A stretch of DNA of 41,827 nt from contig JAUMCA010000126.1 in the NCBI GenBank assembly GCA_032119475.1, forward strand, positions 1 through 41,827, read 5' to 3'. The DNA comes from Thermoleophilia bacterium (lineage in GTDB: Bacteria > Actinomycetota > Thermoleophilia > Gaiellales > F1-60-MAGs149). Of the stretch, positions 1 to 41,827 are shown one piece after another (the stretch's first letter is position 1; each line of letters begins with the position of its first letter). The position numbers and the translations under genes were made by a program. The notes under the pieces were generated by a model. It worked only from the letters and a program-made list of their open reading frames with translations. It made no database searches and was not told the origin of the DNA.

Positions 1-16
1 CGCCCCTCCCCGGCCG

Positions 17-373
17 TCAGGCGCGTACGAGCACTCGGCCGTCCTCGACCCGCACGGGGTAGACGGCGACGCGGAGGCCCTCGTCCTCGGGGCAGACGCC
101 GGTCCCGGCGTCGAACTCCCAGCCGTGCCACGGGCAGACGACGACGGTGCGGTCGACGAGCGCGTAGCGGCCGCCCGGCTCGCCCTCGACCCGCTGCTCG
201 ACGGTGCCGAGGCAGAGGCGCGCACCGGAGTGCGGGCAGCGGTTGCGGATCGCGATCAGGTCGCGGGTGCGTGGATCGCGCATGACGCCGATCTCGCGAC
301 CGCCGATGCGGGCGATCGCCGGTGCCCCCGGCTCGATGTCCGCCTCCGCGCCGACGTCGTGCCAGTCGCTCAT
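17..373 (-). CDS. Rieske [2Fe-2S] domain protein (small, ferredoxin-like)
   Basis: This is the 118-aa C-terminal part of ORF 17..1483(-), starting at ATG 371-373 (MSDWHDV...). Both Rieske cluster boxes are present (CPHSGARL and CPWHGWEF). The upstream part of the long ORF is Arg/Pro-rich and overlaps the better amidohydrolase frame. Confidence 0.85.
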   Translation of the reverse strand: MSDWHDVGAEADIEPGAPAIARIGGREIGVMRDPRTRDLIAIRNRCPHSGARLCLGTVEQRVEGEPGGRYALVDRTVVVCPWHGWEFDAGTGVCPEDEGLRVAVYPVRVEDGRVLVRA

Positions 374-1449
374 CGCGTCACCGGGACGTCCAGACGGCTC
401 CCGTAGAAGGCGACCGCGTTGTCGTGCATCACGCCCTGGCGCCACGCCTCGGGCAGGCGGTTCGCCAGCCAGCGCGGCTCGTCTCCGTCCCAGTGGGGGT
501 AGTCCGACGCGTAGCAGAGGATGTCGGGTGCGCCGACGGCGGCGAGCATCTGCCACAGCAGCTCGTCGTGGCCGTCGGTGTGCTCGAGCGGCTGGGTGGC
601 GAAGCGGACGTGGCGACGCACGGTCTCGATCGGCGGCTCGTCCATCCACGGCGTGTCGTCGCGCAGACCGCGCCAGTTCGTGTCGTGGCGCCACAGCATC
701 CCCGGCAGCCAGGCGACGCCGCCCTCGATCAGCAGCACCCGCAGGTCGGGCAGGCGGCGGAAGGTCCCGTGCGTGAGCAGGGACATCAGGTGGCCCATGA
801 TCGAGCAGGCCGAGCCGATCGTGTGCCACTCGATGTAGAAGGTCGGCACCCCGGCGCCGCTCGGCTGGTGCGCGAGGCCCATGCCCTCCATGCCCGAGTG
901 CACCGCGACCGCCAGCCCGTGGGCGGAGGCGGCCTCGAGGATCGGCAGGTAGCGCGGATCGCCGTACGGTCGCTCGCTGCCGCCGGACAGCAGGACCTGC
1001 ACGAACTGCCGGTGCGGGGCGCAGCGCTCGATCTCGCGGACCGCGGCGGCCGGGTCCTGCGTGGGGACGACGATGGAGCCGCGGAAGCGGGCGTCCTGCG
1101 GGAACCAGTCCTCGCGCAGCCAGTCGTTGTGGGCGCGGGCGAGGGCGGCCGCGCGGTAGGCGTTCTCCATCAGGCCGACGCTGAGCGCGTCGTCGGCGGT
1201 CAGGATGCCGATGTCGGCGCCCTGGTCGTCGAGCACCTCCCGGGCCACCGTGGCGGCGTTGCCGCCGGGCATGCCGGAGTCGTCGGTCGCGAGATCCGTG
1301 CGGAACCAGGTCGACGGGTTCGACCACGGGTAGCCGGGCAGGCCGAGCAGGTAGGACTGGTTGCGGTACCACTCGCGCTCGGACGCGTCGATGTACTGGA
1401 GGATCTCCTCCGGCTGCGCGATCTGGACGTGGACGTCGCAGTCGATCAC
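370..1449 (-). CDS. amidohydrolase_2 family metal-dependent hydrolase/decarboxylase (ACMSD-like)
   Basis: From ORF 370..1524(-). I place the start at GTG 1447-1449 (VIDCDVHV...), just downstream of a GAGGGGG SD. It has an N-terminal metal box IDCDVHV and a C-terminal ASDYPHWD, as in the TIM-barrel amidohydrolase_2 family. The TGA stop overlaps the Rieske ATG (ATGA at 370-373). Confidence 0.8.
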   Translation of the reverse strand: MIDCDVHVQIAQPEEILQYIDASEREWYRNQSYLLGLPGYPWSNPSTWFRTDLATDDSGMPGGNAATVAREVLDDQGADIGILTADDALSVGLMENAYRAAALARAHNDWLREDWFPQDARFRGSIVVPTQDPAAAVREIERCAPHRQFVQVLLSGGSERPYGDPRYLPILEAASAHGLAVAVHSGMEGMGLAHQPSGAGVPTFYIEWHTIGSACSIMGHLMSLLTHGTFRRLPDLRVLLIEGGVAWLPGMLWRHDTNWRGLRDDTPWMDEPPIETVRRHVRFATQPLEHTDGHDELLWQMLAAVGAPDILCYASDYPHWDGDEPRWLANRLPEAWRQGVMHDNAVAFYGSRLDVPVTR

Positions 1450-1492
1450 TCGTGCCCCCTCGCTCCCGTGAAGGTCCCAGCATAGCCGGTTT

Positions 1493-1508
1493 CTGAACGT
1501 ACGTTCAG
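1493..1508 (-). promoter_or_regulatory. putative operator: perfect 16-bp palindrome CTGAACGTACGTTCAG
   Basis: A perfect palindrome read directly from the sequence, 44 nt upstream of the amidohydrolase start. A TATGCT -10-like hexamer (minus strand, 1479-1484) lies just downstream, so the palindrome covers the -35 zone. Half-sites are GAAC/GTTC. Confidence 0.4.
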
Positions 1509-1540
1509 GCTTGGCGGCCGCCACGCGGCCACGCGGCGTG

Positions 1541-1571
1541 CGGGTCCCGGCGGCGTCGCCGCCGGGACCCG
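1541..1571 (-). terminator. GC-rich hairpin after the PLDc_N/SHOCT gene
   Basis: A 14-bp perfect stem (CGGGTCCCGGCGGC / GCCGCCGGGACCCG) with a 3-nt loop, 5 nt beyond the stop at 1577-1579. There is no U-tract, as is common in high-GC genomes. Confidence 0.45.
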
Positions 1572-1576
1572 GCCGA

Positions 1577-1957
1577 TCAGGACAGGGCCTTCTTCTTCAG
1601 CGCCTCGAACTCCTCCGGGGTGATGGCACCCGAGTCGAGGAGCTGCTTCGCCTTCTCGATCTGCGCCGCGGAGCCGCCGGCCACGTCCTTGACGTGGTCG
1701 TCGAAGTCCTTCTGCGCGGCCTGCACGGCGGCCATGCGCCGTTCCGCCATGTTGTGGCTGTTGACGATCAGGTAGATCAGCACGCCGAACAGGGGCGCCA
1801 GGATCAGGAAGATGATCCAGATCGCCTTCTTGCCGCCCGAGCAGTCCTTCCGGCTGAACAGATCACCGAAGACCATGATCAGCAGCCAGAACCAGATGAC
1901 GAAGCCGAAGATCAGCAGCATCGTCCAGAGCAGGTGCAAGAGCGGGTAGTCGTCCAT
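1577..1957 (-). CDS. small membrane protein with PLDc_N-type N-terminal TM module and C-terminal SHOCT motif
   Basis: From ORF 1577..2002(-). The start is placed at internal ATG 1955-1957 (MDDYPLL...), 4 nt after GGAGG. It has two hydrophobic helices (LLHLLWTMLLIFGFVIWFWLLIMVF and AIWIIFLILAPLFGVLIYLIV). The C-terminal LLDSGAITPEEFEALKKKAL is SHOCT-like. Confidence 0.8.
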   Translation of the reverse strand: MDDYPLLHLLWTMLLIFGFVIWFWLLIMVFGDLFSRKDCSGGKKAIWIIFLILAPLFGVLIYLIVNSHNMAERRMAAVQAAQKDFDDHVKDVAGGSAAQIEKAKQLLDSGAITPEEFEALKKKALS

Positions 1958-2079
1958 GGAACCTCCGTCGTTTGACGCACCCGAGTGTACGGGGCGTGAC
2001 ACCCCACCGCGTGGGTGGGTGCACTTGACGCGACAGCTGTTCCGCGGGATCGTCCCGCTCAGGCGACGAGGAGGAATCC

Positions 2080-2505
2080 ATGTTCGACGCGACGACGGCG
2101 GAGCGGCTGACCACTGACGGCGACTGGTTCGCGCCGTACTACATCTCGCTCGGCTACCGCCTCGGAAACGTGCTCGTGCTGTCGGGGCAGGCGTCGATCT
2201 CGGAGCAGGGCGAGATCGTCGGGGCCGGGGACTTCGACGCCCAGGCCGCGCAGACGTTCGCGAACCTCGAACGGGTGCTCGCCCTCGGCGGTTGCGGGCT
2301 CCAGGACATCTTCAAGGTGACGATCTACCTCACCGATATGGGGAACTTCCCCAAGATCATGGAGCTCCGGCAGCGGCACTTCACGCCGCCCTATCCGGCG
2401 GACACCATCGTCGAGGTGCGGTCGCTCGCGCTGCCGGAGCTGATGATCGAGATCGACGCCATGGCGCTCGTGCCGACGGACGGCGTGCGCGGCGTGCGCG
2501 GCTAG
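2080..2505 (+). CDS. RidA/YjgF/endoribonuclease L-PSP family protein
   Basis: A 141-aa ORF with ATG preceded by AGGAGGA. Typical RidA blocks are present (VLVLSGQ, QAAQTFANLERVL, KVTIYLTDM, PADTIVEV, IEIDAMA). Confidence 0.9.
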   Translation: MFDATTAERLTTDGDWFAPYYISLGYRLGNVLVLSGQASISEQGEIVGAGDFDAQAAQTFANLERVLALGGCGLQDIFKVTIYLTDMGNFPKIMELRQRHFTPPYPADTIVEVRSLALPELMIEIDAMALVPTDGVRGVRG

Positions 2506-2519
2506 CGGCCCGCCGCCGG

Positions 2520-3782
2520 TCAGCCGTGCGTCGGCAGGGGGAGCTCGCCGACCCGCGGCAGCTCGAGGCGCTCCCAGACGTCCACGAGCCCGGCGAGCAG
2601 CGCGCGCTCGTCGTCGTCGGTGTGGAGCGGGCTGGTCGTGATGCGAAACCGCTCGGTGCCCCTGGGGACCGTCGGGTAGTCGATCGGCTGGACGTAGATG
2701 GCGTGCTCGTCGAGCAGGAGGCGCGCTGCCTCCCGTGCGCGCAGTGGATCGCCGAGGATGACGGGGATCAGGTGGCTCTCGGTGTGGAGGGTCGGGATGC
2801 CCTCGGCCTCGATGGCCGCGCGGACGTCGGCGACGCGGCGGTGGAGCTCGATCCGCTCCGTGTCCGTGGCGCGCAGGTGCCGGATGCTGGCGTGCGCCGC
2901 CGCGACCACGACCGGGGCCGGGGAGGTGGTGAAGATGAAGCCGGATCCGTACGAGCGGACGAGGTCGACCAGGCGCTCGGAGCCGGCGATGTAGCCGCCC
3001 TGCGCCCCCACCGCCTTGCCGAGCGTGCCCTGCAGGATGTCGACCTCCGACTCGAGGCCCTCGCGGGCGACGATGCCGGCGCCCTCGGGGCCGTACATGC
3101 CGACCGCGTGCACCTCGTCGACGTAGACGAGGCCGTCGTTGGTCCGGGCCACGTCGGCGAGGTCGGCGATCGGGGCGATGTCGCCGCTCATCGAGTAGAC
3201 GCTCTCGAAGGCGACGACCCGCGGGCGTGCGGCCTCCTCGGCGCGCATCAGCGCGGCCAGGTGGTCGGCGTCGTCGTGCTGGAAGACGCGGACCGTCGCA
3301 CCGCTGCGGCGCATGCCCTCGATCATCGAGTTGTGGTTGCCGGCGTCGGAGAAGATGACGCAGTCGGGCAGCGCGCTGCCGAGGACGGCGAGCGCCGTCC
3401 AGTTGGCCACCCAGCCGGACGAGAAGAGCAGCGCGGCCTCCTTGCGGTGCCACGTCGCGAGCTCGCGCTCGAGCGCCACGTGCAGCGACGTCGTGCCGGA
3501 GATGTTGCGCGTGCCGCCGCTGCCCGCACCGCGTGCGGCCGCCGTCTCGATCACCGCGGCCGTGACGTCGGGATGCGCCGCCATGCCGAGGTAGTCGTTC
3601 GAGCACCAGACCGTGACGTCGCGCAGCGTCCCGTCCTTCGCGTGCAGCACCGCGCGCGCCGTGCCCGCGACCCGTTCGATCTCCGCGAATTCGCGGTAGC
3701 GGCCCTCGACGCGCAGGCGGTCGAGCGCATCGTCGACGATGCCCGCGTAGTCCACGCCCGGCACTCTACCGGCACTCGCCAT
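2520..3782 (-). CDS. hemA: 5-aminolevulinate synthase (alpha-oxoamine synthase family, PLP-dependent)
   Basis: This is the 420-aa C-terminal part of ORF 2520..4526(-), starting at ATG 3780-3782 (MASAGRV...). It carries blocks I recognise from Rhodobacter-type ALAS rather than KBL/BioF: EGRYREF..IER, VWCSNDYLGM, GAGSGGTRNISGT, VAFESVYSMSGD, YVDEVHAVGMYGP, the PLP-lysine box GTLGKA, and IYVQPIDYPTVPRGTERFRIT. Confidence 0.9.
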   Translation of the reverse strand: MASAGRVPGVDYAGIVDDALDRLRVEGRYREFAEIERVAGTARAVLHAKDGTLRDVTVWCSNDYLGMAAHPDVTAAVIETAAARGAGSGGTRNISGTTSLHVALERELATWHRKEAALLFSSGWVANWTALAVLGSALPDCVIFSDAGNHNSMIEGMRRSGATVRVFQHDDADHLAALMRAEEAARPRVVAFESVYSMSGDIAPIADLADVARTNDGLVYVDEVHAVGMYGPEGAGIVAREGLESEVDILQGTLGKAVGAQGGYIAGSERLVDLVRSYGSGFIFTTSPAPVVVAAAHASIRHLRATDTERIELHRRVADVRAAIEAEGIPTLHTESHLIPVILGDPLRAREAARLLLDEHAIYVQPIDYPTVPRGTERFRITTSPLHTDDDERALLAGLVDVWERLELPRVGELPLPTHG

Positions 3783-3790
3783 ACGGGGGT

Positions 3791-4642
3791 CTACCCGGTG
3801 GCGAACGTCGCCAGCGCGGTCCAGCCGCCGGCCCGCGTCGTGGCGAGGTCGTAGAGGCTGAATCCCGTCGCGCCCGCGTCGAGCGATGCGCGTGCCGCCG
3901 CGTCGAGCTGGGCCGCGGACAGCCGGTTCGCGACGCCGGTGATCACGTGCACCTCGACGTCCGGATCGCCCGTGGCGGTGCGCAGGCGCTCGACGCACCC
4001 GGTCGTGTCGCGGTACACCCGCTCCGCGCTGTGCCGGCGCGACGGGTAGCACATGGGCATGAACGCGTCGGCGGCGTCGTGCAGCTCGACGTAGGGGAAC
4101 ACGGGCCAGTACATGGACACGGGGGAGGGGATGATCGCCGCCAGCGGCACCTTCGGGTTCGCCGTGCGCGCCCAGGCCGCGAGCTCCGCCGCGCGCCGGG
4201 CGCGCAGCTTCGGGTTCCGCACGATCGTCGCCTCGATGTCGATGGCGAGCCCGTCGACCGCCTCGCCGCCGCCGATGCGCAGCGCCGCCGCGAGGCGGGC
4301 GCGGTCCTGTGCCGGGTTGCGAAAGCCGGGCAGGTACCACGGGATGACGCGCAGGCCGCTCTGGTGCGCGAGCGCGACGAGGCGCCTCAGCGCCGCGGGG
4401 TCCTGGACGGCGGTCCGCGACTTCCAGTTCGCGGTCTCGACGTAGATCGCGGGCACGCCCCGCTCGAGCGCGATCGCGACGACGCGCTCGGGCGCGCGCC
4501 GCTGCGCGTCCCAGATGTCCACCCACAGGCCGGTGCCCGAGAAGACGGCGGCGCGCGTCGGCTCCGCGGACGCGGCGGGGGCCGCGACGAGCGACGCGGC
4601 GGCGAGGGCGAGGAGCAGTGCGAGGCGGCGCACGACGCCCAT
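3791..4642 (-). CDS. secreted hypothetical protein, possibly glycoside-hydrolase-like TIM barrel
   Basis: A 283-aa ORF with a clear signal peptide (MGVVRRLALLLALAAASLVAAPAASA) and an alternating beta/alpha pattern. The functional guess is weak. It ends 8 nt before the ALAS start, so the two are probably co-transcribed. Confidence 0.6.
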   Translation of the reverse strand: MGVVRRLALLLALAAASLVAAPAASAEPTRAAVFSGTGLWVDIWDAQRRAPERVVAIALERGVPAIYVETANWKSRTAVQDPAALRRLVALAHQSGLRVIPWYLPGFRNPAQDRARLAAALRIGGGEAVDGLAIDIEATIVRNPKLRARRAAELAAWARTANPKVPLAAIIPSPVSMYWPVFPYVELHDAADAFMPMCYPSRRHSAERVYRDTTGCVERLRTATGDPDVEVHVITGVANRLSAAQLDAAARASLDAGATGFSLYDLATTRAGGWTALATFATG

Positions 4643-4755
4643 CCTACGGCCGCCCCGCTCGCGGTCGTCACAAGGCTAACGCTCGGTAGCCGAAACGGCG
4701 AACGCGTGGTAGCCTCACCGGGCGCGGATCCGCGCCGGGAGGAGAGGGGGTCGGC

Positions 4756-7218
4756 GTGGCCGAGCGGCTCATGGAGAAGGGCATCACGGCGGCCCCGTTC
4801 GCCGGGGGCGACACCGTTCCGGAGCGCGCGCGCATCGTGGTGGTCGGCGGTGGCATGGCGGGCATGTCGATCGCGCTGGGCCTCGCCGAGGCCGGCGAGC
4901 GCGACGTCGTCGTGCTCGAGCGCCGCAGCATCGCGAGCGGCACCACGTGGCACGCGGCGGGCCTCGTCGTCCGGGCGCGCGGCACCCACGCGCTGACCGG
5001 CCTCGCGGACCGGAGCGTCGCGATCTACAGCGGCCTCGAGGAGCGCACGGGCGTCGAGGTCCACTTCAACCGCTGCGGGTCGCTGACGCTCGCCACCCAC
5101 GCCGGCCGCTGGGACGAGCTGCGCTACGCCGCCGGCGTCGCGCGCCACCACGGCATCCCGGTCGAGGAGGTCGGCCCGGCGGACGTCGAGCGCCTCTGGC
5201 CGCTCGCGACGGGCACCGGCGTGGTCGGGGCGCTCCACCAGCCGACCGACGGGCACCTGAATCCCGGCATGGCCTGCCTCGCCCTGGCCAAGGCCGCGCA
5301 CGACGCGGGCGTCCGCATCGTGGAGGGCGCCGTCGTCACGGCGATCGAGCGCGACGGCGGCGGGGTGACCGGCGTGGTCACGGCGCAGGGGCGCGTCGCC
5401 TGCGAGCACGCGGTCCTCGCCTGCGGCCTGTGGACGCGGGATCTCGCCGCGTCGGCGGGGGCGACCGTGCCGCTGTACGCGGCGGAGCACGTGCACGTCT
5501 CGACGGCTCCGATCGACGGCGCGGCGGACACGCTCCCCGTCCTGCGCCAGCCGGACGGCTACTTCTACGCGCGCCACAACGGCGGCGGATTGATGGTCGG
5601 CGCCTTCGAGCCCGACGGCGTCCCGCGCAGCGTGGACTCGCTCGGCCCGGGCTTCGCGTTCGGCGAGTTCGAGGCGGACTGGGACCACTTCGCCCCGGTG
5701 CGCGCGTTCGCCACCGAGCGCATCCCCGCGCTGGCCGGCGCGGACTTCAACCGCTTCCTCAACGCGCCGGAGTCGTTCACGCCCGACGCCAACTTCTGCC
5801 TCGGGGAGACGAACGAGGTCGACCGCCTGTGGGTCGCGGCCGGCTTCAACTCGCAGGGCGTCATCTACTCGCCGGCCGCGGGCGAGGCACTCGCCGCATG
5901 GCTGGTCGAGGGTGCGCCGCAGCACGACGTCAGCGAGGTCGACGTGCGGCGCTTCGCGCGCGAGCAGGCCAACCGCCGGTACCTGCACGCCCGCACGTAC
6001 GAGGGGCTGGGCCGCCTCTACGCCATGCACTGGCCCGGGCTCGAGATGCAGACGGCGCGCGACGTCCGCCGCGGGTCGCTGTGGGAGCGCCTGCGCGATC
6101 GCAACGCGTGCTTCGGCGAGGCCAACGGCTGGGAGCGGGCGATGTGGTTCGCGCCCCCGGGCGTCGAACCCCGGACGGAGTACTCGTTCCAGCGGCCGAA
6201 TTGGTTCCCGCACGTGCGGGAGGAGCACATGGCTGCGCGCGAGACGGCCGCCCTGTTCGACCTGTCGTCGTTCGCGAAGCTCGACGTCGCCGGCCCCGAC
6301 GCCCTCGCCGTGGTCCAGGAGCTGTGCACGCGGGACTGCGACATCGCGGTCGGGCGCGTCACGTACACGCTGATGCTCAACGCCGGGGGCGGCATCGAGG
6401 TCGACGGCACCGTCGTCCGCCTCGCCGACGACCGCTTCCGCGTGATCACGCCGACCGTCGCGCACGCGAAGACGCTCGGCCTGCTCGCGCGCGGCTGCCG
6501 GGGCCGGGCCGCTGCGGTGTTCGACGCCACGTCCGCCCACGCGACGCTCGCCCTGATGGGCCCGGCGAGCCGGGACATCCTGCAGGCGATCTCCCCCGAC
6601 GACCTGTCTGCGGACGCCTTTCGCTTCGGCACCGCGCGGGAGCTCGAGGTCGGCACCGGCTACGCGCTCGCACTGCGGGTCAGCTTCGTCGGCGAGCTCG
6701 GCTACGAGCTGTACCCGACGGTCGACCAGGCGCCCGCGCTGTTCGACGCGCTGCTCGAGGCCGGAGCGGCGCACGGCCTGCGGCTGGCCGGCTACCACGC
6801 GCTCAACGCGCTGCGCTGCGAGAAGGGCTTCCGCCACCTCTGGCACGACATCGGCGTCGCCGACGATCCGCATCAGGCGAGCATGGAGTGGCTCCTGTCG
6901 CCGGGATCCGGCTACCGCGGCGAGGCCGCGATGGCCGGCCGCGGGACGCCGGACCGCCGCCTGCGGCTGATCCGCCTCGACGAGCCGGAGCCGATGCTGC
7001 TGCACGGCGAGACCGTCTTCCGCGACGGCGCGGCCGTCGGCTTCGTCACGAGCGGCGGCTACGGCCACGCGATCGGCGCCGCCTGCGGCCTGGCGATGCT
7101 GGTCGCCGACGCGCCGATCGGCGACGGGTACACCGTCGACGCGGGCGGCACGCCCGCCGCGGCGACCGTGGCCGATGACCCCTGGTACGACCCGTCCGCG
7201 GCGCGCATGCGCGCCTGA
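4756..7218 (+). CDS. FAD-dependent oxidoreductase fused to GcvT-type aminomethyltransferase (dimethylglycine/sarcosine dehydrogenase family)
   Basis: An 820-aa ORF with a GTG start after GGGAGGAGAGGGGG (alternative ATG at 4771). It has an N-terminal GxGxxG box (VVVGGGMAGMS) and a DAO-like domain. The C-terminal ~400 aa is GcvT-like (LFDLSSFAKLDV, VTYTLMLN, GELGYELY, ALRCEKG). Confidence 0.9.
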   Translation: MAERLMEKGITAAPFAGGDTVPERARIVVVGGGMAGMSIALGLAEAGERDVVVLERRSIASGTTWHAAGLVVRARGTHALTGLADRSVAIYSGLEERTGVEVHFNRCGSLTLATHAGRWDELRYAAGVARHHGIPVEEVGPADVERLWPLATGTGVVGALHQPTDGHLNPGMACLALAKAAHDAGVRIVEGAVVTAIERDGGGVTGVVTAQGRVACEHAVLACGLWTRDLAASAGATVPLYAAEHVHVSTAPIDGAADTLPVLRQPDGYFYARHNGGGLMVGAFEPDGVPRSVDSLGPGFAFGEFEADWDHFAPVRAFATERIPALAGADFNRFLNAPESFTPDANFCLGETNEVDRLWVAAGFNSQGVIYSPAAGEALAAWLVEGAPQHDVSEVDVRRFAREQANRRYLHARTYEGLGRLYAMHWPGLEMQTARDVRRGSLWERLRDRNACFGEANGWERAMWFAPPGVEPRTEYSFQRPNWFPHVREEHMAARETAALFDLSSFAKLDVAGPDALAVVQELCTRDCDIAVGRVTYTLMLNAGGGIEVDGTVVRLADDRFRVITPTVAHAKTLGLLARGCRGRAAAVFDATSAHATLALMGPASRDILQAISPDDLSADAFRFGTARELEVGTGYALALRVSFVGELGYELYPTVDQAPALFDALLEAGAAHGLRLAGYHALNALRCEKGFRHLWHDIGVADDPHQASMEWLLSPGSGYRGEAAMAGRGTPDRRLRLIRLDEPEPMLLHGETVFRDGAAVGFVTSGGYGHAIGAACGLAMLVADAPIGDGYTVDAGGTPAAATVADDPWYDPSAARMRA

Positions 7219-7240
7219 TCCTCCCGAGGAGCACACGAGA

Positions 7241-7885
7241 ATGAGCATCACCCCCTACGAGGCCCTGCACTGGCACCTCCATCCCGGCCGCACCGCGCTC
7301 GTCGTGATCGATCCGCAGAACGACTTCCTCCACCCGGACGGCTGGTACGCGCAGCAGGGCGTCGACATCACCCATATGCAGCGGTCGATCGAACCCACCC
7401 GGCGCCTCGTCGAGGCCTGCCACGCGGCCGACGTCCCGGTCATCTGGACGCGCCACGGCTCGCACGACACCCGTGACGCCGGCACGTTCCACGAACTGCG
7501 CCCGTTCCTGCGCGACGGCGGGCTCCGCATCGGCACGTGGGGCTACGAGATCCTCGACGGGCTCGACTACCGCGAGGGCGACTGGATCGTCGAGAAGCAG
7601 CGCCTCAGCGCCTTCTTCCAGACGAACCTGGAGATCGTGCTGCGCGGGTTGAACGCGGACACGGTGCTGATCTGCGGCGTCCTCACGAACCAGTGCGTCG
7701 CCGCGACGTCGAAGGACGCGACGTTCCGCGACTTCCGCCCGATCGTCGTGGAGGACGCGACCGGCACGACCTTCCCGCACCTGCACGAGCCGGCGATCGA
7801 GATGATGCGCGTGGGCTGGGCGCAGGTGAACGCGCTGGATGCGACGCTCGCCGAACTGGCCGCGCTGCCGGCGGCCGTCCGATGA
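7241..7885 (+). CDS. isochorismatase-family cysteine hydrolase
   Basis: ATG at 7241 follows GAGGAG, inside ORF 7175..7885. Family blocks are ALVVIDPQNDF, EKQRLSAFF, and ICGVLTNQCV with the catalytic Cys. Confidence 0.85.
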   Translation: MSITPYEALHWHLHPGRTALVVIDPQNDFLHPDGWYAQQGVDITHMQRSIEPTRRLVEACHAADVPVIWTRHGSHDTRDAGTFHELRPFLRDGGLRIGTWGYEILDGLDYREGDWIVEKQRLSAFFQTNLEIVLRGLNADTVLICGVLTNQCVAATSKDATFRDFRPIVVEDATGTTFPHLHEPAIEMMRVGWAQVNALDATLAELAALPAAVR

Positions 7886-8874
7886 TCCTGGGCGCCCAGT
7901 TCCTGCCCGAGCGCTGCGACGAGTTCCTCGCCTCGGTGCGCGCGGCCGACGAGGCGGGCTACGCCCGCGCCTGGCTGGTCGACGGCCAGATGCTGTGGCA
8001 GGACATCTACGTCTACATGACGCTCGGCCTCGAGCAGACGTCGTCGATCGCCTTCGGCGCCGCGGTGACCAACCCGTTCACGCGCCACTTCACCGTCACC
8101 GCCAGCGCCACGGCGACGCTCGAGGACCGCTATCCGGGGCGGGTCCTGCTCGGTCTCGGCCGCGGTGACAACGCGGTGCGCACCATCGGCCTGAAGCCCG
8201 TGCCGACGAAGACGCTCTACGCCACGGTGCCGCGCATCGCGGCGCTGATGCGCGGGGAGGAGATCGACTTCGACGGCACGCCCATACGGATCCGCTGGGC
8301 CGAGCACGAGGTCCCGGTCATGCTGGCCGCGACGGGGCCGAAGAACCTCCGTGCCGCGGGCGCCCTCGCCGACATCGTGATGATCTACGTCGGCGTGCAC
8401 CCGGAGGCGGTGCGCTGGGGGATCGAGCAGGTGCGGGCCGGCGCCGCGGAGGCCGGCAAGGACCCGGATGCGGTCGAGATCTCGCTGCTCACCGCCATGT
8501 GGGTCGACGAGGACCAGGAGCGCGCCTGGCAGGAGTGCCGCTGGGCCCCGGCCGCGTGCGCGAACCACATCGCGGACGTCGTGTCGCGCAATCCGGCGCA
8601 CGGCATGCCGGACGTGATGACGCGGCTCGTGCAGGCACGCGATGAGTACGACTACTACGCCGGGCACCTCGACTCGCACGCCGACCACACGTCGTACCTG
8701 ACGGGCGATCTGGTCGACGACTTCGCGCTGGCCGGCACGCCCGACAAGATCGTCGCGCGTCTCGAGGAGCTCGCGGCGCTCGGCGTCCGCGAGGTGTCGT
8801 GCGCGTACCTCAACGGGCAGATCGACCAGATCGAGCGGGTGGGGCGGGAGATCATCCCGTGCCTGCCGGAGTAG
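7882..8874 (+). CDS. LLM-class (luciferase-like) flavin/F420-dependent oxidoreductase
   Basis: This is the MILGAQFLPE... part of ORF 7537..8874. The ATG overlaps the upstream TGA (ATGA at 7882-7885). It has LLM-type blocks (AWLVDGQ, LLGLGRGD, LAATGPK) and a C-terminal GTPDKIVARLEELAALGV. Confidence 0.8.
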   Translation: MILGAQFLPERCDEFLASVRAADEAGYARAWLVDGQMLWQDIYVYMTLGLEQTSSIAFGAAVTNPFTRHFTVTASATATLEDRYPGRVLLGLGRGDNAVRTIGLKPVPTKTLYATVPRIAALMRGEEIDFDGTPIRIRWAEHEVPVMLAATGPKNLRAAGALADIVMIYVGVHPEAVRWGIEQVRAGAAEAGKDPDAVEISLLTAMWVDEDQERAWQECRWAPAACANHIADVVSRNPAHGMPDVMTRLVQARDEYDYYAGHLDSHADHTSYLTGDLVDDFALAGTPDKIVARLEELAALGVREVSCAYLNGQIDQIERVGREIIPCLPE

Positions 8875-8878
8875 ATCC

Positions 8879-9451
8879 GTGGCGCAGGGAAACGGCACCG
8901 CCGCGCGGATCCTCGCGGTGGCCGCGCGCAAGTTCTACGAGCGCGGCTACCACGGGACGAACATGCGGGACATCGCCGCCGAGGTCGGCGTGCGCGCGCC
9001 GAGCATGTACAAGCACTTCGACGCGAAGCAGGACCTCCTGTTCGCGATCGCGCACGGCGTGATGGTCGACCTGCTCGCGCGCGGGCAGGAGGCCGTCGCC
9101 GGCGTCGAGGACCCCGCCGACCGCCTGCGCGGGCTGATCCACCAGCACGTCGCCTTCCACTGCGAGCGCCGCTTCGAGGCCAAGGTCGCCGACGACCAGC
9201 TCCACGCGCTCGACGACGCGCGGCAGGCCGAGGTGATCGCGGTGCGCGACGACTACGAGCGGTTGTTCCGCGACGCGGTGGAGGACGGGGCCGGGCGCGG
9301 CTGGGTCGTCCCCGACGCCGCCGTCATCACGTTCGCGATCACCACGATGGCGTCGTCCGTGACGGTCTGGTACCGCGAGGACGGGCGGCTCGCGCCGTCG
9401 GAGATCGCCGCGGCGTACGCCGACTTCGCGCTGCGCGGGGTACGGGCGTGA
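8879..9451 (+). CDS. TetR/AcrR family transcriptional regulator
   Basis: A 190-aa ORF with a GTG start 4 nt after the LLM stop. The HTH is ILAVAARKFYERGYHGTNMRDIAAEVGVRAPSMYKHF. Confidence 0.9.
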   Translation: MAQGNGTAARILAVAARKFYERGYHGTNMRDIAAEVGVRAPSMYKHFDAKQDLLFAIAHGVMVDLLARGQEAVAGVEDPADRLRGLIHQHVAFHCERRFEAKVADDQLHALDDARQAEVIAVRDDYERLFRDAVEDGAGRGWVVPDAAVITFAITTMASSVTVWYREDGRLAPSEIAAAYADFALRGVRA

Positions 9452-9458
9452 GGCGGCG

Positions 9459-10217
9459 TCAGTCGCGCAGGTGGTCGGCCAGCGAACGCGCTGCGATCGC
9501 GGCGTGATCGGCATCGGCTGCCGCGCTGCGCCGCTGCTGCAGCGTGTACTCGAGCAGGGCCGCCCGCGCGCGGTGGGAGTGGTCGAGCAGCAGTCGACCC
9601 AGTCGCTCGCCGTCGCGCGCCTCCAGCGCCGCGATCATCTCGTGGTGCTCGGCCTGGGCCTCGGCCTGCTCGCTGAGGACGCTGACCGCGACGCGCGAAT
9701 ACGGGTCCATCATCGTCAGGACCCGACCTGCGACCTCGGCGAAGTGGGGCATCCCGGACAGGCGGTGCAGCTCCTGGTGGAAGGCGTAGTTCCGGTCGGA
9801 CCAGGTCTCGGGATCGGTGTCGTCCATCTGCTCGACGAGGCCCCGGAGCATCTCGATGTCCGAGTCCGTCGCCACCTTGACCATCCCCGGCGCCATCTGC
9901 GACTCCAGCAGGGCGCGGAGCGTCCACAGCTCCTCGACCTCCTCGGGCTCGAGCGCCGTCACGCGCGCGCCGCCGTCCTCGCCGAACGTCACGAGCCCCT
10001 CGGCGGCCAGCGCGTGCAGCGCTTCGCGGACGGGGATGCGGCTGACCCCCATCGCCTCCGCGATCGAGGCCTGGATCAGCGGCTGCCCGGGCGTGAGCAT
10101 GCCCTGCCGGATGGCCTCGCGCAGGACGTCCGCAATCGGCGGACGCGTGCCGGGCCGGGCGCTGTCGGGTCGCGTCGCCATGCGCCGCAATCGTAGTCGG
10201 TTCGTCGTTGCCATCAT
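9459..10217 (-). CDS. GntR family regulator, FadR/FCD subfamily
   Basis: A 252-aa ORF with an alternative start at ATG 10181. It has a wHTH (IAEAMGVSRIPVREALHALAAEGLV) followed by an all-helical FCD-like domain (FHQELHRLSG, EHHEMIAALEARD). Confidence 0.9.
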   Translation of the reverse strand: MMATTNRLRLRRMATRPDSARPGTRPPIADVLREAIRQGMLTPGQPLIQASIAEAMGVSRIPVREALHALAAEGLVTFGEDGGARVTALEPEEVEELWTLRALLESQMAPGMVKVATDSDIEMLRGLVEQMDDTDPETWSDRNYAFHQELHRLSGMPHFAEVAGRVLTMMDPYSRVAVSVLSEQAEAQAEHHEMIAALEARDGERLGRLLLDHSHRARAALLEYTLQQRRSAAADADHAAIAARSLADHLRD

Positions 10218-10243
10218 CAGCCGCCCGGTCAGGCCGTCGGTAT

Positions 10244-10271
10244 TTGCATTCTAGTGTATACACTGTATGCT
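10244..10271 (+). promoter_or_regulatory. sigma70-like promoter (TTGCAT-N16-TATGCT) with embedded 12-bp perfect palindrome AGTGTATACACT (10253-10264)
   Basis: This is an AT-rich island in the divergent region between the GntR gene and the hydantoinase gene. The hexamers and palindrome are read directly from the sequence. The palindrome has the GT..TA..AC core typical of GntR-family operators. Confidence 0.45.
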
Positions 10272-10336
10272 CTCGCCCACGCACTGCACCGAAGCGGCAG
10301 GAAACCCGCTCAGGGACAGAGGAAGGGAGTTCGCTC

Positions 10337-13300
10337 GTGAAGCGCATCGGAGTAGACGTCGGAGGTACGTTCACCGACCTGATCCTGGTCGACGAAGAGG
10401 CCGGGAAGATCACCGTCGACAAGGTCCCGTCGACCCCGGACGACCCGTCGCGCGGCGTCGTCGAGGGCGTCAACCGCCTCTGCGAGAAGGCCGGCGTCGC
10501 CCTCTCCGAGGTCGACAACCTCCTGCACGGCACCACCGTCGCCACCAACATCGCACTCACCCATCAGGGCGCCGAGGTCGGCATGATCACGACGGAGGGC
10601 TTCCGCGACATCCTCCACATCGCGCGGCACAAGAAGCCGCTCAACTTCTCCCTCCAGCAGGACCTCCCGTGGCAGACGCGTCCGCTCGTCAAGCGCCGCC
10701 ACCGCCGCGTCGTCGCCGAGCGCGTCACCGCGCCGCACGGCGAGGTCATCACGCCGCTCGACGAGGAGGCCGTCCGCCGCGAGGTGCGCCTGCTCAAGGA
10801 GGCCGGGGTCGAGGCCGTCGCCGTCTGCCTGCTGCACTCCTACCTGAACCCCGCGCACGAGCAGCGCATCGCCGAGATCCTCACCGAGGAGTTCCCCGAG
10901 GCGTACCAGTCGATCTCGAGTGACGTGATCCCCCTGTACCGCGAGTACGAGCGGTTCTCGACCGTCGCGCTGAACGCGTTCGTCGGCCCGAAGGTCTCGA
11001 CCTACCTCGACCGCTTCTCCAGCTCGATGAAGGACGCCGGCTTTCAGCATCGCGTCCAGCTCATGCAGTCCTCCGGCGGCATGGCGACCGTCGAGTCCGC
11101 CTCGCGCCGCCCGGTCAACCTCCTCATGTCGGGCCCGGTCGCGGGCCTGATCGGCGGCATCTGGGCCGGCAGGATGGCCGGCTACGACTCCGTCATCACG
11201 CTCGACATCGGCGGCACGTCGGCCGACGTCGGCGTGGCGGCGGGCGGCCAGACGCGCATGCGCCACCTGCTCGACACGAAGGTCGGCGACTACCAGGCGA
11301 TGGTGCCGATGGTCGACATCGACACCATCGGCGCCGGCGGCGGCTCGATCGCGTACGTGGACGAGGGCGGCGTGTTCCGCGTCGGCCCGCAGTCCGCGGG
11401 TGCCGATCCCGGCCCGGCCTGCTACGGCCGCGGCGGCACGCAGCCGACGTCGACGGACGCCCAGGTCATGCTGGGCCGCCTGCGCCCGGAGCGCGGCCTC
11501 GTCGGCGGCGGCCTCGCGCTGCAGCGCGATCTGGCCCGTGAGGTGATCGAGGGGCTCGCGGAGCGGGTCGGGATGACGCCGGAGAACGCGGCGCTCGGCG
11601 CGCTGCAGATCCAGAAGTTCGGGATGACGCAGAACATCGAGGTCAATTCGGTGCGCCGCGGCTACGACCCGCGCGACTTCACGCTCGTCGCCGCCGGTGG
11701 CGCCGGCCCGCTGTTCTCCTGCGAGGTCGCGCTCGAGCTCGAGATCCCGCGCGTGCTCGTCCCGCCGCACCCCGGCATCGTGGCGGCCACGGGCCTCCTC
11801 GCGACGGACCTCCAGCACGAGTTCGTCGGCACCTACCGCCAGGCGGTCGCGGAGCTCGACGCCCCCGCGCTCGACGCGAAGTACGGCGAGCTCGTCGCGC
11901 AGGCCACCAGCCAGCTCGACGAGGACGGCGTCCCCGACGATCGGCGCCTGGTCCGCCGCCTCGCGGACTGCCGCTACGCGGGCCAGGGCTACGAGGTCCG
12001 CTTCGATGTGCCGGCGGGCGACCCGTCGCGCGCCGGCTGGGCCGACGAGCTGGTCGAGGCGTTCCACGTCGCCCACGAGGGCGAGTACGGGCACCGCTTC
12101 GAGAACGCGCCCGTGGAGATCATCAACATCCGCGTCCTCGGCATCGGCCGCATCGACGAGCTCCAGTGGCCCGAGGCACGGCAGGGCGACGGCGACGTCT
12201 CCCGCGCGCTGATCGAGACCCGCGACGTCGTCTTCGACGTCGACGGCGAGACGACGACGTGCGCCACGCCGTTCTACGAGCGCGAGCACCTCGGCGCCGG
12301 GGACCGCATCGAGGGCCCCGCGATCGTCGAGCAGTACGACGCCACGACGATCGTCCCGCCGGGCTTCGTGATCGACGTCGACCGCTACGGCAACCTCGTG
12401 ATCGACGTCACGCCGCGCATCGAGGCCCGCAAGGCGCGGGGCGGCGGCGCCGGCCTCGCGGAGCCGATCCTGATGCGCGTGGTCGGCGGGGCGTTCAACG
12501 CCATCGCCAAGGAGATGGCGGGCGTCCTGTACCGCATGTCCTACTCGTCGATCATCCGCGAGTCCGAGGACCTCGGGGCCGGTCTCTTCGACCGCGAGGG
12601 GAACAACATCGCCGAGTCGGACTCGACCCCGATGTTCATGGGCGCGATGCCGAAGATCGTCAAGGGCGTCATCTCCCTGCTCGGGGACGACATCCACGAG
12701 GGCGACATCATCCTGCACAACGATCCGTACCTCGGGGCGACGCACTCGCCCGACGTCGCGATCGTGATGCCGGTCTTCCACCGGGGCGAGCTGATGGGCT
12801 TCACCGGCGCGTCGGCCCACCTCCTCGACATCGGCGGCGCGTACCCGGGCCTCGCCATCGACCTGGTCGACAACTGGTCCGAGGGCAACATCTACCGCGC
12901 GGTCAAGCTGGCCGACAAGGGCGTGTGGCAGGAGTCGCTGTTCAAGCACATCCTCGAGAACACCCGCACGCCCACGCCGAACCGCGGCGACATGGAGGCC
13001 ATGATCGCGGCGTGCGAGCGGGCCAAGCACCGCTTCGAGGATCTGATCGAGCGGTACTCGCCGCAGGTCGTGACCGAGGCCGCCAACTACTGGATGGACT
13101 ACGCCGAGTCGATGCTCCGCAAGGAGATCGCGAAGATCCCCGACGGCGTCTACGGACCGGAGATCGGCTACCTCGACGACGACGGCCGCAACCGCGGCCA
13201 GAAGCTGCCCGTGCAGGTCGCCGTCGAGATCAAGGGCGACAAGATGATCATCGACCTCACGGGGTCGAGCGACGAGGTCCCGACGGGCTACAACTGCCCG

Positions 13301-14212
13301 TACGAGGGGACGGTGATGTCCGCGATGTCGTTCATCGCGCGCATGATCTTCCTGGACGAGGCGGCCTTCCCGGTCTTCGTGCCCCAGAACGAGGGCATGC
13401 TCCGGCCGGTCGAGGTCATCGCCCCCAAGGGCTCGATCTTCAACCCGAACTACCCGCGCGCCTGCTTCGCCCGCTTCTGCCAGGTGCAGCGCGCGGTCGA
13501 TCTCGTCCTGCGGGCGCTCGCGCCCGTGGTCCCGAACCAGATCACGGCCGGCAACTCGGCGGACCTGCACTTCATCTCGTACTCCGGCTACGTCGTCGAC
13601 GAGGGCGAGTACTGGGTGTACCTCGAGGTCGACGAGGGCTCGTACGGCGGTCGCCCCGACCGCGACGCGATGGACTCCGTCGACAACCTGATCGCCAACA
13701 CGCGCAACAACCCGATCGAGGAGCTCGAGTGGCGCTTCCCGATGCGGACGGAGCGCTACGAGCTCCGGCCCGAGCCGGCCGCGGCCGGCAAGTGGCGCGG
13801 CGGCATCGGCGCCGTCCGCGTCAACCGCTTCCTCACGGACACGATGGTGACCTGCGAGGGCGAGCGGCACGAGTCCGACCCGCCGTGGGGCATCTTCGGC
13901 GGTCACGAGGGGCTCAACAGCTCCATGGTCCGGAATCCCGGCACGCCCACGGAGGAGTCGTGGCACGCCAAGGTGACCGGCGCCCGCCTCGACGCGGGCG
14001 ACTGCCTGCAGATCACCGTCCCGTCGGGCGGCGGCTACGGCGATCCGCTGGAGCGCGATCCGAAGCTCGTCCTGTCCGACGTGCTCGACGAGTTCACCAC
14101 CCGCGAGCGCGCGGAGCGCGACTACGGCGTGGTGCTCACCGGTGAGGGTCTCGGCCTCGCCGTGGATCACGAGGCCACCGAGAAGCTGCGCGCCGAGCGG
14201 CGCACGGCCTGA
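10337..14212 (+). CDS. single-chain hydantoinase A/B (N-methylhydantoinase / 5-oxoprolinase family, ATP-dependent)
   Basis: Lies inside ORF 10208..14212. The start is placed at GTG 10337 (VKRIGVDVGGTFTD...) after GGAAGGGAG. The N-terminal half is HyuA-like and the C-terminal half (from ~PILMRVVGGAFNAIAKEMAGVLYRMSYSSIIRESEDLG) is HyuB-like. Length is about 1291 aa. Confidence 0.9.
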   Translation: MKRIGVDVGGTFTDLILVDEEAGKITVDKVPSTPDDPSRGVVEGVNRLCEKAGVALSEVDNLLHGTTVATNIALTHQGAEVGMITTEGFRDILHIARHKKPLNFSLQQDLPWQTRPLVKRRHRRVVAERVTAPHGEVITPLDEEAVRREVRLLKEAGVEAVAVCLLHSYLNPAHEQRIAEILTEEFPEAYQSISSDVIPLYREYERFSTVALNAFVGPKVSTYLDRFSSSMKDAGFQHRVQLMQSSGGMATVESASRRPVNLLMSGPVAGLIGGIWAGRMAGYDSVITLDIGGTSADVGVAAGGQTRMRHLLDTKVGDYQAMVPMVDIDTIGAGGGSIAYVDEGGVFRVGPQSAGADPGPACYGRGGTQPTSTDAQVMLGRLRPERGLVGGGLALQRDLAREVIEGLAERVGMTPENAALGALQIQKFGMTQNIEVNSVRRGYDPRDFTLVAAGGAGPLFSCEVALELEIPRVLVPPHPGIVAATGLLATDLQHEFVGTYRQAVAELDAPALDAKYGELVAQATSQLDEDGVPDDRRLVRRLADCRYAGQGYEVRFDVPAGDPSRAGWADELVEAFHVAHEGEYGHRFENAPVEIINIRVLGIGRIDELQWPEARQGDGDVSRALIETRDVVFDVDGETTTCATPFYEREHLGAGDRIEGPAIVEQYDATTIVPPGFVIDVDRYGNLVIDVTPRIEARKARGGGAGLAEPILMRVVGGAFNAIAKEMAGVLYRMSYSSIIRESEDLGAGLFDREGNNIAESDSTPMFMGAMPKIVKGVISLLGDDIHEGDIILHNDPYLGATHSPDVAIVMPVFHRGELMGFTGASAHLLDIGGAYPGLAIDLVDNWSEGNIYRAVKLADKGVWQESLFKHILENTRTPTPNRGDMEAMIAACERAKHRFEDLIERYSPQVVTEAANYWMDYAESMLRKEIAKIPDGVYGPEIGYLDDDGRNRGQKLPVQVAVEIKGDKMIIDLTGSSDEVPTGYNCPYEGTVMSAMSFIARMIFLDEAAFPVFVPQNEGMLRPVEVIAPKGSIFNPNYPRACFARFCQVQRAVDLVLRALAPVVPNQITAGNSADLHFISYSGYVVDEGEYWVYLEVDEGSYGGRPDRDAMDSVDNLIANTRNNPIEELEWRFPMRTERYELRPEPAAAGKWRGGIGAVRVNRFLTDTMVTCEGERHESDPPWGIFGGHEGLNSSMVRNPGTPTEESWHAKVTGARLDAGDCLQITVPSGGGYGDPLERDPKLVLSDVLDEFTTRERAERDYGVVLTGEGLGLAVDHEATEKLRAERRTA

Positions 14213-14256
14213 CCACCCACCGCCCCCACGACCGACCCCAGGAGGAAAGACCCACC

Positions 14257-14952
14257 ATGAGCGAACTGCAGGAGATGCTCGACAAGATCTTCGCGGAGGA
14301 CTCCGAGCTGTATCAGCAGCGCGGGTTCCAGCGGCGCATCGGCTTCGGCAAGCGCCCCGCGATCATCGACATCGACCTCGCCAACGCCTGGACCCGCCCG
14401 GGCCACGCGTTCTCGTGCGACAACATGGACGTGATCATCCCGTCGATGGAGCGCCTGCTCGACGCCGGCCGCGCCAAGAACGTCCCGATCGTCCACACCA
14501 CGACCGCATACGCCAAGAACACGCGCGGCGAGTGGAGCGACATGGGCCTCTGGCACAACAAGATCCCGGTCGACGTCCTCGAGGAGGGCTCGCACGAGGC
14601 GGCGATCGACGAGCGCCTGCTCAAGGACGGCGATCTCGTGATCACGAAGAAGCGCGCGTCCGGCTTCCACGGCACGTGGCTCCAGGGCTTCCTCAGCTCG
14701 CACCGCGTCGACACGGTCATCGTGACCGGCGTGACGATGGCCGGCTGCGTCCGCCACACCGTCGAGGACGCGATCGCCTACGGCTTCCGCCCGATCGTTC
14801 CGCGCGAGTGCGTGGGCGACCGCGTCGCCGGCGTCGTCGAGTGGAACCTGTTCGACATCGACGCCAAGTTCGGCGACGTGATGGGTGTCGACGAGGTCAT
14901 CGCGTACCTGAACGGCATCGAGCGGTTCGACGGCAACACGCTGCCGTCCTGA
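14257..14952 (+). CDS. N-carbamoylsarcosine amidase-like isochorismatase-family hydrolase
   Basis: A 231-aa ORF with ATG after AGGAGGA. Long blocks match my memory of the Arthrobacter N-carbamoylsarcosine amidase: YQQRGFQRRIGFGKRPAIIDIDLANAWTRPGHAFSC, DMGLWHNKIP, TGVTMAGCVRHTVEDAIAYGFRPIVPRE, and WNLFDIDAKFGDV. Confidence 0.8.
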   Translation: MSELQEMLDKIFAEDSELYQQRGFQRRIGFGKRPAIIDIDLANAWTRPGHAFSCDNMDVIIPSMERLLDAGRAKNVPIVHTTTAYAKNTRGEWSDMGLWHNKIPVDVLEEGSHEAAIDERLLKDGDLVITKKRASGFHGTWLQGFLSSHRVDTVIVTGVTMAGCVRHTVEDAIAYGFRPIVPRECVGDRVAGVVEWNLFDIDAKFGDVMGVDEVIAYLNGIERFDGNTLPS

Positions 14953-14959
14953 TCGCCTC

Positions 14960-15004
14960 GGCGACCGGTTCTGGGGCTCCGTCCCAAGCCCCGGACCGGT
15001 CGCC
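14960..15004 (+). terminator. long GC-rich hairpin after the hydantoinase/amidase operon
   Basis: Arms GGCGACCGGTTCTGGGGC ... GCCCCGGACCGGTCGCC form about 17 bp with one bulge. The hairpin starts 8 nt after the TGA at 14950-14952. There is no T-tract. Confidence 0.5.
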
Positions 15005-15097
15005 GCTTCCCGCATCGACGTCCGGTCCCGCGGTGCCGTCCCACGCCGCGGGGCCGGGCGTCGTTTCCGCCCTCGGGCAGGATCGCCGCCGAATGTC

Positions 15098-15685
15098 GTG
15101 TACAACGGGAGGGTGCCCCGCCTGCTGATCGCGCTGGTCCTGCTCGCGCCCCTGACCGCCGCCTGCGGCGCCTCCGGTGACCCGGAGGTCCGCCCCGCGG
15201 AGGCGGCGACGGCCGCTGCGATGGCGGGCGAGACGCCGCCGGCCGACGAGCCCTCGGCGGCGATGGTCGCGGTGTCGGCCGCCGAGGCCTCCGCGAACGC
15301 CGCCGCCTGGAGCGCCGTCGACGCCAGCGCGGCCGAGTTCGCGGGCCGGCTGGACGCGGCGACGCAGGCGATCGCGGCGTGTGAGACGGACGCCGCCGCC
15401 GGTGGCGACTTCACGGCCTGCCTGGGCGGGACGTTCGCGACCGTGGCGGACGCGCAGGAGCGCCTCGTGGCGGCGATCGACGACGCGCTGGCCCAGGCCG
15501 GGGGCACCTGCCGCGGTGCCCTCGAGGAGATGCGCGCGAACGCCGCCGCGATGGCGGAGGACTACCGCGGTGCGATCGGCGTGACGGACATGACCGGCCT
15601 CGAGACCACGTTCGAGCGGCTCGCCGCCGACGCCACCGCCTACGCCTCGGCGGCGATGGGCGCCGGCGCCGTCTGCGCCGCCTAG
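15098..15685 (+). CDS. Ala-rich probable lipoprotein, unknown function
   Basis: A 195-aa ORF with a GTG start. The signal peptide has a lipobox-like LTAAC (RLLIALVLLAPLTAACG). The mature part is Ala/Glu-rich and helical with 4 further Cys. Alternative GTG start at 15113. Confidence 0.6.
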   Translation: MYNGRVPRLLIALVLLAPLTAACGASGDPEVRPAEAATAAAMAGETPPADEPSAAMVAVSAAEASANAAAWSAVDASAAEFAGRLDAATQAIAACETDAAAGGDFTACLGGTFATVADAQERLVAAIDDALAQAGGTCRGALEEMRANAAAMAEDYRGAIGVTDMTGLETTFERLAADATAYASAAMGAGAVCAA

Positions 15686-16455
15686 GCCGAGTCCGAACCC
15701 CCGACCTCCGCCTTCAGCGCGTTCCAGCGCGCGGTGGCGTCCCGCAGGACGTCGCGCAGCGGCCCGTTCGCCTCGTCGATCCGCTCCATCTCCAACTCCG
15801 TCGCGACGGCCGCCGCCTCGAGGCGCAGGGCGACGCCGATCAGGGCGTCGGCGCGGGCGCGCTCGGCCTCGATGGCCGCCTCGGCGTTCCCGATCCGCAT
15901 GAGGCACCGCATCAGGCCGTAGTCGTCGAAGTGGTCGATGAGCCGGACGCCGGCTTCCGTGTACCGCGGCTTGCGGCCTGCCCTGGTCTGCGCGTTGTAC
16001 CGGCGCAGGTAGTCGACGTGCGCCGGGAGTTGGATTTCGAGCGAGCCCTGCTCCTCGAGCAGCGTCGCTGCGTGCCGGTCGGCGCGCTCCGTCGCCTCCG
16101 CGGCGTCGGCGCGCGTCCGTTCAGCGGCCTCCCTGAGTGCGCGGGCCCGCGTCTTCAACGCGAACTGCGGGGCGGACGCGCGGTAGGCGTCCCCTTCGGC
16201 GATGCTCAGAGCCGCTTCCGCCTCCTCCAGTCGGCGCGCGCGGGAATCGGCGGATGGCGTGTCGGGCATGGTGTCCTCGTCTCGTTCGGGGGGTGGGGGG
16301 GTGCGCTCCGGTTCGACGACCCGCGGAGCACGGCGGGTCAGGTGCGCGATCGCCCGTTCCCAGAGGTCCTCGACGAACGCGGGGATGGCCATCAGCGCGA
16401 ACAGGCCGACCACGAGCACGACGAGCGAGGCGATGGTGATGATGGCGTCGCGCAT
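15682..16455 (-). CDS. membrane-anchored coiled-coil protein, unknown function
   Basis: This is the 257-aa part of ORF 15682..16800(-), starting at ATG 16453-16455 (MRDAIITIASLVVLVVGLFALMAIPAF...). It has one N-terminal TM helix, a Pro-rich linker (PERTPPPPERDED) and long Ala/Arg/Glu helices. Confidence 0.6.
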   Translation of the reverse strand: MRDAIITIASLVVLVVGLFALMAIPAFVEDLWERAIAHLTRRAPRVVEPERTPPPPERDEDTMPDTPSADSRARRLEEAEAALSIAEGDAYRASAPQFALKTRARALREAAERTRADAAEATERADRHAATLLEEQGSLEIQLPAHVDYLRRYNAQTRAGRKPRYTEAGVRLIDHFDDYGLMRCLMRIGNAEAAIEAERARADALIGVALRLEAAAVATELEMERIDEANGPLRDVLRDATARWNALKAEVGGSDSA

Positions 16456-16532
16456 GCTGTCTGCCCCTGCGTCGCTCGCAGGGCAGCGCGCCTTACCGCA
16501 ATGCCCGGGCCCGCCCTCCCGCGGGCGATCGC

Positions 16533-17567
16533 CTACGCCGGGGCCGGCGCGCCGGCGGCCACGCGCAGGCGCGGCTTGACCGTCTCGGCGAAGCGCCGGA
16601 TGTTGGCCTGCACGAGGTCGTCGGGCATGCCGGACCAGCCGAAGCGGAAGATCAGGGTGTCGCAGCGGAGGCGGTCGAGGTGCTCCTGGAGCTCGGCGAC
16701 GCAGCGATCGGGCCCGCCGAGGATGAAGCGGCCACCGGCCTTGAGATCCTCCCAGTCGCGGTCGAGGCGATCCTGGGACATCACCTCGCTCTGACCCCAC
16801 TGGACGTACGCCTGGTACTTCGCCTGGAGGTACTGCCGCGCCTCGCGCTCCGCGCTCTCGTCGTCGTCGCCGACGTAGATCTCCTTCATCACCGGGAGCT
16901 CGGTCACCGGCGGGTGCCCGAACTCCGCGCGCGCGGCGTGGAACATGGCCAGCTGGCGCTCGAGCTCACCAAGGTTCGCGTGGGGGTTCACGGTCCAGGT
17001 GTCCGCGATGCGCGCGGCGCGGCGCACCGCCGAGTCCGCGTTCGCCGCGAGCCAGATCGGCGGGTGCGGTCGCTGCAGGGGCAGGACGGACAGCCGCGCT
17101 TCGCGGAGCTTGTAGCCGTGGCCCTCCGCCGTCACGGCCTCGCCGGCGAGCAGCCGCTTGACGACGTCCAGCTTCTCGTTGAAGACGCGGACGCGCTTCT
17201 CCGGCACGTCGAAGGCGTCGAACTCCTCGGCCCGGTAGCCGAGGCCGACGCCGAGGACCAGCCGGCCGCCCGTGATGGCGTCGAGGGTGGCCGCGTTCTC
17301 CGCGACCTCCACCGGGTTGAGCAGGGTCAGGAGCGCGATGTTCGTCGCCACGCGCATGTCGCCGGACTCGGCGGCGATGCGGCCGAGCAGCGGCATGGTC
17401 TGGAGCATCTGGAAGACGCCGGTGACGAAGTGCTGACCGGCGGACACGAGGTCGAAGCCGAGGTCGCGGCAGAGCGCCGTGTGCGCCACCGCCTGGCGCG
17501 CGATCTCGTCGGGCGCGACGCCCTCGGGCTGCTGCACGTTCAGGAAGATCCCGATCCTCGGCTCCAT
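16533..17567 (-). CDS. LLM-class flavin-dependent oxidoreductase
   Basis: This is the 344-aa C-terminal part of ORF 16533..18968(-), starting at ATG 17565-17567 (MEPRIGIFL...) after GGAGGAG. LLM blocks are present (SAGQHF, LVLGVGLGYR, IWLAANADSAV). Confidence 0.85.
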   Translation of the reverse strand: MEPRIGIFLNVQQPEGVAPDEIARQAVAHTALCRDLGFDLVSAGQHFVTGVFQMLQTMPLLGRIAAESGDMRVATNIALLTLLNPVEVAENAATLDAITGGRLVLGVGLGYRAEEFDAFDVPEKRVRVFNEKLDVVKRLLAGEAVTAEGHGYKLREARLSVLPLQRPHPPIWLAANADSAVRRAARIADTWTVNPHANLGELERQLAMFHAARAEFGHPPVTELPVMKEIYVGDDDESAEREARQYLQAKYQAYVQWGQSEVMSQDRLDRDWEDLKAGGRFILGGPDRCVAELQEHLDRLRCDTLIFRFGWSGMPDDLVQANIRRFAETVKPRLRVAAGAPAPA

Positions 17568-17666
17568 GCGCTCCTCCAGCGTCGCGTCCGGGCGGCAGCA
17601 TAGGACAGCCGGTGCGCGCCGATCCGGACGGCAGGAGTCGGGCATCTGCAGCGCGAACCGTGGGGC

Positions 17667-18743
17667 ATGCCCCGCCGCCTGCCCGTCAGCCTGATCGCCG
17701 TTGTCCTCGTGCTGCTCGCGGCGGGCCCCGCGATCGCGCGCCCGTCGGACCAGGCGCGCCTGCGGCTGGTGAAGACCATCACCGGCGACATCTCGCCGAA
17801 GTCCGTGGCGTCGAACGGCCGCGGCCTGGTGACCGCGCAGAACATGATGTACACGCACACCGTGACGGTCTACGACAGCCGCTCCATGCGGCTGGTGCGC
17901 ACGATCCCCGACGCGGTTCGGCTGTCGGCGTTCGGCATCTCCGGCCATCCGGGCATCTCGCGCGGCGCGCCGGTCGAGGCGGCGTTCTCGCCGGACGGAC
18001 AGCAGGCGTACGTGTCGAACTACGCGATGTACGGCGCCGGGTTCGGCCCTGAGGGGTCCGACACGTGCTCGCCCTCGTCGGGCTACGACCGCAGCTACGT
18101 CTACCGGATCGGGATGCGCTCGTTCCGCATCGACGCGGTCTACCGGGTCGGCGCGGTGCCGAAGGTCGTCGCCACGACGCCGGACGGCGCGTACGTCCTG
18201 GTCGCCAACTGGTGCTCGTACGACCTCAGCGTGATCGATACGCGCGCCGGGCGGGTCGTCCGCACGCTCCCGATGGGGGCGTACCCGCGGGGGATCGCCG
18301 TGGCGCCGGACGGGCGTGCCGCGTACGTCGCCCTGATGGGCGGCACCGATCTGATCCGCGTGGACCTCGTGACGTGGCGGACCCGCCCCCTGTCGATCGG
18401 CGTCAGCCCGCGCGCCGTCGTGGCGTCGCCGAACGGCCGCTTCCTCTACGTCACGCTCAACGCCGAGGGCCGGCTGGCGCGCCTCGACCTGCGCACGGGC
18501 CGCGTCATCAAGACGAACACCGGGCGGGCGCCGCGCAGCCTCGCGATCGCGCCGGACGGCACGGCCCTCTACGTGGTCAACTACGAGAGCGGCACCGTGG
18601 CGAAGGTGCGCGCCCGCGACATGCGGGTCACCCAGACGATCGACGCCTGCGTGCACCCGATCGGAATCGCGTACGACGCGCCGACGAAGCGGGTGTGGGT
18701 CGCCTGCTACGGCGGCGCACTGCTGGTCTTCAACGACCGCTAA
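17667..18743 (+). CDS. secreted YVTN-family beta-propeller repeat protein
   Basis: A 358-aa ORF with a signal peptide (LIAVVLVLLAAGPAIARP). The unit P.G(I/V)A..PDG...YV.N.....(V/L)..(I/V)D recurs, for example PRGIAVAPDGRAAYVAL, PRAVVASPNGRFLYVTL, PRSLAIAPDGTALYVVN and PIGIAYDAPTKRVWVAC. Confidence 0.8.
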   Translation: MPRRLPVSLIAVVLVLLAAGPAIARPSDQARLRLVKTITGDISPKSVASNGRGLVTAQNMMYTHTVTVYDSRSMRLVRTIPDAVRLSAFGISGHPGISRGAPVEAAFSPDGQQAYVSNYAMYGAGFGPEGSDTCSPSSGYDRSYVYRIGMRSFRIDAVYRVGAVPKVVATTPDGAYVLVANWCSYDLSVIDTRAGRVVRTLPMGAYPRGIAVAPDGRAAYVALMGGTDLIRVDLVTWRTRPLSIGVSPRAVVASPNGRFLYVTLNAEGRLARLDLRTGRVIKTNTGRAPRSLAIAPDGTALYVVNYESGTVAKVRARDMRVTQTIDACVHPIGIAYDAPTKRVWVACYGGALLVFNDR

Positions 18744-18781
18744 TGAAACAAAGGGGCCAGACCCCTTTGTTTCATTAGCGG
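18737..18781. repeat. AT-rich palindromic hairpin element, copy A (20-bp stem, loop CCAGA)
   Basis: The sequence is CCGCTAATGAAACAAAGGGG-CCAGA-CCCCTTTGTTTCATTAGCGG. The left arm contains the TAA stop (18741-18743) of the beta-propeller gene. The core AAAGGGGCCAGACCCCTTT is shared with the two elements at 25419-25498. Confidence 0.8.
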
Positions 18782-18928
18782 GGTGGGGGCTGCGCGCGTG
18801 CGCGCGGGGTGGGTGCGACGGCGTCGCACGGCAGGCTCGATGTGTCAGCGGATGGTGTGAGGTCGCGCGCCCCGCGCGCTGAAAGCGCGTGCGTTCCGCG
18901 TGCGCATCCGCGCGTCGCCGGTGGCGCG

Positions 18929-20557
18929 TCAGAGGCCGGCGTAGTCGACCGGTGCGCCGTCGACCCACGTCTCCTCGACGCGGATCGAGCGCAGGTCGTC
19001 GATCTCGACCGCGAGGGGGTTGGCGCTGAGGATCGCGAGGTCGGCCAGCTTGCCGGGCTCGAGGGAGCCGACGACGTGGTCGCGCTTCGTGGCCGCCGCG
19101 CCGTTGATCGTGTAGCCGCGCAGCGCCTCCTCGACGGTCAGGCGCAGCTCGGGGCCGCCGAGGGTCGAGCCGTAGCGGGTCCGGCGGGTCACGGCCGCCC
19201 AGATCGCCTCCAGCGGATCCGGCCCGGACACCGGCGTGTCCGACGACAGGACGATCGGCGCGCCCGCGTCCCGGAACTCGCCGTACGGGTTGTAGCGGTG
19301 CGCGCGATCGCCGAGCGCCTCGAGCAGCGCGTCGCCGACGAGGTAGCCGTGCGTCGGCTGGGGCACGGGGTGGATGCCGAGCGCGGCGATGCGGTGGACC
19401 TGCTCGGGCGACGGCATGCCGCAGTGCTCGATGCGGTGGCGGTGGTCGTCACGCGCGACGTCGTCGAGCGACTCCGTGACGGCGTCGAGCACGATCTGGA
19501 TCGCCGAGTCGCCCTGGGCGTGGGTGCCGGTCTGCAGGCCGAAGCGGTGGGCACGGCGGATCAGCCGCCGCAGCTCCTCGGGCTCGTGGTAGAGCTGGCC
19601 GTGGTGGCACGGGTCGAAGCGGTAGCCGCTCTCGAAGTACGCGGTCAGTCCCGTCAGCGTGCCGTCCGCGTACAGCTTCAGCCCGGCGAAGGCGAGGTGG
19701 TCGTCGCCGAGGCGGGAGCGCAGGCCGAGTTCGACGAGCGTCTCGAGCAGCGTCGACAGGGTCAGCATCGAGACGCGCAGCCGCAGCCGCCCGTCGTCGC
19801 GCGCCGATAGGTACGTCTCCATCTCGCGGCGCGTGACCTGGCAGTCCGTCACCGACGTGACGCCGGCCTTCAGCAGCATCGTCTGCGCGTTGCAGAGCAG
19901 GTCGACCAGGCGCTCGGGCGCGTCGGGGATGTGGATGTTCGGGCCGTGGTCGCGCGTCTTCACGCCCTCGGGCCCGGTGATCAGGTCGATCGCCGCGTCC
20001 CACAGCACGCCGGTCGGATCGCCTGCCGCATCGCGCTCGATGCGCCCGCCCGCCGGGTCCGGCGTCGCCGCCGTGATGCCGCTGTCGGCGAGGCAGCGGC
20101 TGTTGACCATCACGCCATGGCCCGACCGGTGCATGACCGCGACCACGCGGTCGGTTGCGACGCGGTCGAGGTCGGCTGCCTCGGGGTTGCGGCGCACGTC
20201 GAGGTCGCCGTGGTGGACGCCGAAGCCCCACACGGCGGCGGTGGGGGGCAGGCTGTCGCGTCGTCGCCCGAGGACGGCGACAAGCTGGTCGATCGTGGTC
20301 ACCTCGGGCGGTGCGCAGTCCACCCACGCGGCGCACTGGCCGAGCATCAGGGGGTGGGTGTGCGCGTCGACGAAGCCCGGCAGCAGGGTGCGTCCTCCGA
20401 GGTCGACGTCGACCGCGCCGCGGCCCGCGGCGTCGCGGCAGTCGTCCAGCGTGCCCGCGTGCAGGATCCGCTCGTCGAGCAGCGCGACCGCCTCGACCGC
20501 GCCCGCGGCGCCCATGGTCAGGATCGGGCCGCCGCTGATGATCGTCCGCCGGTTCAT
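18929..20557 (-). CDS. amidohydrolase_3 (YtcJ-like) metal-dependent hydrolase
   Basis: A 542-aa ORF. It has an N-terminal LLPGFVDAHTHP metal box, internal LKLYADG and GTHAQGD, and RHRIEHCG and VLSSDTPV blocks typical of YtcJ-like amidohydrolases. Confidence 0.85.
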   Translation of the reverse strand: MNRRTIISGGPILTMGAAGAVEAVALLDERILHAGTLDDCRDAAGRGAVDVDLGGRTLLPGFVDAHTHPLMLGQCAAWVDCAPPEVTTIDQLVAVLGRRRDSLPPTAAVWGFGVHHGDLDVRRNPEAADLDRVATDRVVAVMHRSGHGVMVNSRCLADSGITAATPDPAGGRIERDAAGDPTGVLWDAAIDLITGPEGVKTRDHGPNIHIPDAPERLVDLLCNAQTMLLKAGVTSVTDCQVTRREMETYLSARDDGRLRLRVSMLTLSTLLETLVELGLRSRLGDDHLAFAGLKLYADGTLTGLTAYFESGYRFDPCHHGQLYHEPEELRRLIRRAHRFGLQTGTHAQGDSAIQIVLDAVTESLDDVARDDHRHRIEHCGMPSPEQVHRIAALGIHPVPQPTHGYLVGDALLEALGDRAHRYNPYGEFRDAGAPIVLSSDTPVSGPDPLEAIWAAVTRRTRYGSTLGGPELRLTVEEALRGYTINGAAATKRDHVVGSLEPGKLADLAILSANPLAVEIDDLRSIRVEETWVDGAPVDYAGL

Positions 20558-20588
20558 GCATCCACCGTACCGGGGTGGGGCGCGATCG

Positions 20589-22085
20589 TCAGCGGGCCGC
20601 GACGAAGTCGTCGAAGTCCGGGCGCAGCGTGTCCTTCCAGTAGTCGAGCATGAAGCCCGACCAGTTGTTCTGGACCTTGCCGTCCGCCGTCACGTACCAC
20701 GAGCGGCAGCCGCTGGCCCAGACCGACCGCGCGAGGTCCTGCTGCAGCTCGTCGTTGAAGCGCGCCTGCGCCGTGGGATCGACCTCGAGGCGGCGTAGCC
20801 CGCCGGCCCGCATGTGCTCGAGGCACTTGCGGATGTAGCGGATCTGGCACTCGATCATGAAGATGATCGTGCCGTGCCCCAGGTTGGTGTTCGGCCCGTA
20901 CAGCATGAACAGGTTCGGGAACCCGGCGACCGTGATGCCGAGGTGCGCCTGCGGCCCCTCGCGCCACGCCTCGGCGAGCCGCGTGCCGTGCGCGCCGGTC
21001 ACCTCGACGGTCGACATGAACCTCGTCGAGTCGAAGCCCGTGCCCCAGACGATCGCGTCGAGCGGTCCGATGGTGCCGCTCTCCGTCTCGATGGAGTCCG
21101 CCGTGATGCGCACGATGCGATCGGTGACGAGCTCCACGTTGTCCCGCTGCAGCGTGGGGTACCAGTCGTTCGACAGCAGCACCCGCTTGCAGCCGATGCC
21201 ATAGCGCGGGGTCAGCTTCTCGCGCAGCGCCGGGTCGGGCACCTGCTTCGCGAGGTGGCGCAGCGCCACGTCCTGCCACTGCTCGGCGCGGTCGGACCCC
21301 TGGATCAGGCCCCACCACCTCTGCCCGGGCCGAAAGGCGAGGAAGCCCTTCTCGTTGAACCAGAAGATGCCGAGGCGGTGGAGCGACTCGAGGCCGGGGA
21401 CGTGCCGGAACAGGCGCTTCCTGCGCTCGGTGTAGGGGTAGTCGCGGCGGGGCACGATCCACGACGGGGTGCGCTGGAAGACGGCGAGGTGGCCGACCTC
21501 CTTCGCGATCTCCGGCACGAACTGGGCGGCGCTCGCCCCGTTGCCGATCACCGCGACGCGCTTGCCGCGCAGATCGGCGTCGTGGTCCCAGCGCGCCGAG
21601 TGGAACTGGGTCCCGGCGAAGTCGTCGCGTCCCTGGATCTCCGGGATCAGCGGCTCGTTGAGCTGGCCGCACCCGAAGATGACCACGTCGTGCTCGATCC
21701 GCTCGCCGCCCGTCGTCGTCAGCGTCCACGTGCTCGCGGCGTCGTCGAACACGGCCGTCTCGATGCGCGTCGACAGCCGCGTCCTCGGGTACAGGTCCTC
21801 CTCGCGCATGCAGGCCTTGAGGTACTCGCGGATCTCCTCGTGGCCGGCGTACGTCTTCGTCCACTCGTGGTTGCGCTTGAAGGAGAAGGAGTACAGGTGC
21901 GAGCCGATGTCGCAGGCCGCCCCGGGGTACGTGTTCCAGTACCACGTGCCGCCGACCTCGTCGGCCGCCTCGTAGATCGTCAGGTCGCGGAACCCCGCCT
22001 CCTGCAGGCGGATCGCCATCCCGATGCCGCTGAATCCCGCGCCGATGATGGCGATGCGGGGACCGCTCCCGTTCCGTCCGCCCAT
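20589..22085 (-). CDS. type I Baeyer-Villiger (flavin-containing) monooxygenase
   Basis: This is the 498-aa part of ORF 20589..22598(-), starting at ATG 22083-22085 (MGGRNGSGPRIAIIGAGFSG...). It has two Rossmann boxes (GAGFSG, GNGASA) and the BVMO fingerprint FxGxxxHxxxW as FAGTQFHSARW. Confidence 0.9.
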   Translation of the reverse strand: MGGRNGSGPRIAIIGAGFSGIGMAIRLQEAGFRDLTIYEAADEVGGTWYWNTYPGAACDIGSHLYSFSFKRNHEWTKTYAGHEEIREYLKACMREEDLYPRTRLSTRIETAVFDDAASTWTLTTTGGERIEHDVVIFGCGQLNEPLIPEIQGRDDFAGTQFHSARWDHDADLRGKRVAVIGNGASAAQFVPEIAKEVGHLAVFQRTPSWIVPRRDYPYTERRKRLFRHVPGLESLHRLGIFWFNEKGFLAFRPGQRWWGLIQGSDRAEQWQDVALRHLAKQVPDPALREKLTPRYGIGCKRVLLSNDWYPTLQRDNVELVTDRIVRITADSIETESGTIGPLDAIVWGTGFDSTRFMSTVEVTGAHGTRLAEAWREGPQAHLGITVAGFPNLFMLYGPNTNLGHGTIIFMIECQIRYIRKCLEHMRAGGLRRLEVDPTAQARFNDELQQDLARSVWASGCRSWYVTADGKVQNNWSGFMLDYWKDTLRPDFDDFVAAR

Positions 22086-22129
22086 TGCCGGCAGCGTAGC
22101 GCCGCTCGCGCGTCCGCCGCTGGACACGG

Positions 22130-22876
22130 TCAGCGGGTGCCGAAGCGGCGGATCGCCGCCTGGGTCGCCGGGTCGGCGAACGTGTCGAGTTCCGCGACCA
22201 GTTCGGCGGCCACGGCCGCGTCGTAGCTCGCGCCGCTCGGGCCGTCGAGGAGCTCGCGCGTCCGCCGCACGCCGATCCCCGGATGCCCGGCGATGACGGC
22301 GGCGATCCGCAGCGCCTCGGCGCGCAGGCCGCCGGCCGGCACAGCCCGTTCGGCGAGGCCGATCGCCACCGCCTCCGAACCGCTGACCTCCTCGCCGGCG
22401 AGGAGGAGGAGACGCGCCCGGCCGGCGCCGACGAGCCGCGGCAGGATGTGCGTCAGGCCGCCGGTCGGGCTGAGCCCGATGTCCAGATCGCCGACCCGCA
22501 GACGGGCGTCGTCGGCGACGACGCGCAGGTCGCACTGGCACATCAGCTCGAAGCCGCCGGCGACCGCGTGGCCGTGCACGGCGGCGATGACGGGGCATCC
22601 GAGCGCGCGGATCGCGAAGCCGATCTGCGCGTAGCGGTCGAGGAAGGCCGCGAACCCGGCGGCGTCGAGCCCGTCCAGCTCCTTCAGGTCCGCGCCGCCG
22701 CAGAAGGACGGGCCGGCGCCCGCCAGCACGACGCAGCGGACGCCCTCGTCGTCGCGGACCCGCGCGAGCTCGGTCAGCAGGTTCCCGATCGCCTCGGACG
22801 AGAGGGCGTTGCGCGCCTCGGGCCGGTGGAGCTCGAGCAGCGCGACCGGGCCGTGGTCCTCGCGGCGCAGGGTCAT
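22130..22876 (-). CDS. enoyl-CoA hydratase/isomerase (crotonase) family protein
   Basis: This is the 248-aa part of ORF 22130..23239(-), starting at ATG 22874-22876 (MTLRRED...). Crotonase blocks are PEARNALS, FCGGADLKE, and VIAAVHGHAVAGGFEL. The ATG overlaps the upstream TGA (ATGA at 22873-22876). Confidence 0.9.
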   Translation of the reverse strand: MTLRREDHGPVALLELHRPEARNALSSEAIGNLLTELARVRDDEGVRCVVLAGAGPSFCGGADLKELDGLDAAGFAAFLDRYAQIGFAIRALGCPVIAAVHGHAVAGGFELMCQCDLRVVADDARLRVGDLDIGLSPTGGLTHILPRLVGAGRARLLLLAGEEVSGSEAVAIGLAERAVPAGGLRAEALRIAAVIAGHPGIGVRRTRELLDGPSGASYDAAVAAELVAELDTFADPATQAAIRRFGTR

Positions 22877-24195
22877 TCGGGTACCTCCCCGTCGTAGACG
22901 CGGTACAGGCGCTTGGACTTCCGCTCCGCGCGCGGCAGCGTCTCGGCCGACACGATCTCGATCGCGGGCGTGAAGTTCAGCCGCGCCTGGATGGCCGCCG
23001 CGACGCGCGCCGCGAGGTCCGGACCGTCGTCCTCGCCGCGCTCCACCACGATCCGCGGGGCGTAGTCGATCGGCGGCGCCTGCTCGAGCAGGATCCGGAA
23101 CTCGCCCGTCAGCGCCGGGCGCAGGCCGTAGAGGACGTCCTGGACGCCGAGCGGGAAGACGTTCACCCCGCGCACGATGAACATGTCGTCGCTGCGACCC
23201 ACCATGGAGAAGCGGAGGCCCGTGCGCCCGCAGGGGCACGGCTCGCCGTGGACGCGGACGAGGTCATGCGAGCGGTAGCGGACCAGGTAGCTGGCCTCGC
23301 GCCCGAGGTTCGTGAACACCAGCTCGCCGACGGCGCCGTCGGCCGGATCGACCGCCTCCCCGCTGACCGGGTCGATCAGCTCGGTCGCGAAGTGCCCGCG
23401 GGTGATCAGGTGCAGGCCCGTCAGGTGGTCGCACTCGGCCGCCATGACGCCGGTCTCGGACAGGCCGTAGACGTCACGCGCCACGCAGCCCCACGTCGAC
23501 TCGATCGCGTCGCGGAAGCCGGGCACCTGCAGGCCGCCCTCGCCGGAGAAGACCCCGCGGCGCATCCGCAGCGCGCGCGGTTCCAGCCCCTGCTCGCGCG
23601 CGACCTGCGCGAGCCGCAGGGCGTACGCCGGCGTCGAGTACAGGACCCACGGCGTGGCCATCGCGTCGACGAGCTCGATCAGGCGGAGCGAGTTGCCGAC
23701 GCCGTAGGGGAGGACGGCGAGCCCGGCCCGCTCGAAGCCCATGTGGTCGGTGACGCCGCCGACGTACATCGAGTAGTTCATGCACTCGAGCAGCAGGTCG
23801 CCCGGGCCGAGGCCGGCGCAGGCGACGGCGCGGGCCGCGACGTCGTCCATCCAGTCGGTGTCGGCCCGCGTGAACGCCATCCGCATCGGCACCCCGGTCG
23901 TGCCGCCGGTGCACTGGATGCGCGTGATGCGGTCGAGGGGCGCTCCCTGCGTGCCGCCGAGCGGCGGGTCGGCGTCCTGCGACCGGCGCAGGTCGTCCTT
24001 CTCGGTGAACGGCAGGCGCCGGAGGTCGTCGACGGTCCGGATCGCCGCCGGGTCGACGCCGGCGGCCGCCCACAGTTCGCGGTAGAACGGGCTCGTGGCG
24101 TGCACGTAGGCGAGCTGGTCCGGCAGGCGCGCGGCGATCTCCGCCGGCTCGTCCGCCGGGTCGCCGCACTCGGCGTCGGGGTCCCGGATCGTCAC
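22873..24195 (-). CDS. phenylacetate-CoA ligase-like (PaaK family) adenylate-forming enzyme
   Basis: A 440-aa ORF with a GTG start. PaaK-type blocks are FYRELW, LPFTEKDDLR, TGGTTGVP, YGLSE, and RSDDMFIVRGVNVFP. Confidence 0.85.
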   Translation of the reverse strand: MTIRDPDAECGDPADEPAEIAARLPDQLAYVHATSPFYRELWAAAGVDPAAIRTVDDLRRLPFTEKDDLRRSQDADPPLGGTQGAPLDRITRIQCTGGTTGVPMRMAFTRADTDWMDDVAARAVACAGLGPGDLLLECMNYSMYVGGVTDHMGFERAGLAVLPYGVGNSLRLIELVDAMATPWVLYSTPAYALRLAQVAREQGLEPRALRMRRGVFSGEGGLQVPGFRDAIESTWGCVARDVYGLSETGVMAAECDHLTGLHLITRGHFATELIDPVSGEAVDPADGAVGELVFTNLGREASYLVRYRSHDLVRVHGEPCPCGRTGLRFSMVGRSDDMFIVRGVNVFPLGVQDVLYGLRPALTGEFRILLEQAPPIDYAPRIVVERGEDDGPDLAARVAAAIQARLNFTPAIEIVSAETLPRAERKSKRLYRVYDGEVPE

Positions 24196-24278
24196 GGCGC
24201 AACGCTATCAGCGGCCGGGTGACCGCCGGTAGACTGGCGGACGCGCGCGACCCGCGTGCAGGCCACGAGGAGCGCGTG

Positions 24279-25412
24279 ATGGATTTCGACCTTCCCGGCG
24301 AGCACGAGGACTTCCGTGCGGTCATCCGCGACTTCGCCGAGCAGCGGATCGCGCCGATCGCCGAGGAGCTCGACCGCGAGCACCGCTTCCCGTACGAGAT
24401 CGTCGCCGAGTTGGCGGAGCTCGGGGTGATGGGGATCCCGTTCCCGGAGGAGATCGGCGGCGGCGGGGGTGACACGCTGCTCTACGCCATCGCCGTCGAG
24501 GAGCTGACCCGCGTCGACGCGTCCGTGGGCGTGACGGTCGCGGCGCACACGTCGCTCGGCACGATGCCCATCTACCTCTACGGCACCGCTGCGCAGAAGG
24601 CCGCGTGGCTGCCCGACCTCGTCAGCGGCCGCGCGCTCGCCGCGTTCGGGCTGACGGAGCCGGAGGCCGGATCGGACGCGGGCAGCCCGCGCACCCGCGC
24701 CGAGCTCGTGGACGGCGCATGGCGGATCAACGGGTCGAAGATGTTCATCACCAACTCGGGCACGGACATCACGCGCTGCGTGACGATCACCGCGGTCACC
24801 GGCGAGGACGAGATCTCGAACATCATCGTCCCGAACGACGCGCCCGGGTACACGCGCAGCGCGCCGCTGCGGAAGATGGGCTGGCACGCCTCCGACACGC
24901 GCGAGCTGGTCTTCCAGGACTGCCAGGTGCCCGAGGAGAACCTGCTCGGACCGCGCGGGCGCGGGTTCAAGCAGTTCCTCGAGATCCTCGACGGCGGGCG
25001 CATCTCGATCGCGGCGATGGGCCTCGGCACGATGCAGGCCGCCTACGACCTGTCGTACGCGTACGCGCAGCAGCGCAACCAGTTCGGCCGTCCGATCAAG
25101 GACTTCCAGGCGATCCGCTTCAAGCTCGCCGACATGGCGGTGGAGCTCGAGGCGGCGCGCGCGCTCGTCTACCGCGCCGCCTGGCTGAAGGACCAGGGGC
25201 GCCCGTACGCGCACGCGGCGGCGATCGCGAAGCTGTACACCGGCGAGGCCTCCCACCGAGCCGTCAACGAGGCCGTGCAGATCCACGGCGGCTACGGCTA
25301 CATGGACGAGTACGCGATCTCGCGCATCTACCGCGACCAGAAGGTGCTCGAGATCGGCGAGGGCACGAACGAGGTGCAGCGGCTCGTGATCGCTCGCGGC
25401 CTCGGCCTCTAG
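24279..25412 (+). CDS. acyl-CoA dehydrogenase (short/medium-chain type)
   Basis: ATG at 24279 follows GAGGAG, inside ORF 24219..25412; 377 aa. ACAD blocks are FGLTEPEAGSD, KMFITN, and QIHGGYGY. The C-terminal EIGEGTNEVQRLVIAR retains the catalytic Glu as in SCAD/MCAD. As I recall, isovaleryl-CoA DH lacks that Glu, so I do not call it IVD. Confidence 0.9.
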   Translation: MDFDLPGEHEDFRAVIRDFAEQRIAPIAEELDREHRFPYEIVAELAELGVMGIPFPEEIGGGGGDTLLYAIAVEELTRVDASVGVTVAAHTSLGTMPIYLYGTAAQKAAWLPDLVSGRALAAFGLTEPEAGSDAGSPRTRAELVDGAWRINGSKMFITNSGTDITRCVTITAVTGEDEISNIIVPNDAPGYTRSAPLRKMGWHASDTRELVFQDCQVPEENLLGPRGRGFKQFLEILDGGRISIAAMGLGTMQAAYDLSYAYAQQRNQFGRPIKDFQAIRFKLADMAVELEAARALVYRAAWLKDQGRPYAHAAAIAKLYTGEASHRAVNEAVQIHGGYGYMDEYAISRIYRDQKVLEIGEGTNEVQRLVIARGLGL

Positions 25413-25418
25413 CCGGAA

Positions 25419-25449
25419 TGAATGAAAGGGGCCAGACCCCTTTCATTCA
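25419..25449. repeat. AT-rich palindromic hairpin element, copy B1 (13-bp stem, loop CCAGA)
   Basis: The sequence is TGAATGAAAGGGG-CCAGA-CCCCTTTCATTCA, beginning 7 nt after the TAG of the acyl-CoA dehydrogenase. Confidence 0.85.
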
Positions 25450-25467
25450 CCGTCTTCATCGCCGTAG

Positions 25468-25498
25468 TGAATGAAAGGGGTCTGGCCCCTTTCATTCA
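25468..25498. repeat. AT-rich palindromic hairpin element, copy B2 (exact reverse complement of B1; loop TCTGG)
   Basis: The sequence is TGAATGAAAGGGG-TCTGG-CCCCTTTCATTCA. Its last three bases (25496-25498) are the TGA stop of the minus-strand biotin carboxylase gene. It is 18 nt from B1. Confidence 0.85.
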
Positions 25499-27103
25499 GG
25501 CGGGGTCGATTACGGCGACGAGCGCGCCGGCGTCGACGAACGAGCCGGCGGCGACCGGCACGTCCGCGATGGTGCCGGCGAACGGCGCCTCGAGGCGGTG
25601 CTCCATCTTCATCGCCTCGAGCACCGCGATCAGGTCGCCCGCCGCCACGGTCGCGCCCGGGGCGACGGCCACCTCGAGCACCATGCCGGGCATCGGCGCG
25701 ATCAGCCGACCGTCGCTCGCGGCCACCCGCGACCGTTCGGGCGCCTGGGGAACCGGCAGGCGGCCCCCGGCGCGGCTGCCCGCGAGCCGCCAGGCGCCGG
25801 CGAACGGGCCCTGCGGGCGCGCACGCCGGCTGAGCGGCGGGTGCTCGTCGAGGAACGCGGTCGTGGCGGTGCCCGCGAGCACGTCGGGTTGGCGGACCAG
25901 CCAGCGCAGAAACGGCAGGTTCGTCTCCACGCCGTCCACGACCACCTCGTCGAGCGCCGCCGTCAGCCGCTCCAGCGCGCCGGCCCGGTCGTCGCCGTGC
26001 GCGATCAGCTTCGCGATCAGGGGGTCGTAGGCGCTCGGGATCGCGTCGCCCTCGGCCACGCCGGCGTCGCAGCGGATGCCGTCGGGGAGGCGCAGCCGTC
26101 GGACCGTGCCGGTGCGCGGGAGGAACCGCAGCGGATCCTCGGCGTAGAGGCGCAGCTCGATGGCGTGGCCGTGCGCGGTGGGTGACGCGGGAACGCGCCC
26201 GCCGTCGGCGATCCGGATCTGCTCGGCGACGAGGTCCACGCCGGTGACGAGCTCCGTCACCGGGTGCTCGACCTGGATGCGCGCGTTGAGCTCCAGGAAC
26301 CAGATGCCCCCGTCGGCGTCGACGAGGAACTCGGCGGTGCCGGCACCTGCGTAGTCGGCGGCCCGCGCGAACGCGATCGCCGCCTGCTCGAGCCGCGCGC
26401 GCAGCGCCGCGTCCACGATCGGGGAGGGTCCCTCCTCGAGCACCTTCTGGTGGCGCCGCTGGATCGAGCAGTCGCGCTCGCCGAGCGCGATGACGCCGCC
26501 GTGCGCGTCACCGAGGAGCTGCACCTCCACGTGGCGCGGGCGCTCGACCAGGCGCTCCGCGTAGACGCGTCCGTCGCCGAACGCCGCGGCGGCCTCGCGC
26601 TCGGCCGCCTCCCGCGCCGCGTCGAGCTGGCTGGCGTCGCGGACGACGCGCATGCCGCGCCCGCCGCCGCCGGCGGCGGCCTTGAGGAGCAGCGGATAGC
26701 CGACGTCGTCCGGATCGCCCTGGGGGAGCACCGGGACGCCCGCCGCTGCCGCGATCGCCTTCGCCTCGAGCTTGTCGCCTGCGCGGTCGATGACCGCCGG
26801 CGGCGGTCCGATCCAGCGGACGCCGGCCGCCTCGACCGCCCGCGCGGCGTCGCCGCGCTCGGCGAGGAACCCGTAGCCGGGGTGGACGGCGTCGGCCCCC
26901 GCCGCCGCGGCGGCCGCTGCGATCGCGTCGGCGTCGAGGTACGAGGCCACGTCGACCGTGCGGTCGCAGGCGCGCGTGTGGAACGCGCCGCGATCGTCGG
27001 GCGCCTGGACGGCGATCGCCTCGAGGCCCAGCGAGCGGCAGGTGCGCGCGATGCGCGCCGCGATCTCGCCGCGGTTGGCGATCAGGACGGAGCGGATCGC
27101 CAC
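25496..27103 (-). CDS. acyl-CoA carboxylase alpha subunit (biotin carboxylase + biotin carboxyl carrier domain)
   Basis: Lies inside ORF 25496..27256(-). The start is placed at GTG 27101-27103 (VAIRSVLIANRGEIA...), 6 nt after GAGGAG. It has an ATP-grasp BC domain and a C-terminal biotinyl domain with the EAMKME motif. Length is 535 aa. Confidence 0.9.
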   Translation of the reverse strand: MAIRSVLIANRGEIAARIARTCRSLGLEAIAVQAPDDRGAFHTRACDRTVDVASYLDADAIAAAAAAAGADAVHPGYGFLAERGDAARAVEAAGVRWIGPPPAVIDRAGDKLEAKAIAAAAGVPVLPQGDPDDVGYPLLLKAAAGGGGRGMRVVRDASQLDAAREAAEREAAAAFGDGRVYAERLVERPRHVEVQLLGDAHGGVIALGERDCSIQRRHQKVLEEGPSPIVDAALRARLEQAAIAFARAADYAGAGTAEFLVDADGGIWFLELNARIQVEHPVTELVTGVDLVAEQIRIADGGRVPASPTAHGHAIELRLYAEDPLRFLPRTGTVRRLRLPDGIRCDAGVAEGDAIPSAYDPLIAKLIAHGDDRAGALERLTAALDEVVVDGVETNLPFLRWLVRQPDVLAGTATTAFLDEHPPLSRRARPQGPFAGAWRLAGSRAGGRLPVPQAPERSRVAASDGRLIAPMPGMVLEVAVAPGATVAAGDLIAVLEAMKMEHRLEAPFAGTIADVPVAAGSFVDAGALVAVIDPA

Positions 27104-27837
27104 GGCGGCTCCTCGTCGGCGAGCAGGGCGCGGAGCCCCGCCTGCCCCTCGGCGGAGCTGCGCACGTCGGCGATGAGCTGCGCGAGGTCCTCCTCGGACG
27201 GCCGCTCGCGCAGCATCCGCTTGGCGATGCGCACGGCCTCCGGCCCGTTCGCGCACAGGAGCCCGGCGAGCCGGTCCGCCTCCGCCAGCGGGTCCTCGGC
27301 GATGCCGGCGACGAGCCCGATGCGGAGCGCCTCGTCGGCGTCGAAGCGCTCGGCCGTCAGCAGGTAGCGTCGCGCCGCGGTCGGGCCGATCCGGGCGGTC
27401 ACGTAGGGCGAGATCGTCGCCGGCACGAGCCCGATGCGGGTCTCGGTGAAGGCGAACCGCGTGCCGGGCGCGGCGATCGCGATGTCGCAGCAGGCGACGA
27501 GGCCGGCGCCGCCGGCGATCGCGTGGCCGTGGACGGCCGCGACGACCGGCGCGGGGCAGGCGTCGAGGGTGCGGAACAGCGTCGCCAGCCGCTGGCCCTC
27601 CGCGCGGTTGGCCTCGTGGTCGAGGTCAGCGCTCGCGCGCATCCAGTCGAGATCCGCGCCCGCGCTGAAGCTGGGCCCCTCGCCACGCAGGACGACGCAG
27701 CGCGCGTCGCCGACGTCTCGGACGGCCGCGGTCAGGTCCGCGATCATCCCAGCGTCGAACGCGTTGCGACGGTCCGGGCGCGTCAGCGTGACGCGCAGCA
27801 TCGGACCGTCGCGATGGGTGGAGACGGTCTCGCCCAT
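27082..27837 (-). CDS. enoyl-CoA hydratase (methylglutaconyl-CoA hydratase-like by context)
   Basis: This is the 251-aa part of ORF 27082..29154(-), starting at ATG 27835-27837 (MGETVST...). Crotonase blocks are PDRRNAF, FSAGADLDWM, and VVAAVHGHAIAGGAGL. Its 3' end overlaps the alpha-subunit start by 22 nt. Confidence 0.85.
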   Translation of the reverse strand: MGETVSTHRDGPMLRVTLTRPDRRNAFDAGMIADLTAAVRDVGDARCVVLRGEGPSFSAGADLDWMRASADLDHEANRAEGQRLATLFRTLDACPAPVVAAVHGHAIAGGAGLVACCDIAIAAPGTRFAFTETRIGLVPATISPYVTARIGPTAARRYLLTAERFDADEALRIGLVAGIAEDPLAEADRLAGLLCANGPEAVRIAKRMLRERPSEEDLAQLIADVRSSAEGQAGLRALLADEEPPWRSAPS

Positions 27838-27839
27838 CG

Positions 27840-29387
27840 CTACATCCGGAAGACGCCGAAGGAGGGGGCGGGAATCGGGTCCTGCGCGGCCGCCAGGCCC
27901 AGCGCCAGGACGCGGCGCGTGTCGCGCGGGTCGATCAGGCCGTCGTCCCACAGGCGGGCCGTCGCGAAGTAGGCGTCGCTCTCGGCCTCTAGCCGGTCCC
28001 GGGCCTCGGCCGCCGCGTCGCTGCCGACCTGCTCCAGCACGAGCGCGGCCTGCTCGGCGCCCATCACGCCCGTCCGCGCGTTCGGCCACGCCCACAGCTG
28101 ACGCGGCTGGAACGCGCGTCCGCACATGCCGTAGTTGCCGGCGCCGAACGAGCCGCCGATGACCACGGTGAACTTCGGCACCTGCGCGCACGACACCGCG
28201 GTGACGAGCTTGGCGCCGTCCTTGGCGATGCCGCCGTGCTCGGCCCGCGTGCCGACCATGAAGCCGGTGATGTTCTGCAGGAAGACGAGCGGGATCCGCC
28301 GCTGGCAGGCCAGTTCCACGAAGTGCGCGCCCTTCAACGCCGACGCCGACACGAGCACGCCGTGGTTGGCCAGGATCGCGACGGGCTGCCCCTCGATCTC
28401 CGCGAAGCCGCACACCAGCGTCTCGCCGTACTCGGCCTTGAACTCGTGGAAGCGGCTGCCGTCGACGATGCGGCCGATGACCTCGCGCACGTCGTACGGC
28501 TGGCGGTAGTCGACCGGCACGACGCCGAGCAGGTCCTCGGGGTCGTGGAGCGGCGCATCGCCCCCGACGGGTGCCGGGCGGGCGGGCGGCAGCGTCGCCA
28601 CGATCTCCCGGACGATCGCGAGGGCGTGCTCGTCGTCCGCGGCCTCGTGGTCGGCGACGCCGGAGATGCGCGCGTGCACCGCGGCGCCGCCGAGGTCCTC
28701 CGCGGTCACCTCCTCGCCGGTGGCGGCCTTCACGAGCGGCGGGCCGCCGAGGAAGATCGTCCCGGTGCCGCGGACGATCACCGTCTCGTCGCTCATCGCC
28801 GGCACGTACGCGCCGCCGGCCGTGCACGATCCCATCACGGCGGCCACCTGCGCGATCCCGGCCTGCGACATGCGCGCCTGGTTGTAGAAGATCCGGCCGA
28901 AGTGATCGCGGTCGGGGAACACGTCCGCCTGCATCGGCAGGTAGGCGCCGCCGGAGTCGACGAGGTACACGCAGGGCAGGTGGTTCTCGAGCGCGACCTC
29001 CTGCGCCCGCAGGTGCTTCTTCACGGTCAGCGGGTAGTACGTGCCGCCCTTGACGGTCGCGTCGTTGGCCACGATCACCACCGGCCGGCCCTGCACCGCG
29101 CCGATGCCCGTGACGATCCCCGCCGCCGGGACGACGCCGTCGTACATCTCCCACGCCGCGAGGGCGCCGAGCTCCAGGAACGCGCCGTCGGGATCGACGA
29201 GCCGGTCGATGCGCTCGCGGGCGAGGAGCTTGCCGCGACCGCGATGCCGCTCGCGGGACGCCTCGCTGCCGCCGACGGCGATGGCCTGCCGGCGCTCGAC
29301 CAGCTGGGCGACGAGGGCGTCCATGGCGCGGGCGCGATCCGCGAACTGCGGGTCCGCGCGGTCGACGTGGGTGGGCAGGATTCCCAT
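27840..29387 (-). CDS. acyl-CoA carboxylase carboxyltransferase (beta) subunit, methylcrotonyl-CoA carboxylase-like
   Basis: This is the 515-aa part of ORF 27840..30701(-), starting at ATG 29385-29387 (MGILPTH...). Carboxyl_trans blocks are [59 protein letters not shown], and [11 protein letters not shown]. Confidence 0.9.
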
Positions 29388-29447
29388 CGGCCGGAAGCGT
29401 ACTGCGGGCCCCGTGCCCGGGCGCGACGACCCGGTAGCCTTCCCCCC

Positions 29448-30791
29448 GTGGACGAGACCTGCGAGATCGTCGTCGTCGGCGCCGGGATCGCCGGCCTCAG
29501 CGCGGCGTGGGAGCTGCGCGACCGCGAGGTGGTCGTCCTCGAGGCGTCGGAGCGGCCGGGCGGCCGCATCATGTCCGTGCCGCGCGGCGACCACTGGCTC
29601 AACCTGGGCGCGCACGTGTTCGCCGGCGAGGACTCCGGCGTCGGCCGCCTCGTCGCCGAGAGCGGGGTGCGGGCCTCGACGATCCCCGGCGTGCTCACCG
29701 CCGTGTCGTACCGCGGCACGCTCCTGACGGGCGGGCGCGTCGAGCTGTACCCGTTCCGACTGCCGATCTCGCTGCGCGGCAAGATGGACTTCGTCCGCGT
29801 CGGGATGCGACTCAAGCGCCGTGTCGGCGAGTACGCGCAGGTCGTGCAGCCGCGGGCGGGCGAGTCGCTGCCGGAGCGCCAGGAGCGCGTCCTCGCGTTC
29901 ATGGACGACCGCTCGGCGATGGACGCGCTCGGCCCGATGTCCCCGGAGGTCGACGCCTTCTTCCGCTGCACGCTGACGCGCGGCACCGGCGAGCCCGAGG
30001 AGATCGCCGCGGGCTACGGCATCGGCTACTTCCACATGGTCTGGGACAAGACCGGCGGCATGGGGCGCAACATCGTCGGCGGCACCCAGACCCTGATGGA
30101 CGCGCTCGCCGCCCCGCACGGCGACCGCGCCCGCTACGGCGCCCGGGTCACGCGCATCGCCCAGGACGCCGACGGCGTCACCGTCGTGTACCGCCAGGGC
30201 GACGCCGAGCGCACGCTGCGGGCGCGGTCCGCCGTCGTGGCCACGCAGGCCTTCGCGACGCGCGAGATCGTGGAGGGCCTGCCGCCGGACATGGCGGCCG
30301 CGATGCGCGAGCTCCGCTACGGGCCGAACGTCTGCGCGGCGTTCCTCACCGACGAGGAGGGGCCGCAGCGGTGGGACGACGTCTACGCGATCGCGACCCC
30401 GGAGCGCTCGATCACGATGCTGTTCAACATGGACAACGTCTCGCGGGCGGTCGGCGCGCCCCGTGCGAAGGGCACGAGCTTCATGGTCTACGCCGTCGCC
30501 GACCTCGGCCGGCGCGCGCTCGAGATGGAGGGCGAGGCCGTGCTCGACGCGTACCAGCGCGACCTCGAGGAGGTGCTGCCCGAGGTGCGCGGTCGCGTCG
30601 TCGAGCGGGTGCTCCGCAAGGTCGAGGGCGGGCTGCCGTTCCCGCACGTCGGGCGCGGCCGGCTCCAGTCGGCGCTGACCCAGCCGCTCGGCCGCATCCA
30701 CCTCGCCGGCGACTACCTCGGCTCCTGGTACGCGGAGACCGCGGCCCTGACCGGTCGCTGGGCGGCCGAGCGCGCCGGAGCGCAGCGGTGA
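29448..30791 (+). CDS. FAD-dependent amine oxidase / NAD(P)-binding oxidoreductase, paralog 1
   Basis: Lies inside ORF 28236..30791. The start is placed at GTG 29448 ([21 protein letters not shown]...). It has an N-terminal dinucleotide fold with GGR and a C-terminal IHLAGDY...ETAALTG flavin amine-oxidase-type motif. It is collinear with the ORF at 31745. Confidence 0.8.
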
Positions 30792-31717
30792 GCGGTCTGG
30801 CCACGCTGCTCGCCGGCGGTCCGGCGGCGATCGACGGGGGCTTCGCGACCGAGCTCGAGGCGATGGGCCACGACCTGTCGGACGACCTCTGGTCGGCGCG
30901 GCTCCTCCGCGACGGCCCCGACGCCGTCGAGGCCGTGCACCTCGCGTACCTCCGCGCCGGTGCGCGGGTCGTGATCACGGCGTCGTACCAGGCGAGCGCC
31001 GAGTCGTTCGCGACCGCGGGCATCCCGGCGACCGAGGCGGACGGCCTGCTCGCCGCGAGCGTCACGCTCGCGCAGGCGGCACGTGCCGCGTGCGCGGCGG
31101 AGCGGCCCGAGGCGCTCACCGCGCTCGTCGCGGCGTCGCTCGGTCCGTACGGCGCGATGCTCGCGGAGGGGCAGGAGTACACCGGCGACTACGGCGGCGC
31201 CGGGCGCGCCGAGATCGAGCGCTTCCACCGGCCGCGGGTCGCCGCCCTGCTCGGCGCGGCGCCCGACCTGCTGGCGTGGGAGACGATCCCGCACGTGGCC
31301 GAGGCCGAGGCGATCGCCGATCTGCAGGCGGCGTTCGACGGCCCGGACGCCTGGGTCTCGTTCCAGTGCCGCGACGGCGGCCGGATCGCCGACGGCACGC
31401 CGATCGAGGACGCCGTCGCGCGCGTCGCGACCGCCCCGGGCGTCCGCGCGGTCGGCTGCAACTGCACGGCGCCCGAGCACGTGCTCGAGGTGATCTCCCG
31501 TGTGCGCTCAGCCGCGCCGGACCTCGCCGTGGTGGTCTACCCGAACGACGGCCGCGTGTGGGACGGCGCCGCGCGCGCCTGGGCGACCGGCGGCGCCGGG
31601 GGCTTCCCGGCCGAGACGGTGCGCGCGTGGGCGGCCGCGGGGGCGACGCTGATCGGCGGCTGCTGCGGCGTCACGCCCGACGGCGTGCGCGGCATCGCCG
31701 ACGCGCTCGCCGGCTGA
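30788..31717 (+). CDS. homocysteine S-methyltransferase family protein (MmuM/BHMT-like)
   Basis: Lies inside ORF 29507..31717. The GTG start overlaps the upstream TGA (GTGA at 30788-30791). Blocks are [10 protein letters not shown], the helix [26 protein letters not shown], and the Zn-ligand box IGGCCGVTP. Confidence 0.85.
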
Positions 31718-31744
31718 CGCGCGCCACACGACTACGCTGCCTCC

Positions 31745-33079
31745 ATGGGCACCTACGACCACGACGTCATCATCGTGGGGGCCGGCATCGCCGGCCTCGC
31801 GGCGGCGTGGGACCTGCGCGACCGGGACGTGGTCGTCCTCGAGCGGGCGGGACGCGTCGGTGGCCGCATCCGCTCCGAGGCGCGCGGCGACCTGTGGCTC
31901 AACCTCGGGGCGCACGTGTACGCGGACGACGACTCGGCCGCCGGGACCCTGATGCTCGAGGCGGGCGCCGCACCACGCGACATCCCCGGCGTCCTCACGG
32001 CGGTCTCGTACCAGGGCCGGCTCGTCGCCGACGGGCCGCTCGAGCTCTACCCCTTCAAGCTGCCGATCTCGCTGCGGGGGCGCGCCGCCTTCGTCCGCAC
32101 CGGGTTGCGGCTGCGCCGCCTCGTCGCCGAGTACGGCGCGATGGCGGTGCCGCGGCCCGGCGAGACGCCGGCCGAGCGCCAGCAGCGGATGCTCGACTTC
32201 ATGGACGACCGCTCGTTCACCGAGGCCCTCGGCGTGCTGCACCCCGAGGTCGACGCGTTCTTCCGCTGCACCCTCACGCGTGGCACCGGGGAGCCGGAGC
32301 AGATCGCCGCCGGCTACGGCGTGGGCTACTTCCACCTCGCCTGGAACCAGGAGGACGGCCTGGGCCGCAACATCGTCGGCGGGCCCCAGACGCTGATCGA
32401 CGCGCTCGCGGCACCGCACGGCGACCGCATCCGCCTGGGCGCGGTCGTGACGCGCGTGGCGCAGGACGGGGACGGCGTCAGCGTCGACGTCGACGAGGAC
32501 GGCGCACGACGGACGCTGCGGGCACGGGCGGCGATCGTGTCGACGCCGTCGCACGTCACCGCCGAGCTCGTCCAGGGCATCCCCGCCGCGACCGACGCCG
32601 CGCTGCGCGCCGTCACCTACGGCCCGATGATCTCCGCCGCGTTCCTGACCGACGAGGAGGGCCCGCAGCGCTGGGACGGCATCTACGCCGTCGCCACCCC
32701 CGGACGGGCGACGTCGATGCTGTTCAACATGGGGAACGTCCTGATGCCGCAGCGGCCGCGCGGCTCGAGCTTCATGACGTACTCCTCGGCGAACCTCGCG
32801 CGGCGGATCATGGGCGAGTCCGACGAGACGATCCTCGACCGCTACCAGTCGGAGCTGGAGGGCGTCTTCCCGGAGCTCCGCGGCCACGTCGTCGAGCGCC
32901 TGCTCCATCGCGTGGACCCGGGCATCCCGTACCCGTTCGTCGGGCGCAGCCGCATCCAGCCGGCGCTGCTCGCCCCGCTCGGCCGCGTGCACCTCTGCGG
33001 CGACTACCTCGGCACGTGGTACGCCGAGACGTCCGTCTGGACGGGCCGCGCCGCTGCGGCGGCGGCGCGGATGCGCTAG
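31745..33079 (+). CDS. FAD-dependent amine oxidase / NAD(P)-binding oxidoreductase, paralog 2
   Basis: A 444-aa ORF ([22 protein letters not shown]...). It shares long identical blocks with the 29448 gene: [74 protein letters not shown], and MLFNM. Confidence 0.85.
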   Translation: MGTYDHDVIIVGAGIAGLAAAWDLRDRDVVVLERAGRVGGRIRSEARGDLWLNLGAHVYADDDSAAGTLMLEAGAAPRDIPGVLTAVSYQGRLVADGPLELYPFKLPISLRGRAAFVRTGLRLRRLVAEYGAMAVPRPGETPAERQQRMLDFMDDRSFTEALGVLHPEVDAFFRCTLTRGTGEPEQIAAGYGVGYFHLAWNQEDGLGRNIVGGPQTLIDALAAPHGDRIRLGAVVTRVAQDGDGVSVDVDEDGARRTLRARAAIVSTPSHVTAELVQGIPAATDAALRAVTYGPMISAAFLTDEEGPQRWDGIYAVATPGRATSMLFNMGNVLMPQRPRGSSFMTYSSANLARRIMGESDETILDRYQSELEGVFPELRGHVVERLLHRVDPGIPYPFVGRSRIQPALLAPLGRVHLCGDYLGTWYAETSVWTGRAAAAAARMR

Positions 33080-33086
33080 CGGGCGC

Positions 33087-33824
33087 TCACGCCACGACCT
33101 GGATCGTGCTCGCGACGCCGCGGGCGTCCTGCTCGCCGGCCGGGGTGCGCACGACGATGCGCACGCGGTCGGAGCGGAACAGGTCCTGCGAGTACTCGAA
33201 CGGGCGGCCGTCGCGGTCCCAGGCGGTGCGGATGATCGCGACCAGCGGGGTGGAGCGGCGGACGTCGAGCAGCGTCGCCTCGTCGCGTCCGGCGCCGACG
33301 ATCTGGATGCGCTCCTCGGCCTCGCCCGGCTGCACCCCGTAGTGGTCGAGCAGCAGCGCGTAGAGCGAGCCGGCGAGGCTCTGGTCGAGCAGGTCGGGGA
33401 AGCGCGCGGCCGGGAGCCGTGCGCGCTCGTACGAGATCGGCTCGCCGTCGGCCAGGCGGACGCGGACGATCTCCAGGACCGGCGCGCCGACCTGGAGGTC
33501 GAGCGCCTCGGCCGTCTCGGCGTCGGCGGGGATCGTCCCCGTCGAGAGGACCCGCGCGTCGGGGTTGAACCCCTGGCGGCGCAGGTACTGCGGCAGGCCG
33601 GCGAGGCTCGTCAGATCGCGTTCCACCTTGCGGGGCGCCACGAAGACGCCGCCCGTGCGGCCGGGCAGCCGCCGCACGGCGCCGGTGGTCTCGAGGGCGT
33701 CCAGCGCCGAGCGCAGCGTCGACCGGCTGACGCCGTAGTGGGCGGCGAGGTCGCGCTCGCCGCCCAGCCGCTCGCCGGGCGCGAGGGTGCCGTCGGCGAT
33801 CTCGCCCGCGATCCGGTCGCGCAC
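33087..33824 (-). CDS. GntR family regulator, HutC subfamily (wHTH + UTRA domain)
   Basis: This is the C-terminal part of ORF 33087..34448(-). It has a wHTH (ERDLAAHYGVSRSTLRSALDALETTGAVRRLPGRTGGVFV) and a UTRA-like C-terminal domain. The start is uncertain. GTG 33822-33824 is the first canonical start after the SDR stop, and a CTG at 33879-33881 overlapping that stop is the alternative. Confidence 0.75.
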   Translation of the reverse strand: MRDRIAGEIADGTLAPGERLGGERDLAAHYGVSRSTLRSALDALETTGAVRRLPGRTGGVFVAPRKVERDLTSLAGLPQYLRRQGFNPDARVLSTGTIPADAETAEALDLQVGAPVLEIVRVRLADGEPISYERARLPAARFPDLLDQSLAGSLYALLLDHYGVQPGEAEERIQIVGAGRDEATLLDVRRSTPLVAIIRTAWDRDGRPFEYSQDLFRSDRVRIVVRTPAGEQDARGVASTIQVVA

Positions 33825-33877
33825 CTGCGCCGCGGCCGGGCCCAGCGGAGCACCCGGCTGCTGCGGGACGCGGGGGC

Positions 33878-34657
33878 TCAGATCGCCTCCATCGCCGAGG
33901 GCGCCTCCGGCAGCGTCTGCCCGCCGTCGACGACGATCGTCTGGCCGGTGATGAACTTCGCCTCGTCGGTGGCGAGGAACATCGCGGCGGTGCCGATGTC
34001 CTCGACCTCGCCGAGGTGCCCGAGGGGGATCGACTCGGCCGCGGTGCGCAGGTAGTCCTCGCCCAGCCCCTGCAGGCCCTCCGTGAGGACGTTGCCCGGC
34101 AGGACGGCGTTGATGGTGATCTTCTTCGGGGCGAGCTCCATCGCGGCGCCGCGCATGAAGCCGAGCTGGCCGGCCTTCGACGCGCCGTAATGCGAGAGCG
34201 CCGGGATCGCCGTGAACGGCCCCGTGATCGACGACGTCAGGACGATGCGCCCGCGGCCCGACTGCGCGAGGGCCGGGATGGCGGCGACGACCGTGAGGAT
34301 GTTGCCCTTCAGGTTCGTGTCGAGCATGTCGTCGAGCGCTTCCTCGGTCATCTCGTCGAGGCGCGTCTCCGGGAAGATGCCGGCGTTCGCGCAGAGGACG
34401 TCGAGCGCACCGTGGCGCGCGACGACCTCGTCCACCATGCGGCGGCACTCGTCGGCCTTGCGCACGTCACCCTGGACGAACGAGGCGTTCTCGCCGAGCT
34501 CGGCGACGGCCGCCTCGCCGGTCGCGGCATCGCGGCCCGACACGGCCACGCGGCAGCCGGCGCGCGCGAAGACGCGGGCGATGCCCAGGCCGATGCCCTT
34601 CGTGCCGCCGGTGACGAGGACGCTGCGGCCCTCCAGGGGGGTGAACATCGTGCTCAT
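33878..34657 (-). CDS. short-chain dehydrogenase/reductase (amino-alcohol/aminoketone dehydrogenase by context)
   Basis: A 259-aa ORF. It has TGGTKGIG (TGxxxGxG), NAG, and the catalytic S...YGASK (YxxxK). The RBS GAGGAG overlaps the upstream stop. Confidence 0.9.
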   Translation of the reverse strand: MSTMFTPLEGRSVLVTGGTKGIGLGIARVFARAGCRVAVSGRDAATGEAAVAELGENASFVQGDVRKADECRRMVDEVVARHGALDVLCANAGIFPETRLDEMTEEALDDMLDTNLKGNILTVVAAIPALAQSGRGRIVLTSSITGPFTAIPALSHYGASKAGQLGFMRGAAMELAPKKITINAVLPGNVLTEGLQGLGEDYLRTAAESIPLGHLGEVEDIGTAAMFLATDEAKFITGQTIVVDGGQTLPEAPSAMEAI

Positions 34658-34667
34658 CTCGTGCTCC

Positions 34668-35663
34668 TCATGCGTAGGAGGCCAGGTAGGCCTCGGCCAA
34701 CGGGACGGTGTCGATGGTGAAGCCCTCGCCCAGCTCCTGCGCCTCGGTCGCGAACGCGTAGTGCGAGCCGACCCAGGTGACGAGGAGCATGCGACGGAGC
34801 ATCACGAAGGTGTCGAGCTCGGCCTCGTCCGCGGCCGCGAGCGGCGCCACCTCGCGGTAGCCCTCGAGCCACGAGGCGCGGAACTCGGGCTCGCGCGGGT
34901 GCTCCTCGAAGAACGAGACGGTGGTGGCGTAGTCGTACATGAACCAGCCGTCGCCGCAGTCGTCGAAGTCGATGACGCGGATGTGGTCGCCGTCCTCCAG
35001 CAGGTTCGCGAGCCGCTGGTCGGAGTGGCACAGCCCGAAGCGCTCCGGACCCGTGCCGTAGGCCGCGAGACGACGCTGGATCGTGTCGACCGTGCGCTGG
35101 AACAGCTGCAGCATGTCGCCGGTGACGCCGACGCCGTCCTGCCAGCGCCCCCAGTGGCCGTGGGCGCCGAGGGTGTGGTCGAAGTCCCAGGAGAAGCGGG
35201 TGAAGGCGGCGGGTCGCTGCCAGCTGCGCGCGTGCCCGTGCATGCGCGCGGCGATGCCGCCGAGCGTCCGGTAGCCCGGCAGCGGGTCGACGGTGTCGGG
35301 GTCCGGCGGCTCGCCGGGCGCCCACTCGAACAGGACGACGTTGCGCTCCTGCACACCGGCGATCGCGGCCTGCGTCACCCGGCGGCCGTCCGCGGCCGCA
35401 ACGGGCACGACGCTGTCGACGACGCCGTCGGCGCGCAGGGCGTCGATCCACATCAGCTCGCTCTCGATCGCCGCGGCCGAGTGGTAGCCCGGGCGGTGCA
35501 GGCGCAGCGCGAACGCCTGCCCGCTGGCCGGATCGTCGACCCGGTACGTGTAGTTCTCCGAGACGTTGACCAGCCGCATCGTCGACGCGGGGTCGACGGC
35601 GTACGGCGCCAGCGCCGCCTGCGCCAGCCGATCGATCGCCTCCTGCTCCTCTGCCTCGCCCAA
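34668..35663 (-). CDS. aminoglycoside-phosphotransferase-fold (APH) small-molecule kinase (amino-alcohol kinase by context)
   Basis: A 331-aa ORF with a TTG start 6 nt after GGAGGAGG. It has the catalytic loop CHSDQRLANLL (HxDxxxxN) and the metal-binding VIDFDDCG. Confidence 0.85.
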   Translation of the reverse strand: MGEAEEQEAIDRLAQAALAPYAVDPASTMRLVNVSENYTYRVDDPASGQAFALRLHRPGYHSAAAIESELMWIDALRADGVVDSVVPVAAADGRRVTQAAIAGVQERNVVLFEWAPGEPPDPDTVDPLPGYRTLGGIAARMHGHARSWQRPAAFTRFSWDFDHTLGAHGHWGRWQDGVGVTGDMLQLFQRTVDTIQRRLAAYGTGPERFGLCHSDQRLANLLEDGDHIRVIDFDDCGDGWFMYDYATTVSFFEEHPREPEFRASWLEGYREVAPLAAADEAELDTFVMLRRMLLVTWVGSHYAFATEAQELGEGFTIDTVPLAEAYLASYA

Positions 35664-35696
35664 CCTGCCCCTCCTCCGGACGGTGAGTATATGCCG

Positions 35697-36341
35697 CTAG
35701 GAGTGCTCGCGTCCCTCTACCGACTCCAGCACCCGCGTGATCTCGTCGCGCGCGCGGATGACGCTCGCGGTCGGACCGGACATGTAGATGCGCCCGGCCG
35801 CGCCGATCATCGACACGTTGACGAGCGTGACGTCGGGCGCCACGCGCTCCGCCTCGTTGGCGGCGATCGCCGCGAACAGGGCGGGCGTCATCTCGTACAC
35901 CAGCAGCGTCTGGCCCGGCAGGACCATCGACGCCTCGCGGGTGCGGTTGACGATCACCGCGTGCTGGTCCGTGATGTCCTCGATGACGTCCGAGTACAGG
36001 ATGCGCGGCCGCAGCTGGTGCGACGCCTCCGCGCCCGTGCCCTCGAGGATCGCCGCACCCGCCCGCTCGACGGCGTCGCGGTCGGCGGCGTGGAGCTCGA
36101 GCACGCCGAACTGGCGCTCGACGAAGAGGATGCCCGGCTCGACCTCCGGGACCGCCTTGAGCGCGAGGTCGATGACGCGCTCGATGGCCAGGCCGGGGGC
36201 GACCTCGATGATGAGGGCGTGATCGCCCGCCATCGGCGGGTAGCCCCGTGCCCGCGTCGGGGATCCCATGTACGCCGCGAACTGCCGCTGCAGATCGTGG
36301 ATCGGGAGGTAGACGCGCAGCTCGATATCCGGCCCGGCCAT
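35697..36341 (-). CDS. tandem-domain BMC shell protein (BMC-T-like), paralog 2
   Basis: A 214-aa ORF with two BMC-like halves. The first is ALIIEVAPGLAIERVIDLALKAV...VLELHAADRDAVERA. The second is LLVYEMTPALFAAIAANEAERVAPDVTLV...GAAGRIYMSG. It is collinear with the 37451 paralog. Confidence 0.8.
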   Translation of the reverse strand: MAGPDIELRVYLPIHDLQRQFAAYMGSPTRARGYPPMAGDHALIIEVAPGLAIERVIDLALKAVPEVEPGILFVERQFGVLELHAADRDAVERAGAAILEGTGAEASHQLRPRILYSDVIEDITDQHAVIVNRTREASMVLPGQTLLVYEMTPALFAAIAANEAERVAPDVTLVNVSMIGAAGRIYMSGPTASVIRARDEITRVLESVEGREHS

Positions 36342-36350
36342 CGTCGCGAC

Positions 36351-36626
36351 CTACTTGCTCGCCGTGAAGTGCTTGCCGAGCTCGGCGTGCGGGCGCGGGA
36401 TGACGTGCGCCGAGACGAGCTCGCCGACGGTCGACGCGGTCTCCGAGCCGGCCTCGGTGGCGGCCTTCACGGCCCCGACGTCACCCTGGATGACGACGGC
36501 GACGAGGCCGTCGCCGACCTGCTCGCGGCCGACGATGGTGACGTTGGCGGCCTTCACCATGGCGTCGGCCGCCGCGAGTGCGGCGACGTACCCCTTGGTC
36601 TCGATCATTCCCAGTGCTTCGGACAT
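36351..36626 (-). CDS. BMC-H hexameric shell protein (PduA/EutM/CcmK-like)
   Basis: A 91-aa ORF with ATG after AAGGAGG. It is a canonical single BMC domain: [26 protein letters not shown]...[13 protein letters not shown]. Confidence 0.95.
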
Positions 36627-36654
36627 TCGGTCCCTCCTTCGTGGGTGCGGTGAA

Positions 36655-36897
36655 CTAGCTGGTCGGGTCGATGACGCCGATGATCAGCGCGTCGATCGGC
36701 GGGTGGGCGGGGGCGAAGCGCGACGCGGCGACGGAGCCGGTCGCGATGAGGACGTGCTCGCCGACGCCGGTCCCGAGGACGTCGAAGGCGACGAGCGCGC
36801 CCCCGGTCTCGAGCTCGACCTCGAGGAACGCGCCGTGGGGCACGTCGTCGATGCGCTTGGTGGCCCAGATGGACCCCTTCACGGTGCCTTTCAGCAT
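36655..36897 (-). CDS. BMC-P pentameric vertex protein (EutN/CcmL/PduN-like)
   Basis: An 80-aa ORF ([19 protein letters not shown]...[22 protein letters not shown]), typical EutN/CcmL size and pattern. The ATG follows GAGGGAG and overlaps the upstream gene end by 7 nt. Confidence 0.9.
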
Positions 36898-37454
36898 GCT
36901 GTCTCCCTCTGGATCTGGACGCCGAGCGCGCGGGCGCGGTCCTTGCCCATCGGCGTGAGAACGGCCTTGGGGCCGAGGACGAGGACGGCGCCCGTGGACG
37001 CGGCCCGCTCGACCATGCGCTCGGTCACGGCGCCGCGCTCGATGTGCTGCGCACCGCCGGGTGCGGTCGGCGCCGGCGCTCCGCCGCCGCCGCCGTTCAG
37101 CGAGAAGCGGATGCGGCCGGCGAGGATGGCCGCGCGCTCCTCGGGGCGCTCGAGGCGCCGCGCGAGCGAGCGCACGAAGGTGTCGAGGTCGCGATCGCTC
37201 TGCAGGCGCACGTGCTCCACGGCGCCGTCCGCCGCTGTGGACGCGGCGGCGGGAGCGGGCGTGGCCGGGCCGGGGGCACCCGCGCCGTTCCAGCCGGTCG
37301 GGCGGTGGACGCCGGGGACGGGCGGAGCCGGGACCTGCGCGACGGGGGGCGCCGACGCCTGCGCCTCGCGCAGCATGTCGGGGAGCAGCTCCTGCAGCGC
37401 GGCCTTCAGCGCCGCGTGCGTCTCGCCGCTGCCGTTGCCGTTGCCCTCGCTCAC
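36891..37454 (-). CDS. BMC-associated hypothetical protein with N-terminal amphipathic helix and Pro/Ala linker
   Basis: This is the 187-aa part of ORF 36891..38003(-). The GTG start overlaps the upstream TGA (GTGA at 37451-37454). The sequence is VSEGNGNGSGETHAALKAALQELLPDMLREAQ, then a ~40-aa P/A/G-rich linker, then two small folded-looking segments. No family is recognised. Confidence 0.65.
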   Translation of the reverse strand: MSEGNGNGSGETHAALKAALQELLPDMLREAQASAPPVAQVPAPPVPGVHRPTGWNGAGAPGPATPAPAAASTAADGAVEHVRLQSDRDLDTFVRSLARRLERPEERAAILAGRIRFSLNGGGGGAPAPTAPGGAQHIERGAVTERMVERAASTGAVLVLGPKAVLTPMGKDRARALGVQIQRETAC

Positions 37455-38068
37455 GCGATGGCCTCCAGCGCCGCGACCGCGGCCTCGCCGGCCGCGCGGA
37501 CGTTGGCCTCTTCGCCCGCGAGGTAGACGCGACCGGTCGCGCCGACCATGCGGTAGTCGATCACCTTGATGTCGGCCGCCTTCTCCGCCTCGTTCGTGGC
37601 GAGGATGGCGTACGACGCCGGCTGCACCTCGAGCACGAACAGCGACTCGCCGGGCAGCAGCATCGAGCCGATGCGGTTGCGGTTGATCAGGAAGGCGTGC
37701 TGGTGGTCGACGCGGCTGATCACCTTCCGCGCGAGCACCTTCGGCTTCGCGGCCGACTGCGCCGAGACGTCCAGCGCGTCGAGCACCGCGCTCGTCGCGG
37801 AGCGGACGGCGGCCGGGTTCTGCGAGTGGAACTCGAGGTAGCCGAACTGGCGCTCGACGAAGAGGATGCCGGCCTCGACCCGGTCGTGCTTGAGCGCGAC
37901 GTCGGTCAGCGGCTCGATGTCCAGACCGGGGGCGACCTCGATGATCTGGGCGGCCATGCCGCTCTTGGGCAGGCGGCCGCGGATCCAGGTGCCGAGGTAG
38001 CACATGGTCTGGGGCTGCAGCTGGTCCAGGTAGATGCAGCTGCGGAGCTCGACGGTGGGTTCGTTCAC
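37451..38068 (-). CDS. tandem-domain BMC shell protein (BMC-T-like), paralog 1
   Basis: Lies inside ORF 37451..38215(-). The start is placed at GTG 38066-38068 (VNEPTVELRSCIYLDQ...), overlapping the aldehyde dehydrogenase TGA (GTGA). Length is 205 aa. Blocks shared with paralog 2 are IEVAPGL.IE, GILFVERQFG, NEAEKAA, and GATGRVYLAG. Confidence 0.8.
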   Translation of the reverse strand: MNEPTVELRSCIYLDQLQPQTMCYLGTWIRGRLPKSGMAAQIIEVAPGLDIEPLTDVALKHDRVEAGILFVERQFGYLEFHSQNPAAVRSATSAVLDALDVSAQSAAKPKVLARKVISRVDHQHAFLINRNRIGSMLLPGESLFVLEVQPASYAILATNEAEKAADIKVIDYRMVGATGRVYLAGEEANVRAAGEAAVAALEAIA

Positions 38069-39606
38069 TGGCGGGTCAGCTCCTTGAGCTCCTCGAGGAT
38101 GACGCGACGGATCTCCTCGCGGAGCGGGTCGGTCGTGTCGGGATCGGCGGTCGGGTGGGCGGTCGGCGCGACGGGCGGCTCGATCGCGATCGGCTCGGCG
38201 GGGTGATGGCCCCACGGCTCGATGCCGGCGAAGTCGTCGAAGGGGACGCGGGCGTCGGCGTTGTACGCGACGCGCATCCAGTTGACGAAGTGCCTCGGCT
38301 CGAGGTTCTCGCCGACCGACGAGCGGCCGTAGAAGCCGGTGCCGATGGTCATCGTCGGCGCGAGGTTCGTCAGGACGCCCGCGGAGCCGAGGCTGTTGCC
38401 GACGTTGACGGAGACGCGCAGGACCTTCACCGCGGCGCCGTAGGCCATGATCGTGCGTGCATCGCGCGAGTGGATCGAGGCGGAGTGGCCGGCACCGGTG
38501 ATGCGCAGCATCGCGAGCGCCGCGGAGATGCCCGCGCGGACGTTCGGCACGCGCACGAGCCCGAGCAGCGGGAACAGCTTCTCCCGCGCCAGCGGCTCCT
38601 CGGGGACGACGAGCGAGAACGGCGCGACGAGGATGCGCGTATCGGCGGGCACGCGGATGCCGGCCGCCTCGGCGAGCACGGTCGCGTCCTTGCCGACCAG
38701 ATCGACGCGCATGTGGTTGTCGGGGAACAGCGCCTCGCGGACCTTCTCGACCTCGTCCTCGCTGCAGACGTGGGCACCGGCCTTGCGCAGTTCGCGCTCG
38801 AGCTGGTCGGCGACCGGCTCCTCCACGATCACGCAGGACTCGTTCGTGCAGAGGATCGAGTTGTCGAACGCCTTCGAGTCGACGATGTGGCGGGCCGCGG
38901 CCGGGACGTCGGCCGTGCGGTCGACGAACGACGGCACGTTGCCGGGGCCGACGCCGAGGGCGGGGTTGCCGGAGCGGTAGGCCGCCCGCACGACGGCGCT
39001 GCCGCCCGTGGCGACGATCACGTCCGTCGTGGCGTCGGCCATCAGCGCCTCGATCAGCGGCACGGACGGCTCCTCGACGACCTGGATGCAGCCGTCGGGC
39101 GCGCCGGCGCGGACGGCCGCGTCGGACAGCATGTGGACCGCCTCGGCGCAGACGCGCTTGGCGGAGGGGTGCGGGCTGACGACGATCGCGTTGCGCGTCA
39201 TCAGCGCCAGCAGGACCTTGAAGTAGATCGTCGCGATCGGATTCGTGGTCGGGGTGAGCGCGAAGATCACGCCGGCCGGTCGCGGGAGCTCGAGGATCTT
39301 CGCCCCGGCGTCGACGCGCGGGCTGACGAAGTCGTGGTCGCGGTAGGTGTCCCAGAGGTCGCGCGAGCAGGCCCGGTTCTTCAGCACCTTGTGCTCGACG
39401 ACGCCCATGCCCGTCTCGGCGACCGCCTTCTCGGCGTACTCCTCCGCGTGCGCCTCGGCGGCGGCCACGACGGCGTCCATGATCCGCACGACGCGCTCGC
39501 GGTCGTAGCGCGCGAAGAGGTCGGCGGCCCAGTGGGCGCGCTGGAGCATCATGCGGGCGCGCGGCCCGCCGGGCGGCTCGGTCTGCGTCAGCTCGATCAC
39601 GCTCAT
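38065..39606 (-). CDS. CoA-acylating aldehyde dehydrogenase (PduP/EutE-like) with C-terminal encapsulation-peptide-like helix
   Basis: This is the 513-aa part of ORF 38065..40224(-), starting at ATG 39604-39606 (MSVIELT...), which overlaps the upstream TGA (ATGA). Blocks are VATGGSAVVRAAYRSGNPALGVGPGN and the catalytic Cys box FDNSILCTNES. A Pro-rich linker is followed by DPLREEIRRVILEELKELTRQ at the C-terminus. Confidence 0.9.
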   Translation of the reverse strand: MSVIELTQTEPPGGPRARMMLQRAHWAADLFARYDRERVVRIMDAVVAAAEAHAEEYAEKAVAETGMGVVEHKVLKNRACSRDLWDTYRDHDFVSPRVDAGAKILELPRPAGVIFALTPTTNPIATIYFKVLLALMTRNAIVVSPHPSAKRVCAEAVHMLSDAAVRAGAPDGCIQVVEEPSVPLIEALMADATTDVIVATGGSAVVRAAYRSGNPALGVGPGNVPSFVDRTADVPAAARHIVDSKAFDNSILCTNESCVIVEEPVADQLERELRKAGAHVCSEDEVEKVREALFPDNHMRVDLVGKDATVLAEAAGIRVPADTRILVAPFSLVVPEEPLAREKLFPLLGLVRVPNVRAGISAALAMLRITGAGHSASIHSRDARTIMAYGAAVKVLRVSVNVGNSLGSAGVLTNLAPTMTIGTGFYGRSSVGENLEPRHFVNWMRVAYNADARVPFDDFAGIEPWGHHPAEPIAIEPPVAPTAHPTADPDTTDPLREEIRRVILEELKELTRQ

Positions 39607-40895
39607 GCCGGCACCGCCGTCCGGGTCATGGCCTTCCACTCGGCGTGGGCCTTGCCGATCGCGATCTCCGTGCGGTCGAGGATCTCGTCGACCAGCTCGG
39701 GACCGAGCAGGATGCCGGGCTTGAACTGCAGGATCCGCGCGTCGAGCGTGGAGAAGATCGCCCACACCCCGTGCGCGTACAGGTGCTTCATGACGATCTT
39801 CGCGCCCTGCGGGTGGTTGAACTCGAGGCCCATCACGACGCCGTCCTGGCGGATGCCGACGAACCAGTCGGGGTAGACGTCCTGGATCTGGCGCAGGCCG
39901 TGCTGGAAGCGCTCGGCGATGTAGTGGACCATCGAGCGGACCTCGGGGCGGCCGCAGATCTCCAGCACCTTCATGCTCACCACGCAGCCGAGCTCGGCGC
40001 CGCCGCCCGTGGAGATGTGGCCGAAGCCGTCCTCCTTGAGCCAGGCCGAGCACTCGTCGCTGACCACGACGCAGGCGATGGGGTACATGCCGCCGGTGAT
40101 GCCCTTGCCGATCACCATGATGTCCGGCTCGACGCCGGCCTTCGAGATGCCCCACATCTCGCCCGTGCGCATCAAGCCCGTCTGCACCTCGTCGGCGATG
40201 TAGAGCGTGTCGTACTCCTCGCACAGGCGCTTGACGGCCTGGAGGTAGCCCGGGTCGGGGAGCGGGAAGCCGTAGGTGGCGGGGATCGTCTCCATGATCA
40301 CCGCGGCGCAGTCACGGCCCTTGAGGGCCTCCTCCATCGCGTTGAGGTCGTTGAACGGGATCTGCACGAACTCCTCGGGGTGATCCGCGAGGAACAGCTT
40401 GGAGAAGCGGTCGTCGCCGGTGCCGACGGCGAGGCCGGTGTGGCCGTGGTAGGCCTTGATGATCGAGACGATCTTGCGGCGCTGCTTGGTGTGGCGGGCG
40501 GTCTTGATGGCGATGTCCGTCGCCTCGCCGCCGCCGGAGCCGTAGATGACGCGCTGCATGTTCGGGGAGCACGTCTTCACCAGCGCCTCGGCGAGCGCGG
40601 TGCGCGCGAGGGCGGGGAAGTGGTGGTTGCCGATGTCGAAGTGCTGCATCGCCTGCTCGAGCGTGGCGATCAGCTCCGGATTGCGATGGCCGACGTTGTA
40701 GGTGCCGCCGTTGAGGTGGAGGTCGATCAGCCGGCGGCCGGCCATGTCCCAGAAGAGGTAGCCCTCGCGGCGGTCGATCACGAGGTCGATGCCCGCGTCC
40801 TGCCAGAAGTCCGTCTTGTTCGGGTTCCAGAACGCGCGGGAGCGCTCGAGCATGTCCTCCTTCGACTTGTACGAGAAGAACCCGTAGTCGTACAT
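39603..40895 (-). CDS. class-III aminotransferase-fold PLP enzyme (amino-alcohol-phosphate phospho-lyase-like by context)
   Basis: A 430-aa ORF with ATG after AAGGAGAGG. Blocks are GSGGGEATD, DEVQTGLMRTG, and the PLP-lysine box VIGKGITGG. It is the first gene of the BMC operon. Confidence 0.9.
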   Translation of the reverse strand: MYDYGFFSYKSKEDMLERSRAFWNPNKTDFWQDAGIDLVIDRREGYLFWDMAGRRLIDLHLNGGTYNVGHRNPELIATLEQAMQHFDIGNHHFPALARTALAEALVKTCSPNMQRVIYGSGGGEATDIAIKTARHTKQRRKIVSIIKAYHGHTGLAVGTGDDRFSKLFLADHPEEFVQIPFNDLNAMEEALKGRDCAAVIMETIPATYGFPLPDPGYLQAVKRLCEEYDTLYIADEVQTGLMRTGEMWGISKAGVEPDIMVIGKGITGGMYPIACVVVSDECSAWLKEDGFGHISTGGGAELGCVVSMKVLEICGRPEVRSMVHYIAERFQHGLRQIQDVYPDWFVGIRQDGVVMGLEFNHPQGAKIVMKHLYAHGVWAIFSTLDARILQFKPGILLGPELVDEILDRTEIAIGKAHAEWKAMTRTAVPA

Positions 40896-40917
40896 GCAGC
40901 CTCTCCTTGCCGGAGTT

Positions 40918-40983
40918 GGACCGCAATGTACCGATCACCAGACCGAATTGCAAATCGGTCTGGTTTTGGTCCGGTTGCGGTCC
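40918..40983 (-). promoter_or_regulatory. BMC operon promoter (minus strand: -35 TTGCAA 40948-40953, 17-nt spacer, -10 TACATT 40925-40930) embedded in nested inverted repeats
   Basis: All elements are read directly from the sequence. The inner element is a 28-bp near-perfect palindrome ACCAGACCGAaTTGCAAaTCGGTCTGGT (40937-40964). The outer element is a 9-bp inverted repeat GGACCGCAA (40918-40926) / TTGCGGTCC (40975-40983). The region is an AT-rich island, and the RBS AAGGAGAGG precedes the ATG at 40895. Confidence 0.5.
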
Positions 40984-40990
40984 GGTGACG

Positions 40991-41827
40991 TCAGTCCTGC
41001 TGCGCTGCCCAGCGGCCGGCGCGGATGCCGGACTCGATCGCGCCGTCGATGAAGCCGGCCCAGCCGTCGGCGAGGTCCGAGCCCGCGAGGATCAGGCGCC
41101 CCTCGGGGCGCTGCATCTCCGCGTGGAAGCGCGCGTACCAGCCGGGCCGGTGCACGGCCCACGTGCCGCGCGACCACGGGTCATCGACCCAGTCGTGCGC
41201 CGTCGCCGCCCGGATCACCCGCCCGGGCAGCGTCGCGTCGAGCTGCCGCTGGAGCGCCCCGGGGTCGTCCACCGCGATCGCCGTGTGATCGACGCCGAAG
41301 GCGATCAGGACGTCCGTGCCGTCGTCGAGCCGCTGCTGCGTGCTGACGTGGCCGATCGGCGCGGCGTGGTGGAGCGCGTTGATCCCCTCGCCGCTGGCGT
41401 CGACGCGTAGGTGCACCTTGGCGCCGCGCGACGGCTGCCCGCCCGCGATCCCCGCGCGCTTGCCCTCCGAGACCTCCATGGCGATCGCCCCGAGCACGTT
41501 CAGCGGTACGGCCACGACCACGGCGCGCGCGGCGTGGGCGGTGCCGTCGGCGGTGGTCACCACGACGCGGTCCGGCTCCTGCTCGATCGCCGTCACCGGC
41601 GTCGCCAGCCGCGTCTCCGCCGCGGCCGCCCGGTGGATCGGCTCCAGGATCGCGCGGGTCCCCTCGGCGATCGTGATCGCCCCGCCGGTCTCGACGGCGA
41701 GGTCGAAGTCGTGGCCGCTCAGCGCGTGCCAGCGCACGACGCTGAACGCGCCGCTCTCCTCGAGCGGGCCGTGGGCGAGCGTCATCAGCTCGGCGCGGAG
41801 GACGTCGCGCTCCTCGTCGGTCAGGTC
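40991..41827 (-). CDS. flavin-containing amine oxidase (MAO-like), 5'-truncated by window end
   Basis: The frame of ORF 40991..41785(-) stays open to the window edge (DLTDEERDVLRAELMTLAHG...). The C-terminal flavin amine-oxidase motif is RLILAGSDLADGWAGFIDGAIESG. Only about 278 C-terminal residues are visible. Confidence 0.8.
   Translation of the reverse strand, partial: DLTDEERDVLRAELMTLAHGPLEESGAFSVVRWHALSGHDFDLAVETGGAITIAEGTRAILEPIHRAAAAETRLATPVTAIEQEPDRVVVTTADGTAHAARAVVVAVPLNVLGAIAMEVSEGKRAGIAGGQPSRGAKVHLRVDASGEGINALHHAAPIGHVSTQQRLDDGTDVLIAFGVDHTAIAVDDPGALQRQLDATLPGRVIRAATAHDWVDDPWSRGTWAVHRPGWYARFHAEMQRPEGRLILAGSDLADGWAGFIDGAIESGIRAGRWAAQQD

Follow-up and report, generated by a model that had tools for sequence, protein, structure and literature searches.

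Ten intact open reading frames were found on the minus strand between positions 33087 and 40895 of the window, the 41.8-kb stretch of DNA analysed here, which derives from an uncultured freshwater Gaiellales-like actinobacterium with a GC content of approximately 72%. In the order of transcription, they encode a PLP enzyme with an aminotransferase fold, an acylating aldehyde dehydrogenase, a first BMC-Tdp shell protein, a conserved protein of 187 aa, a BMC-P, a BMC-H, a second BMC-Tdp, a kinase, a short-chain dehydrogenase (SDR), and a GntR regulator (Table 1). All ten genes of the microcompartment operon described in the first-pass annotation were thus recovered. The gene order given there is correct in plus-strand coordinates, but transcription runs in the opposite direction, with the aminotransferase-like gene first and the regulator last. 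Start and stop codons overlap at four junctions (ATGA, GTGA, GTGA, and ATGCTGA), including those of the PLP enzyme gene with the aldehyde dehydrogenase gene (ATGA), of the latter with the 205-aa BMC-Tdp gene (GTGA), and of the genes for the 187-aa protein and BMC-P (ATGCTGA). The remaining measured gaps span 9–33 nt, and approximately 53 nt separate SDR and GntR, whose start is uncertain (first in-frame GTG at 33824, frame open to 33877). Because of these overlaps and short gaps, the ten genes very likely constitute a single operon, for which the overlaps indicate probable translational coupling. GC3 values of the open reading frames, where measured, were typical of coding DNA (0.86–0.97), and a Shine-Dalgarno-like AGGAGA precedes the ATG of the PLP enzyme gene by 8 nt.

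Table 1. Genes and regulatory features at the microcompartment locus, in the order of transcription.
Feature	Length	Coordinates	Strand	Assignment
Flavin amine oxidase (MAO/NicA2/Pnao clade)	C-terminal 278 aa	40991..41827	-	Neighbour, operon membership uncertain
Candidate promoter and operator		40918..40983	-	Nested inverted repeat
Class-III aminotransferase-fold PLP enzyme	430 aa	39603..40895	-	PF00202 1e-67; proposed 1-amino-2-propanol O-phosphate phospho-lyase, signature enzyme
CoA-acylating aldehyde dehydrogenase	513 aa	38065..39606	-	PF00171 1e-23
BMC-Tdp shell protein	205 aa	37451..38068	-	Orthologue of M. smegmatis MSM0275
Conserved RMM-specific protein	187 aa	36891..37454	-	Proposed cargo adaptor or scaffold
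BMC-P pentameric vertex protein	80 aa	36655..36897	-	PF03319 4.5e-17
BMC-H hexameric shell protein	91 aa	36351..36626	-	PF00936 6.5e-28
Second, different BMC-Tdp	214 aa	35697..36341	-	Orthologue of M. smegmatis MSM0271
APH-fold amino-alcohol kinase	331 aa	34668..35663	-	Orthologue of M. smegmatis (S)-1-amino-2-propanol kinase; PF01636 1.7e-24
SDR	259 aa	33878..34657	-	Orthologue of M. smegmatis 1-amino-2-propanol dehydrogenase
HutC-subfamily GntR regulator	~246 aa	33087..33824	-	PF00392 1.9e-15; PF07702 (UTRA) 2.4e-44

[quoted passage not shown] PF00936 scarcely detected the two larger shell proteins (26.6 bits for the 205-aa protein and no match for the 214-aa protein in Pfam), and this pair was instead recognised through solved structures. 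Consistent with their earlier designation as paralogous two-domain shell proteins, their best matches were the M. smegmatis proteins MSM0275 (5L39, 1.5e-87) and MSM0271 (5SUH, 9.3e-95), respectively. Both share the tandem-domain architecture of the carboxysomal BMC-Tdp proteins CcmP and CsoS1D, which they also matched (CcmP at 1e-46 to 1e-53, with 8e-53 for the 205-aa protein). Scores against the NCBIfam CcmP model (3.5e-65 and 3e-58 for the 205- and 214-aa proteins) amounted to 197–220 bits and remained below its equivalog cut-off of 340. Unlike CcmP and CsoS1D, the two proteins are encoded in a catabolic metabolosome operon without RuBisCO or carbonic anhydrase. No shell genes other than these four were present in the window.

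The aldehyde dehydrogenase was recognised by TIGR02518 (9e-120) and by the model for the N-terminal part of AdhE (3e-132). Its C-terminus consists of a Pro/Ala linker followed by an amphipathic encapsulation helix (LREEIRRVILEELKEL), and this helix is retained after a variable linker in nearly all of the approximately 70 related loci that carry the gene. The kinase matched structure 6EF6 (1.4e-82), with conservation in the alignment of the catalytic H-x-D...N loop and the DFDD motif; since it shares only 44–50% identity with its Mycolicibacterium orthologues, its substrate preference could differ from theirs. The SDR matched 6CI8 and 6CI9 (8e-91) as well as PF13561/PF00106 (about 1e-55). In the regulator, which nearly all relatives likewise encode at the end of the operon, PF00392 and PF07702 covered residues 10–68 and 96–234 of the 257-aa translation, an arrangement that places it in the HutC subfamily.

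An alignment of homologues and an AF2 model divided the 187-aa protein into an N-terminal amphipathic helix (residues 8–34), the invariant motif QVPAPPVAxVHRPSGW, and a disordered linker that leads to a small alpha/beta domain (residues 78–187, pLDDT about 90). Its sequence had no match in Pfam, NCBIfam, or PDB sequences, and a Foldseek search of its fold against the PDB returned no match under an E value of 0.04. A word-index search yielded 374 homologues, and 854 clusters were found at 50% identity, all of them small proteins. Most related loci have a counterpart of the gene at this point of the operon. Identities to relatives are 58–68% for the 187-aa protein and 78–97% for the other nine operon genes. 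The N-terminal helix is encapsulation-peptide-like, and the protein would most likely serve to recruit or organise cargo that lacks its own targeting peptide, for example the proposed lyase.

Upstream of the PLP enzyme gene, a nested inverted repeat with arms of 33 nt (73% complementarity) was identified, with half-sites GGACC / GGACC / AGACC | GGTCT / GGTAC / GGTCC spaced by approximately 11 bp. Its core palindrome AGACC-N12-GGTCT (40940–40961) occurs once in the 41.8-kb window and, in all six closest loci, once at the same site upstream of the aminotransferase-like gene. The centre of the palindrome, TTGCAA, forms a -35-like hexamer, followed 17 nt downstream by a -10-like TACATT; together, these hexamers match 8 of 12 consensus positions. 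A simple sigma-70 scan for the operon promoter gave nothing above threshold. Of the earlier description of ten genes on one strand behind one promoter, the strand was confirmed and the single promoter remains plausible. This region is the putative promoter and repressor-binding site of the operon, and its AGACC/GGTCT palindrome, conserved in relatives, is typical of the HutC type; the suggestion that the operator architecture might be new was therefore not upheld. In Rhodococcus, the SDR is reported to be regulated through a GntR protein with 1-amino-2-propanol as inducer (as cited in Axen 2014).

The gene content was compared with the published definition of RMM1/AAUM1 microcompartments, under which the shell set is limited to a single BMC-H, a single BMC-P, and two BMC-Tdp proteins that differ from each other (Sutter 2021, Supplementary Data 2). 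The window encodes precisely this set, together with an aminotransferase-fold signature enzyme that adjoins the acylating aldehyde dehydrogenase, orthologues of the M. smegmatis kinase (APK) and dehydrogenase (APDH), and a GntR regulator with both HutC-type domains. Both BMC-Tdp proteins, the kinase, and the SDR matched solved M. smegmatis RMM/AAUM proteins (5L39, 5SUH, 6EF6, and 6CI8) at 1e-82 to 1e-95, in line with the proposed RMM-like, aminoacetone-type metabolosome syntenic with that of M. smegmatis. The same ten gene families occur in the same order in MSMEG_0269-0277 (Axen 2014; Sutter 2021; Mallette & Kimber 2017-2018), with identities between the window and Mycolicibacterium ranging from 44% (GntR and kinase) to 81% (BMC-H). 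In both systems, the aldehyde dehydrogenase carries a C-terminal encapsulation helix, the regulator is of the HutC type, and PTAC and alcohol dehydrogenase are missing; the absence of these recycling enzymes from the window fits RMM1/AAUM1, and the lack of NAD+/CoA recycling enzymes in the window is a known gap of the RMM type. The ten-gene order recurs across Actinomycetota, in approximately 60 of 80 related loci, among them those of Mycolicibacterium (L064, L067, L074, and L078), Nocardioides, and Rhodococcus; the R. jostii locus (L052) lacks only a GntR match. Proteobacterial-type loci (RMM2/AAUM2) contain the same enzyme and shell families but differ in gene order, with the aminotransferase-like gene preceded by those for kinase and SDR (L065, L075, and L076). 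Judged by gene content and order, the operon is of the RMM1/AAUM1 microcompartment type, an intact new example of a known system rather than a new system, as had been anticipated for the BMC type. The host context, proposed as a possible novelty, is not exceptional: no fewer than 442 species genomes, among them many Gaiellales/Thermoleophilia MAGs, contain relatives of the shell gene.

Differences from M. smegmatis are concentrated around the operon. Where the mycobacterial locus has a divergent APC permease upstream, the window has a co-directional flavin amine oxidase gene upstream of the operator, interrupted by the window end (PF01593 1.3e-25; 7U6L and 7E7H 1e-46). No homologue of the APC permease or of the FmdA-like amidase and no substrate transporter were encoded anywhere in the 41.8-kb window, and other hydrolase genes are likewise absent. 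The adjacent amino acid permease and hydrolase genes described by Axen (2014) are accessory and lie outside the definition of Sutter 2021; permease and amidase were found in 45 and 37 of the 80 related loci, respectively. An amine oxidase in the upstream slot was seen only in the six loci closest to the window, with copies 56% identical to that in the window. Because these closest relatives carry a permease in addition to the upstream oxidase, with the permease gene relocated to a site downstream of GntR, the oxidase is a feature of the clade and does not functionally replace the permease; the first-pass annotation had raised such a replacement as a possible novelty. The window operon is a minimal variant that has lost the permease and the adjacent formamidase-like amidase, a layout also seen in locus L008.

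The function of the PLP enzyme was assessed from its residues, whose equivalents were located by aligning the enzyme with YgjG and PigE in HMMER. K264 was invariant in 56 orthologues. In the same 56, the GabT residues R141, E211, and R398, whose roles in keto-acid binding (‘gateway’) are described in the supplement to PMC8154272, were replaced by H152, T207, and Q390, such that the equivalents expected of a class-III transaminase acting on 2-oxoglutarate or pyruvate were absent. Loss of all three residues supports a predicted lyase role, and the phospho-lyase function suggested earlier gains support accordingly. The solved proteins nearest to the enzyme were PigE and putrescine aminotransferase, none of its best 60 PDB matches was a phospho-lyase, and its score against the PbfA model was 175 bits (cut-off 525). 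Similar replacements are found in known class-III-fold enzymes: the ethanolamine-phosphate phospho-lyase ETNPPL/AGXT2L1 has a His at the R141 position, PbfA is described as having lost the gateway Glu and Arg, and both retain the PLP Lys, as does the window enzyme. The latter has no close sequence kinship with these or any other characterised phospho-lyase; its lyase function would have emerged independently within the class-III fold.

These observations make it highly probable that the operon encodes an RMM1/AAUM1-type metabolosome for catabolism of aminoacetone and 1-amino-2-propanol, the substrates that reviews assign to RMM. In the proposed pathway, the SDR would interconvert aminoacetone and (S)-1-amino-2-propanol in the cytosol and the kinase would phosphorylate the amino alcohol, both reactions having been shown for the M. 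smegmatis orthologues. The phosphate ester would then enter a shell composed of one BMC-H, one BMC-P, and two CcmP-like BMC-Tdp proteins, where, by pathway logic and the lost keto-acid residues, the PLP enzyme would act as a phospho-lyase that releases phosphate, ammonia, and propionaldehyde. The trapped aldehyde would be converted to propionyl-CoA by the aldehyde dehydrogenase, targeted via its C-terminal helix, while the N-terminal helix of the 187-aa protein, on its long linker, would bring in cargo such as the lyase. GntR probably represses the operon via the palindrome overlapping the -35 region and would dissociate in response to the amino alcohol or one of its derivatives.

Axen (2014) proposed that the PLP enzyme acts as a transaminase, converting aminoacetone to methylglyoxal inside the shell, with pyruvyl-CoA formed by the aldehyde dehydrogenase and methylglyoxal, not propionaldehyde, as the contained intermediate. 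The fold of the enzyme and its nearest characterised relatives, which are true transaminases, agree with this model, but the replacement of all three keto-acid positioning residues in 56 orthologues does not. The model also leaves no role for the universally co-conserved kinase, and later reviews place this BMC in a kinase-dependent aminopropanol route; we consider it very improbable. Still less credible is a decaying remnant that forms no working organelle. The missing permease and FmdA-like amidase of close relatives, and the direct abutment of GntR on a convergent neighbour gene, could be read in that way. However, all ten reading frames are intact with coding-like GC3, catalytic and PLP-binding residues are retained, identities to relatives are 78–97% for nine of the genes and 58–68% for the 187-aa protein, and the minimal layout of L008 points to a recurrent, stable configuration.

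A rather unlikely alternative is that the same organelle serves another substrate, with kinase and lyase acting on a different amino alcohol, such as ethanolamine, or on one released from N-substituted amines by neighbouring flavin amine oxidases, and yielding a different aldehyde and acyl-CoA. The divergence of the kinase and the absence of the locus-linked permease and amidase of relatives are consistent with such a shift, as are the constant presence of a NicA2/Pnao/MAO-N clade oxidase in the upstream slot of the window's clade and two further amine-oxidase-family genes just downstream of the operon. Against it, every catalytic gene is a syntenic orthologue of the aminopropanol system, the SDR strongly matches the aminopropanol dehydrogenase, no copy of the operator palindrome precedes the oxidase gene in relatives, and the window oxidase is a 56%-identical paralogue rather than a conserved partner.

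Retaining aminoacetone and aminopropanol as substrates, a bolder reading, which we hold to be unlikely, is that, in this clade of freshwater Gaiellales-like bacteria, the operon may have become the last stage of a broader pathway of amine catabolism. NicA2/Pnao-like oxidases in the fast-changing upstream slot would release either compound from N-substituted amines that are made by the cell or imported otherwise, which would explain why a dedicated permease and amidase are dispensable. Separately, as part of the same reading, the 187-aa protein may be an adaptor that draws the peptide-less lyase into the shell; if so, this fold-orphan protein would be the missing assembly factor for the RMM type of BMC.

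The operon at positions 33087-40895 was identified as an ordinary, intact RMM1/AAUM1 locus in its minimal ten-gene form, in a lineage in which such loci are common. As stated in the first-pass annotation, ten genes were found in this interval, all of them on one strand, here assigned as the minus strand. The gene order of that annotation also held when read in plus-strand coordinates; transcription runs the other way and places the regulator last, not first. Start and stop codons overlapped at four consecutive junctions (ATGA, GTGA, GTGA, and ATGCTGA), the following four intergenic gaps measured 9-33 nt, and approximately 53 nt separated the SDR gene from that of GntR, the start of which is uncertain. 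Judged from its sequence, the gene set very likely forms one translationally coupled operon.

Positions of the operon genes and of other features of the window
Feature	Position	Strand	Profile matches
Class-III aminotransferase-fold PLP enzyme, gene 1	39603-40895	-	PF00202, 1e-67
Aldehyde dehydrogenase, gene 2	38065-39606	-	PF00171; TIGR02518, 9e-120; AdhE N-terminal model, 3e-132
Tandem-domain shell protein, 205 aa, gene 3	37451-38068	-	
187-aa protein, gene 4	36891-37454	-	no family match
BMC-P, 80 aa, gene 5		-	PF03319, 4.5e-17
BMC-H, 91 aa, gene 6		-	PF00936, 6.5e-28
Tandem-domain shell protein, 214 aa, gene 7	35697-36341	-	
APH-fold kinase, gene 8	34668-35663	-	PF01636
SDR, gene 9	33878-34657	-	
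GntR with UTRA domain (HutC subfamily), gene 10	33087 to ~33824	-	
Nested inverted repeat, 33-nt arms	40918-40983		
GC-rich inverted repeat, 12 nt	33046-33070		
Two paralogous flavin amine-oxidase-family genes on either side of homocysteine S-methyltransferase	29430-33079	+	PF01593, ~1e-40 each; PF02574, 2e-72
Acyl-CoA dehydrogenase (+) adjoining biotin carboxylase/BCCP subunit, enoyl-CoA hydratase, and carboxyltransferase (-)	24009-29420	+ and -	
Region rich in small-nitrogen-compound genes	370-20689		
Fused DAO plus GCV_T protein, sarcosine/dimethylglycine oxidase-like	4690-7218		
Fused hydantoinase A/B	10097-14212		

Pfam profiles recognized the hexameric (BMC-H) and pentameric (BMC-P) shell proteins. 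Both tandem-domain shell proteins were scarcely detected by Pfam and were secured by PDB sequence searches, in which the 214-aa protein matched Mycobacterium smegmatis MSM0271 (5SUH; 9.3e-95) and the 205-aa protein matched MSM0275 (5L39; 1.5e-87). Additional matches of both proteins to CcmP and CsoS1D identified them as BMC-Tdp. The kinase matched M. smegmatis 6EF6 (1.4e-82) and retained the catalytic loop and DFDD motif, while the SDR matched 6CI8 and 6CI9 (8e-91). MCPdb and reviews assign these M. smegmatis structures to the RMM, or aminoacetone-utilization (AAUM), microcompartment. Sutter 2021 (Supplementary Data 2) assigns to the RMM1/AAUM1 type a single BMC-H, a single BMC-P, and a pair of different BMC-Tdp, which is exactly the shell set of the window. 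Together, the matches of the two BMC-Tdp, the kinase, and the SDR, and this shell composition, upheld the RMM-like type proposed earlier.

Based on orthology to characterized enzymes, the SDR would convert aminoacetone into (S)-1-amino-2-propanol, which would then be phosphorylated by the kinase. In a third step, the PLP enzyme would act as a phospho-lyase, followed by the aldehyde dehydrogenase, whose matches to TIGR02518 and the AdhE N-terminal model predict an acylating type. To our knowledge, the phospho-lyase step of the RMM pathway has never been based on homology. In a PDB search with the PLP enzyme, PigE and putrescine aminotransferase were its best solved relatives; the top 60 matches included no phospho-lyase. 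An older model casts the enzyme as a transaminase in a methylglyoxal route (Axen 2014). Its PLP lysine, K264, was invariant. In class-III transaminases, the keto acid is bound by R141 and the 'gateway' pair E211/R398 (GabT numbering; PMC8154272 supplement). All three residues were substituted in the PLP enzyme: R141 by H152 (YHGHTG), E211 by T207 (ETIPATYGF versus EPIQGEGG), and R398 by Q390 (ILQFKPG versus TIRIEPP), and the three replacements were invariant across 56 orthologues. Positions were mapped via HMMER alignments to YgjG and PigE, with the correspondence between GabT numbering and motifs inferred from conserved motifs. A His likewise occupies the R141 position in the phospho-lyase ETNPPL, and the lyase PbfA is also without the gateway pair (PMC8154272 supplement). 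The loss of the keto-acid-binding residues and the parallels with ETNPPL and PbfA argue against the transaminase/methylglyoxal model and support a predicted lyase function. The H152/T207/Q390 signature, which should be useful to specialists, thereby backs the long-assumed lyase role of this 'aminotransferase'.

The aldehyde dehydrogenase carried a variable Pro/Ala-rich linker followed by an amphipathic helix, LREEIRRVILEELKEL, which was kept in nearly all of the approximately 70 related loci in which an aldehyde dehydrogenase gene was found. By sequence, linker and helix have the form of a classical encapsulation peptide. No encapsulation-type extension was observed on the lyase, nor on the kinase and SDR when compared with the crystallized proteins; for the latter two, this points to a probable action outside the shell.

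The 187-aa protein matched nothing in Pfam, in NCBIfam, or among PDB sequences, and a Pfam rescan at E-values up to 10 was also empty. Its family, which comprised 374 matches by word index and 854 clusters formed at 50% identity, consisted entirely of small proteins. An alignment of 57 members and an AlphaFold model (mean pLDDT 74; approximately 90 in the folded part) indicated an N-terminal amphipathic helix (residues 8-34) and an invariant motif, QVPAPPVAxVHRPSGW, followed by a disordered linker. In the model, residues 78-187 formed a compact alpha/beta domain, for which Foldseek returned no PDB match below E 0.04. Because of this helix-plus-linker design, and because the lyase lacks a targeting peptide, our best guess is that the protein may serve as a cargo adaptor or scaffold. 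Conserved, without a known fold match and with an encapsulation-like helix, it is a candidate assembly factor. A role of its C-terminal Cys as metal-cluster ligand was rejected: only the Thermoleophilia clade has this residue, and the overlapping BMC-P start codon (ATGCTGA) accounts for its near-invariance. A likeness of the C-terminal motif to N-terminal segments of other BMC-associated proteins was considered, was unsubstantiated, and was dropped.

The 95-bp gap 5' of the first gene contained a nested inverted repeat with half-sites GGACC, GGACC, and AGACC in one arm and GGTCT, GGTAC, and GGTCC in the other, spaced by approximately 11 bp. Its core, AGACC-N12-GGTCT, occurred exactly once in the whole window; when one mismatch was allowed, three sites were observed versus 1.2 expected, so that the exact site alone is notable. 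Each of the six closest loci among the 80 best had one copy of the core palindrome in the corresponding place, and in more distant Actinomycetota similar AGACC/GGTCT palindromes lay near a TTGACN-N17-TACAAA promoter-like pair. The palindrome center of the window, TTGCAA, together with TACATT 17 nt downstream, matched 8 of 12 consensus positions, which is under the scan threshold, and represents a weak promoter candidate; scans of 32900-41200 for sigma-70 promoters and intrinsic terminators found nothing. The palindrome has the appearance of a typical HutC-family operator, putatively overlapping the promoter, and the new operator architecture suggested in the first-pass annotation was not borne out. 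According to a passage in Axen 2014, which cites other work, 1-amino-2-propanol induces the SDR via GntR in Rhodococcus. At the opposite end of the operon, the final codons of the convergent amine-oxidase-family gene contained the GC-rich inverted repeat (92% complementarity, loop of 1 nt, no T tract). The repeat lies 17 nt away from the GntR gene end and could serve both convergent transcripts as a bidirectional hairpin.

When single genomes representing each species were scanned, relatives of the 214-aa shell protein were identified in at least 442 of them, and all window proteins were mapped onto the 80 best of these loci (L001-L080). Among these 80, the order PLP enzyme-aldehyde dehydrogenase-Tdp-187-aa protein-BMC-P-BMC-H-Tdp-kinase-SDR-GntR recurred in Gaiellales/Thermoleophilia MAGs, Nocardioides, Streptomyces, Rhodococcus, Mycolicibacterium, Pseudonocardia, Sporichthyaceae, Brevibacterium, and Nanopelagicales; in R. 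jostii (L052), only a GntR match was missing. In MAGs labelled Alphaproteobacteria, kinase and SDR were shifted upstream, an order that agrees with the published RMM2 order and differs from that of the window. The closest of the 80 loci (L001, L003, and L005; PLP enzyme and shell proteins 86-92% identical) came from freshwater MAGs named Gaiellales or Actinomycetota, and the nearest named homologues of the 187-aa protein were likewise from Gaiellales or Thermoleophilia. Accordingly, the window, whose GC content was approximately 72%, most probably stems from a freshwater actinobacterium of Gaiellales-like affinity; exact-sequence look-ups of two of its proteins in public assemblies gave no match. 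A literature search on microcompartments in Gaiellales, Thermoleophilia, or Nanopelagicales gave no relevant result. The operon adds an uncultured, Gaiellales-like freshwater lineage to the range of a characterized organelle type, a result of mainly confirmatory worth. With at least 442 species genomes, acI/Nanopelagicales MAGs among them, RMM1 loci are far more common than the 140 catalogued in 2021.

Complete RMM1-type loci were also observed in low-GC (approximately 48%) freshwater MAGs of Candidatus Nanopelagicales (acI), which have streamlined genomes (L021, L022, L025, L027, L037, and others). Actinobacterial-type RMM genes in MAGs labelled Bifidobacterium, Bifidobacterium breve, or Spirochaetaceae (L026, L030, L077, L032, L045, and L065) probably reflect wrong labels, through mis-binning or misnaming; the L026 shell protein was 84% identical to that of the window, and its downstream gene block was also shared. 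A gene for a fused large-plus-medium-subunit diol dehydratase, absent from the window, was located upstream of the RMM locus in a Gaiellales MAG (L012, 2473-4728) and in Mycolicibacterium (L078, 1505-3742). A diol dehydratase gene beside an RMM locus was the origin of the original 'RMM2/PDU2' name.

In most lineages, an APC permease gene (PF13520), often together with an FmdA/AmdA-family amidase gene, was located upstream of the operon in divergent orientation. The upstream slot in the window's clade held a co-directional flavin amine oxidase gene (L001, L003, L004, L005, L008, and L011). Its earlier interpretation as a replacement of the permease was abandoned, since L011 carries both. Amidase and permease genes, found in 37 and 45 of the 80 best loci, respectively (e.g., L011 13390-15966; L037 2259-5038), travel jointly as an RMM1 accessory module, whose placement in the Gaiellales-like clade is downstream of GntR. 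At this position, both were present in L002, L007, L011, and L026, the amidase without the permease in L005 and L006, and neither in L008 and the window, whose GntR gene directly adjoins its convergent neighbor; no permease or amidase homologue occurred anywhere in the 41.8-kb window. This locus-reduction series (permease plus amidase; amidase alone; neither) delimits the minimal ten-gene set. The amidase hints that many hosts supply the pathway from an N-acylated or amide precursor. The window oxidase, encoded upstream of the operator, fell in the clade of Pnao, NicA2, 6-hydroxynicotine oxidase, and MAO-N and was 56% identical to the oxidases of the relatives, which were 81-92% identical among themselves. 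As a test of co-regulation, the operator palindrome was sought before the amine oxidase gene in relatives and was absent; a functional link of the oxidase to the operon is possible but unsupported.

Elsewhere in the window, the region rich in small-nitrogen-compound genes also encoded two isochorismatase-family hydrolases, three amidohydrolases, a luciferase-like monooxygenase, and TetR and GntR-FCD regulators, and no transporter gene was recognized in it. The layout of the acyl-CoA dehydrogenase/carboxylase genes resembled a leucine-catabolic methylcrotonyl-CoA carboxylase cluster, and NCBIfam models did not separate propionyl-CoA from methylcrotonyl-CoA specificity; a propionyl-CoA-specific carboxylase would use up the microcompartment product. 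The amine-oxidase-family pair flanking the homocysteine S-methyltransferase gene, in a block convergent with the operon, resembled protoporphyrinogen oxidase and HpnE only weakly, and the same three-gene block (73-86% identity) also followed the RMM locus in L006, L007, L008, L011, and L026.
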